64,000 nt of DNA from Mobula hypostoma (Eukaryota), in NCBI RefSeq assembly GCF_963921235.1, contig NC_086108.1, forward strand, positions 34,412,001 through 34,476,000. The letters run 5' to 3'. Below, piece by piece: positions 1-64,000 of the stretch; the first letter of the stretch is position 1, and each line of letters begins with the position of its first letter. The notes under the pieces were generated by a model. It did no database searches. It saw nothing but the letters and a program-made list of their open reading frames with translations, and was not told the DNA's origin. Position numbers and translations under genes: made by a program.

Positions 1-3000
1 AGTACAGTGTGACTATATGGAGATAGTGAGTGGAGTGTGACTATATGGAGATAGTGAGTGGAGTGTGGTAGTATGGAGATAGTGAGTGGAGTGTGACTAT
101 ATGGAGATAGTGAGTGGAGTGTGACTATATGGAGATAGTGAGTGGAGTGTGACTATATGGAGATAGTGAGTGGAGTGTGGCCATATGGAGATAGTGAGTA
201 CGCTGTGACTATATGGAGATAGTGAGTGGTGTGTGACTATATGGAGATAGTGAGTGGTGTGTGACTATATGGAGATAGTGAGTGGAGTGTGGCAGTATGG
301 AGATAGTGAGTGGAGTGTGGCTATATGGAGATAGTGAGTGGAGTGTGTCTATATGGAGATAGTGAGTGGAGTGTGGCAGTATGGAGATAGTGAGTGGAGT
401 GTGACTATATGGAGATAGTGAGTGGAGTGTGGCAGTATGGAGATAGTGAGTGGAGTGTGGCTATATGGAGATAGTGAGTGGAGTGTGGCTATATGGAGAT
501 AGTGAGTGGTGTGTGACTATATGGAGATAGTGAGTAGTGTGTGGCTATATGGAGATAGTGAGTGGAGTGTGGCTATATGGAGATAGTGAGTGGAGTGTGA
601 CTATATGGAGATAGTGAGAGGAGTGTGGCTATATGGAGATAGTGAGTGGAGTGTGACTATATGGAGATAGTGAGTGGAGTGTGACTATATGGAGATAGTG
701 AGTGGAGTGTGGCTATATGGAGATAGTGAGTTGAGTGTGACTATATGGAGATACTGAGTGCAGTGTGGCTATATGGAGATAGTGAGTGGAGTGTGACTAT
801 ATGGAGATAGTGAGTGGAGTGTGACTATATGGAGATATTGAGTACAGTGTGACTATATGGAGATAGTGAGTGGTGTGTGACTATATGGAGATAGTGAGTG
901 GAGTGTGGCAGTATGGAGATACTGAGTGGAGTGTGGCTATATGGAGATAGTGAGTGGAGTGTGACTATATGGAGATAGTGAGTACAGTGTGACTATATGG
1001 AGATAGTGAGTGGAGTGTGACTATATGGAGATAGTGAGTGGAGTGTGGCTATATGGAGATAGTGAGTGGAGTGTGACTATATGGAGATAGTGAGTGGTGT
1101 GTGACTATATGGAGATAGTGAGTGGAGTGTGGCTATATGGAGATAGTGAGTGGAGTGTGGCTATATGGAGATAGTGAGTGGAGTGTGACTATATGGAGAT
1201 AGTGAGTGGAGTGTGACTATATGGAGATAGTGAGTGGAGTGTGGCTATATGGAGATAGTGAGTGGAGTGTGACTATATGGAGATAGTGAGTGGAGTGTGG
1301 CTATATGGAAATAGTGAGTGGAGTGTGACTATATGGAGATAGTGAGTGGAGTGTGGCTATATGGAGATAGTGAGTGCAGTGTGGCTATATGGAGATAGTG
1401 AGTAGTGTGTGGCTATATGGAGATACTGAGTAGAGTGTGGCTATATGGAGATAGTGAGTGGAGTGTGACTATATGGAGATAGTGAGTGGAGTCTGACTAT
1501 ATGGAGATAGTGAGTACAGTGTGACTATATGGAGATAGTGAGTGGTGTGTGACTATATGGAGATAGTGAGTGGAGTGTGGCAGTATGGAGATACTGAGTG
1601 GAGTGTGGCTATATGGAGATAGTGAGTGGAGTGTGACTATATGGAGATAGTGAGTACAGTGTGACTATATGGATATAGTGAGTGGAGTGTGGCTATATGG
1701 AGATAGTGAGTGGAGTGCGGCTATATGGAGATAGTGAGTGGAGTGTGACTATATGGAGATAGTGAGTGGAGTGTGACTATATGGAGATAGTGAGTGGAGT
1801 GTGGCTATATGGAGATAGTGAGTAGTGTGTGGTTATATGGAGATACTGAGTGGAGTGTGGCTATATGGAGATAGTGAGTGGAGTGTGACTATATGGAGAT
1901 AGTGAGTGGAGTGTGACTATATGGAGATTGTGAGTACGGTGTGACTATATGGAGATAGTGAGTGGTGTGTGACTATATGGAGATAGTGAGTGGAGTGTGG
2001 CAGTATGGAGATACTGAGTGGAGTGTGGCTATATGGAGATAGTGAGTGGAGTGTGACTATATGGAGATAGTGAGTACAGTGTGACTATATGGAGATAGTG
2101 AGTGGAGTGTGACTATATGGAGATAGTGAGTGGAGTGTGGTAGTATGGAGATAGTGAGTGGAGTGTGACTATATGGAGATAGTGAGTGGAGTGTGACTAT
2201 ATGGAGATAGTGAGTGGAGTGTGACTATATGGAGATAGTGAGTGGAGTGTGGACATATGGAGATAGTGAGTACAGTGTGACTATATGGAGATAGTGAGTG
2301 GTGTGTGACTATATGGAGATAGTAAGTGGTGTGTGACTATATGGAGATAGTGAGTGGAGTGTGGCAGTATGGAGATAGTGAGTGGAGTGTGGCTATATGG
2401 AGATAGTGAGTGGAGTGTGACTATATGGAGATAGTGAGTGGAGTGTGGCAGTATGGAGATAGTGAGTGGAGTGTGGCAATATGGAGATAGTGAGTGGTGT
2501 GTGACTATATGGAGATAGTGAGTAGTGTGTGGCTATATGGAGATAGTGAGTGGAGTGTGGCAGTATGGAGATAGTGAGTGGAGTGTGACTATATGGAGAT
2601 AGTGAGTGGAGTGTGACAGTATGGAGATAGTGAGTGGAGTGTGGCTATATGGAGATAGTGAGTGGAGTGTGGCTATATGGAGATAGTGAGTGGTGTGTGA
2701 CTATATGGAGATAGTGAGTAGTGTGTGGCTATATGGAGATAGTGAGTGGAGTGTGGCTATATGGAGATAGTGAGTGGAGTGTGACTATATGGAGATAGTG
2801 AGAGCAGTGTGGCTATATGGAGATAGTGAGTGGAGTGTGACTATATGGAGATAGTGAGTGGAGTGTGACTATATGGAGATAGTGAGTGGAGTGTGGCTAT
2901 ATGGAGATAGTGAGTGGAGTGTGACTATATGGAGATACTGAGTGGAGTGTGGCTATATGGAGATAGTGAGTGGAGTGTGACTATATGGAGATAGTGAGTG

Positions 3001-6000
3001 GAGTGTGACTATATGGAGATAGTGAGTACAGTGTGACTATATGGAGATAGTGAGTGGAGTGTGGCAGTATGGAGATACTGAGTGGAGTGTGGCTATATGG
3101 AGATAGTGAGTGGAGTGTGACTATATGGAGATAGTGAGTACAGTGTGACTATATGGATATAGTGAGTGGAGTGTGGCTATATGGAGATAGTGAGTGGAGT
3201 GCGGCTATATGGAGATAGTGATTGGAGTGTGACTATATGGAGATAGTGAGTGGAGTGTGACTATATGGAGATAGTGAGTGGAGTGTGGCTATATGGAGAT
3301 AGTGAGTAGTGTGTGGTTATATGGAGATACTGAGTGGAGTGTGGCTATATGGAGATAGTGAGTGGAGTGTGACTATATGGAGATAGTGAGTGGAGTGTGA
3401 CTATATGGAGATAGTGAGTACGGTGTGACTATATGGAGATAGTGAGTGGTGTGTGACTATATGGAGATAGTGAGTGGAGTGTGGCAGTATGGAGATACTG
3501 AGTGGAGTGTGGCTATATGGAGATAGTGAGTAGAGTGTGACTATATGGAGATAGTGAGTACAGTGTGACTATATGGAGATAGTGAGTGGAGTGTGACTAT
3601 ATGGAGATAGTGAGTGGAGTGTGGTAGTATGGAGATAGTGAGTGGAGTGTGACTATATGGAGATAGTGTGTGGAGTGTGACTATATGGAGATAGTGAGTG
3701 GAGTGTGACTATATGGAGATAGTGAGTGGAGTGTGGACATATGGAGATAGTGAGTACAGTGTGACTATATGGAGATAGTGAGTGGTGTGTGACTATATGG
3801 AGATAGTAAGTGGTGTGTGACTATATGGAGATAGTGAGTGGAGTGTGGCAGTATGGAGATAGTGAGTGGAGTGTGGCTATATGGAGATAGTGAGTGGAGT
3901 GTGACTATATGGAGATAGTGAGTGGAGTGTGGCAGTATGGAGATAGTGAGTGGAGTGTGGCTATATGGAGATAGTGAGTGGTGTGTGACTATATGGAGAT
4001 AGTGAGTAGTGTGTGGCTATATGGAGATAGTGAGTGGAGTGTGACTATATGGAGATAGTGAGTGGAGTGTGACAGTATGGAGATAGTGAGTGGAGTGTGG
4101 CTATATGGAGATAGTGAGTGGAGTGTGGCTATATGGAGATAGTGAGTGGTGTGTGACTATATGGAGATAGTGAGTAGTGTGTGGCTATATGGAGATAGTG
4201 AGTGGAGTGTGGCTATATGGAGATAGTGAGTGGAGTGTGACTATATGGAGATAGTGAGTGGAGTGTGGCTATATGGAGATAGTGAGTGGAGTGTGACTAT
4301 ATGGAGATAGTGAGTGGAGTGTGACTATATGGAGATAGTGAGTGGAGTGTGGCTATATGGAGATAGTGAGTTGAGTGTGACTATATGGAGATACTGAGTG
4401 GAGTGTGGCTATATGGAGATAGTGAGTGGAGTGTGACTATATGGAGATAGTGAGTGGAGTGTGACTATATGGAGATAGTGAGTACAGTGTGACTATATGG
4501 AGATAGTGAGTGGTGTGTGACTATATGGAGATAGTGAGTGGAGTGTGGCAGTATGGAGATACTGAGTGGAGTGTGGCTATATGGAGATAGTGAGTGGAAT
4601 GTGACTATATGGAGATAGTGAGTACAGTGTGACTATATGGAGATAGTGAGTGGAGTGTGACTATATGGAGATAGTGAGTGGAGTGTGGCTAAATGGAGAT
4701 AGTGAGTGGAGTGTGACTATATGGAGATAGTGAGTGGTGTGTGACTATATGGAGATAGTGAGTGGAGTGTGGCTATATGGAGATAGTGAGTGGAGTGTGG
4801 CTATATGGAAATAGTGAGTGGAGTGTGACTATATGGAGATAGTGAGTGGAGTGTGACTATATGGAGATAGTGAGTGGAGTGTGGCTATATGGAGATAGTG
4901 AGTGGAGTGTGACTATATGGAGATACTGAGTGGAGTGTGGCTATATGGAGATAGTGAGTGGAGTGTGACTATATGGAGATAGTGAGTGGAGTGTGACTAT
5001 ATGGAGATATTGAGTACAGTGTGACTATATGGAGATAGTGAGTGGTGTGTGACTATATGGAGATAGTGAGTGGAGTGTGGCATTATGGAGATAGTGAGTG
5101 GAGTGTGGCTATATGGAGATAGTGAGTGGAGTGTGACTATATGGAGATACTGAGTGGAGTGTGGCTATATGGAGATAGTGAGTGGATTGTGACTATATGG
5201 AGATAGTGAGTGGAGTGTGACTATATGGAGATATTGAGTACAGTGTGACTATATGGAGATAGTGAGTGGTGTGTGACTATATGGAGATAGTGAGTGGAGT
5301 GTGGCATTATGGAGATACTGAGTGGAGTGTGACTATATGGAGATAGTGAGTAGTGTGTGGCTATATGGAGATAGTGAGTGGAGTGTGACTATATGGAGAT
5401 AGTGAGTGGAGTGTGACAGTATGGAGATAGTGAGTGGAGTGTGGCTATATGGAGATAGTGAGTGGAGTGTGGCTATATGGAGATAGTGAGTGGTGTGTGA
5501 CTATATGGAGATAGTGAGTAGTGTGTGGCTATATGGAGATAGTGAGTGGAGTGTGGCTATATGGAGATAGTGAGTGGAGTGTGACTATATGGAGATAGTG
5601 AGAGGAGTGTGGCTATATGGAGATAGTGAGTGGAGTGTGACTATATGGAGATAGTGAGTGGAGTGTGACTATATGGAGATAGTGAGTGGAGTGTGGCTAT
5701 ATGGAGATAGTGAGTTGAGTGTGACTATATGGAGATACTGAGTGGAGTGTGGCTATATGGAGATAGTGAGTGGAGTGTGACTATATGGAGATAGTGAGTG
5801 GAGTGTGACTATATGGAGATAGTGAGTACAGTGTGACTATATGGAGATAGTGAGTGGTGTGTGACTAAATGGAGATAGTGAGTGGAGTGTGGCAGTATGG
5901 AGATACTGAGTGGAGTGTGGCTATATGGAGATAGTGAGTGGAATGTGACTATATGGAGATAGTGAGTACAGTGTGACTATATGGAGATAGTGAGTGGAGT

Positions 6001-8604
6001 GTGACTATATGGAGATAGTGAGTGGAGTGTGGCTAAATGGAGATAGTGAGTGGAGTGTGACTATATGGAGATAGTGAGTGGTGTGTGACTATATGGAGAT
6101 AGTGAGTGGAGTGTGGCTATATGGAGATAGTGAGTGGAGTGTGGCTATATGGAAATAGTGAGTGGAGTGTGACTATATGGAGATAGTGAGTGGAGTGTGA
6201 CTATATGGAGATAGTGAGTGGAGTGTGGCTATATGGAGATAGTGAGTGGAGTGTGACTATATGGAGATACTGAGTGGAGTGTGGGTATATGGAGATAGTG
6301 AGTGGAGTGTGACTATATGGAGATAGTGAGTGGAGTGTGACTATATGGAGATATTGAGTACAGTGTGACTATATGGAGATAGTGAGTGGTGTGTGACTAT
6401 ATGGAGATAGTGAGTGGAGTGTGGCATTATGGAGATACTGAGTGGAGTGTGGCTATATGGAGATAGTGAGTGGAGTGTGGCTATATGGAGATCGTGAGTG
6501 GAGTGTGACTATATGGAGATAGTGAGTGGAGTGTGGCTATATGGAGATAGTGAGTGGAGTGTGACTATATGGAGATAGTGAGTGGAGTGTGGCAGTATGG
6601 AGATAGTGAGTGGAGTGTGGCAGTATGGAGATAGTGAGTGGAGTGTGACTATATGGAGATAGTGAGTGGAGTGTGGCTATATGGAGATAGTGAGTGGAGT
6701 GTGGCTATATGGAGATAGTGAGTGGAGTGTGACTATATGGAGATAGTGAGTGGAGTGTGACTATATGGAGATAGTGAGTGGAGTGTGGCTATATGGAGAT
6801 AGTGATTGGAGTGTGACTATATGGAGATACTGATTGGAGTGTGGCTATATGGAGATAGTGAGTGGAGTGTGACTATATGGAGATAGTGAGTGGAGTGTGA
6901 CTATATGGAGATAGTGAGTACAGTGTGACTATATGGACATAGTGAGTGGTGTGTGACTATATGGAGATAGTGAGTGGAGTGTGGCAGTATGGAGATATTG
7001 AGTGGAGTGTGGCTATATTGAGATAGTGAGTGGAGTGTGACTATATGGAGATAGTGAGTACAGTGTGACCATATGGAGATAGTGAGTGGAGTGTGACTAT
7101 ATGGAGATAGTGAGTGGAGTGTGGCTATATGGAGATAGTGAGTGGAGTGTGACTATATGGAGATAGTGAGTGGAGTGTGGCTATATGGAGATAGTGAGTG
7201 GAGTGTGACTATATGGAGATAGTGAGTGGAGTGTGGCAGTATGGAGATAGTGAGTGGAGTGTGACTATATGGAGATAGTGAGTGGAGTGTGGCTATATGG
7301 AGATAGTGAGTAGTGTGTGGCTATATGGAGATACTGAGTGGAGTGTGGCTATATGGAGATAGTGAGTGGAGTGTGACTATATGGAGATAGTGAGTGGAGT
7401 GTGACTATATGGAGATAGTGAGTACAGTGTGACTATATGGAGATAGTGAGTGGTGTGTGACTATATGGAGATAGTGAGTGGAGTGTGGCAGTATGGAGAT
7501 ACTGAGTGGAGTGTGGCTATATGGAGATAGTGAGTGGAGTGTGACTATATGGAGATAGTGAGTACAGTGTGACTATATGGAGATAGTGAGTGGAGTGTGA
7601 CTATATGGAGATAGTGAGTGGAGTGTGGCTATATGGAGATAGTGAGTGGAGTGTGACTATATGGAGATAGTGAGTGGAGTGTGGCTATATGGAGATAGTG
7701 AGTGGAGTGTGACTATATGGAGATAGTGAGTAGTGTGTGACTATATGGAGATAGTGAGTGGAGTGTGACTATATGGAGATAGTGAGTGGTGTGTGGTAGT
7801 ATGGAGATAGTGAGTGGAGTGTGGCCATATGGAGATAGTGAGTGGAGTGTGACTATATGGAGATAGTGAGTGGAGTGTGACTATATGGAGATAGTGAGTA
7901 CAGTGTGACTATATGGAGATGGTGAGTGGTGTGTGACTATATGGAGATAGTGACTGGAGTGTGACTATATGGAGATAGTGAGTACAGTGTGACTATATGG
8001 AGATAGTGAGTGGTGTGTGACTATATGGAGATAGTGAGTACAGTGTGACTATATGGAGATAGTGAGTGGAGTGTGACTATATGGAGAAAGTGAGTACAGT
8101 GTGACTATATGGAGATAGTGAGTGGTGTGTGACTATATGGAGATAGTGAGTACAGTGTGACTATATGGAGATAGTGAGTGGAGTGTGACTATATGGAGAT
8201 AGTGAGTACAGTGTGACTATATGGAGATAGTGAGTGGTGTGTGACTATATGGAGATAGTGAGTGGAGTGTGGCAGTATGGAGATAGTGAGTGGAGTGTGG
8301 CAGTATGGAGATAGTGAGTGGAGTGTGGCCATATGGAGATAGTGAGTGGAGTGTGACTATATGGAGATAGTGAGTGGAGTGTGACTATATGGAGATAGTG
8401 AGTACAGTGTGACTATATGGAGATAGTGAGTGGTGTGTGACTATATGGAGATAGTGAGTTGAGTGTGACTATATGGAGATAGTGAGTGGAGTGTGGCAGT
8501 ATGGAGATAGTGAGTGGAGTGTGGCAGTATGGAGATAGTGAGTGGAGTGTGACTATATGGAGATAGTGAGTGGAGTGTGACTATATGGAGATAGTGAGTA
8601 GAGT
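1..8604 (+). repeat. 28-bp tandem satellite/minisatellite, consensus GACTATATGGAGATAGTGAGTGGAGTGT, about 307 units, open at the left window edge
   Basis: Unit starts at 11, 39, 67, 95 and so on. Register at position 8401 is the same as at position 1 (8400 = 300 x 28). Recurrent variants include GGCTAT, GGCAGTAT, AGTACAGT and GATACTG. The + strand is strongly G-rich and C-poor. Confidence 0.99.
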
Positions 8605-8790
8605 TGTGTCAGTTGGTAGAAGATCCTCATAGCTGAAGAGAAGTAGCTGTTCTTCAACCAGATGCTGTGGGACATCAGGCTTCTGTATCTTCTGCCCAAT
8701 TTTAGGTGCAAGAAGATGGCATGACCACATGGTGGGGATCGTTGGTAATTTTCTGGAGGCAGTGTTTCATGTAGATACTTCCAACGGTGT
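8605..8790 (-). mobile_element. Rex1/Babar-like LINE 3' fragment, decayed
   Basis: GAAGTAGCTGTTCTTCAACC...CAGGCTTCTGTATCTTCTGCCC...GGTGGGGATC resembles the other minus-strand Rex 3' ends in the window (14250-14420, 43730-43880). Confidence 0.65.
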
Positions 8791-9480
8791 TAACCATTTC
8801 AAGGCTGATGACCAAAACACGCTGGTCAAGTCAAAATAACCTCAACTTACAAACACAGCCATCCACATGTATACTTACCCATTGTCATCCTGACCTTCAT
8901 ACTTCTACCTTTATCAATGGCTACTGAAATCCTTTGCTATTCCTTCTCAGCTGTGATACCCTCCAGCTTATTCCCCTTCAGCAGATTTGCCTCCTGATCC
9001 ATAACTCAACTCCTCAAACCTAAAACTCTGCTGTCAGTGTGGACTTATACCTTCCCTTTCAGGAGTGCCTCAGTCTGAGAGTTAACTGAACAGGAATCAC
9101 ATTCGGTTCTGGTCAACTCACTATAGGATGTGAAAGCTTTAGGAGAGATTTACCAGGATGCCGCCTGGACCAGGGAGGATGTCTTATGAGGATAGATTGT
9201 GTGAGCCAGAGATTTTCTCTTTGGAGCAAAGGAAGATAGGAGGTAAATTGACATAGGTATACAAGATGATAAGAGGCATAGATTGATTGAATGGATAGCC
9301 AAAGATTTTTTTTTCCTGGGGGAAATGGGTAATCTAAGGGGGCATAATTTTAAAGTGATTGGAAGAAAGTATGGAGGGTAAGTCAGAGGTAAGTTTTTTT
9401 TCACAGAGAGATTGGTGGATGCATGGAAAGCCCTACCAGAGGTGATGGTGGAGGAAGATACATTGGCTCATTTAGGAAAT

Positions 9481-10037
9481 TTCTTTTTTTAATTCCCCTC
9501 TTCTTTTATTGCCCACTCTGGCCTCTTACCTCTTCCTATCACCACCCCTGGGATCCGTCCTCCTTTCCTTTCTCCTATAGTTCACTTTCCTCTCCTAACA
9601 GAATCCTTCTTCTCCAGCCCTTTCTCTTTTCAACCCATCTGACTTCACCTATCAAGATATTAATATTAATATTTATATATTATACGACACTTCACCGACA
9701 GGTGTTCCAAGTCCGGACTGCAGGAGCTTGTCAGTGCCACTGTGTCCGAGCACCACCCAGTGTTGATCAGTAGGCAGACTCCACCTCCCCTTGTCTTGCC
9801 CAAAGTATAAAGTATCACCTTCTAGCTATCCTCCTTCCTCCTCCCCCTTTTTATTAAATCTTTTATCTTTTTATTCTGGCGTCTCCCCCCTTCGTTTTCA
9901 ATCCTGAAGAAGGGTCTCAGCCCAAAATGTTGACTGTTTATTCTCTTCCATAGATGCTGCCTGGCCTACTAAGTTTCTCCAGCATTTTGTGTGTGTTGAT
10001 TTGGATTTCCAGCATCTGCAGACTTCGTTGTCTTTAT
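9481..10037 (+). mobile_element. Penelope-like element (PLE) 3' terminal fragment with a decayed hammerhead motif
   Basis: Pyrimidine-rich tract followed by CCTGAAGAAGGGTCTCAGCCCAAAATGTTGACTG and ATAGATGCTGCCTGGCC...CCAGCATTTTGTGTGTGTTG, the same terminus as the GIY-YIG element at 34955-35980. Confidence 0.8.
9655..9812 (-). mobile_element. Short insertion of a Rex1/Babar endonuclease fragment, flanked by a TATCA duplication
   Basis: Minus strand translates as GKTRGGGVCLLINTGWCSDTVALTSSCSPDLEHLSVKCR, a Rex APE-domain motif. TATCA occurs at 9650-9654 and 9813-9817. Confidence 0.7.
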
Positions 10038-12124
10038 CATGTAAGAAACTCTTAGATGGGCACGTGGATAATAGAAAAATTGAGGGCTATGTAGGAGGAA
10101 AGGGTTAGATTGATCTTAGAATAGGTTAAAAGTCTGGCCCCAATTTTTTTGGCAGAAGTGCCTGTACTGAGTTGTAATGTATATGATATTCTTCATGGAA
10201 TGCAACAGGAGACAAAACTCTGTTGTCAATGGATCACCCTAACATGCAGTGTTGAGCTAAGAATCTATCTTAACCTGTGAGTAGTGGGCCAATAAATTAT
10301 TTCTGTCAAGATTAAAATGGTGAACAATAATAATCTATACTGTTTCTCTCTAAAAACTCAACTCATTTTGTTTTCAAAAATCCATTATCTAACTGGATTA
10401 TTCAATATCCATAAAAATACAGGAAGTGCAATTGTCTGGAGTAACAGAAAAGGTGGTTATAAAGCACAGAGACAAATAGTTATCACATGGCTTCAAAAAA
10501 AGACACAAAGTTTGCATTGGAGTTACTGCTGAGCTTTTTCCGTAAATTTAACTGAAATAGAGAAACTGCATGCTATAGCTGTTCAAAAATGTAAACAATT
10601 TTATTTATATACATGGTTTATTTCTGCTGCTACAGATGCTGTACATTGATTTAATCCCCATTAAACAAAAGAGATGATTAAGCGTCATTTATGTTTACAA
10701 ATCCTGTTGTAAAAATGATCCCCTGTTCCTCGTAGAAGACCTGCATTCATTGGCTTGAGAGTTTTATATAATTTCGGCCTAAAAATGGTGAATACATTAA
10801 ACAACCAATTGCACAAATGGAAAGCTCACAATTCTCTCTTAATATTTGTATTTCTCTTTCTGATAGCCTAACTTCTAAACTACTTTCTCACTCATAGCTA
10901 CCACATATATGGTAATTTATAATCTGAAGCCATAAAGATTTATTCCACATTTTCAGATTGCAATTCCAAATCATTTGGAAACTGGCTCATTACCAAACCA
11001 CCAAAGATATTTCTGAGTGCCCAACCTACCTGTTCAGCAGCTTGGAGACACGATAGATTGTAGATGCTGGAATCTGGAGCAACAAACAACATTCTGGAGG
11101 AAATGGGCTTCACAGACAAAGCCTAACGTTAAGTGGCCCTCCAGGACTTGAATTGTTGTTCCTATTGTGCAGCTTGCTAGTAGTCACACAGGATAAAATG
11201 CATATAGTTTTTTTTAACCTTGCTTTCCTACATTTGAGATATTTGGGCATAAACTGAGTGATTGAGGGAGGTGGGAAATGCAAGGAAATGCTTTTGGTCT
11301 TCAAAAGTTCTGGCCTAACTCACCACTTCATCAGCATTATATTGCCACCACTCCCAAAATAATTAAAATTAAATGGAATGTGCTCCAGATGGCAAAGTCT
11401 GAAATAACAGCGGTAAATTCGACTGGATTTAAATGATCAACTTTTAATACAAAAACACTGCTTTCTCCAAGGTTGCCTACATTTGAAAAAGGATCTTTAC
11501 ACTGAAAAATTAAAGTCTGTTTCTCTCACCACATCTGCTGCCTGACCCACTGAGTATCCCCACCATGTTGTTCTCATTATTCTCCCCCCACCTGTCCCAC
11601 TGAATGTTCCAGGATGATTTAAGTTCAGATACATTCCTTTCCTTTTGTGTAACAAAATTCCCCGTGACCTTGAGAACCGAGGCTGCACGTACAGGAAGCA
11701 ACACAAAGAGGTTCCTAACGATGTACATTTCTATCAAGCACAATCATAGGCCAGTGTTTACTTACTGTGGAATCAGCACCACACAAGTTATTTATTTGCA
11801 AGATCACGGTCTATCGGGTAATAAATACTGAGTGCAAAGCCAACCACCTTAAATAACTATGGTTATCACAGATAACCAACCCTTTAGAGTATTCGTTACA
11901 CTAAACTGGAGGTCACTTGAAGACTCAGCCATGTCATGCTTTCCTTTTGTCTGCAGCTGGGGTCATGAACTGGATACTTGACAGTGCCAGCTTACACGGG
12001 TATGATTGCAGCACAGGGCTGCACGCGGTGGCAGACCCTGGATAAAGTCACAGTGAGCACTGGAGCACACATTCTGAGAGGAGTGTGCCCAGAGAGCACT
12101 CACACAGAGTGGCTGATCTCCTTG

Positions 12125-12820
12125 AGTACCACACACAAAATGCTGGTGGAGCTCAGCAAGTCAGGCAACATCTATGGAGAGGAATAAACGGTCGATGTTT
12201 CAGACCGAGACCCTCCTCGGGATGAGAAAGGAAGGGGGAAGAAGCCAGAATAAGAAAGTGGGGGCATGACAAGGAATACAAGTTGGCAGGCGAGGTGGAT
12301 GGATGGATGGGGGAAAGGTGAGAAAAAGAAGTAAGAAGCTGAGAGGGGATAGATGAGATAAAGGGCTGAAAAAGAAGGAATCTAATAAGAGGGTACAGTG
12401 GACATTGGAAGAAAGGAAAGGAGGAGGAGGATTACTAGAGGGAGGTGATTGGTGGGCGAGGACAAGGGATAAGAGGGTAAGCATAGTGGGAAATGGAAAG
12501 AGAGAGAAGGAGGAAGGTGGGGGGAAAGTACCGGATGTTGGAGAAATCACTGTCCATGCCATCAGGTTGGAGGCTATGACGTGTTGCTCCTCCAGCCCGA
12601 GTTTGGCCTCATCATAACAGCAGAGGAGGCCGTGGACTGACATGACAGAATGGGAAAGGGAAGCCGAATTGAAATGGGTGGCCACCAGGAGATCTTACCT
12701 TTTGCGGTAGACAAAGCAAAGGTGCTCGCCCAATTTGCGCTAGGTCTCACTGATGTAGAGGAGGCCAGATCATGAGCTCTGGGCACAGTAGATGACTCTG
12801 AAAGACTCCCAGGTGAAGTA
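12125..12820 (-). mobile_element. Penelope-like element 3' part (GIY-YIG C-terminus plus terminal repeat), decayed
   Basis: ORF 12200-12685 begins (V)ATHFNSASLSHSVMSVHGLLCCYDEAKLGLEEQH, homologous to ORF 35104-35538. Terminus ACACACAAAATGCTGGTGGAGCTCAGCA; decayed hammerhead at about 12190-12225. Confidence 0.85.
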
Positions 12821-13964
12821 CTGATACACAGATTTTCCCTGTTCAGAGAGAGAATGGTTGCAACAAGTGAGAAGTGCAGTTGTTTCTGAGAAGCTGCTTC
12901 GTCTCTCAAAAGACTTTAATGTTGCCAGAGACACCTATTTTGCAGCCTTCTGCATCCTCAATACAAGTATAAAAAGGTAAAACTAACTGGATACTCACTT
13001 CTATCCAAGGAAAAGATTACATGCTCTGCTACGTGTATTTATCATCTGAAGTCGAAAGTGTTGCCGTAAAAAACATCACAAATTACTGAGATTGCCTGGT
13101 TTTGCAGATGAGTTTTCAAGTTGGCAATGATTTATGGTTTTCAATGTGTTAAGTCCCTAACCTGCAGCTCTAAACTGTGTCGATTCAGCAAGGTAACAAG
13201 CAAAAGAATTAGGGTTAAGGTGGCGTAAAGCAGCAAATATTGACAGAACTGTTCCATCAATCAGGGAAGGAGGAAGTTCCAGTTAAAAGAAATTCTTGAT
13301 CAAAAGAAAACAAGCTACCAGAGGAACTCAGCAGTATATGTAGTGTTATACATTACAGAGTGAGGTGATTTATTCTCTCAGAGACACATTTCTGTGGATT
13401 GCTGAATCGAAAAGTAGATTCACGGCTGAGGCAGACAGAATTTTTGGATTACAGCATCTGGCAAACTCGAGACTTCTGTGGTGCATGGTAAGTACATTTT
13501 CTTGACTATTATATATTATTTTACTTACACTCCAGTGAATTTTAATTCACTTTTTGAGTAGAATGCTAAATGTATTGAGTCTGAGGTCCTGGTATGTAGG
13601 GAATGTGGGAGCAAAGGCCCCAGTGTCGGGTAAGGGAGTGCGGGGACTGGGACCCAGGTGGGTGGGAAGACAGTGCAGCAAACGTCACCTGATTAGGCAG
13701 ATGCAAACCATTGGGATTTTGGAATAGTTGTTAATGGATTATAAGTATTTTATTATATAGGGAAACCAAAGTTCTTTGGAATCAGGTAGAAATGAAGAGT
13801 TGAGGCCAGATATCAACCACGATCTTACTGAGTGATGGAACAGGCTCGAGGAGTCATATGGCCCACTCTTGCCCCCTCCTCCTTTCTTATGTCCTTCATC
13901 TAGTTCTTTCCTTATTATCCTGCTAACCTCTTCTTCTGACTTCACTGTTATCTAAGCCCATTTC

Positions 13965-14430
13965 AAAGTTCAAAGTACATATATCACCACATACAACCTT
14001 GAGATTTATTTTCTTGCAGCCATACTCATCAAATCTATAAAATAGTAACTATAACAGGATCAATGAAAAATCGACCAGAGTCCTGAAGAAAACAAACTGT
14101 ACAAATACAAATCTAAATAAGTAGCAATAAATAATGAGAATATGAGATAAAGAGTCCTTGAAAGTGAGATCATTGGTTGTGGGAACATCTCAATGATGAG
14201 GTAGGTGAAGTTGAGTGCAGTAATCCTGTATTCAAGAGCCTGATGGCTTAGGGGTATTAACTGTTCTTGAACTTGGTGATGCAGGTCCTGAGGCTCCTGT
14301 ACCTTCTACCTGATGGCAGCAGCGAGACGAGAGCATGGCCTGGGTGGTGGGGATCTCTGATGATGGATGCTGCTTTCCTATGACAGCATTTCATGTAGAT
14401 GTCCTCAATGGTTGGGAGGGTTTTAGCCAA
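13965..14430 (-). mobile_element. Rex1/Babar-like LINE 3' end
   Basis: TTCAAAGTTCAAAGT tail plus the reverse complement of the Rex ORF2 C-terminus (CCTTCTACCTGATGG...GGGTGGTGGGGATCTCTGATGATGGATGCTGC). Confidence 0.75.
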
Positions 14431-15236
14431 CTAACTAAATTCTGACTTCCTTCAGGTCTTGTTCGTGACTCCTGGGTTAAATGGGAAGACAAGCAAGTAT
14501 ACAAGAATGCAACAGTGACATGTATTTGTGTTCCTTCGGGCTGCAACGTTAAATATTACTAACATTTATCTGTACTTAATTAAATATGTAAATAAATAAG
14601 CCACAAGGAATATAATTTGATCTTCACTGTCCCTTCCAGTAAGATGGCACCATTAAGGGGTGACTCTTAATGCAGTTTTAAATGAGTGCAGCTGTGATGG
14701 GAATCATAATGCAACAGTTCTGTCACAGTCCTGCTCACCCAACCTGAAACATCTAGCAGTCAAACATTGTCTATTTTATCTGCTGAGGGAGTTTTCTGCC
14801 ATCATCCTGGTAGTGATGTACGTTCCACGTCAGGCCAATGTCAGGAAGATACTGGAGGAGCTGAGCACCGTAATCGGCTGTCATGAAACAGCACACCCCA
14901 TGTCTTCCCTGTCGTTGCGGGAGATTTCAACCAGGTCATCTTGAAGAAGTCTCTGAGCAACTACATATAACCTATGGAACCAGAAGAGCCAAAATACTTG
15001 ACCACAGTGATACTACCATCAGGAATACCTGCCATGCCATCCCATACCTGAACTTTGAAAAGTCTGACCACATGGCTGTACGTCTACTCCCACCCTATAG
15101 GCAGAGACTAAAGACCGCAGTACCAGTGGTAAGAACTAAGAAGGTATGGTCAGGAGAGGTGGAGGAGTGCTTACAGGACTGCTTTGAGTCAGTGAAATGG
15201 AAAATATTCAAAGATTCATCTTCAAGTCTAAATGAG

Positions 15237-15827
15237 TGTGGGGGGGGGGTTCTCAATAATGTTAACTGCTAATAATGAAATGGCTTCTCTGTAATGTTTG
15301 ATGAGATGATGTTTCTCTGTAGCTGCGATGTTTGGATTATAACTACAGATAACGGGGAACTAACCAATGGAAGTCACGTTATTCTACCTTGTATCTGTGG
15401 GAACCATAGTTAGTGCGCGGGCTTTTCATCGAGGAGAGGAGTAGAGGAAGGACGCGTGTGGAGCGCTGTGGTAGTCAACCAGCTGTGGTCCGAGCCGAGG
15501 GTCGACGGAGTTCGGAGAAGATTGATTGGTGGAAAGGAGACCTGGTTCCATGAGCTCCAATGAATTTACTTCTGCACAGATTGATTCAAATTAACTACAG
15601 TGGTGCCTTTTTCTTTACTATTTTGCTTTTCTACTAACCACATCACCAAATAAGAGTTATAAAGTGTAAACATTTAATCGCATATTGTGTACTGTCTGAT
15701 GTTTTACATTGTGGGGGGTTTGTACCGCGGTGCATTACACAGCATCTACGCAAACGTGAGACACAGTTTGGCGGGCAGACAGCAGCTTCCCCTAGACAAA
15801 CGTGAGTTGATCAAGCCAAGTGTTACA
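15237..15827. mobile_element. Probable solo LTR, 591 bp, inserted in the Rex LINE
   Basis: Starts TGT and ends ACA, with an imperfect 4-bp flanking duplication TGAG/TGAA. LINE sequence is collinear on both sides. Confidence 0.7.
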
Positions 15828-16137
15828 TGAATATGCCACAGTTGTCACCAACTTCATCGAGACCTGAGTGGATGGATGTGTGCCTTCGAGAACATACTGG
15901 ACATACTCAAACCAAAAGCCATGGATGAACCAAAAGCTTCTTAGTCTGCTGAGGGCTAGACCTGTGGCACTCAAGGCTGGTGATCTGGAACTATGCAAGT
16001 AGTCCAGTTACGATCTATGGAAGGCCATCTTAAAGGTGAGAAAGCAATTGCGTTTGAGGTTAGAGATGGAAATGGATGCATATTAGCTCTGTCAAGGTTT
16101 GCAGGCCATAACTTCCTGCAAAGCAAATCCTGATATC

Positions 16138-17151
16138 TGTCATGGTCCAGTCCGTGAAGTCTGCATTCCGGTTCACGGTCCAGTCCGTGGACTCAGGACT
16201 CTGGGTCTTCCAGCTGTCCCTCGTTTGGTTGAGTTAATCATATGCACCTGATTCCCATCTTTGGGCTTGGAACATAAGTAGCCTTGGGGTTGAGTGTGGG
16301 GGCTGGTTTATCTTGTCAGAACCCTTGGGGCAACCTGCTGATGGAAGGCTAGTGAAACCATTCATGATTGCGAGGCCAGGTTGGAGGACCACATGGAGCC
16401 TTGTTGCCACTCATCAGAGCAGTCATTGTGGTATGGATTTGGCTGTTTCTGTAGCCAGCCAAGGTTGCTGGCTACCCCGAGACTCAGACCCACCCTGGAC
16501 TGAAGTCCCTTCCTGTCCCTTGCCTCTGTTGGGTAAGCAGGCTGTTTGCTGTTACCCTGCGGTTGGGTCCATCCCTCCCTGTCCTTGCCTCTGTGGGGTG
16601 AAGTTCCATATCCTGCCCAGGAGTTCCTCCAAGAACCCAAGCCCCGAGGATCCCGCAGCCAAGCTCCAAGAACCCAAGCCCCAAGGCTCCCGCAGCCAAG
16701 CTCCAAGAACCCAAGCCTCGAGGATCTGCAGCCAAACTCCAAGAACCCAAGCCCCGAGGCTCCCGCAGCCAAGCTCCAAGAACACAAGACTGAAGTCCCC
16801 AGCCTCAAGCCTCAAGAGGAAAGACCCCAGCCTGTCTCCAAGCTCCGTTCTCTAGACCCCAGCCACGTCCTGTCCTGAAGCCATGTTATGTCCTTGCCTG
16901 GTTCTGGGGTCTGAGCCCGAAGCAAGACCCAGGTTCTGGGTCCTTGTCCAGTCTCGGGCTTGGAGTCGAAGTCTTGTCTCCTAGTCCATGGTTTCTAGTC
17001 CTGGTCCCGCTTTCCCTAGCCCAAGTCTGCGTTCTTGTCCCTGCTCCTGGTCTGAATCCTGTCACGTCTCTACTCTAGTCAAGTCCTGTTCCTTGTACTT
17101 CAGTGTGTGAGTCTTGCATTTGGATCCGTTCCCAGCGTCCCCATTGTGACA
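16138..17151 (+). mobile_element. Solo-LTR-like element, 1014 bp, TGTCA...TGACA termini, 5-bp TSD ATATC
   Basis: TSD at 16133-16137 and 17152-17156. Both ends are homologous to the element at 37693-39500, which lies in the opposite orientation. Strand assignment is relative only. Confidence 0.85.
16627..16790 (+). repeat. 37-bp minisatellite (about 4.4 copies) inside the LTR-like element
   Basis: CTCCAAGAACCCAAGCCCC...CGCAGCCAAG starts at 16627, 16664, 16701, 16737 and 16774. It accounts for the repetitive ORFs in several frames here. Confidence 0.92.
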
Positions 17152-19145
17152 ATATCATGAATGGCTGTGAAGCTTCACTCCCAGATGAAGCATACTTTTG
17201 TGCATGCTTTGAAAGGGAGAATAAAACTACACCTGGATGAATCTCTGCAGCATCTGGTGACACTGTGAACTCTGCCTCAGCGGCAGACATCAGAATATCT
17301 TTCAAGTGAGTGAACTCCTAGCAAGGCTTCAGGTCCTGATGGTGTACCAGGTAGGGCTCTGAAAACCTGTGCCAACCAACTGGCAGGAGTGCTCATGAAC
17401 AGCTTCAATCTCTCAATGCAGCAGTCAGAGATTCTCACCTGCTGAAGAGGGTGACCATCTTACCAGTGCCTAAGAAAAACAAGGTGAGCCACCTCAATGA
17501 CTATCGCCCTGTTGCACTCACATCTACTGTAATGAAGGGCATTGAGAGGTTGGTCATGGCTGGAATCAACTCCTGCCTAAGCAGTGGCCAGGACCCACTG
17601 CAATTTCCCTACTGCCACAGTAAGTCTGCAGCAGATACAATTTCATTGGCTCGGCACTCAGCTTTGAATCACCTGAACAATAGCTATAGCTATATCAAGC
17701 TGCTGTTTATTGACTACAGCTCAGTGTTCAACACAATTATACCCTCAGTTCTAATCAATAAGCTCCAAAACCTGGGCCTCTGTACCTTCCTCTGCAACTG
17801 GATCCTTGACTTCTTCACCGGGAGACAACAATCTGCGTGGATTGGAAATGACATCTCCTCCCTGCTGGCAATAAACACTGGCACACCTCAAGGACGTATG
17901 CTTAGCCCACTGCTCTACTCTTCCTACGCCCAACGTGTGGCTTACACCCATGACTGTGTGACTGTGTGATAGCTCAAACGCCATCTATAAGTTTGCTGAT
18001 GACAGAACTATTGTTGGCGGAATTTCAGCGGGTGAAGAGAAGGCATACAGGAGTGAGATAGGTCAGCTGGTTGAGTGATGTTGCAGCAATAACCTTGCAC
18101 TCAGTGTCAGTGAGACCAAAGAATTGATTGTGAACTTCAGGAAGGGGAAGTCGAACGAACACACACCAATCCTCATCAGTGAAGGGGTGGGCTGTTTCAA
18201 AATCCCTGGATGCCAACTCTTCTGAGGATCTATCCTCAGGGCCCAACATATTGATGCAATTACAAAGAAAGCATGACAGAGGCTATATTTCATTAGGAGT
18301 TTGAGGAGAACTCATATCATCCAAAGACACTGGCAAATTTCTACAGGTGTACTGTGGAGGGCATCCTAACTGGTTGCTTCATGGTCTGGTATGAAGGGGT
18401 CAATGCACAGGATTGAAAAAAAGCTGCAGAAAGTTGTGAAATCTGTCAGCTCCATCATGGACACTGGCCTCCCCAGCATTCAGGACACCTTCAAAAAGCA
18501 ATGTCTCAAAAAGATGGCATCCAGCATTAAGGAGCCCCATCACCCAAGACACGCCTTCTTCTTATTCACAAGGAGGAGGTACAGAAGCCCCAAAACAACA
18601 AATTTCACAACAGTGATATTAAACCTGATTCTGATTCCTTAAGTGCCACTTCAGTTGCCCAGACTCATCCTATGAAAGATCCATCCCTACCTTCACCTGC
18701 TACCAAAAACTAACATGTCTGTCCCTGTTTCTAATGAAAGGTCTTTGACCTTAATCGGTGATTATTTCCCTTACTACAGATGCTGCAAGTCTCCAGCGTT
18801 TTCCATTTTTATTTTAGACTTCCAGCCTCTGCAGTTTTTGGTTTTATCTTCATGTAATGCATGTCATAGTTTTACCAGTTTCTGAACTGAGCAGGGCTTC
18901 ATTACTTCTGGAAATAGGTATCAGAAGCCATGCCTGAAAGGAGGAAAACTTGCAGCAATCTCCTAGCCTGGGTCTGCAGAATAATAGCGAAGCCTTGTGT
19001 TGTCATCCACAAGATTGTTTCTGATAAGAGGTGAAGGAGCTGCAGAGGCCCAGGAGTGGCTACAGCAAAGATAATTCAAAGAGGCAACACACACAAAATG
19101 CAGGTGGAACACAGCAGGCCAGGCAGCATCTATTGGAAGAGGTAC

Positions 19146-19181
19146 AGTCGACGTTTCGGGCCAAGACCCTTCATCAGGACT
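19146..19181 (-). ncRNA. Minimal type I hammerhead ribozyme motif (PLE-type), intact core
   Basis: Minus strand reads AGUC-CUGAUGA-A-GGGU(CUUG)GCCC-GAAA-CG-UC^GACU. Stem I AGUC/GACU, stem II of 4 bp, palindromic ACGU in place of stem III. Confidence 0.85.
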
Positions 19182-19359
19182 AACTGAAAGAAGAGATAGT
19201 AAGAGATTTGAAAGTGGGAGGGGGAGGGGGAGATCCGAAATGATAGGAGGAGGGGGGAGGGATGGAGCTAAGAACTGGAAAGTTGATTAGCAAAGGGGAT
19301 ACCAGGATCTCCCCCTCCCCCTCCCACTTTCAAATCTCTTACTATCTCTTCTTTCAATT

Positions 19360-19395
19360 AGTCCTGACGAAGGGTCCCAGCCCGAAACGTCGACT
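19360..19395 (+). ncRNA. Minimal type I hammerhead ribozyme motif (PLE-type), intact core
   Basis: AGUC-CUGACGA(19364-19370)-A-GGGU(CCCA)GCCC-GAAA(19384-19387)-CG-UC^GACU. Predicted cleavage after C19391. Confidence 0.85.
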
Positions 19396-20379
19396 GTACC
19401 TGCGTTGTACCAGCAGTTAGTGTGTGTTGCTTGAATTTCCAGCATCCACAGATTTCCTCGTGTTTGCGTTTTTAATTCAAAGAGGTATCTTTAAGGTATT
19501 GCTGACCTGCCAGGTGATGAACACCCACTCCCAGGGAGAGGGATTCATTAACTTCACTTGCTACACATTTTGTAAAGAGAGATGAAAGAAGCTGCAGATA
19601 CTGTGATCTGGAGCAAAAAGCAAACTGCTTGAGGAACTCAGCAAGTCAGGAGGTATCTGTGGAGGCAGGGGGATGGTTATATTTCGGGTCAAGTTTGACG
19701 ATAACTCTACAAGCTTTGATCAATGGAGGGCCTACAGGGCTTGTACACTGGATGGACAGTTCTGTCATTCTACAGAGAGCACAATCCAGTATGAATTAAT
19801 TACGGTTTCAGTATCCAAAAATTTTGCTTTGTTCATGAATCAAAGCGTAATTTGATTTATGATAATACAGTTATGCTATTGGGTAGTTTATTTTCTGCAG
19901 ATTTTCTCAAAATACAATGTATTCCTTTAATTACATTGACAATCACATATTTCTTTTTTTTTACTATTTAAAATAATATTTTGGTTGATTAAGTTAGGCT
20001 TGTTGTAATACCCAATAGGATTCGTCTTGTTAATATTTTGTCCAATAAGATGCCCTAGAATATTTTAGAGGGATGTGGGGGCTAGCCATTTTCTGGAGAG
20101 AGAACAGATGTTTTGGAGGAAGAAGGAGAATGGAAAATGGAAATGGTAAATGGACAACAAACATAGCAGAAAAATATGATCTCACTAGTATAAGCTTAGC
20201 TTACTGTTGTACTGACAAAATATTTTAAACTACTGTATAACAAACACAATAAAAAAGGGCCGAGTACACAGATATTAATTAGCCATAATTCATTGGAAAT
20301 AGCCTTTTCATTGTTATTCCCTGTGCATTGAAGAGTTATGTTACTGTTAGTTTGTATTCATGGTACTAGCTAACTCAAA

Positions 20380-20770
20380 CCAGCTTTCCTTTTATGGACT
20401 CCGTCTACACTTCCCTCTGCCTCAGTAGGGCACACAGACCCTAAAAGTTCTCTTTTCTCCGCTCTTGCACTAGGCAGGAGATACAAAAGCCTGAAGGCAC
20501 ATACCACCAGGCTCAAGAACAGCTTTGACCCCATTGTTATAAGACTATTAAATAGTTTCCTAGTATGATAAGATGGATCCTTGGCCTCACAATCTACCTC
20601 GCGTGATCTTGTGCTTTATTGCTTACCTGCTCTGCACTTTCTCTGTAGCTGTTATACTTTATTTTGCATGTCATTATTTACTTTACATCAATGCACACCA
20701 TAATGGTTTGATTTGCATGAACAGTACGCATTCAAGCTTTTCATTGTATCTTGGTACACATTAAGCCAAA
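20380..20770 (+). mobile_element. Rex1/Babar-like LINE 3' end
   Basis: GGACTCCGTCTACACTTCC...GGCAGGAGATACAAAAGCCTGAAGGCACATACCACCAGGCTCAAGAACAGC (GRRYKSLKAHTTRLKNS) and a TTTTCATTGTATCTTGGTACA tail. Confidence 0.75.
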
Positions 20771-22872
20771 AATAATATAGTAATAACTTTGATTAATGGA
20801 ATTGGACATACAGTTGATGAGGAAATCTTTGCAGAGCTTTGAATAAAGAACAGGACTGGGAATATTGTTTATGGCTCAATGCATCAAATGACCTCCTTTT
20901 GTGGTGTAAGATTCTCTGGTAGCACTACTGTTAACACCAACCACTGTGTTTATTTCCTTGGTAGTCCTTATTTCTACCAGTAAGAGAACCAGATGGCTCC
21001 TCTTTTTCAGCAAGGTCTTCGAAGGACAATTAAGATGTTTCTAATTCTTGTTCTCTTCATGAAATCTCTGAGGCATCATGAAATAATTCACAGACTTCAC
21101 AGTCTTGTGAGGCAGCCATATCAACAGCAAGTATCAATGACTGCTCTTTGGCGTTGTATCTACTGAACTGGTAACTGACTGAGTGATCTGACAGAGCCAT
21201 AGAATCATACTGCACAGAGGTGGGCTGTTTGTCTGATTGAGTCCACATCAACCAAACCTCATTCACACTGGTCCTATTTTATACTCCACTCATTCTCATC
21301 AATTCATCCTTAGACTCCACCTTTCACCTACTGGAGTAACTGGGGGAGAACCCATATGGCCACAGGGAGAACATGCAAACTCCACACAGAAAACTCTAAC
21401 AATGCTTAAGAGAATCTGCTGTCTGCTTCTCAAACCTCAGGCCCTTCTAGATAGCAGCCTCGTCTGGTACCTAAGGAGGGGCAAATGCACTCAGATCATG
21501 CTGGCACTTTATTGTGGTCCTCTTTTATAGCCACTATGCACACCTCCCATTGATTGTCACTACTCCTAGTCGTCCTAACAGCAAAGGAAACTGCAGTGAT
21601 GAGCACCCCAATCACTCCTGCTCATTCCCAGAAGCTGTGTGCACATCAGGGCTCATTGATTCCTCAGATATGGATGGATATCACCGGCCCCCTGGTCTTG
21701 GAACTTGGACCACACCTTCAGTGGATTGTTCCCATACTGAAGCCAAGTGCTGTGTCGAGTCCCGTGATTGTCTCTGCTGTGGCCTTCAGATGCTCCTGTG
21801 GCTTTGTCCATACTGACCAGTGTGTTAGGTTTCCCCATGTGGAAACCTGCTGTGGGCAGTCATGTTCCCTTAAATACAGCCAGGAACAGGACCCTTAATC
21901 CACTATGTCTGCATTGACTGTTAATCTTTGTAGCTCTTCTGGATTAAATCTTCTCAATGTCTGTCCCATGGTGGGGCATTGAAAGTGGTGTTTCAGGTGC
22001 TGGGATCGTTGGCTGAGCTGATGGCATTGAAACGGTCCCTGGGGACTTGCTGTGTGCAGACTGGCAGCTACACTTCCTTCATTGCAGCAACAATCTTACC
22101 TCCAGAATTCTTCACCACTATTACGTGCTTTAAGGCACCCTGAGGTCATGCAGATTTTTTCCCCTAACAACCAGCTTTGCTCTCAAAATTAGGAAATAAC
22201 TCAGAGAGTTTATTTTACACTCAATGGCTCAATACCAAGTGTGTTTTCTGCTTCTCAATTCACCTGACAAATCATCTTTCTCTGAAGCACCAATATAAAT
22301 TCATTTATTTTCATCAACTACTTCAAGGTGAATATCTCTGGCAGAGTTGCTGAACCAATGCTTCTCTTCTTTGTAACATGTAATGACGACTAACTTGCAT
22401 GGAGTTGTAACTTAATCAAAGCAAAAGGTTTGCAGGGCAATAAAACAGCCAACAGATTCTTGTTACCACATAGAAATGACGGTAGAGCTATTCAGTTTAA
22501 CCAGCGCAAAAGTATGTTCAAGAATACATCTATTTGTTTTATTTTACAAACACACCCGTGCAGGAGCTGTTAACCTGACAGGGAAATAAAAACACTTGTT
22601 TTTATTCCCTTGTGGGACTGGTGCTCAATAAATGGTGGTGAGCAGCCATCAGCAGCTGCTGTGTGTCGTGTGGTGGCGGCAGCTCTGTATGCTTTGTAGT
22701 TTGTGAAATGCTTGTTGTGAGAGTGTGGGTGGTGCTGATACAGGTTGATCAAGTTAAAGAGTCAGCCTTTGAAATGCAATCTATGCTATATATTAGGATT
22801 TACATTAAGACAGGTTTTATATTGGTTTGTTTGCTGGAAGGAGGTACCCGAGCCTTCAGTCCTGCACACAAT

Positions 22873-23381
22873 GTACTTTGTACTTTATTGTCGCCAAACA
22901 ATTGATACTAGAGCGTACAATCATCACAGCGATATTTGATTCTGCACTTCACGCTCCCTGGAGTACAAATCGATAGTAAATAGTAAAAATTTAAATTATA
23001 AATCATGAATAGAAAATAGAAAAGGGAAAGTAAGGTAGTGCAAAAAAAACCGAGAGGCAGGTCCGGATATTTGGAGGGCATGGTCCAGATCTGGGTCAGG
23101 ATCCGTTCAGCAGTCTTATCACAGTTGGAAAGAAGCTGTTCCCAAATCTGGCCGTACGAGTCTTCAAGCTCCTGAGCCTTCTCCCGGAGGGAAGAGGGAC
23201 GAAAAGTGTGTTGGCTGGGTGGGTCGTGTCCTTGATTATCCTGGCAGCATTGCTCCGACAGCATGCAGTGTGAAGTGAGTCCAAGGACGGAAGATTGGTT
23301 TGTGTGATGTGCTGCGCTGTGTTCACGACCTTCTGCAGCTTCTTCCGGTCTTGGGCAGGACAACTTCCATACCAGGTTGTG
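22873..23381 (-). mobile_element. Relatively young 5'-truncated Rex1/Babar LINE
   Basis: ORF 23096-23548 contains WYGSCPAQDRKKLQKVVNTAQHIT...PLPSGRRLRSLKTRTARFGNSFFPTVIRLLN. CpGs are retained and the tail reads (TACTTT)n on the + strand. Older + strand Rex tails follow at about 23382-23840. Confidence 0.88.
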
Positions 23382-24138
23382 TTTTGTGTAACTTCGATAT
23401 AACTTTGTGTTGTATGTGAGTTGCTTATATGTACTGTGATGTGCACTTTGCTCCAGAGGAACATTGCTTTGTTTGGCGGTATACGCGTATATGGTTGAAC
23501 GGTAATAGACTTGAACTTGAATGCCAGGTTCAGGAGCAGTTCAAGCATCAGTCTGCTGAACCAATGTGGATAGCTTCACTCACCTCAACACCGAACTGAA
23601 CTCACAGACCATGGATGCTCACTTTCAAAGACTCTACAATTCTCAATATTATTTATTTATTTATTATATTTATTTGTATTTGCACATTTTTCTTTTGCAC
23701 ATTGGTTATTCATTGATTTATTGTACAATATTCCTTTGTTCTACTGTGAATGCCTGCAGGAAAATGAAGCTCAAGGTAGTAGATGGTGACATACTGTATG
23801 TAGTTTGGTAATAAATACATTTACTTTATTTTGTACTTTACTCTGAAACAGCCTACTTATGGGCCCCCAAGTTTTCCTCCTCCTGTAACAATACTGTTAT
23901 GGACTAGCATGCAAAAGGATGCCGGAAACGTTGGAACGAGGTTGGTGTCAAGAAGATATCGAGCTAAGGAAATGCTATTCTGAATGGATATTATAATCAT
24001 AGTTACAGATTCATACAGCACGGAAACAAGATCTTCAGCCCAATATGTCCATGCTGACTATCAAATACTCAGCTGTACTAATTACCAGTTCTTGTTCTAT
24101 AGCCTTGTATATCTTGGTTTTTAAGTGTACATGTAGAC

Positions 24139-24218
24139 CAGGGTTTCCCAACCTTTTTTATGCCATGGACCCCTACCATTAACCAAGGGGTCTGTGGAAC
24201 CTAGGTTGGGAAGCCCTG
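24139..24218. mobile_element. 80-bp hAT (Charlie-like) MITE inside a decayed minus-strand CR1 tail
   Basis: TIRs CAGGGTTTCCCAACCT / AGGTTGGGAAGCCCTG; 8-bp TSD ATGTAGAC/ATATAGAC with a central TA. Confidence 0.85.
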
Positions 24219-24705
24219 ATATAGACCCTTAAATATTGTGAAAGCACCTGCCTTCACAACTCCCTCACACAATATGTTTCACATTACAACCACATATTGG
24301 GTGAAAAGCTTCCTCTTCGGTCATCTCTAAATCTTTTATCACTTGGCCTAAATCTACTCTTAAATACCTTTGTCATGGGGACTCTTCTAATGTCAACTGA
24401 CAAACAATTTTGCCATGCTTTAATATTATAAATGACATCCCATACATGTTCAACACTGCTAATGCAGAATGGTATCAAAATTGCTTTGAAATTTAGCACA
24501 AAGATTACCATAACTACTTAAACATCACAGAAAAATTGTTACAACTTTACAAAATGAAGAAGCAGCTTGCCATAAGATGTGCGTAACTCCGTTCAAAACA
24601 ATTGTAGCTTTAACTGTGGATACTTGCACCTGGAAACACGGGAGGCCGAATTGCCTAAGATTCATTAATGTTCCAAATTGCGCTACAATTTGTAACTAGA
24701 CAAAC

Positions 24706-24724
24706 CGGCACTAGAGGGCGCTAC
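24706..24724 (+). promoter_or_regulatory. Candidate CTCF-binding site
   Basis: CGGCACTAGAGGGCGCTAC closely matches the CTCF core (CCACTAGAGGGCGC) and lies in a non-repeat patch that retains CpGs. Confidence 0.5.
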
Positions 24725-25386
24725 TGTTAAAGAAAACAGGCAATACCAGACGGGAAGCCTGTTCTTCGAATTTTATGTTGTGAAAAGAATAATACAGTAA
24801 CAAGATTGGTGTTCCTGGGTAGGTAGAATTAGAATTTATTATCACTGTCATATGTCGTGAATTTGTATTTTTTGTTTTACAGCAGCAGTATATTGCAAGA
24901 TATAAAAATTGCTATAAGTTATAAACATTAGGGCAAAAGGAAAGTCAAAGTAAATTTATTATTAAAGTACTTGTTTGTCACCTTGAGATTCACTACCTTG
25001 CAGGTATTTACAGGAAAATAAAACAATACATAGAATTTATGAAAAACTATATGTAGATAAAGACTGACAAATCTGGAATTTGTCACTGTTAATCAGCGAT
25101 TCTCATCGCTCATGAATAGATGTCAGCTTCAGGCAGGATCGGTTTTGATTAGATTCCCCCTAATTTATCTCTCACATGAGTACCAGACTCTGCAGCGTGT
25201 TAAGCTACCGGACTAATTTGTGCTCCTTTGTAAATCTCACAAGTGTACTGTAGCGACACTTTACCAACTGACTCAGAAATAGGAACGGGACATGCGGGTC
25301 AGGTAGCATCTGTAGTCAGCCAAATAAATTGCATTAACACTGCAGATGGTGTTTCACCAGATCCAGAAAAGGTTCATGAACACTTG

Positions 25387-25808
25387 CAGAACTGTGCAAA
25401 ACGTATTAGGCACCTAAAATATTCCGTAAAGCGAAACTGCTTTCAAAAATAATGAAATGAAAAGTTTCTAAATATTAAAAAATTACTATAAAGATTAGTA
25501 AACAGTTATTTTAAAAAAACTAAATCAAATCAACATCTAGTGCGATCACCCTTTGCCTTTCAAATTGCATCAATTCCCTTAGGTACACGGTCGTGCAATT
25601 TTATCAGAAAATTGGCTGGTAGGTTGTTCCAAGAATCTTGGAGAACTTGCCAACAGTTCTTCTGCAGACTATGGCTGTCACGCTTGTTTCTGTCGCTCCA
25701 GGTAACACCAGACAGCCTCGCTGATGCTCAGATCAGTGCTCTATGGAGGCCAAACCATCGGAAATCGTATAAAACATCTAGGGTGCCCAAGACTTTTGCA
25801 CCGCACTG
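25387..25808 (-). mobile_element. Internally deleted Tc1 transposon
   Basis: TIRs CAGAACTGTGCAAAACGTATTAGGCACC / GGTGCCCAAGACTTTTGCACCGCACTG-TA. Minus strand translates as decayed MVWPP*STDLSISEAVW...WQVLQDSWNNLP...KAKG, the WPxQSPDLNxIE motif and C-terminus of Tc1 transposase. Confidence 0.85.
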
Positions 25809-26189
25809 TATGTTTTAAATTGCAGAGCTGCGGGAGGGGTAGAGAGAAGAAGGGGTGTGATTCACACAGGATGAATGACAGAAGTGGTGGTGGGGCACCT
25901 GGGAGAGGGTGGTGAAGGCGTGTCTGCTGTAAATGAGTCCAGAGGAGAGGTTGGAACGTATAATGCAGCAGTTTGCCTGAAATAAATGAGAATGCTGGAA
26001 ATAGTCATTAGTGAGCGGAGAGGGGAAATTACGGACTGCTGGCCAGATCTGATACAGACTGGAACCAGCTATTGAAGTCTATTCAGATCAGGCCAGCAGT
26101 CTATAACATCACAGCATTTCCCCTCTCCACTCACACTGCCTAACTGCTGAGTAATTGTGGAATTCATTACAGTCTTGAGCACTGTAATC

Positions 26190-26990
26190 TGTGGAGAATG
26201 AGATACTATTCCTCAAGATCACATAGGAATTCACTGGGAAGGCATAAAGACCCCAAAAGGGCAGAGAGGGATTGGAATGGTGAATTAAATTGAACTAGGC
26301 GCTGATAGAATGTAAGTGTCGTGCAAAATGGTCGCTTCATCTGCATTTGGTTTCTCCAGTGTGGAGGAGACCACATTGTAAACTCTGAATGCAGTACACA
26401 AGTCTGTGAGCATTGCCTGTGAATCACTGTTTCACCTGGAAGGGCTGTTTGGCTCCATGAATGGCAGAAAGAGAAGAGGTGAAAGAGTGGGTGCTATATC
26501 TTCTATGGTTGCAAGGGATAAGTCCACAAGATGGTGAGTGGGTGCTGGTGGAGGAGGAAGAATAGCCTTAGAGTCAGAGTGGCAATGATCCCTTTGGAAT
26601 GCTGGAAGTGGAGAGGGGGCGAAGTGGTGTCTTGTGGAAGAATCCCTTTGAAGGTGCTGGAAATTATGGAGGAAGAAGCATTGATTGTGATGGGTAAGGA
26701 CGTGGCCGTAATGGTTTGTAACTTCAAAACAAACTAATTCAAATGAAGACATGAGAGTCCAGGGATACGGGTCTAGTAGGAGTTTACTTTAAGCAAGGCA
26801 CGCTCATATCATGTGGTAGCATGATGACATAGGCAATTTACATATTTTTAAATATAACCCATAATTAATTACTTAAACAAACAAGAATGCCTAATCAAAC
26901 AATACACAAGATAACTCAGGTATTATTGATATTAAGTACACAACAGTGGCTATCTCTGTCCTCGCTCTGGGAGGGTGGAGAGATGGCGTA
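26190..26990 (-). mobile_element. Old Penelope-like element fragment (RT C-terminus/GIY-YIG region)
   Basis: ORF 26432-26752 contains FQHLQRDSSTRHHFAPSPLPAFQRDH, homologous to the 34990-35100 region. Confidence 0.7.
26707..26945. mobile_element. Short solo-LTR-like insertion (239 bp) with 5-bp TSD GTGGC
   Basis: GTGGC at 26702-26706 and 26946-26950. Ends CGT...ACA (TGT mutated). AT-rich and interrupts the PLE. Confidence 0.55.
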
Positions 26991-27501
26991 AGCCAAAATG
27001 AAATCATTTCAGGAAAGGTCCTTTCTTCAGGGTTGTTGCTGACTAGCCTGATGTTATGGAGTAACAGAAAATGTTAATATTTAACTAAATTAACTTGATG
27101 GAACCAGTACATCTATTAAATAATACAATACAGATTCCTTGTTTCATACTGCTAAGCTTAGCAGTTAGTACAATCTTAGGCAAATTCTCTTGCCTGATTT
27201 GGTTGAATGTAAATTAGTATTTTTATAAACTTCTCTTTTTTAAAGCTTTAACTCTGAACCAATTTTACAATCCCATAAGTTTACCGGACAGTCTTCATCA
27301 TAAATTTGAGCATTGGTATTTATAATAGGAATCAATATATGAACATACTGTATAATTGCAAAATGAACAGTGAATTGATACCATTGATATACAATTCTTC
27401 AACCCAATCTCAAGTGATGACTACACTGAATCCCATCGGTAAATTACAGAAGATTATGATGTTATATTAACAGTTGCACATGTACAAATTCCAATGTAAT
27501 A

Positions 27502-28013
27502 CAGTGCTGTGCAAAGGTCTTAAAAATATTTAGAGCTAGGGTGCCGAAGATTTTAAGCACTGTACTGTATTTGTCAACATGGAGTGGAGAACAAGTTTGT
27601 AAATCTGGTAAGAGCAAAGGATGTTGGGAATGGTGAGGGAGGAGTGTGAAACAGATGGCAGAGAAGGAGGGCCAGGGGTGGCGGGGAGGTGGGGGGGCGC
27701 ATGTGTGTAGACACGTCCAGCTCTGAGACACCAGGCAGGCTTATTTGATTCCAAACAACCGACTTATTACTCATTATAGAATGTCTCGCTGGTGCTTCCT
27801 GCTCCCTTCCCCTTTTCCTAACCATGATTCTCCTCCCACTCTCAATGCACCACTGAGACCCTTATCAGAAACAGGCTGATCACATTCTGTATGTCATGAA
27901 GTTTTGTTTTTGTGGCAACAGTACAGCGCAATAAATAAAAATACTACAGTACTATGCAAAATCCTTAGGCACCCTAGCTATACATATGTGCCTAAAACTT
28001 TTGTACAGTACTG
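27502..28013. mobile_element. Composite non-autonomous element bounded by two miniature Tc1 TIR-TIR hairpins (copy 1)
   Basis: TA-flanked mini-MITEs at 27502-27567 and 27947-28013 share TIRs with the Tc1 at 25387-25808. The interior includes a Rex-type 3' tail. A reverse-complement copy lies at 30381-30880. Confidence 0.75.
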
Positions 28014-28854
28014 TACTTAAAAGAAAAAATTACACAGAAGAAATATTAGTCATGTGGTTTAAAATATTCTTCTGCCTCAAAGGAACCTTTAACTGCGACG
28101 GAAGGCACAGTATAAGACAAGGTTACTTAAAGGAGAAAGTAGACTATTAATTCCACCAATAAATTAAGCATTGTTTCCATAAAGGGATACAGTCAAAACA
28201 TGCAGAACAATTCAGATTAACACACCCATCCCTATAAAATAGGAAACAAGTTAGCATAGTGATAATGCCATGAAGAATCTGCTGGGTATACGCCCAGTTC
28301 CAATCTCCAGAAATCAGAATTGACGGTTTTGTTTCATCAAGATATATTGCTCATTACTTTTTTAAAAGGGTATTTAAAGTAAATGCTTTTGAATCAGGGC
28401 TTCTGAGTGAAAAAAACAAAACTTTGTCTTTGATTGATCTTGAGATTCTGAAGTAGTTGTATTTAACCTGATGTCCCAGAGGGAGTATCGGAGAAATGGC
28501 CATCTACAAACACCAGTGGAAATCTACCAGCATGGGACGTCACAAAGTTGCTCAAATGGGTATCTTGGAAGTTTTGATGTTGACGCTAGGCACTGATAAT
28601 TTATGCGTTTTTCTTTTCAGTAATTCATTGTAATGTTTCCAGAGGCTGCATCTCTCTCCGTAATGACAGTTGGTTAAATGCTAATTTTGGCTGTGATTTA
28701 TAACTGGTTTGCTCTTCCCTCTAATGTAAAACTTAAAACATATGATAAGTAGCACCTAACTTCAAAAAGGCACTTTGTTGGAGATGTCTGCTGCTATATT
28801 TGATCTCAGAAACCACATCAAAGGGAATCTAGTCCTCCACTATTACAGAAAGGA

Positions 28855-29110
28855 AGAACTTTGCATTTTACAGCAAACAAACTATTTTTTGTCTTGAAAT
28901 GTAGTTAGTGTTACAATGTGTGGAATGCAGTAGCCAAATTACGCAGAGCAGGGTCCAACAAAAAGCAATGAAAATAACTGGACTGTCTGGTTTAGGAATT
29001 GGGCAGGTCTGTGTTGTTTCAATTTTAGTATCGTTGCATCTTTACTGCCCAACTGAGAGAGCAGATGGGCCTCACTGTTATGTCTCATGCAATTTATTCG
29101 AAATTAATTG
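28855..29110 (-). mobile_element. DeuSINE (SacSINE1/AmnSINE-like) remnant
   Basis: CCCAACTGAGAGAGCAGATGGGCCTCACTGTTATGTCTCAT resembles the reverse complement of the Deu core; tail AACTTTGCATTT. Another remnant at about 31985-32220. Confidence 0.5.
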
Positions 29111-29279
29111 TGCTTCAGTTGGGTTTCACTGACAGTCAATCACTAAGAGTTTTAACTGTGATGCTGACAGAAGGATACTTCATAAGTCCAACAATGTTAA
29201 AGTCAAATAAAGCTTGCATATCTGCAACTTCCTATTAAAGAATAAGCTGTACCTGAGGTAAAGGAAGAATGCTTAACAA

Positions 29280-29683
29280 TGTTGGGAGAATTAAGGGAGC
29301 TAGGGCTTTACTCTTTGGAGAGAAAGAGGATGAGAGGAGACATGATAGAGGTGTACAAGATAATAAGAGGAATAGATAGAGTGGATAGCCAGCACCTCTT
29401 CCCCAGGGCACCACTGCTCAATACAAGAGGACATGGCTTTAAGGTAAGGGGTGGGAAGTTCAAGAGGGATATTAGAGGAAGGTTTTTTACTCAGAGAGTG
29501 GTTGGTGCGTGCAATGCACTGCCTGAGTCAGTGGTGGAGGCAGATACACTAGTGAAGTTTAAGAGACTACTAGACAGGTATATGGAGGAATTTATGGTGG
29601 GGGCTTAGCTGGGAGGCGGTGTTTGAGGGTTGGCACAACATTGTGGGCCGAAGGGCCTGTACTGTGCTGTACTATTCTATGTT
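29280..29683 (+). mobile_element. CR1 LINE 3' end, 5'-truncated
   Basis: ORF 29279-29608: LRELGLYSLERKRMRGDMIEVYKIIRGIDRVD...TRGH...FFTQRVV. Tail GGGCCGAAGGGCCTGTACTGTGCTGTAC...TTCTATGT. Confidence 0.92.
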
Positions 29684-30380
29684 AATTAATATAATTCCTT
29701 AAAAACCATTTTTTCAAAACTGTAACAACCATTAAACTTCTATGATCAATGTCTTAGTCATAAATAATGTGCATTACTCTTGACAATTCCTGCCTGTGCT
29801 AAAACTAGTTCTGGAGAAAATTAAATTTAAATATATTAATTACTTTAAATGGTTGCGCATGTTAAATATGAACTATCAACCACAGAGCTAATTTTACATC
29901 ATACAGGAAATGATAACTTGCTTGGGATTTAGTGCATTATCTATATTGATACCACACAGTCGGATTGAAAGAGTGGCGCACTGCAAGTGTACAGTGTTCT
30001 CTGCTGCAAAAGCAAAATGATGTCCAAGAACATAATCTAAGAGAGAATAATGAATTATAGCATAGATATTTGAAATGACTAATGTACTCTGCACTTACTG
30101 ATGTGAGTTCATTTGGGCAAAGGTCATTCCTTTAACTTTAGACTTCTTTGAATAGCCATAGATAATATTTTATTGATTTTATATTTATTTAGAGATACAG
30201 CACGGAATAATCCAAGCATCAGTGGTCGTGTTTAGAAATGTTGATAGCACGATATAAATGATCCTTGTTAATTCCTCACTGTGTGAGCATAAGTCTGATG
30301 GAACTACTGTACCTAAAGATAGGTTCATCTATCAAGAGAAAACAGCAGTCAATGATAATCTGGTGTTTTGCCATTTTATA

Positions 30381-30880
30381 CATTTTGTGCACAAGTTTTT
30401 GACACATATATATAGCCAGGGTGTCTAAGACTTTTGCACAGTACTGTATTAATTTTATGTATTGCACTGCACTGCTGCAAAAAAAAACAAATTTATGACA
30501 CGTATGAGTGATGATAAACCTGATTCTGATTTGGGTCTCCATTGTGGACTAAGAATGGGAAGGGGGCAGGGAGAGGGAAATCACGGTTGGGAAAAAGGGA
30601 AGGGAGAGGGGTAGATGTGGGAAGCACCAGAGAGACATTCTATAATGATCAATAAACCAATTGTTTGGAATCAAATGACCTTGCCTGGTGTCTCAGGGGT
30701 GGGTGTATCTGCACCTGTGCCAAACCCTGCCCCTGGCACTCCTTCTCCACTACCTGTCCCACACCCCTCCTACAGTGCTCCATCCTCACCATTCTCAACA
30801 TCCTGTGCTCTTGCCAGATTTACAAACTCACTCTCTGATTCACGTTGACACATACAATATACTGCAAAAGTCTCAGTTAG
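30381..30880. mobile_element. Composite Tc1-hairpin-bounded element (copy 2, inverted relative to copy 1)
   Basis: Mini-MITE at 30381-30446. Interior is the reverse complement of 27570-27945; ORF 30615-30848 (+) and ORF 27574-27825 (-) give similar pseudo-peptides. Confidence 0.75.
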
Positions 30881-30891
30881 ACTAGCTATTA

Positions 30892-31237
30892 CGAGGGGTG
30901 ATTGATGAGTTCGTGGCCTAAGGTAGAAGGAGATGAGTTATACAGCTCTCGTTACATGCATATGCAGTTCAACTGTTTGAGTGATTATGCAGAAAGTTTG
31001 AAGTTAATAACTCATCTCCTTCTACCTTAGGCCACGAAGTTATCAATCACCCCTGCTGTGGACCACTTTCTGGAGCTCCAAGACGTCGACTTCTACAAAG
31101 AAAGGATCCATATGCTCTACAACGGCTGGACTAAGTGTGTAAATGTAGGAGGGGACTATGTTGAAAAATAAATGTGCCAGTTTTTCTAAAATTGACTCCG
31201 TCTACCTTAGGCCACGAACCCTATCAATCACCCTCCG
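30892..31237 (+). mobile_element. Internally deleted mariner element with an extra internal TIR
   Basis: TA|CGAGGGGTGATTGATGAGTTCGTGGCCTAAGGTAGA ... TCTACCTTAGGCCACGAACCCTATCAATCACCCTCCG|TA, with a third TIR at about 31021-31053. Residual AVDHFLELQDVDFYKERIHMLYNGWTKCVNVGGDYVEK* matches a mariner transposase C-terminus. Confidence 0.88.
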
Positions 31238-31239
31238 TA

Positions 31240-31274
31240 CATGTATATATGTGTGAATGTATGTGTGTATATGT

Positions 31275-31333
<59 letters not shown>

Positions 31334-31443
31334 CTCTCACTATCTATCTATCTATGTATCTATATATATATATATACACACATACATACACACACACACA
31401 CACACACATATATATACTCTCACTATCTATCTATCTATGTATC

Positions 31444-31493
<50 letters not shown>

Positions 31494-31595
31494 CTCTCAC
31501 TATCTATCTATCTATGTAACTATATATATATATACACACACATACATATACACACACACATATATATACTCTCACTATCTATCTATCTATGTATC

Positions 31596-31640
<45 letters not shown>
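31240..31640. repeat. Compound microsatellite with a higher-order unit (CA)n(TA)n-CTCTCACTATCT(ATCT)n-ATGTA, 4 copies
   Basis: Directly visible. It is the source of the HT/YI low-complexity ORFs at 31174-31733. Confidence 0.97.
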
Positions 31641-31641
<1 letters not shown>

Positions 31642-32234
31642 GTATACTATACAGAACACTGATCATGTTTATTACTATGGCTTTGACCAGAACAATAAAA
31701 CTTCAGTCCACTACCCGTGTTGAGACCTCATAGTTGATTTAAAAGTCGATGCCTTTTCAAAGGTCAAATCCTTTATAATACAATGCTAAGCTGCTGACCG
31801 GCATGATATTACAGATGAACATTGTTGAAACTTTTACACAATTCAAAGAGGAAGGAGCTTCTCCTCTTTCCATGTTTATTGTCAGAGTTCCCTCCTTGAC
31901 TGACCTCACCCAAAGGATTTGATCAATAGGTCAATCCTATTCATGATGTGCTGATGCATATTACAGTTGCCTTCATAAGCAAGAAAGGACTTGCACTGAT
32001 ATAAGGTCCATCAGAACCTTAAAACAGTCTAAGGTAACTTACAGTCAACCACCAACATTTTAGAAGTGTTGTCATTCTGCAAAATTGGAAAATGCACTAG
32101 CCAAGTTCAGTATGAAGATCCCATAAAGAGCAAAGGTGACTATTGACTGAGGGATAAGTACAGGTGAAAATATTGAAAAGATGACTGAGCTTTGAAATGG
32201 GGTGTGATCATCTACTATTCACTCACACAGTGAA

Positions 32235-32638
32235 TTGTAGGGCACTGAGGTGTATGGTAGAGCAAAGAGATTTGTGAATACAAATCCATAATTCCTTGAA
32301 AGTTGGATCACGGGTAGATAGAGTTGTAAGGAGAGCTGTTAGCACAATGGCCTTCATAGATCAAGGCAATGAGTACAGCAGTTGGGATCTCATGTTGAAG
32401 TTCTACTAAAACATTGGTGAGAACAAGTTTGGAGTATTGTGCCCAGTTCTGGCCACCTGCCTCCAGGAGAGATATCAAATAGCTGGAAAGCATGCAGAGA
32501 AAATTTACACACATGTTGCAAGCACATGAGTTACAGGGATAGGTTGAATAGTTATTCCCTGGATGGAACTTGGCAGAAAACCAGGTTGGCACAGGCAATA
32601 TTGGCGAAGAGCCTATTTCTGTGCTGTAGTACTCTATG
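32235..32638 (+). mobile_element. CR1 LINE fragment, internally deleted
   Basis: TTGGAGTATTGTGCCCAGTTCTGG (LEYCAQFW) and a GCCTATTTCTGTGCTGTAGTACTCTATGAC tail. Confidence 0.75.
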
Positions 32639-34954
32639 ACTCTACCTCAGATGGCATGTATGACTATGAATTCATATTTACTGAGGTCTCTACACACTTC
32701 TCTGGAATAGGATTTGAATCCAAGATCTTTGCCACCAGACAAGTTATCACTAGCTGTAGTTTATATGAAACAATACTCTGATTCAAAAGCAATTTACCCA
32801 GAAAATCTCTGACAACGTTATGTAAGGGAGGATCATGAAAACTGGGATTTTGGTTTGAACCTATATATTGGAATGACAAAATACATCATTAACATAGAAG
32901 CCTCATAAAAATCAGCACTTTGCTGTGTTTCTGTGAACATCATTGAAGTTGATGAAGCACTGTAAGTGTCATAAGAACTGAAGGAAAAGTGGAAGGAACC
33001 CCTGTGAATATTGAAGTAGATGGAAATCATGCATCAATATTGAAGTAGAAATTTATCATCAGTTATTATGCAATGTGTTCAGTAATGTAGCAGCAGCTCA
33101 TTATTCTGACTTTTTCCCCTCAGCATTAATACATGAAGCCACTACTTTTGTTAACAAGATTTCACAAGTCTCTACTTTTTTAAAACCAGTCAAGAGCCAA
33201 TTGTTACTCTAAAAACCCTGAATTTGTAGCCAATGGTCAAGAATCACTACTTGCTAATAACCTTAAAAAAAGCTTCCCCGGCAAGATCTTTTCCTTCTCT
33301 GAAGAAATCAATTGATTGGAATTTCTGGCCTCCAGGATTCCTGATATCATCAAACTATATGAACATCCAATTTTTGAATTTTCATATTAAACAAATAAGT
33401 ACAGTGTTTAGATATTTTTTAACATTTGCAGAATGGAACATACATATATGAATAATGTAGAACTGAAATAAAAGTTTTTAAATGTTAATATCCCTTGCAT
33501 CTTGGAAAAATCTTGAGAAAATTACAGTGCATAAAATTTATTTCAAGATTATTAGTGCCAAATGGTTTGCTGGGCAAAAGTAATGGCCTAATAAGACTGG
33601 TATCAAAATGTAAGATTACTGTTGTATTTCTAAGCAAGACAAGTTCATTGGTTCAATAATTTCTCTTGATTGCAGTTGAGAAGTTTTTTTCAGATAGTGC
33701 CACTTACAGAGAAGTACTGAATCACTCCAATGGTTTTGGAATATCCGTGTTAATCTATGAATGCATAAAAACCTCAGAATTGCTGAGTATTATAGAGTAA
33801 CAGTAGAAAATACTGTACTAACAATGTTGCCATTGTGACAAGCACAAAATCCAAGCCATTATCTTTGATGTCTGTATCTGTTGTTTGCAATGTTTTATAT
33901 ATTTGAAGCTGCAATAGCTTTTCATCCATGGCATCTTTTACATTGCACAATGTTAGCTCCCTCATTATATCATTTTGTCCTGCACTGTAGCACTCCCATT
34001 GTTATTATCATTATAATGATGATCATTTTTATTTATTTTTCCTCAGCTCAAGCTGGTAAAATCTGAGCTACAGGCATAGCCAAGCATGTTCATTTGTCAA
34101 CTGCTAGGAACTTTTGGACAATTCTAGTGGTGTTTAGTATTGTGGCTTTCTGAAGATTTACACAGATATTACTGTCTGGCCCTAATTGTTTAATGCTATT
34201 GTGTAGTGCCTTTGGGATGACACCAGTTGTAGAAATTACTATTGAGACAAGGTCCACCTTGTTCGTGTTCCAAAGTCCTTCAATTTCCTCTTTTAATTCA
34301 GCATATTTCTGATGTTTTCACTTATTGATTTCTGTAAGTTATGTGCGTTTGGAATTAACACACAGAAGTAAGTTGTTCTTGCTTGTTTATTCTGTATTAT
34401 TATATCATTATTATTTACATCAGTAGTGATCTTAAGAATAAATTTGTGCCATTCCACCAAAGTGATCATTCAGCCTTCAGGGTCTGTGATATGTAGCATT
34501 TAAATAGTAGCATGCACTTCAAATTCTAAGAACTCAAGAAACCCTTCAAATCCCAAAGTTGTCCAAAAACTGATATTGTTTTACTCTTGTTCATTTGAAC
34601 GGTTTTATCAACTAAACTAAACCAGACATGTAAGAAGTGCTAAGACAAAGAGGATGGCAAATTTTGCCTGCATCTGGAAAAGTGCCCAATATAATAGATC
34701 ATCAGATGAATGTTCACTATCAGGAATGAGCTAGATGCTGGTGGGCCAATCCAAATATAAGTTTAAAAGAAAATCCCGGGTAACTATACAGTAATTAACT
34801 TTCTCATGTTTGTAATCATTTCTCAGTTCATCTCTGTAACTTTACATGCTTTCTAAGTAAACTGTTGGGTATTTAACTTGGGCATTCCATGTAATGTTTA
34901 GCAATCATTATACAACATAAGTAAATTTAGGAAACACTGAGGATGGTGGAAGTG

Positions 34955-35980
34955 GGACCCTCACCTACCACCCCACCAGTCTCCGGGTCCAACATATAAT
35001 TCTCCGTAACTTCCACCACCTCCAACGGGATCCCACCACCAAGCACGTCTTTCCCTCCCCTCCCTTTCTGCTTTCCACAGGGATCGCTCCCTATGCAACT
35101 CCCTTGTCCGCTCATACCCCGCTATCCTTTCCCACCAATCTCCCTCCTGGCACTTATCCTTGTAAGCGGAACAAGTGCTACACATGCCCTTACACTTCCT
35201 CCCTCACCACCATTCAGGGTCCTAGACAGTCCTTCCAAGTGAGGCGACACTTCACCTGTGAGTCAGTTGGTGTGATATACTGCGTCTGGTGCTCCCAGCG
35301 TGGCCTTCTATATATTGGTGAGACCCGACGCAGACTGGGAGACTATTTCGCTGAACACCTACGCTCGGTCTGCCAGAGAAAGCAGGATCTTCCAGTAGCC
35401 ACACATTTTAATTCCACGTCCCATTCCCTTTCTGATATGTCAATCCACGGCCTCCTCTACTGTCAAGATGAAGCCACGCTCAGGTTGAAGGAACAATACC
35501 TTATATTCCATCTGGTAGCCTCCAACCTGATGGCATGAACACTGATTTCTCTAACTTCCGTTAATGCCCTTCCTCCCCTTCATACCCCATCCCTTATTTA
35601 TTTATTTTTCTTCTTTTTTTTTTCTTCTTTTTTTCTCTCTCTGTCCCTCTCACAATCACTCCTTGCCTTCTCTCCATCTTCCTCTGGTGCTACCCTCTCC
35701 CTTTCTTTCTCCCTAGGCCTCCTGTCCCATGATCCTCTCCCTTCTCCAGCCTTGTATTCCTTTTGCCAATCACCTGTCCAGCTCTTGGCTCCATCCCTCC
35801 CCCTCCTGTCTTCTCCTATCATTTCGGATCTCCCCCTCCCTCTTCCACTTTCAAATCTCTTACTATCTCTTCTTTCAGTTAGTCCTGATGAAGGATCTCG
35901 GCCCAAAACATCGACTGTACTTCTTCCTATAGATGCTGCCTGGCCTGCTGCATTCCACCAGCATTTTGTGTGTGTTGCTT
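34955..35980 (+). mobile_element. Penelope-like element (Neptune-type) 3' portion: Zn-finger/GIY-YIG endonuclease plus terminal repeat with decayed hammerhead
   Basis: ORF 35104-35538: PCKRNKCYTC...FTCESVGVIYCVWC...LLYIGETRRRLGDYFAEH...PVATHFN. Terminus AGTCCTGATGAAGGATCTCGGCCCAAAACATCGACTG at 35881-35917. Confidence 0.93.
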
Positions 35981-37290
35981 GTCATTGAATAGCAACTAGT
36001 TTGAGCTGAAAAGTGCCCTACTCCCATTATTATCCATTGGCGTAGCACTTTTAAGTGTGAGTCAGTCAACATTTAGTTAAAACCATGCTCTCCAACCTAT
36101 TATTGTGCTAATACATTGCAGTGATGTGGAAAGTATATGTTTTCAAAAGAGGTGTTTGACTGATACCTCCAAGGTGCTCTGGCTCCATTTGAAGAAAGAA
36201 TGACAGCTCTTCAACTGTTCTTGCTAAACTTCTGTACTCAAGCAAACACCTCTAAAATCAGAGGAACAAATTGCTACGGCTAGTGCCATAGGAAGTCTGA
36301 CTACATAATAATGGTCAATTCACTTCAGAAACAACCCAATGCTTATGGACTTCTTCAGGAAGAAATTCCTGTCTTTGTCATCCTAAAACAAACCGTTTTG
36401 TTCTCAAATTAGTCTTCATGACATGACGATCCAGAATTTCTAATTCAATTATTAATTCTTATGACTATTGCTCAGTGCAGCTTATGTTGTGTATCACTAG
36501 TATTTCTGCATATGGAGTCAGTAACCAACTTTTAAAGATGGTATGCATAGACATCCAAAGCAGGCAAAATCTGGGGTGTAATTACTAAAAGAGGAATGAA
36601 AGTTAAAGAAAGCTTGAAAATCTGAATTGTCATTATCAATGCAGAAAAACCAAATGCAATTTCTTTTAATGGTGATTAAATTTAAAATTAAAACATGAAA
36701 ATATCTTTCATTAGATGCTTTCTCCTTGAAATTCCGCAATTATTTTCAAGCAAATTTTAAGTTTAGTGCTGATTGTAATTGTATTTCATTAGAAACATTT
36801 AATGCAGTTTATAATCAAGACAGCTGGACAGAAGGCTTTGAAAATAAGCCTGTTTGCTTACAGTTTACTGCTTTAATCAAGATAATACAGTTTACTGCTA
36901 TCATTTATCATACCTTAGGAACAATGGTAAGCATGCATTTCAGGGCGTGGTCCTCTCTTTACCAGGGATGAGAATTATCAGCCCACTTTTTTATCCTATC
37001 CCTATATAAATGCAATTATATTTGTACATAGAGGTAGTTAATCTACTTAGTGCTACTTTTTTGGAGAGTTGAATCTATACAATCAAGTTTATTATCAGAT
37101 ATCATGAAATTGGTTACTTTGTGGCAGCAGTACAGTGCAAGACTTAAAAAATGACAAAAAGTTATAATAATTAAAAATAAACAAATTGTGCAAAAGAGGA
37201 ATAGCAAGGTAGTGTTCAAGGACCATTCAAAAATCTGACGGCAGAGGGGAAGAAGCTGTTTCTAAAATATTCTGTGGGTCTCAAGCTCCT

Positions 37291-40200
37291 ATACCATAAG
37301 ACCATAAGACACAGGAGCAGAATTAGGCCATCTGGCCCATCAAGTCTGCTCCGCCATTCAATCATGGCTGATCCTTTTTCTCTATCTCCTCCTCAACCCC
37401 AGTTCCCAGCCTTCTCCTTTGATGCCATGTCCAGTCAAAAACCTAACAATCTCTGCCTTAAATACACCCAATGACCTGGCCTCCACAGCTGCCTGTAGCA
37501 ACAAATTCCACAAATTCACCACCCTTTGACTAAAGAAATTTCTCCACATCTCTGTTTTGAAAGGGTGTCCTTCATCCTGAGGCTGTGCACTCTTGTCCTA
37601 GACTCTCCCACCATGGGAAACATCCTTTCCACATCTACTCTGCCTAGGCCTTTCAACATTCGAAAGGTTTCAATGAGATCCCCACCCCCCATTATCATAA
37701 GGGGGCACTGGTGGCATACCCAAATGCAAGGCACAGACACTGAAGTACTAGGAACAGGACTTGACTAGAGAACTAGAGTTAGGAACGGGACTGGATGCAG
37801 ACTAGGAGCTGGGACAAGAACACAGACTTGGGCTTGGAGATGACTAGGAAAGCGGGACCTGGACGAGGAACTTGAAACAAGGAGCCTGGACTAGGACTCC
37901 GAGCCAGAAACTGGACAGGAACCCGGAACATGGGTCTTGACTCGGGCTCGGAATCTGGATCCAGGCAAGGACTCGGGACTGGGAACAGACGAGACACAAA
38001 AATAGTACAGGGAATATGAAGCCTTGACATGGACTGGATGAGGCTCTAGGACGAGGCTTGGACAAGGAGAGGTTCTTAGGCGTGACCAGAGACTGGGCTG
38101 GGTGTGGAACTCTGGATTCGGCTGGGCTCCGCTATTGACTCTTGGACTGGACGAGGTACTCCTGGACGGGACGTGGCTCCAGGACCTGGCTTGGCTCAGC
38201 TCTTGGGTACTTGGCTGGACTCGGCCCTTGGACTGCACTTGGCTGGGCTCTTGGGTACTTGGACTGGGCTTGGCTGGCTCTTAGGTATTTGGTGGGGCTC
38301 AGAGCCGGGACTCCCTCTTGGGGCTCGGAGTCGGGACTCCCTCTTGAACACAGGGGCCGGGATGCTTTTCAGGATGCAGGGCCATGGTGGCTGCTGAGGG
38401 AACTTGCCGTGGTGACTGCCGAGAGAACTTGCCATGGTAACTGCCGAGGGAACTTGCCGTGGTAAATGCTGGGGTAATTTGCCATGGCAATTGTCAGGGA
38501 TACAGAAGGAAGGGAAGGGAATGGAACAGTCCAGCAGCCTGAGGCTCTTCTTCTCCTTCTTCTTCTTCTTGTTTAATGGCGGTTGGCAAACCAACTCTAA
38601 GGTGCATTACCGCCACCTGCTAGGCTTCCGTCTTCACCCAAACACGTCCTGGAGTACTCTGCTTTAAACATTCTAGTTCAGCCTGCAGATCTCTATTTAC
38701 ATCACTCTGTAATTGCAATTCATTTTACAAGTGTTGTATATGCTCAGTAGGTAGCAGTGCTGCAGACTGCTTTTCTTCCCTAATTTTTGTCACATGGTTT
38801 TCAAGGAATTGCATTATTGATTTCAACTGCATTATTTGTAAAACTAAAAGCTTTTTGTTTAAGTATATTAATTTTTGCATGTTTACCATTTAAAATTGCT
38901 GTTTTTCAAGTCTATCTGCTTTTTCCAAGTTTTTCTTTTCTTGAATGTAGTCTCTCATTGTTTACTGAGATCTTGAAGCTCTTCGTCCTTTGGTTCCGTG
39001 TTTTCATTTTGTAACCTGAATGTAGATAATTCACCTTACCACAATAACTTTTCCTTTTGTAATTTTGTAATAAGTTCTCCATTTTCAATCTCTTTCCAAC
39101 TCACTTTAGACAACTTAGTTCAACCTGTATATCTCTATTTGTTTCACTCTATAATTGCAATTCCTCTTGCAAATGCTGTATGCGCCCATTAGAGAGCATT
39201 GTCGCAAACTGCTGTTCTCCCTAATTTCTATCACATGGTTTTCAAGTAATTGCATCACATCAATTACATTGATTTCACCTGCATCATTTATAAGACTAAA
39301 ATCTTCTTATTTAATATTAATTATCACATGCGTAACTTTTAAATTTTGACCAGAGGCTGAATCCTGAAGCTATTTATGAAGCCAGCCCAAACGAGAATCA
39401 GCTGCCTCAACAGAAACTGGGGAAAACTGGAAACCTGGAATAGGGAACAATGGAGTGGACTGTGAACTGGAATGCAGACTTCGCGGGTCGGACCATGACA
39501 CCCATTCCTCTGAATTCCAGTGAGTACGGACTCAGAGCCATCAAATGTTCCTCATATGATAACCCTTTCATTCCTGGAATCATCCTTGTGAACTTCCTCT
39601 GGACCCTCTCCAATGCCATCACATCTTTTCTAAGATGAGGGGCCCAAAACTGTTCACAGTACTCAAGATGAGGCCTCACCAGTGCCTTATAAAGCCTCAG
39701 CATCACATCCTTGCTCTTGTATTCTAGATCTCTTGAAATGAATACTAACATAGCATTTGCTTTCCTCATCACCAACTCAACCTGCAAGTTAACCTGTGTT
39801 CTGCACAAGGACCCCCAAGTCCCTCTGCATCTCAGATTCCTGAATGTTCTCCCCGTTTAGAAAATAGTCCACACATTTATTTCTACTACCAAAGTGCATG
39901 ATCTGCATTTTCCAACATTGCATTTCATTTGCCACTTTCTTGCCCATTCTCCTAATCTACCTAAGTCCTTCTGCATCCTACCTGTTTCCTCAACACTACC
40001 TGCCCCTCCACCAATTTTAGTATCATCTGCAAACTTGGCAACAAAGCCATCTATTCCATCATCCAAATCACTGATATACAGCATAAAAAGAAGCAGTCCC
40101 AACACCGAGCCCTGCGGAACACCACTAGTCACTGGCAGCCAACCAGAAAAGGATCCTTTTATTCCTACCTGCTGCCTCCTCCCAATCAGCCAATGCTCTA

Positions 40201-41830
40201 ACCATGCTGTAATACCACGGGCTCTTAACTTGGTAAGCAGCCTCATGTTGGCACCTTGTCAAAGCCTTCTGAAAGTCCAAATATACAACATCCACTGCAT
40301 TCCCTTTATCTACCCTACTTGTAATCTCCTCAAAGAATTCCAACAGGTTCGTCAGACAGGATTTTCCCTGAGGGAAACCATGCTGACTTTCTATTATCTT
40401 GTCCTGTGTCACCAAGTACTCCATCATCCTTAAAAATTGACTCCAACATCTTCCAAACTACTTAGGTCAGGCTAACTGGTCTATCATTTCCTTTCTGCTG
40501 CCTTCCTCCTTTCTTAAAGCGTGGAGTAACATTTGTAATTTTCCAGACCTCTGGCACCATGCCAGAGTCCAATGATTTCTAATGCCACCACAATCTCTAA
40601 CACTACCTCTTTCAGAACCCTAGGGTGCAGTTCATCTGGTCCGGGTGACTTTTGTACCTTTAGGTCTTTCAACTTTTTGAGCACCTTCTTTCTTATAACA
40701 GAGACTGCACCTTCCTCTCTTCCTTCACACACACTGCTCCTTCATTCAGGCATACTGCTCGTGTCTTCCACAGTGAAGACTGACACCAAATTCTCATTTA
40801 ATTCAGCAGCCATCTCCTTATTCTCTCCCCCCCCATCTCGTTAATATTTCTCCTACCTCATTTTCTTGTGGTTCTATATCCACTCTCATTTCTCTTTTTA
40901 TTTTTAACATACTTGAAAAAACTTTTACTATCCATTTTAATATTATTTGCTAGCTTGCTTTCATATTTCACTTCTAATGATTTTTTAAGTTGATCTCTGT
41001 AGGTTATTAAAAACTTCCAAATCCTGTATCTTCTCACCAACTTTTGCTTTGTTGTATGCCTTTTCTTTTGCTTTTACAATAGCTTTGACTTCCCTTGTCA
41101 GCCACAGTTGTACTATTTTACCATTTGAGTATTTCTTCATTTTTGGAATACACGTGTCCTGCACCTTCCTCATTTTTCCCAGAAACTGACACCATTGCTG
41201 CTCCGTTAACATCCCTGCCAGCAGCTCCTTCCAATTTACTTTGGCCAACTCCTCTCTCACACTGTAATTTCCCTTACTCCACTGAAATACTGCTACATCA
41301 GACTTGACTTTCTCCCTATCAAATTCCAAGTTGAACTCAATCATATTGTGATCTCTGGTTCCTCAGGGGTCTTTTACCTTAATCTCCCTAATCACCTCCG
41401 GTTCATTACATAACACCCAATCCAGTATAGCTGCTCCCCTAGTAGGCTCAATGACAAACTGCTCTAAAAAGCCATCTCTTAGGCATTCAACAAACTCACT
41501 CTCTTCAGATCCATTACCAACCTGATTTTCCCAATCGACCTGCATGTTAAAATCTCTCATGACTACCATAATATTACCCTTTTCACTCACCTTTTCTATT
41601 TCCTGTTGTAACCTGTGATCCACCTCCCAGCCACTGTTGGGAGACCTGTATATAACTGCCATCAACGTCCTTTTACCCTTGCAATTTATTTACTCAACCC
41701 ACAAGGATTCAGCATCTTCCGACCCTATGTCACATCTTTTTACTGATTTGTTGCCATTCTTTACCAGTAGAGCCACAGCACCCTTTCTGCCTACCTTCCT
41801 ATCCCTCCGATACAACATGTAACCTTGGGG
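37291..41830 (-). mobile_element. CR1 LINE, most of ORF2 (APE + RT), pseudogenised
   Basis: APE: VIYRSPNS...VMRDFN...ILDWVLCN. RT: KSPGPDELHPRVLKE, QHGF, VDVVYLDFQKA, GVPQGSVLG, KFADDTK, LVRPHLEYC. Tail (CCATAAGA)2 at 37294. Confidence 0.95.
37693..39500 (-). mobile_element. LTR-like element (1808 bp, 5-bp TSD CCCAT), same family as 16138-17151 but with extra internal sequence
   Basis: CCCAT at 37688-37692 and 39501-39505. Minus-strand 5' end TGTCATGGTCC...GAAGTCTGCATTCC and 3' end CTCTAGTCAAGTCCTGTTCC...GCATTTGG are shared with 16138-17151. Internal repeats of about 25 bp at 38390-38490. Confidence 0.88.
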
Positions 41831-41967
41831 ATAGTAATGAGAAGAGGGCATGTCCTAAATGTTGAGGGTCCTTAATGATGGATGTCACCTTCCTTACACA
41901 CCTTTTGAGGATGTCCTCAATGGTGGGGAGCGTTGTACCCATGCAGGACCTGGCTAAGTCTACAACT

Positions 41968-42093
41968 CTGACGAAGGGTCTCAGCCTGAAACGTCGACTG
42001 TACCTCTTCCTAGAGATGCTGCCCGGCCTGCTGCGTTCACCAGCAACTTTGATGTGTGTTGCTTGAATTTCCAGCATCTGCAGAATTCCTGTT
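41968..42093 (+). mobile_element. Approx. 125-bp PLE terminal fragment starting at the hammerhead core, 12-bp TSD
   Basis: GTCTACAACTCT at 41958-41969 and 42094-42105. Insert begins CTGACGAAGGGTCTCAGCCTGAAACGTCGACTG. Confidence 0.9.
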
Positions 42094-43554
42094 GTCTACA
42101 ACTCTCTGCAGCCTCTTGCAATCTTGTGCATTTCAGGCTCCATATCTGGTTGTGGTGCAACAAGTCAAAATGCTCTCCACAGTACATCTGAAGAAATCCG
42201 CTGGAATCTTCAGTGACATATAAAATCTTCTCAATTTCTTAATGAAGCATAGCCACTGGTGTACCTTTATTATGATAGCATCAATGTGTTGGGGCCATGT
42301 TAGATCCTCTAAGACATTCATCCCTAGGAACTTGAAGCTCCTTCTTCCACTGTTGTGTGTCCTCTCACTTCCCCTTCCTGAGGTCCACAATCAATTCCTT
42401 GGCCTTGCTGACATTGAGTGCAAGGTTGTTGTTGCAAACCCAGTCAGCCAACTTATTTATCTTGCTCCTCATCCTCATCTGCGATTCCGCCAACAACAGT
42501 GGTGTCACCAGTGAATTTTTAGATAGCACATGGCTGTGGTTAGCCACACAGTATTGAGTATAGAGACAGTACAGTAGTGAGCTAGGCACACATCCTCGTG
42601 GTGTGCCTGCATTGATTGTCAGTGAGGAGGAGATGCTCTTATTGATCTGCATTGACTGTGGTCTCCCAATGAGGAAGTCAAGGATCAACTTGCAGAGGGA
42701 GGTACAGGGGCCCAGGTTTTGAAGCTTGTTGAGAGGTACTAAGGGAGATGAGGGTGTTCTGCACTCAAAGTTAAGGTTTCCAACAGCATTAAGGGTTGCA
42801 TATGACCTTCTTCCCTTCCATGTTAATGTATTTATGCAATTTTTTGAATAACTTTTATTAAGCAGGCATTTTGGATTCATTTCAAAAGAATATGTCCACA
42901 ATGTTCAGATTAATTTCAGAGTGATATGACAGGATTAAATTAGTGCTGCTCTCCACCCAGTGATTAATTATCAAAATCTAGGATCCTTTTTATAAACTTA
43001 AGGTTCCTTCTGTTTCTTAGGCAGGGATTTTCATTCTGCCTCTACTTTACATGCGCAACAACATCTTGTTAACTCTCAGCTTCCCCGTGTAGAATGCCAA
43101 TGGGCAACTCAGCCAAGGTGGGAGCTGGGGAGAGAGTTGCCCAAGCCAAGCTAATCAATTGATTAAAAAGTAAGCATGCAATTTTTTCTAAGCAAATGTG
43201 CAATGAAATTTTCTGCAAAAGAAACATGCTTCATTTATGGATATAAATCCTCGAGAAGAATATCTTCATTATTGAAGATTAACATATCGATACACAACAT
43301 TGGGACATCCAAAAGTACTCTGCAAAAAATATGTGTAGTTTTGAAATGGTCTCAAGGAAGTGGCTAAAATTTCCAAATTTCAGGAAGCACAGAAACCAGC
43401 CTGGCAAGATCAAGGATGACTTTGCATTTCTGAGGTGGCTAAGGAGGCCAACTATGCCACAGGTGGAGCACCTGAGATGGATGATCTATCAGTGAATTAA
43501 AGAAAGACAGATTTGCATTTGGATAGCATGGTCTATAACCCTAGATCTCAAATG

Positions 43555-45000
43555 ATCAAATTCAGAATTACATTTATTATCACTGACTTATATGAAATTA
43601 GTCGTTTTGCATCAGCTCTACAACAGAATAAAATTACTATGAATTAGGAATTAAATAAATAGTGCAACACTAAAGAAATTATAAGGTAGGTTTTTCATGG
43701 ACTGTACAGAAATCTGATGACAGAGAGGAAGAAGCTGTTCCTGAAATGTTGAGTGTGGGTCCTCGGGCTTCCTGGTAGTGGTCAGCAGAGGAAGGCAGGT
43801 CCCAGATGGTGAGAGTCCTTAACAATGTGTGCTGCCTTCCTGAGGCATCACCTTTTGAAGGCATCACTGTTGATGGGGAGTGTTTGATGTGGAGGAACTG
43901 GCAGAATGAGTCAGAACGCTCTCCACCATACATCCATAGAAATTTCTCTCCAGTGCGCCTCCTAGTCGCCACCTGAGATCTTGCCACCAACACTGGTGTC
44001 ACCTGCAGATTTACAAATGGGCTTAAACTGTGTTTATCCACATAGTCACGACTGTAGGAAGAAAGGAGCAGTGAGCTAAGCTCGCATCTCTGAGGTGAGC
44101 CAGTGTCAGCATCGACCCCACTGCTTGTTTTCTCACTATGAGGAAGTGAAGAATCCAGTTGCAGATGGAGATGCAGAGGCCCAAGTTTAGAAACCTGATG
44201 AGTAATGTTGAGGGGATGATGGTATTGAACGCTAAGCTATAATGCAGAAACAGCAGCTTGCTGTATGCTTTGCTGTGTCTAGCTGCTCCAAAACAGATTG
44301 GAGCCGGTGAGATGGCGTCTGCTATAGACCTGTTTCGGCGGGAAGCGAACTGCAGTCGATCCAGATCCTTGCTCAAACTGGAGTTAATTCTGGCCATAAC
44401 TAACCTTTCAAAAGCGCTTGGTTACGGTAGATGTGATTGATGCCGATCGTTGAAGCAGTTCATTCTGCTCCTCGTGGGCACCAGTATGATCGTTGCCCTT
44501 TTAAAGTGGTTGGGAACCTCAGATCCGCGGCAGTGAGAGACTCGAGATGTCTTTGAACATTCCAACCAGGTGGTCGGCAAAGTTTTTCAGGATCCAACCA
44601 GGTACACCGCCGGAGTCTAGGGAGGGTTCACAGTGTTGAAGGGTGTTCTGACATTGGCCTCCGAGACAGACATCACAGAGTTGCAGGATCTGTGGGGGTT
44701 CGCACAGATGTCGTGTTATTCTCCCTTTCAAAAGCTTTGAGCTCATCGGAGAGTTAGGCATCACTGCTGTTTATGTCGTTAAGTTTCGCTTTTTAGGGAG
44801 GAATGGCTACGGTGGATCTGATTGTGTCTCCAATAAGATGTAACATGAACGTCTTTTTTTCGCTCTCACGATGGCCTTCCGTGGGTCGTACCTGGATTTC
44901 TTGTAGGGTTCTGGATCGTCACTCTTGAACACCGCACATCTAGACCTCGGCAGATTACGAACCTCCTGGTTCATACAATTTGGGAAAACTCGATATGTGG
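43555..45000 (-). mobile_element. Rex1/Babar LINE, decayed and internally deleted
   Basis: ORF 44023-44397 (LDRLQFA...YSLAFNTIIPS) and ORF 44807-45064 (FPNCMNQEVRNL...YKKSRYD). Rex tail at about 43560-43740. Confidence 0.8.
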
Positions 45001-45066
45001 TACATTTACACATATGTGCGAGGAAAAACAGCACTTTTTTCACAATAATGTCCCCCAACAACATAA

Positions 45067-45186
45067 AGGTATATGGAGGAATTTAAGGTGGGGGGGGGGT
45101 TATATGGGAGGCAGGGTTTGAGGGTCGGCACAACATTGTGGGCCGAAGGGCCTGTAATGTGCTGTACTGTTCTATGTTCTATGTTT
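45067..45186 (+). mobile_element. Short CR1 3' tail
   Basis: Near-identical to 29576-29683; ends (GTTCTAT)2. Confidence 0.85.
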
Positions 45187-45839
45187 AAATGGCTGTGTTT
45201 TCTTTAAAGGGGCAATGAATGCTGTCAACTGGGTTTCTCTTTTGACCTGGGGTGTTTCTTAACTAGGTATTTATCCTACAGTAAATAGATTTTTAAAAAT
45301 CTACCCATATGCACCATGCATGAAGTATTTCCTAGAAAAAGCCGTTTCCCGACAACCAAGCAAACCCAGTATTCTGGCCACCGTGCCCTCTGATTATGTG
45401 ACTCACCTTTACTAGCCCCCCCCCCTCCTCAACGACCATTCTCTCCTCCAGCGGGGGCAACATGGACAGCTCGCTTCGGTCTTCCAGCATGTTTCCATCA
45501 TATATACGGGAAAGTCCCTCAGTAAGCGGCGCCACCTTCCTCAGTCAGAGCACCCATTTGGATGTGTTTCAATTAGCACAACTTTCAGTAACATCAACGA
45601 TATTCCAGTTTGCGATAATTCCTCTTGTCGGTAAACACAGAATTATTTTGAAGCTGACGGTGCTTAACAACCGTTGGCTCAGATATGGTAATCGCATGCA
45701 TGTGTATATAGATTTGTAATATTATGCCATGTATTAATACAGAGTGGGGAGCAGTTATTTTAACCGGGGTTGCCATTGCCTTTCAATATTTAAGTCCGAT
45801 GCAGAGAGTGATCTCGTTGCAAAGGACAGCCATCATTTC

Positions 45840-46350
45840 CACACACCGCACCCTCAGGAGCAGGCGTCGGTGGGGTGTGACTGCATATAGGGGCGAGCGT
45901 GCATCCGTTGCAAAGCGCTGACACCCGTTGTGCGAGCCAGCCCTCTTCGGGGATCGCAGCGCCGGCCTCTTCTCCCTCCAACCAGCCACCCTCCCCGGGC
46001 GAATCCAGGAAGCTGCCCCCGAGCTCTCCAGCCACACGGAACGCAAGTGATGTAACTTTACGCCAATCGGGTGGGAATTCCCGGCCGTCGTCCAATGGTG
46101 AGGGAGGCTGGGCTGTCGCGCTTTTGATTGGGAAGTGTGGCGCTGCCGCGAGAGCGAAGGGCAGCGGAGCAGCAGGAGTGAGCCGGCAGCGGAGCGCTCG
46201 GAGCCGGCCGAGGACAGTGCAGGCACTCGCTCGCCGGGCTCGAGTACCGCTGCTAGGAATCCACGATACCCCGCTGCCGATCAACAGTACGGCAACTCCT
46301 CTGGATGTATGGTGGACGTTGGGTTGTTTGCAACCCACCCCGAAATCGCT
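45840..46350 (+). promoter_or_regulatory. NOS1AP: CpG island, promoter and 5' UTR start of NOS1AP
   Basis: GC- and CpG-rich non-repeat segment directly upstream of the start codon, with CCAAT/ATTGG boxes at about 46063, 46092 and 46127. The TSS cannot be determined from sequence. Confidence 0.8.
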
Positions 46351-46510
46351 GAAGTTCCCTCATTAGTTTAGATGTAAAATATATTGTCCGTATGGTTCTG
46401 CCACTTGTATTTTTTAATTCGTCCAGCCTAGGACCATTTGCTTCTCCCCACCACCCCTGATTCTGCCCTGTCTTTTTTTTTGTGTGTTTTTTCTTCTTTC
46501 GCTCGCCAAC

Positions 46511-46615
46511 ATGCCAAGCAAAACCAAATACAACTTAGTGGATGACGGGCACGATTTGCGGATTCCTCTGCATAACGAAGAGGCTTTCCGGCATGGAATC
46601 AGTTTTGAGGCGAAG
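46511..46615 (+). CDS. NOS1AP: NOS1AP/CAPON (PTB-domain nNOS adaptor) coding exon 1
   Basis: GCCAACATG Kozak context. [35 protein letters not shown] (35 aa) is nearly identical to the vertebrate NOS1AP N-terminus as I recall it. Donor AAG|GTTTGT, phase 0. Confidence 0.96.
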
Positions 46616-46743
46616 GTTTGTAACTTTTCATCACTTCATCGAACGCGGGCGCTTGAGACTTTGATTCGAACGCGAGCCCCTTCTTTCGAAAGTACATCCC
46701 ACTTTACCGTCCCTTTTACATTGATTTATTTCTTCTTTCACAG

Positions 46744-46815
46744 TACATCGGCACACTGGACGTACCCAGACCAAACAGCAGGGTGGAGATCGTGGCTGCA
46801 ATGCGAAGGATTAGG
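46744..46815 (+). CDS. NOS1AP: NOS1AP/CAPON coding exon 2 (start of PTB domain); exon 3 not found in window
   Basis: Acceptor TTTCTTCTTTCACAG|, then [24 protein letters not shown] (24 aa), then donor AGG|GTGAGT. In frame with exon 1. Confidence 0.96.
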
Positions 46816-48024
46816 GTGAGTGACTGAGAGTTATTATTGTTTTGGTGGACGACACCTGATTATCTTCAATCAGGATTCATATGCCTTTGCACTGTGTGTG
46901 ACCTTCCCATGGATAACATACAGTGGACGCTCAACGAGATCTGAAGTGGCTCAGTTTCTGGTTGCTATATACTCGGGAGCAGAAGCAGAGCCGAGTGTTG
47001 AGCAGGTGGACTTTTGAACTGTGTTGATGTATCAGAAAGAAGTGGACTTCTGATTGGAAGCAAATGGATTAATGGTTAGGCGTTAATAACTGCGACTAAA
47101 CGCTTAAGTTATGTTTGGAGAAATATGAAGGTGAACAGTATCTGAGAAACGCTCCGAGTTTGCCTTACCAGTGTAGAACGGAACCACTACATTTAAGTGA
47201 TAGTTTATATCTTACTTCACCGTGTATGCATTCAGGGGAAACCTCATTGATATCAGGGGTAGTTATCTCCTGCGCTGCAAGTAGATTATTTCTTACTTTT
47301 TGTTGAATGAGGTTTCAGACTCCAAACATCACTGTGTTCTACCTTGTAGGGATAGTTGTTTTAGAAGGCTACAGTAGGCAGCAGGAGTGGAGCAACTGAA
47401 TGGATTTGTTCCGTATTATTTCATTTGACCTGCATTGTATGTCAGCTCCACAATCCACAAGCCCATCACCAGGCAACAACTTGCATTTATGTAGCACTTT
47501 ACTCTAATATTAATAATATTGTTTGAACACAATGATTTTCAGCACAGGTTGAATTATCTACCATCTGTTATTGTCCATTCAACATTTAGGCTCTGCAAAT
47601 GACTATTTGGTTCTTTCTGGTTGGACATTACTCTGCTCTTATAGTCATGACTGGCTTTTTCTTTTTTGATGAAGTGAACTGTAAACTTTAAAGCAAAGAA
47701 AAAAGAGAGACTCATTTACAAAGTGTCTTTCTTTATCCTTGGCACTGTCCAAACCTCTTTGTAACCCGTGAAAGTACTTTGGAAAGATCGTTATGGGGCC
47801 AGCATTGTATTTTGTGGGAAAATGCAGTATCCTGTTTGTGCACTGCAAGTCTCGGAAACAGCAAAGCAATAAATAGCCAGTAATCATTTGTGGGGTTATT
47901 GGTTAAGAAATTGGGTTTGGGCAGCATATTGGCAAAATTCTTGTTCTTGTGATCTTTGAATCAATATGAGGAGACTGAATGTTTAATGTCTCAAATGAAC
48001 AACAGTACACCACACCTAAATGTG

Positions 48025-48430
48025 TGGCCTTTGACGCAGTTGGTAGCACTCCCATCTTGGAGTTGGATAATTATCCTACTGCAGAATTCTGAGGACATAA
48101 TCCAGGTTGACACTCCAGTACAGTATTGAAAGAGGACTGCACATCAGAAATACTATCCTTTAGAGTGTTGTTACATTAAAGTTCTGCCTGCCGTCTTGGG
48201 TTGATGCAAAAGGTCTGATAGTCTGAATGCATGAATGACCTGTTCAGTATTTATCCCTTATAAAGGGAATAATCCGGCTAGCATTCATTATTATTAGAAA
48301 GTCCTTCATGTAAACATCTGTTTTCTGAACTTCCCAAATTTCAACAGTGACTCTCCTTCAAAAATCCTTCTTGACTGCAAAGTGTTTGGGGAGTTCATAA
48401 GACTCTGAAAGAAATTACAAAAGTGCATGT
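48025..48430 (+). mobile_element. tRNA-head DeuSINE (SacSINE1-like), decayed
   Basis: A-box-like GACGCAGTTGGTAGCACTC, Deu-like core CCAGGTTGACACTCCAGTACAGTATTGA, and ATTTATCCC. Related minus-strand remnants at about 47470-48000 and 52820-53140. Confidence 0.55.
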
Positions 48431-49092
48431 TTTTCTTTTTGAAAAGCATAGCTTTTGCTCAGCACGGCATCAAAGTGTGAGCCTGGGTTATGTCAGAATC
48501 CGAATCAGGTTTAATATCACTGATGTATGTTTGGCTTGGATCTACAACCTTTTTGGCATGCAGGTTAAGAGTGCTAGCACTGCACCAAGGCTAATCTGTT
48601 GCTTTTGCAGTGTTGCCAATGGCTTGGATACTTAGAGGTTCCAAATAAAATAATGAGATTACTGTAAAAGTGAGGTTAGCATAGGGTAGGAACAAGAGAA
48701 ACAATGGATAAAATAGTGATATTACAACAGAAAGCACTGAATGTTCGCACTCCCATTCCCCCAGTTATGTCTAGACAGTGAAATGCAAGAAATTAAGCAT
48801 TTGTCTCACTTTATTAGGTTAGTATCATGATTTTGGACAAGGAATTAATTTATAATTTCTAACTGTTGAATTCAATCCATGTTTGAATCTTTCAGCCTCT
48901 GAGCTGGCATAAGTTGATTGCTCATAAGAATAAAAGACACTCAACAATTCCTGTTAACATTCTACTGAACGATTGAATTATGCTGTTTTGTACTCCAGGT
49001 CCCTGTCACTGAAGTTGTTCTTTTAATGGTATTGTTCTTGGTACTCGTAGTGTTAGATGATGATTATATCACAGTGACCTGTATGCTTCGAT

Positions 49093-50275
49093 AGTCATAG
49101 AAAAGTACAGCATAGAAATAGGCCCTTCAGCCCATCTATACTTTGCTGAAACATTTAAACTGTCTACATCCATCGACCTGTACCGGGAACGCAATAGCCC
49201 TCCATCCATGTACCTATCCAAACTTCTCTTAAATGTTAAAATGGAGCTTGTGTGCACCGCTTGTGCTGACAGCTTGTTCCACACTCCTACAACCCCTCAT
49301 CTTCCCCTTAAACATTTCACCTTTCACCCTTAACCCATGACCTCTGATTGTAGTACCACTCAACCTCAGTGGAAAAAGCTTGCTGCATTTACCCTATCTA
49401 CAGTATACTACTCAAAATTTAGTTTACATCTATCAAATATCCTCTCAACTTCCTACATTCTAAGTAATAACGCTCTAACCTATTCAATCTTTCCTTATAA
49501 CTCAGATCGTCCAGACCAAGCAAAATCTTTGTAAATTTTTTCTGTACTCTTAGACCTTATTTACATCTTTCCTATAGGTAGGTGACCAAAACTGCACACA
49601 GTTCTCCAAATTAGGCCTCACCAGTGTCTTATACAACTTCAACATAACATCCCATCTCCTGTACTCAACATTTTGATTTATGAAGACCAATGGGCCGAAA
49701 ACTTCCTTTACGGCCCTATCTACGTGTGATGCCACTTTCAATGAATTATGGACCTGTATTCCCAGGTTCCATTTTTCTACCATGCTCCTCAGTGCCCTGC
49801 CATTCATTGTGTAAGACCTACCCTGGTAGGTCCTACCAAAGGGCAACACCCCACACTAGGCGACATTAAATTCCATCTTCCATTTTTCAGCTGGTCTAGA
49901 TCCCTCTGCAAGCCATGATAGCCTTCCTCACTGTCCACTAGACCCCCAATCTTGGTGTCATCCTCAAATTTGCTGACCTGGTCAACCACATTATCATACA
50001 GATCATTGATATAGATGACAAACAACAACAGACCTGGCACCGATCCCTGTGGCACTCCACTAGTCCCAGACCTCCAGTCAGATAGGCAACAATCTACTAC
50101 CATGCTCTGGCTTCTCGTTCAAAGCCTATGACTAATCCAATTTACTACCTCATCTTGAATGCCAAATGATAGAACTTCTTGACCAACCTCCCATGCAGGA
50201 CCTTGTCAAATGCCTTACTAAAGTCCATGTAGACAACATCCACTGCCTTGCATTCATCAACTTTCCTGGTAACTT
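49093..50275 (-). mobile_element. CR1 LINE, RT through 3' end
   Basis: ORF 49804-50103 (SGVPQGSVPG...SKFEDDTKIGG) and ORF 49550-49849 (LYKTLVRPNLENCVQFWSP). Confidence 0.92.
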
Positions 50276-51160
50276 GGCTCAGTATATTTTTGGAGCACGG
50301 GTGGAATTGGTGAATCCTTTATCATCTATTGATTGACATTTATGCTAAGACATTTGGAAATGTTATGCTTAAGGTACCTTTATATCCATTGGTCTCACTG
50401 CAACCTCCTTTGATGGCAAGCAGTCACATCACCTCTACTACCGTAAACTGTCGATGAAGATACTCATTTTCAGGAACTCAAAGTATCCAAAAAAAAGTTA
50501 GCTGTTTTCTGGCCCATGTGTATTCCTAATACAACCGATACAGTTTTCAGTTCCAGTTGGGATCATTAATTAGTGCTTTGAAATCCCACATTAGATCACC
50601 CTACCTTATCTGCCGTCGGTCTCTTAATCTTAAATTAGTGTTTCTTTTGAGTGGTAAGTGAGTCAGAACAAGCCATGCCTATGAAGCGACTGTGAAAATC
50701 TTTGGCAGATGGTGAAGCTACATCCTTACTTCTCTTGTGTGCTAAAGCTGTCACTTCCTTTTCTAGATGACAGCAAAAGTTATTGGAATCGCTTAGCAGG
50801 TCAGGCAGCATCCGTAGAGAGAGAAATCAAATTTAAGTACAAGCTCCTTGCAGGTGGGGTTGGAGGAGGGGGGAGCAAGTTAGTTTTAACATTGCAGAAA
50901 AGATGGGGTAAGGATGGATTGGGAAAAAGAAATATCTCAGATAAGGTAAGGCGAGGCTAATTTATAGAGATCGATCGGTTAAGTGAGAAAATTAATGAAA
51001 CCTATGAAATGAGAGCTGTTAGAATTCATGTGACCTACTGAGTGTTTTTATTTCTGATTCTAATAGTTCAGTAGTTCCATTTTAATGTCAGAGAATGTGT
51101 ACAGTATACAACCTGAAATTCTTGTTCTTCACAGACATCCGCGAAAACAGAAGAGTACTC

Positions 51161-51816
51161 ATTAGATTAGATTAGATTATGAGGACACGCAGTCCTCTTT
51201 TATTGTCATTTAGTAATGCATGCATTAAGAACTGATACAATTTTCCTCCAGAATGATATCACAGAAACACAAGACAAACCAAGACTGAAAAACTGACAAA
51301 AACCACATAATTATAATATATAGTTACAACTGCAAAGCAATACCATAATTTGATAAAGAACAGACCATGGGCATGGTAAAAAAAAAGCTTCAAAGTCTCT
51401 CAAAAGTCCCATCATCTCATGCAGACGGGAGAAAGAAGAAAAACTCTCCCTGCCCTGAACCTCCAGCGCTGCAAACTTGCCGATGCAGCACCCTGGAAGC
51501 ACCCGACCACAGCCGACTCTTGAGTCTGACCGAAAACTTTGAGCCTCTGACCACCCCTCCGACGCCGAGCACTGAGCACCATCTCTGCCGAGCGCTTTGA
51601 CCCCGGCCCTGGCGACAGGCAGTAGGCAAAGCCGAGGATTTGGGGCCTTCCCCTCCGGAGATTCTCGATTGCACAGTAGCAGTGGCAGCGAAGCGGGCAT
51701 TTCAGAAGTTTCTCCAGATGTTCCTCCGTGCTTCTCACGTCTGTCTCCATCAAATCAGGACTGTGCAGGGTACCTACTTAACAAATACCGCTATCATTTC
51801 GGAGTGGCCGCGCGCT
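51161..51816 (-). mobile_element. Young CpG-rich non-autonomous retroposon with a Rex-type 3' end and (AATCT)n tail, nested in an older related element (about 51065-52200)
   Basis: (ATTAG)n at 51161; TTTATTGTCATTTAGTAATGCATGCA...TGATATCACAG resembles Rex tails; no RT-like ORF. Confidence 0.6.
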
Positions 51817-53539
51817 CTGAAATGAGTGACGGTAAAAAAACATTAGAACCCCAAAGCCCTCACTCACCCTCCTATGCACAAGCAGCAGCAAAGCGTCGAC
51901 CCTCGCCCTCCCCCATGTACTTCAGCAAAAATAGCATCAGCACCCTCCACCCACCAAACAAGCAAAAGCAGAGCCCCCAGTAAGGACCATGATCTGCGGT
52001 ACAACAACAACTAATCATTCATCCAACATTTTGACATATCACAGGCTCTCTGTCTCCCTAATAAAGGGACAGAGAGGTGTCTGAGAGCCAGTGGGGGGCG
52101 GGGAGGAGACTAACAAGACAAAAACAAAACAGTTGCTGATTTACAATTTTAAACTTACTCTGAGTAGCAAAAAGTTTAAAAAAATAAATCAACATTAAGT
52201 AACAGCTTGATGTCTTGAAAAATATTGAAAGTAAAACCACTTGTTTTTGAAACTGCAAACAGGAGGCATTTCGACACCTTTAATACAAGCGAGTAAGCTC
52301 TAGCTGGGAACAGGACCTCTAAGCAAATTGCACACCATTTATTCTGGGGCATTCCGGCAAGAAGAGGAAAGCCCATAAGCTATTGGTGAAGTCCCCCCAC
52401 TGTGTGGGACCCTTGTGTACCTGGAAATGCTCATACTCTGAGAAATAACAGCAGTTCCATTCGTTGCTGTGGACTCTCAGCTGGTTCCTTATATTATCCA
52501 GCCCCTTTTCTCCTATCCCACACCAATCACGCTCAGATTTTTAAAAAATTTTGATGTTTGTTCATACTGAGAAGGCAAAGAAGGCCTTTCATCTCTATGT
52601 AAATTTTTCTCCCATGGCTTTCCTTTTTTCTCTTCAGTGCTTCTGGAATCACGTTGGTTGTCAGTCTATAGGTGTAGTGCCTAGGTTGGTATGAACACCA
52701 GCTCACCAGCTGTAGTGTTCCGTCTCTCCCCTCTGCCTTTGTCATCCTGACTGATCGGGAATTTAGTCTGTGTGCTTCTTCACAAATATGCTGCTTACCC
52801 AAAGAAAAAAAGTGCCATATTTTGTATTACTGTACATGTTCCACGACCTTGTGTTGTCTCAAAGCACTTATAAAATGTAATTGCTATAGTAACACAGATA
52901 TCGAGGCAAGCAATTAGCACACAAGTAGTACTACAATAAAATAAACTCAATAATTGTTTTTTTTTAAATGTTGTTTTGGGGACTTGGATGTGAAAGGTCA
53001 CCTTTCAGAGTCTTTTCAGAATAGTTTATTGAAATTTACATCCATGTAAGAGGCCCGAAGGGGCTTTGATTTAAATGTTTCAAATTAGAAGTGGCCAGTA
53101 GACTCACGCTCACTCAGCACTATAGTGGCTTGTCACTCTGGTCTTCTGCAGTCATATCCTGCCCATCAGTGAATATGGGCAGAATACAAGGGCTCGAGTG
53201 TAGAAATCTAGGATGGCTGGTGTATGTCTATTCAGGACATAAGTAAAACTGTTGGTATGAATGTATCTCCATATCACCCCTTGATGAAAGCAGGTATTGT
53301 GCCACGAATCTCATTCTGGCTTCACCTGGTTTGAGATAAATGAATTCTAGATTTTAAAAGGATATAAAAGGAGATTTTAAAAGGATACCCAGCCAGAGGT
53401 TTAAATTTTGAAATCACTAGCTTTGCCTAAGCTTAAAGCCACGCTTATTTGGAAAACGTGTCTTGAACTGCACAAAGTTACGATGTTCAAAAATCTCCTC
53501 CACCACCCTAAGTTCTCCATTTGCCACAGGCTGCACTTG

Positions 53540-53865
53540 TAACATTTACAGAAATCACCGCAATCATTCACTAAAGCCAAGCCCATAGCACCTACAAAAC
53601 CCATCACTTCTACCAGCAAGAAAGATGAGTGTTTGAAACTCCACCAACTGCAAGTTCCCTGCCAAATCTCACACCAAGCCCTGACTTGGAAGTATATTGC
53701 CACTGCAGTGTCACTGGGTCCCAAGTCCTGGAATTCATTCCCCAACAATGTTGTGGGAGTATCTGTCTCGCAAGGACAGCAGTGATTCAAGATGATCATT
53801 CCCAATCCCCAGCTCGAGCGCAATCAAGGATAGGTGATAAATGCTGGCATTGCCCAGATCTCTAA
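53540..53865 (+). mobile_element. Old LINE 3' end (clade uncertain)
   Basis: CCTGACTTGGAAGTATATTGCC...GTCACTGGGTCCCAAGTCCTGGAATTC...ATAAATGCTGGC resembles a LINE tail I recall from sharks. Confidence 0.45.
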
Positions 53866-55544
53866 CCAATCGACGTTACATTTTAAGAAAAGCCTCGTCT
53901 GAAATACAAATGTGCTAGACTTAGAACTTCAAGTGGAACTAAGTAAAGTGGGTTCAAGTGATTTTTAAAATCTTTTTTATTCTGTTCTGAAATATCTCAA
54001 ATCGCATGTGTCCACATCTGCAGAAACAGTGGATAACGTCTTCAGTGGTTAGCTGAAACCAGATGATCATCTTTATGATGTTGTATAACAGCTGTTCTTA
54101 TTTACACCAGTTCGTCATACTCCATGGGCCATATCCTTGTGGCAACTGATCATATTTTACTTTCTACTGTCTCTTTTAGCCCAGAACATATCTCCCATAA
54201 ATCTTAGATGTAGTGTTTATTCATTCAGATTTCTTCTAGTAATTAAATGCCTCTTTCCCACTTTTGAGCTTTGCAACCTTGACCCTGACCCACCCACGTT
54301 TCCCTTCCTTACTGCTTGTACATTGTGATGGAGCCACAACATAAAGATTTTTACTCCCTCACGTTGTGAAATGGATGCAAGGAAAAAAAAATTCTAATTC
54401 TAATTCTTTTGAGCAAAGGTGGATCTATGCTTGTATGTGCATTTTCAAAACTACTTTGTAAACAATGAGTGTAGGAACCCTACTAATATATATCACAATT
54501 GAAGTTAATGAATGGCAATTTTATATTAATGCTTCCTATTAAATGCTCATGCAAAATTCGAGAGATCATAGTGAGATTTTGGAAAATCAGTTACGTTGTC
54601 TTGACTGATTGTATGAATGATAATATTTTTGGGTAAAGTGCAGATTGCATGCACTGTCCTTTATGGCTCCAAGGGTTTACAAATTATGCGTCTGTTAATA
54701 TGTTGTCTGAGGAGGACAAAAGTCTTTGCTTGCCTTGGATGAGTCAAATTGCATTAGCTTTTAGTGAATGGTGGATCAGATTCCTGTTTAGAGTGCTTCA
54801 TTTAAAGCCTTTAAAGTCCCTTTCCAGCAAAGGCTTGCTACTCGTCGAAATGTGCCAGTAGATCACCACCTACAGACCATTGGACAGGGACCACTACGTC
54901 TGATTTTTCAACCGTTCCGCAGTTGGTTTGATTAAACCAGAAAAATGCCTGGCCAGGCCAATGGAGAGAGAAACAAAAGTAATATTTCAGCTCCATGATC
55001 TTACAATTACCCCATTGGGACCTGAACTGGGAAATTTCATGACTCAGTTCCTGGATCACCTTAATACAGAAATATTTAGAAAGGATAATGGCCACATTTC
55101 TTTGTCTGGTCTTGTCTGATTTATCTGTGGTAATGGATGTCTGATCTAACTCATGCAGCTCATCTCCTCGCATCTGAAGCTCAGTAGTATTTTTAAAATT
55201 ATTTTTCTAGTTTCTCACTTGTTTGTTTACCGATTACAACATTTTGAGAACGAGGAGGGGGTACAGTGTAAAAAGCATCAGACCGTGTTCTGCATTAATG
55301 AAACGGGACTCCTTCTCCATCAATATCTTGCCTTTAGAAATTCCAAAATCCTGTAAAGTGTTGGTAAAGAAATCAGTCACTCAGTAAGCCACGATGGCCA
55401 GAGTGGAACGGAATGGAACAAATCTGACAGCTATGGAGATGCTGAGCTGGTGCTGAAAAGATTAGCTATCCATTAATTCCCATCAGTACTGCTTCCTGTT
55501 GCAGAGGTGAGTTTAGGCTTGGAGAAGGAAGTGGGAGTGGTGAA

Positions 55545-56575
55545 TGGTTTATTATTGTCACGTGTACCAAGGTACAGTTTAAAAAAATCTTGTCTTGCGC
55601 AATATGCACAGAGATAAGATTGCTACGGCAGTGGATTGAGGTAGTTCAAGATAAAGACAATAACAATGCAGAATAAAGTGTTAGTTATAGAAGAAGCACA
55701 GTGCAGGTTGTCAGTAAGGTGTCAGTTTATAACAGTGTAGATTACGAGGGTAAGTTCTATTTTATCATATTAAGAGATCATTCAATAATAGTGGGATAGC
55801 TGTCTTTGAGCCTGGTGGTATACACTTTAAGGATTTGTATCTTATGCCAGAATGGAGTGAAGGTCCGGGATGTGTGGGGTCTTTGATTACGTTGGATGCT
55901 TTACGGGGGCAGCCAGAAGTGTAGCCAGAGGCCATGGAGGGGAGGCTGGTTTTTGTCATGTACTGGGATGTGTTGACAGCCTTTTTCAGTTTCTTTTGAT
56001 CACGTACAGAGCCGTTGCCATGCCAAGCCGTGATGTATCTGGATAGGATGCTCTCTATGGTGCATTGGTAAAAGTTTGTGAAAGTCAAAGGGTATGTACC
56101 AGATTTCTTCAATCTCCTAAGAAAGTAGAGACATTTTTAAGTTTTCTTGGCCCTGGCATCCATGTAATAGGACAAAGACAGGTTATTGTTGATGCTCACT
56201 CCTAGGAACTGGAAGCTCTGAACCCCTTTGTTCTCAGCACTGTTATAATAAACAGGAACACGTGTACTGCTTCCCTTCCTGAAGTCAATGGCCAACTCTT
56301 CCATTCTGCTAACATTGAAGGAAAGGTTTCCACGATGGCATGTCACTATACTCTCTATCACCCTCCTGTACGCTGACTTACTGTTATTTGAGAGACAGCT
56401 CAATATCATGGTATCTTTTGCAGACTTGTAGATGGGGTTAGAGGAGAGTACAGCCAAGCAGTTGTGAGAGTACAGGCAGTCGAGTAAGTGGTTGAGGCCA
56501 CAGCCTTGTGGAGCACCTGTGTTTAGAATAATTATGGTAGAGGTGCTGTTGCCCATCTTTGTTAATTGTGGCCTG
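55545..56575 (-). mobile_element. Rex1/Babar LINE, RT through 3' end
   Basis: ORF 56137-56658 (LNTGAPQGCGL) and ORF 55765-56112 (NFYQCTIESILSRYITAWHG). Confidence 0.88.
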
Positions 56576-57497
56576 TAACTGACACTCAGTTTATTTATTT
56601 CTATGTATGGGCTTTCTGCTTTTTTAACATCAATTGAAATGAGACTGTTAACATACACAGCTGCACATCTGGAGAGTTTTGGAATGATTTAATGTACATC
56701 TCTCTCACCCCATGACCTTGTATTTAACAGTGCCAGGTTATAACTGGCACAAAGTATGAGATGACTGTTCATTCAACTTCCCCAGCTGTAGGTAGGGTCT
56801 AGGAACAGTTATTAACTCGTGTAAGGATCTGAATGTTTACCTTTAACATCTGTTTCTATCTCTGCTATTACCTTGGGTATTTTCACAGTACTGATGCACC
56901 AGGACTCTTGCCTTCTCTTCCTTGCAAGATCATCAGCCCTTTTTTCCAGCTGCTTCTGCTGTAAAACCACCCCTCCCCTTCTCATTTCCCAATGTCCATA
57001 ATGAACTTGGGTAAATTGTTCAAATGGTCCAGGCAACCCATCTGATCAAAGCACAGGTCAGACACAGCAATAATAAGATAGTTGTTGGCAACAGGGTAAT
57101 AAAGCAATGATGTATTATGGTTGAATACTGGGGCAAACAAGGCACTAGGGAAGGCGGAAATACTTCAGATATATCCTTCAATTTGCTAATGTTGGTACGT
57201 AGAGTCAGCATTAGTATAAAGTAAAGCAGGCTATTTTATATAACTAGTGCAAAACTGATCCACAGAAGAAATAAGTCCCAAAATACATTAAGGCATAGAA
57301 AAGCTGCTGAAGAAAAAAAAGGGTTAACTTGCATTACAACAAAGGTTTCACTAAGTGGTAATGCCTGAAGCTAGCTAAGTATTCTGCAATGTCTCCTCTG
57401 CACTTCAAAAAACTTGCTGAATCAGAAAGATTAGGTACATGAAATAAGTCGTACGGCATTTTGTTTATTTTTGATGATACAATGAATTGTCTTTTAT

Positions 57498-58045
57498 TAG
57501 AATCAGAATCAGGTTTATTATTGCTATCTTACTTAATATGATGTGAAATTTGTTGTTTTATGACAAACACAAAACTGCTATAAATTACAGAAGAAGTAGT
57601 GCAAAAAAAAAGCAATTAGGTAGTGTTCATGGATATATGGACTGTTCATGAGTCTGATGATGGAGAGAAAGAAGCTGCTTCTAAATCTTTGAGTGTGAGT
57701 CTTCAGTGTCCTGTGCTTCTTCCTTGATGGTACTAATGAGAAGAGGTCATGTAATGGATGGTGAGAATCCTCAGAAGGTGGATGCCACCTTCTGGAAGAT
57801 GTTCTTGATGGTGGGAAGCCTTGCACCCCATGATGGAGGTGGCTGGGTGTGTAACCTTTTGCAGCCTCTTGTGATCTTATACTTTCGAGTGTCTGTATCA
57901 GGCTGGATGCAATCTGTCAGAATGTTCTGCACTATACATGTATAGGAATCTGCAAGAGTCTTTGATGACATACCAAATCTTCTCAAACTCATGAGGAAGA
58001 AGAGCCTCTGGTGTGATGCCTTTATGATTGCAATGTCCATGTGTC
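57498..58045 (-). mobile_element. Rex1/Babar LINE 3' end
   Basis: (AGAATC)2 tail; ORF 57771-58040 (QRLFFLMSLRRFGMSSKTL). Confidence 0.85.
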
Positions 58046-59421
58046 AATGTTCTTGCCCTTCCCAATGTTCCTTTGCAAGTTCGGAGAAGATAAGTTGACT
58101 TTAAGTTAATTGATGGTACATCCTGAACTGAAGGAATTTTGGGTAATATATATTCCACCCATATATGTCTTGGTTGCATCATAACTTTGAAAACCACCAT
58201 ATTAGAGACTGAACTTCATAACATGATGCCTTAAATTTACGCAAACCTGCCAGGTGGTGAAATATTCCAAGGTAGCTCTCAAACATATTATCAAATATCT
58301 TTTGGACACATTGTCTTTGACTTATTAGAACTGAATCTTGGTCGCAGAGCTATGTTCTTACAAAAGGAGAGAGAGGGTTTTATGAAGGGAATTCCTGAGT
58401 GTAAGCAGAGGCAGGACAATTACTAAAGATTACTCGGTTGGTTTGTGTTGAGCTAGAGAAGAAGGGAAGGAGAGACATTGTGGAGGATCTTTAAAGGAAA
58501 TGGAGGGGAAGCTTAAAATTCAGTCATTTGTGAACTCGAAACCAGTCTAAGTCAGCAAGCCTGGGTGATAGAGTTAGCTCGGATACAGAAAGCAGGGTTT
58601 TGATTCCTGCAAGCTTATTCATTTTTTGCCCAGTTGCTTAAAGTTAAGAGCTAATAAACTTCAAACATAACCAGTGAAGCAATTTCTTCTAAATCTAAGT
58701 AAAACACTAGGTTGCAATGAAGAATACCCAAGTGTAAGTAAAAGATTTTCTGTTGGTGGACTTGCTTGAAAGAGCCTTGAATCAGTGCATGTTCAATGTT
58801 GCTACAGCTGTTCTTTATAAAGAGACGGATATCATACAACCTGCAACAAGGAGTTTGTATTTTTATGAAGGTGTGGTGATGCAGTACCATACTGCATTAA
58901 GTTAACTTATTTCCTCAATCACTCTGATTCATAGTGATTTGCAATAGCATTTCTCCTTTGAGTAGCTATTACAGTACCAGTACTGAAAGGCATGTGGATT
59001 TAAAATAGGAAGTCACTTATGCTGTTCTAAAAGTGATAACCATTATCCTTTTTCATTAACAGTTCCATTGTGTTCAGTGCAAAACTGCTTATTTTAATGT
59101 CTCAATTGCTTCATTTATCTACCAGCAGAAACAGCTGTGCTCACTTGTACACACATCATTGAGATTTCTATTTCATTAAATCCACCAAATGTATCAGTCC
59201 CTTGTTTTCACATTTGGAATATTTTGAAGTGCTATACTGTGATTTTTCTTGTTCATTTGGAAAATCCATAAAATGAGTTCTCAAAAGTGGTTGTTTGTGA
59301 CGGGAACTTTGCAGATCTCATAGACTTGTTCTAGTGACAAATTGTGTAACCCAACTAAGGCAGGTATACTGTTGCTTAATGGTGATCAAGATTTAAGAGA
59401 GAAAAAGACTGGTTTTGATTA

Positions 59422-59489
59422 TACCTTATACTTTATACTTTATTGTCGCCAAACAATTGGTACTAGAATGTACAATCATCACAGTGATA
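59422..59489 (-). mobile_element. Approx. 70-bp extreme 3' tail of the Rex family seen at 22873-23381
   Basis: (TACTTTA)n-TTGTCGCCAAACAATTG matches 22880-22940 and is flanked by a TTTGATTA direct repeat (59414-59421, 59490-59497). Confidence 0.8.
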
Positions 59490-62400
59490 TTTGATTAAAG
59501 TAGTTTTGTAAAATAAGCCCATTGATAGTATATTTTTATTGAAAGTAAATTCTTATATGCTTAGGTGACGTGACTATGCCTTCTTAATTTTAGAATTTCT
59601 GCAGTGTTAAACTTGGATTTTAATATGGAAAAGCAACGAAAAGGCATTCAGTGCACAATGAAAATGCTGTGTCTCTTTATCATGTTAAGGACTTCAAGGT
59701 CTGTAAGTTACAAAACTATGATAAAATGCATGGATCCCACCAACCATAAAAGAAACTGTGATCTATCACTCTGATTTAATGCATCCAATTTTAGATATAT
59801 AAATTTCTAGTCATGTCACAGTGGCTAACAAGATTATTGTGATTCAGTTTGCAAAAGGTGTTTGAAACCAAAATGGAAATGTTACAAGAACTCAGCCACT
59901 CAGACAGCATTTAGGGAAAGAGAGATCATTCAGGGTTCCAGGTCAATGAAGTGACCTCTTCAATGGTACGCTATCTACAGATCCTTTCTACAGATGCTGC
60001 TTGATATTGATGTTCTTGCTTCACATTCCAGCATCTGCAGTTTAGTTTTTTTCCCCCCAAGGAGTAAGGTGAAGTTGGATAAAATTCAAACCTTAAAAAA
60101 ACTGATACTTGAACATTACAATTTGACATTTAATCTCAATCAGGTGTTAAATTTGATTAAAGCTGTGGTTATAAATGTTCCAATTAAAAATCTTGGGGAA
60201 AAATGCCATATCTACCTTATATCAAGAGTTTTAGCTTCATAAATTTAAAACATTATGATTTAATCACAATTCAACAGTCTTATCCTTTTTTATATGAAAA
60301 GTTAAGAAACGACAGGGAAAGAGGGCATTGACCAAATTAGACTTTGAGCTCCTAGGCTTTATTGTTAAATACATGCTTGTTTAGAGTGCAATCAATGTTT
60401 GTGTTTTGTTTGATAGGGGAGGTTTACAATGTGTATGATTATCAGCTTTAAACTTTATATATGATGCATCTCATTATGTTTTATGTCTGTGTGAAGGTGT
60501 ACCCTTCAATCTCAAAAAGTCTGAAATGCCTGCTATACAAATTTGTAACTGTTGCTCAGTCATGCACTCGATCATTGAGATCTAATAAATATTTGCTTGC
60601 CATGTTTTACAACTTACAGGGTACCTTTTGAACCTCTTAGGAATTTTCATTAAGTTGTTCATTCCCTTGTACCTAATACCTGTGTTGACTGATCCACCAG
60701 GAATGTAAGAGTTCATAAAATTCTTTCTCCAGTGTTTTACAACTTGTATTACAAATGGATAGTGGGAGGCAGTATATCTTGAAACCTGAGCAGGCATATC
60801 TGTGACTTCAGCATTATCTGGTGGAACTTTCCCATTTGTCACCATAATAAATCATTTGTAATTACTGATGATAAGGTCCAAGTGGAGGGCAATGTTTAGA
60901 ATCAATACAGAAATGTTGACAAAGCTGTTAAATCCTTCAAATTTCTTGATTGCTTCCTATTGTGGTTATAATTTAATTTTGTACAATATTGTTATCTGAC
61001 CTGTTAAAGAATAAAGATAAATAGAATAGTTTAAAACAAAATCTTAAAACAGTGCTGTGATATTCTTCAGTATTTCTTTATCAAGAAATACTTTCTCACA
61101 ATTTGGTGCTTGTGGTTCTAATGGAGAGCAGGTTGATACTAACCACAGTTAAGTCTCCGCTCTGCACATTATTTAGCATGACGTGCTGTTTTATGTATGT
61201 AGTGACTCCCTTGCTCCCTCTCTCTTTTCTCTTGCTTTATACAGATAAACTTTTCATAAACTCTTGTAGATTACAGGCAGAATTATTTTCACAAGAGTAT
61301 CTCATAGGCTGTAGAGTGCTTTGGGACATTAATCTATTTATCTCTCTCAATCTTTATTTGATTTTTAACTCTACATATTATAATAAATTATTACATAGTT
61401 GTAACTTAGACCTGAATTACACAATCTAGTTTGGTCTGTGTGCTTTGACACAGAAAATATAACACTTTGGGATAAGGTTCCCTTAATTGGTATTCTAACA
61501 GAGAAATTAACATACTTACTTAAAAAGGAATTGTATTTCCGCTGAAGTTAGTAGATGGCAGATTTCATTTGAAATGATGAATTATTCATATGTTAATATT
61601 TAAAAAGTGTAGTTTCAATGACTATGAATTGCGCAAAGCAAGATAATCAGCTCACGTTCCCAGAATACGCTAGCATTTTATAACTGTTGCAAAATGAATT
61701 AATGTGTTGCTTGAGGGATCTTATTACAGCCACTGAAATACATTCAAAATAATTGATTTACATGTGGCTTATGTTTTGTATAAAAACAGAAATCAATTCA
61801 CTAATGCCAGTCTTTTAGACTTCAACCTAAGGCAGCTTGAAGTTGCAAGTGTTATGGAATCAAATTGATTCAGAACTTCTATGGAATGGGTATCTTCAGG
61901 CAGACCAATATAAATCTATTAATGTATTACGTTTTGACTTTTCAACTGTTTTTGTTTTTCAGAAAAGCATTGTAAGAAACATTAACTTGTGAGTGAATTG
62001 AATGTTAATTGCCTTGTTTACCTACACCTTTCACAGAGGATCCATATTTTCAGTTCATTCTTTGCATTTATGACATTGTTAACAAAAGGATCCAATGCTA
62101 TATCCTTTATTCCTTCATATGCTGGCTTGTCTTGTTAGAATCCTTCATTACATGTAAATGCCATCCCTATCCTTTATGACACTGAATTTTTTCAGTCGAC
62201 ATTGGAATATATGTCATAGGAGAAAGCGTAACCATTTGGTCTTTCCAGCTTGATCACTGTTCATTACACCATCGAACTCAGCATTTTTGTTTCCTGGGCC
62301 CCAGAACCCTTGACTCCATTATGGATTCCTTATCTTCAGCATCTCTACCACTCAATGACCCAGCTTTCTGGGAGAATTCCAAAGATTCCTGACTCCTGAC

Positions 62401-63139
62401 AGATGACATTCCTCCTCCTCCTCCTCCTCTGTCTTAAAACTTTGAGCCTCCCACCGCGCCCCCCCCCCGCCATTCTGAACCTAGTTCAAGATTCCCAAAA
62501 GGGAAATAGTTTTCTCAACATTAACCTTACCAATCTCCTCAGAGTCTTCAACTCAATTCAATTTTAATTGTTATTCAACCACACATGAATGTCAATGAAT
62601 ACAGCCAAACAAGACAGAGTTATGCCGGGGTCAAGGTGCAAAACACAGTACTGTGCCAACAGTCACACATGGCATGTACAAGATAGCAAGTGCACATAAG
62701 ATATCAGTAAACTATAACCACAGTCTATGAATGTCGCAGAAACCTGCAGTTGACCATAATACAGCTTGTCTTCTGCCGAGCAAACATGGGGGTCACGCCA
62801 CCCCCCACTGGAGCACACTGGCTTGTACTTTCCAATAAGATTGGCTCTCATTTTACTGAACTTCATTGAATATAGACTCATGAGTCACAGAATTACATAG
62901 CATAGCAACAGACCCTTCAGCCTATTGGCTCCATGCTGCATATTATGCATATAAACACACATTAGGTCTGTACCAGAAACTTCCTTCTCAAATATCCTTC
63001 AGAAGACAATTCCTTTATTGCAGGAATTAACCTAATAAACATTCTCTGAAGAGCCTTCAGTGCAAGTTTACATCCTTTAAATAAGGGAATCAAAACTGTA
63101 CACAGAATGCTGCTTATCCTATCCTGTTAACTGGACATC

Positions 63140-64000
63140 TACTGACCGCCAAGATGTTCGGGTCAAAATGGTGCGAGCTCCGAGGCCTGTGATGTCATGC
63201 CTCAGACATAGTTGTTCTTTAGATTTGTAGCGATGGTTTTAGGGGCAAAAGGGGGATTTAGGAGTCCAGTTAGGGTGTAGGGACAGGGATGAGGGGAATT
63301 TAGAGGTCAAGGACAGGAGCTGATGTTCAGAGTCCATGTCGGAGCACTCTGTGGTCAAAGGTCAGGGATCCCAGAGTTTGGGTTGGCAGGTGCTGAAGCG
63401 ACCTCAACAGGTTGTTGAGTCCAGGATCAGAGGTCCGTATATGTGGGAGTCACATGGGCCGATGACTGCCTCCCCACCCGCTCCTTCAGGTCAAAATGCT
63501 GGAGGTCTGTATGAGGCTGGAAGCCAAGGCCTGAAGGCAAGTCCTGAGGATAAGGCTTGAAGGTCACGCCCATGATCGGCATTTCCTGGGGGCAATACCC
63601 AGAACTTGGCAGTTTGGAGGGCAAAGCTGAGGGTCAAAGTCTAGAGCTCAGTGAATCCAGAGGTGGAAGACTGAAAATCGAAGCCTATGGGTTGGCTTGT
63701 CTGGAGATCAGAGATCTGATGTCTGCGAGTCCAGGCCAGGGACTGGGGGCCAGAGGCGGCCCGTCCTGGGGTTGGAGACCAGTCTGTCTGTGTGTGTGAG
63801 TGAGTGGGTGGGAGGGTCGGAAATGGGCTTTCTTGTTATCTTGTTTTGTTGCTTTTGTTTTTTGTTGTTGTTCTGCTGGACGTTGTGGCCATGCTATGTT
63901 GGTGCCAGAGTCTGTGGTAACACTTGCAGGCTTCCACCAGCTTATCCTTGGTTGTGCTGTTATTAATGCAAAGGACACATTTCATTTCATGCTTCGATGT
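63140..64000 (+). mobile_element. Non-autonomous repeat with a Rex-type 3' region, truncated by the window end
   Basis: GC-rich body with short internal repeats, ending TAATGCAAAGGACACATTTCA...TGCTTCGATGT like other Rex-type tails. Confidence 0.45.

What the first reader, a model, noticed from the sequence alone, without database searches (positions are those of the whole stretch)
19072..19485. TSD-flanked fold-back cassette carrying an intact hammerhead ribozyme on each strand
Seen: a 388-bp insert between perfect 13-bp direct repeats, made only of two inverted Penelope termini (about 96-bp stem, 68-nt spacer). Both arms keep the full core CUGANGA...GAAA...UC, stem I (AGUC/GACU), stem II and a palindromic ACGU in place of stem III. 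Known: PLE terminal repeats carry minimal hammerheads thought to cleave as dimers, and inverted termini are typical of PLE insertions. Inference: this is a protein-free ribozyme cassette. A transcript from either strand would contain one ribozyme plus its own antisense copy, so cleavage would compete with long-hairpin formation. If the exact junction recurs elsewhere, it is a self-propagating non-autonomous family.
Basis: partly seen in the sequence, partly recalled or inferred. Interest (0 to 1): 0.7.

Follow-up and report, generated by a model that had tools for sequence, protein, structure and literature searches.

The report
Head-to-head Penelope retroelement insertion
This 388-base insert is two leftover tail ends of a very abundant Penelope-like jumping gene laid down back to back in one insertion; each end carries that element's usual small hammerhead ribozyme motif, so it is a tidy example of a pattern already described, and the long hairpin is predicted to keep both ribozymes switched off.

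Summary
Coordinates hold: 388 nt between a perfect 13-bp duplication, a 97-bp stem, and a minimal hammerhead motif on each strand. The '68-nt spacer' is more Penelope sequence. The insert is a 222-nt antisense terminus joined at a 2-nt overlap to a 168-nt sense terminus that has a 27-nt deletion and a one-sided ~42-nt tail. A GIY-YIG Penelope remnant of the same family lies 16 kb away. This layout, and paired opposite-strand hammerheads 100-700 bp apart, are in print (PMC8557442, PMC3846280, PMC4209133). Each ribozyme is transcribed after its antisense copy; forming its stems costs 45-63 kcal/mol, so the hairpin should win outright. A related organism (2.9% apart) shares the insertion; a more distant one (7.5%) probably lacks it. 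Contigs show 8 other head-to-head joints of the family. Whether this exact junction recurs was not settled: no genome is held. The scan noted such fold-backs before, in this genome and others. Ordinary.

The parts
19072..19084 (+). Left copy of the 13-bp target-site duplication; its last G may equally be read as the first base of the left arm
   Evidence: organism B has one substitution in it (19073)
19085..19306 (-). Left arm: 222-nt 5'-truncated 3' terminus of the Penelope-like element, antisense on +, without tail; has a 6-nt deletion near 19252
   Evidence: 88.6% over 229 columns to the remnant at 35750-35978; 6-nt gap; loose ends at 19249/19253
19146..19181 (-). Minimal type I hammerhead motif of the left arm; predicted cut 3' of C19150 on the - strand
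19237..19304 (-). The '68-nt spacer': the part of the left arm that the shorter right arm does not reach; forms the hairpin loop
   Evidence: aligns without a break to 35752-35825
19305..19306 (.). Head-to-head junction: two bases (GG) belong to both arms (2-nt microhomology)
   Evidence: comparison with both strands of the 35.7-kb copy
19305..19472 (+). Right arm: 168-nt 5'-truncated 3' terminus, sense on +, with a 27-nt internal deletion near 19399-19401
19360..19395 (+). Minimal type I hammerhead motif of the right arm; predicted cut 3' of C19391
19431..19472 (+). One-sided 'tail' of about 42 nt, present on the right arm only
   Evidence: aligns with the ends of the copies at 42.07-42.09 kb and 10.0 kb; tail described in PMC8557442 and PMC3846280
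19473..19485 (+). Right copy of the 13-bp target-site duplication
   Evidence: the organism D contig matches the window from exactly 19473 on
34921..35982 (+). Context, not part of the insert: 5'-truncated remnant of the same Penelope-like family with a C-terminal GIY-YIG frame (34921-35535) followed by the same terminus, its hammerhead core mutated
   Evidence: Pfam GIY-YIG E=0.0043, below the curated cut-off; Atlas GIY-YIG clusters at 0.96; CX4CxxC motif upstream

Best explanation
It is one old, dead insertion of a Neptune/Nematis-type Penelope-like element (PLE), cut short on both sides. SHOWN: two 5'-truncated 3' termini of one family sit head to head inside a single 13-bp duplication, one with the tail and one without, joined at a 2-nt overlap; each carries the family's minimal hammerhead simply because that motif lies about 60-100 nt from the terminus. 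INFERRED (about 0.6): the element's protein nicked both strands 13 nt apart in an AT-rich target and started reverse transcription from both nicks, at the two start points of the RNA (with and without tail), perhaps on two different RNA molecules; both cDNAs stopped early and were joined by microhomology. PREDICTED: any transcript across the insert folds into the long hairpin, with the ribozyme paired to its antisense copy, so it does not cut; if the locus gives anything, it is double-stranded RNA. The ribozymes are passengers, and the insert has decayed in place since before organisms A and B split.
For: Anatomy. Family and clade: GIY-YIG frame with CX4CxxC upstream, followed by the terminus; that motif marks Neptune/Nematis and is absent from Penelope/Poseidon (PMC8557442 passages). 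Published layout: inverted 5'-truncated copy plus one-sided 30-40-bp tail (PMC8557442); inverted pLTRs inside 9- and 10-bp duplications, head-to-head most frequent (PMC3846280); dual minimal hammerheads 100-700 bp apart on opposite strands (PMC4209133). Mechanism: a purified PLE protein cut and extended both strands, preferred ATT, and started at two RNA sites that bound the tail (PMC11167929). Each arm holds sequence that the other lacks (68 nt left, about 42 nt right), so neither is a plain copy of the other. Folding: hammerhead fold costs 51 (+) and 61 (-) kcal/mol in the whole cassette, 45 and 55 at the prefix where the motif is just complete, against 2-4 for the isolated motifs. Eight other left-arm-to-right-arm joints with different breakpoints are among the rows shown (15 of 584 in table 5, 12 of 565 in table 5c).
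Against: The junction was not counted genome-wide, and none of the 32 listed pieces (of 141,668) crosses 19306/19307, so the central junction has no independent read support here and its uniqueness is untested. Run X1 may be the window's own source. The empty site in organism D is inferred: its 47 letters were not shown. One other head-to-head joint (19161 to 19360) has contig depth 54.6 in X1 and 98.6 in X5, against 3-10 for flank contigs, which may mean that some fold-backs of this family have several copies. Both cores are whole, and the 4 differences between the two 36-nt motifs all lie at N7 or in loop II; of the 4 other copies in the window 1 keeps the core. The inner 52 bp of the stem have no mismatch (P=0.002 for that place, 0.029 for such a run anywhere), which two independent cDNAs do not predict. 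Energy models ignore kinetics, tertiary contacts and protein help.
Confidence: 0.87

Rival explanations
1. Non-autonomous fold-back family: the cassette was itself transcribed and re-inserted by PLE protein in trans, since it has a usable terminus at either end.
For: PLE termini can mobilise other sequence in trans (PMC3846280). One different head-to-head joint has 8 to 11 times the depth of left-flank contigs in two organisms (one contig each, shorter side 27 letters).
Against: No second copy of the junction in the 64-kb window. The two termini differ in just the way that a fresh two-ended insertion gives. Depth laid across the left arm's 6-nt deletion is 6,324 against 1,210,995 fifteen bases earlier in X1, so this form is at most a small part of the family (depth is no copy number). 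A 128-bp hairpin is a poor template (inference).
Confidence: 0.07
2. Same insertion, other route (a rival on mechanism only): the first cDNA folded back at the 2-nt overlap and copied itself to make the inner right arm; a second, short cDNA from the other nick supplied the outer part and tail, and the 27-nt deletion marks the seam. Self-priming was proposed for rotifer PLEs.
For: Inner 52 bp identical, stem 92 of 97, outer segment 25 of 31; the deletion and 4 right-arm changes cluster at the border. Self-priming proposal: PMC3846280 discussion.
Against: No palindrome at the junction, only 2 nt. Inside the stem the right arm shares two letters (N7 and loop II) with the copy at 41.97 kb and the left arm shares them with the copy at 35.9 kb, which fits two templates, though both are CpG sites. 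The inner 52 nt have no CpG, which explains part of the gradient (P=0.023 without the 4 CpG-site differences).
Confidence: 0.25
3. A kept, working RNA element: the host uses the hairpin or the ribozymes (a switch, a small-RNA source or an RNA-end former).
For: Both cores whole after an age of 3-7% divergence; differences confined to free positions. A transcript starting at or after 19185 would leave the + ribozyme free (cost 4.1 kcal/mol).
Against: The arms have drifted at the rate expected from the flanks. The finding was picked for having whole cores. Minimal PLE hammerheads do not cut as monomers and cut slowly as dimers (PMC4209133); the lizard PLE ribozyme cut only with protein added, and its cut was not needed for insertion in vitro (PMC11167929). 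No host domain in 65 frames of 72 aa or more scanned between 9.1 and 34.3 kb (1 hit, an RT).
Confidence: 0.04
4. Artefact or coincidence: a fold-back read error in the assembly, or two separate insertions at one spot.
For: The central junction is crossed by none of the 32 listed pieces. The duplication contains a heptamer that also opens the element's tail (in 63 of 54,987 random 13-mers).
Against: A read fold-back would give identical arms; these differ at 11 sites and by indels. One duplication frames both arms. Contigs bridge the left junction in X1 (33 letters in the element, 0 differences) and the right one in X5 (38 letters).
Confidence: 0.02

Closest known systems
Inverted ('complex tandem/inverted') insertions of endonuclease-bearing Penelope-like elements, e.g. 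Pen2a_Av of Adineta vaga (Arkhipova et al. 2013, PMC3846280: passages and the discussion section read; Craig et al. 2021, PMC8557442: passages read)
   Same: Head-to-head 5'-truncated copies inside one target duplication; short overlap at the inverted junction; tail on one end only.
   Different: Both copies are cut down to the terminus, so no ORF is left; duplication 13 bp against 8-10 bp in the rotifer examples; 2-nt overlap and no palindrome at the junction; tail about 42 nt against 30-40.
Minimal hammerheads (min-HHR) of metazoan PLEs (Cervera and De la Pena 2014, PMC4209133: parts 1 and 2 of 4 read; supplements not seen)
   Same: Type I layout, stem I of 4-5 bp, unpaired base between positions 9 and 10.1, G10.1-C11.1 pair, palindromic 15.2-16.2 with no loop III; pairs on opposite strands 100-700 bp apart were reported (here the cores start 187 nt apart).
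   Different: Stem II has about 4 bp, against 7-8 bp in the Schistosoma motifs. Cartilaginous fish are not named in the parts I read; the supplementary alignment, which I did not see, may hold such motifs.
Poseidon element PAc of Anolis carolinensis, in vitro (Frangieh et al. 2024, PMC11167929: parts 1 and 2 of 4 read)
   Same: Nicking and extension of both strands, AT-rich target with ATT, two RT start points bounding a tail: the insert reads like a genomic record of that reaction.
   Different: Other clade (this family has the CX2-5CxxC linker). PAc starts without homology to the target; here 7 nt of the duplication match the start of the tail.
Non-LTR retrozymes (Cervera and de la Pena 2020, PMC7229834: search listing and start of abstract only; Li, Clavereau and Pollet 2026, 10.64898/2026.07.22.740005: part 1 of 5 and passages read)
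   Same: Protein-free, PLE-derived, a few hundred bases, type I hammerheads.
   Different: Retrozymes are head-to-tail tandems with the ribozymes on one strand, able to dimerise and circularise; this is head to head with one ribozyme per strand.

Membership tests
Minimal PLE hammerhead (min-HHR) | Core CUGANGA, GAAA and UH in type I order | tested here: met
   both strands
Minimal PLE hammerhead (min-HHR) | Stem I of 4-5 bp and stem II closed by G10.1-C11.1, with one unpaired base after A9 | tested here: met
   sequence and folding of the isolated motifs; traits from PMC4209133
Minimal PLE hammerhead (min-HHR) | Palindromic 15.2-16.2 in place of helix III | tested here: met
   ACGU on both strands
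Minimal PLE hammerhead (min-HHR) | Lies in the terminal repeat of a PLE | tested here: met
   same terminus follows the GIY-YIG frame at 34921-35535
Minimal PLE hammerhead (min-HHR) | Self-cleavage as a dimer | not testable with these tools
   needs an in vitro assay; ViennaRNA cannot represent the double hammerhead
Canonical hammerhead families of Rfam | Match to a curated hammerhead model | tested here: not met
   no hammerhead among 26 matches at E<=1 or 1 match at E<=10
Inverted insertion of an endonuclease-bearing PLE | Inverted 5'-truncated copy joined head to head | tested here: met
Inverted insertion of an endonuclease-bearing PLE | One target duplication around the whole unit | tested here: met
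   13 bp, perfect; a single copy with no tail before it is likely in organism D
Inverted insertion of an endonuclease-bearing PLE | 30-40-bp tail on one end only | tested here: met
   about 42 nt on the right arm only; slightly longer than the published range
Neptune/Nematis clade (parent element) | C-terminal GIY-YIG with a CX2-5CxxC linker motif upstream | tested here: met
   CX4CxxC at residue 65 of the 189-aa piece; criterion from PMC8557442
Neptune/Nematis clade (parent element) | RT phylogeny | not tested
   no PLE RT was found in the window; the remnant is 5'-truncated
Non-LTR retrozyme | Two or more head-to-tail units, each with a hammerhead on the same strand | tested here: not met
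   no tandem array here; the motifs are on opposite strands; definition
Non-LTR retrozyme | Circular RNA intermediate | not testable with these tools
   only contigs were on offer
Non-autonomous mobile family | Several dispersed copies with the same internal junction and different flanks | tested here: inconclusive
   1 copy in 64 kb; no genome; no listed contig piece crosses the junction

The most novel reading that the evidence does not exclude
Some miniature head-to-head Penelope termini in this lineage, this one included, are re-copied as units: a protein-free, two-ended fold-back retroelement that can be primed from either strand and whose hairpin locks its ribozymes, so that the RNA stays uncut for re-insertion. 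The lead is another head-to-head joint of the family (19161 to 19360 in window terms) whose contig depth is 8 to 11 times that of left-flank contigs in organisms A and B and which is not listed for organism D. I found no paper describing such a family in the searches.
Probability: 0.07. Interest if true: 0.5.

Novelty: new member of a known kind. Interest (0 to 1): 0.13.

Why it matters
As it stands it matters little: it is one more copy of a published insertion pattern. Its use is as a clean fossil. How PLEs make inverted insertions is still open (PMC8557442 says so), and this copy shows both RT start points, a 13-nt stagger, a 2-nt junction overlap and a near-symmetric target in 414 bases. 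A family this abundant could supply thousands of such events to decide between two-ended priming and self-priming. If fold-back units proved to be re-mobilised, that would add a non-autonomous PLE derivative with inverted, not tandem, structure.

Tried and rejected
Whole-genome count of the junction: no genome is held. Pattern scans for the family's hammerhead found 0 stretches in viral contigs, metagenome contigs and genome contigs; a second metagenome scan with a 20-nt motif gave 27 loci, of which 0 align to the cassette or terminus over 30 nt or more (longest 26 nt), so they are chance matches. These collections do not cover animal genomes, so the blanks say nothing. Look-up of the junction among earlier notes by sequence: 0 windows; one word search also gave 0. 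Expression: no RNA holder listed; the one RNA-like run laid (X15) had zero depth in most unique flank bins; neither is evidence. Rfam: microRNA-precursor matches over the hairpin (MIR847, mir-3202 and others) are far below their gathering scores and reflect the long stem; rejected. Co-folding of two isolated motifs gave intermolecular duplexes (-30.0 and -34.7 kcal/mol against -27.0 and -24.6 for two monomers) but not the active double-hammerhead fold, so it decides nothing. Host gene around the insert: 65 of the 119 frames of 72 aa or more in 8.6-46.4 kb were scanned (those from 9.1 to 34.3 kb, less three simple-repeat frames); 1 hit, a LINE-type RT; short exons would be missed. Lunse, Weinberg and Breaker on dimeric cleavage is not held; I saw only its citation and the review's account (PMC6765202 passages). 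A search for Penelope-like + hammerhead + cartilaginous fish found 0 papers; this one wording does not show that the family is undescribed, and repeat libraries were not searchable. Retrozyme, MITE and pre-microRNA readings were considered and rejected on layout.
Full report
OBSERVATION. The sequence at 19072-19485 is as placed. The 13-mer at 19072-19084 returns unchanged at 19473-19485, 388 nt lie between, and the 13-mer is found nowhere else in the window on either strand. Of 3000 random intervals of that length one had a 13-bp flanking repeat, possibly this very cassette, and none of the others exceeded 9 bp. The arms 19140-19236 and 19305-19401 are 95% complementary over 97 nt, and a second pair, 19084-19114 and 19400-19430, is 81% complementary over 31 nt. 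The whole folds at -237.3 kcal/mol, z = -19.4. A scan of both strands for a minimal hammerhead gave 4 matches in the window: + 19364-19391, - 19177-19150, + 41968-41995 and one at 43714 that lacks the stems. Rfam's hammerhead models match neither motif, as expected for motifs with no helix III.

ANATOMY. The cassette matches five stretches elsewhere in the window, best at 35750-35990. That copy follows a 205-codon frame with a weak GIY-YIG match (E=0.0043, under the curated cut-off), Atlas neighbours of the GIY-YIG family at 0.96 and a CX4CxxC motif before the nuclease. A C-terminal GIY-YIG with that linker points to the Neptune or Nematis clade (PMC8557442 passages); no RT was available to test it. 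Against this copy the insert reads as follows. 19085-19306 is one continuous 222-nt antisense terminus; the '68-nt spacer' is part of it. 19305-19472 is a 168-nt sense terminus that lacks 27 nt near 19400 and runs about 42 nt past the point where the left arm ends. The two share the bases 19305-19306. So both 3' ends face outwards, each against one copy of the duplication. That the host is a ray-like cartilaginous fish is my recollection of this repeat and the wording of earlier notes; no call of mine named the organism.

RELATED DNA. No genome is held. Of 24 listed runs, 4 (organism A, one sample, perhaps the window's source) hold 0.84-0.86 of the words and 4 (organism B) 0.35-0.43. I laid 4 runs, all contigs. 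Summed depth is 10^5-10^6 over the element in the three DNA-like runs and 3-10 over unique flank bins: the family is huge, though the tool warns that this is no copy number. In X1 a contig bridges the left junction (33 letters in the element, 0 differences); its right-junction contig has only 15 element letters and does not count. In X5 (organism B) a contig bridges the right junction (38 letters); its left one has 25 and does not count. B's four flank pieces differ at 32 of 1099 letters. In X10 (organism D) a 489-nt contig matches from exactly 19473, 33 of 441 letters different, and its first 47 letters were laid neither on the tail nor on the left flank; an empty site is the likely but unshown reading. 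The insertion is then older than the A-B split (2.9%) and probably younger than the split from D (7.5%). The arms differ at 5 of 97 and 11 of 128 sites, in the range of neutral decay, 4 of the 11 being at CpG sites by my reading. Among the joints shown (15 of 584 in table 5, 12 of 565 in table 5c) 8 distinct ones lead from the antisense arm into the sense arm at other breakpoints. Head-to-head joining is thus common in the family and varied. None of the 32 listed pieces (of 141,668) crosses this cassette's own junction, so its recurrence is untested. Against my reading: the joint 19161 to 19360 has depth 54.6 in X1 and 98.6 in X5, 8 to 11 times the left-flank contigs, from one contig each with a 27-letter short side.

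THE RIBOZYMES. Both motifs meet the traits listed for minimal PLE hammerheads (PMC4209133), including the unpaired base after A9. Alone they form stems I and II. But in a head-to-head pair the antisense copy is transcribed first on either strand, and 52 perfect base pairs can close before the ribozyme is made. The cost of holding the hammerhead fold is 51 and 61 kcal/mol in the whole cassette, 45-63 in the 8 prefixes tested, and 2-5 in the isolated motifs and single arms; it falls to about 4 only if a + transcript starts at or after 19185. One transcript carries one ribozyme, and single minimal motifs did not cut in vitro. So there is no real competition in the model: the hairpin wins. This is a prediction, not a measurement. 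One point is left unexplained: the 4 differences between the two 36-nt motifs all fall at N7 or in loop II. Two of them match letters seen in other copies in the window, so they may be template variants, and the finding was chosen for whole cores; I do not take it as selection on this locus.

MECHANISM. A purified lizard PLE protein cuts and extends both strands of AT-rich DNA and starts at two RNA sites that bound the tail (PMC11167929). Two such starts from nicks 13 nt apart, one with tail and one without, early stops and a microhomology join give exactly this insert. Each arm has sequence that the other lacks, so plain self-copying cannot make it. I put two-ended priming at about 0.6. A mixed route, fold-back for the inner right arm plus a short second cDNA, is kept at 0.25 because the inner 52 bp are mismatch-free (P=0.002 at that place, 0.029 anywhere, 0.023 without CpG sites). 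Two side features are single cases: the empty target has a 7-bp inverted repeat around the cut region (62 of 54,900 window positions have one), and the duplication holds a heptamer that also opens the tail (63 of 54,987).

COMPARISON AND VERDICT. Inverted 5'-truncated copies with a one-sided tail are called characteristic of PLEs (PMC8557442; PMC8969392 passages), shown with 9- and 10-bp duplications in a rotifer (PMC3846280), and opposite-strand pairs of minimal hammerheads 100-700 bp apart were reported in 2014 (PMC4209133). It is no retrozyme, which needs same-strand tandem units. I had written down this reading before opening the scan's notes; those notes report fold-backs of the same kind in this genome and in others, and I use them as leads only. 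Supplements of the cited papers were not seen. Verdict: real, well preserved, ordinary; new member of a known kind; interest 0.13.

Noticed in passing
tables 5 and 5c; window terms 19161 to 19360: A different head-to-head joint of the family has contig depth 54.6 (organism A) and 98.6 (organism B), 8 to 11 times the left-flank contigs, and is not listed for organism D; it may be a fold-back present in several copies. The joint 19131 to 19380 has 67.9 in organism B.
   Followed up: no
window 19067-19073 and 19486-19492: The pre-insertion site has a perfect 7-bp inverted repeat around the cut region, so that the two nicks would face nearly the same sequence, as a dimeric nuclease might prefer; 62 of 54,900 window positions have such symmetry. 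One case only.
   Followed up: partly
window 19073-19079 and 19431-19437: Seven bases of the target duplication are the reverse complement of the first 7 bases of the element's tail, 5 nt from the left junction; 63 of 54,987 random 13-mers hold that heptamer. It may have helped priming, unlike the homology-free start reported for the lizard element.
   Followed up: partly
window 41958-42105: A single 124-nt sense terminus of a related subfamily inside a perfect 12-bp duplication; it begins at the hammerhead core, keeps the core letters but lacks the 5' strand of stem I.
   Followed up: partly
window 18600-18637; table 5: Many contigs in the three DNA-like runs join this short repeat end (a LINE-type 3' tail by my recollection) directly to the Penelope terminus (18 to 27 contigs for the commonest joint in X1 and X5), which hints that the element often inserts at these tails.
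   Followed up: no
window 9868-10035, 12130-12844 (-), 26304-26677 (-): Further, older Penelope-like remnants; the last two match the GIY-YIG frame at 56% and 43% amino-acid identity; the hammerhead cores of the first two are broken.
   Followed up: partly
window 6-8604: A 28-bp tandem array of about 307 copies, 92% matches, with GC skew 0.8.
   Followed up: no
window 46511-46615 (+): A 35-codon stretch in a GC-rich region that I recall as the start of NOS1AP (CAPON); the Atlas gave PTB/PID-like clusters at 0.89-0.93 with low recognition, a lead only; no solved-structure match. The cassette would lie about 27 kb upstream.
   Followed up: partly
window 19458-19916; table 8: Organism A contigs over the right flank have depth 3.2-4.1, about half of those over the left flank (6.6-7.5); perhaps one haplotype of a heterozygous stretch.
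   Followed up: no
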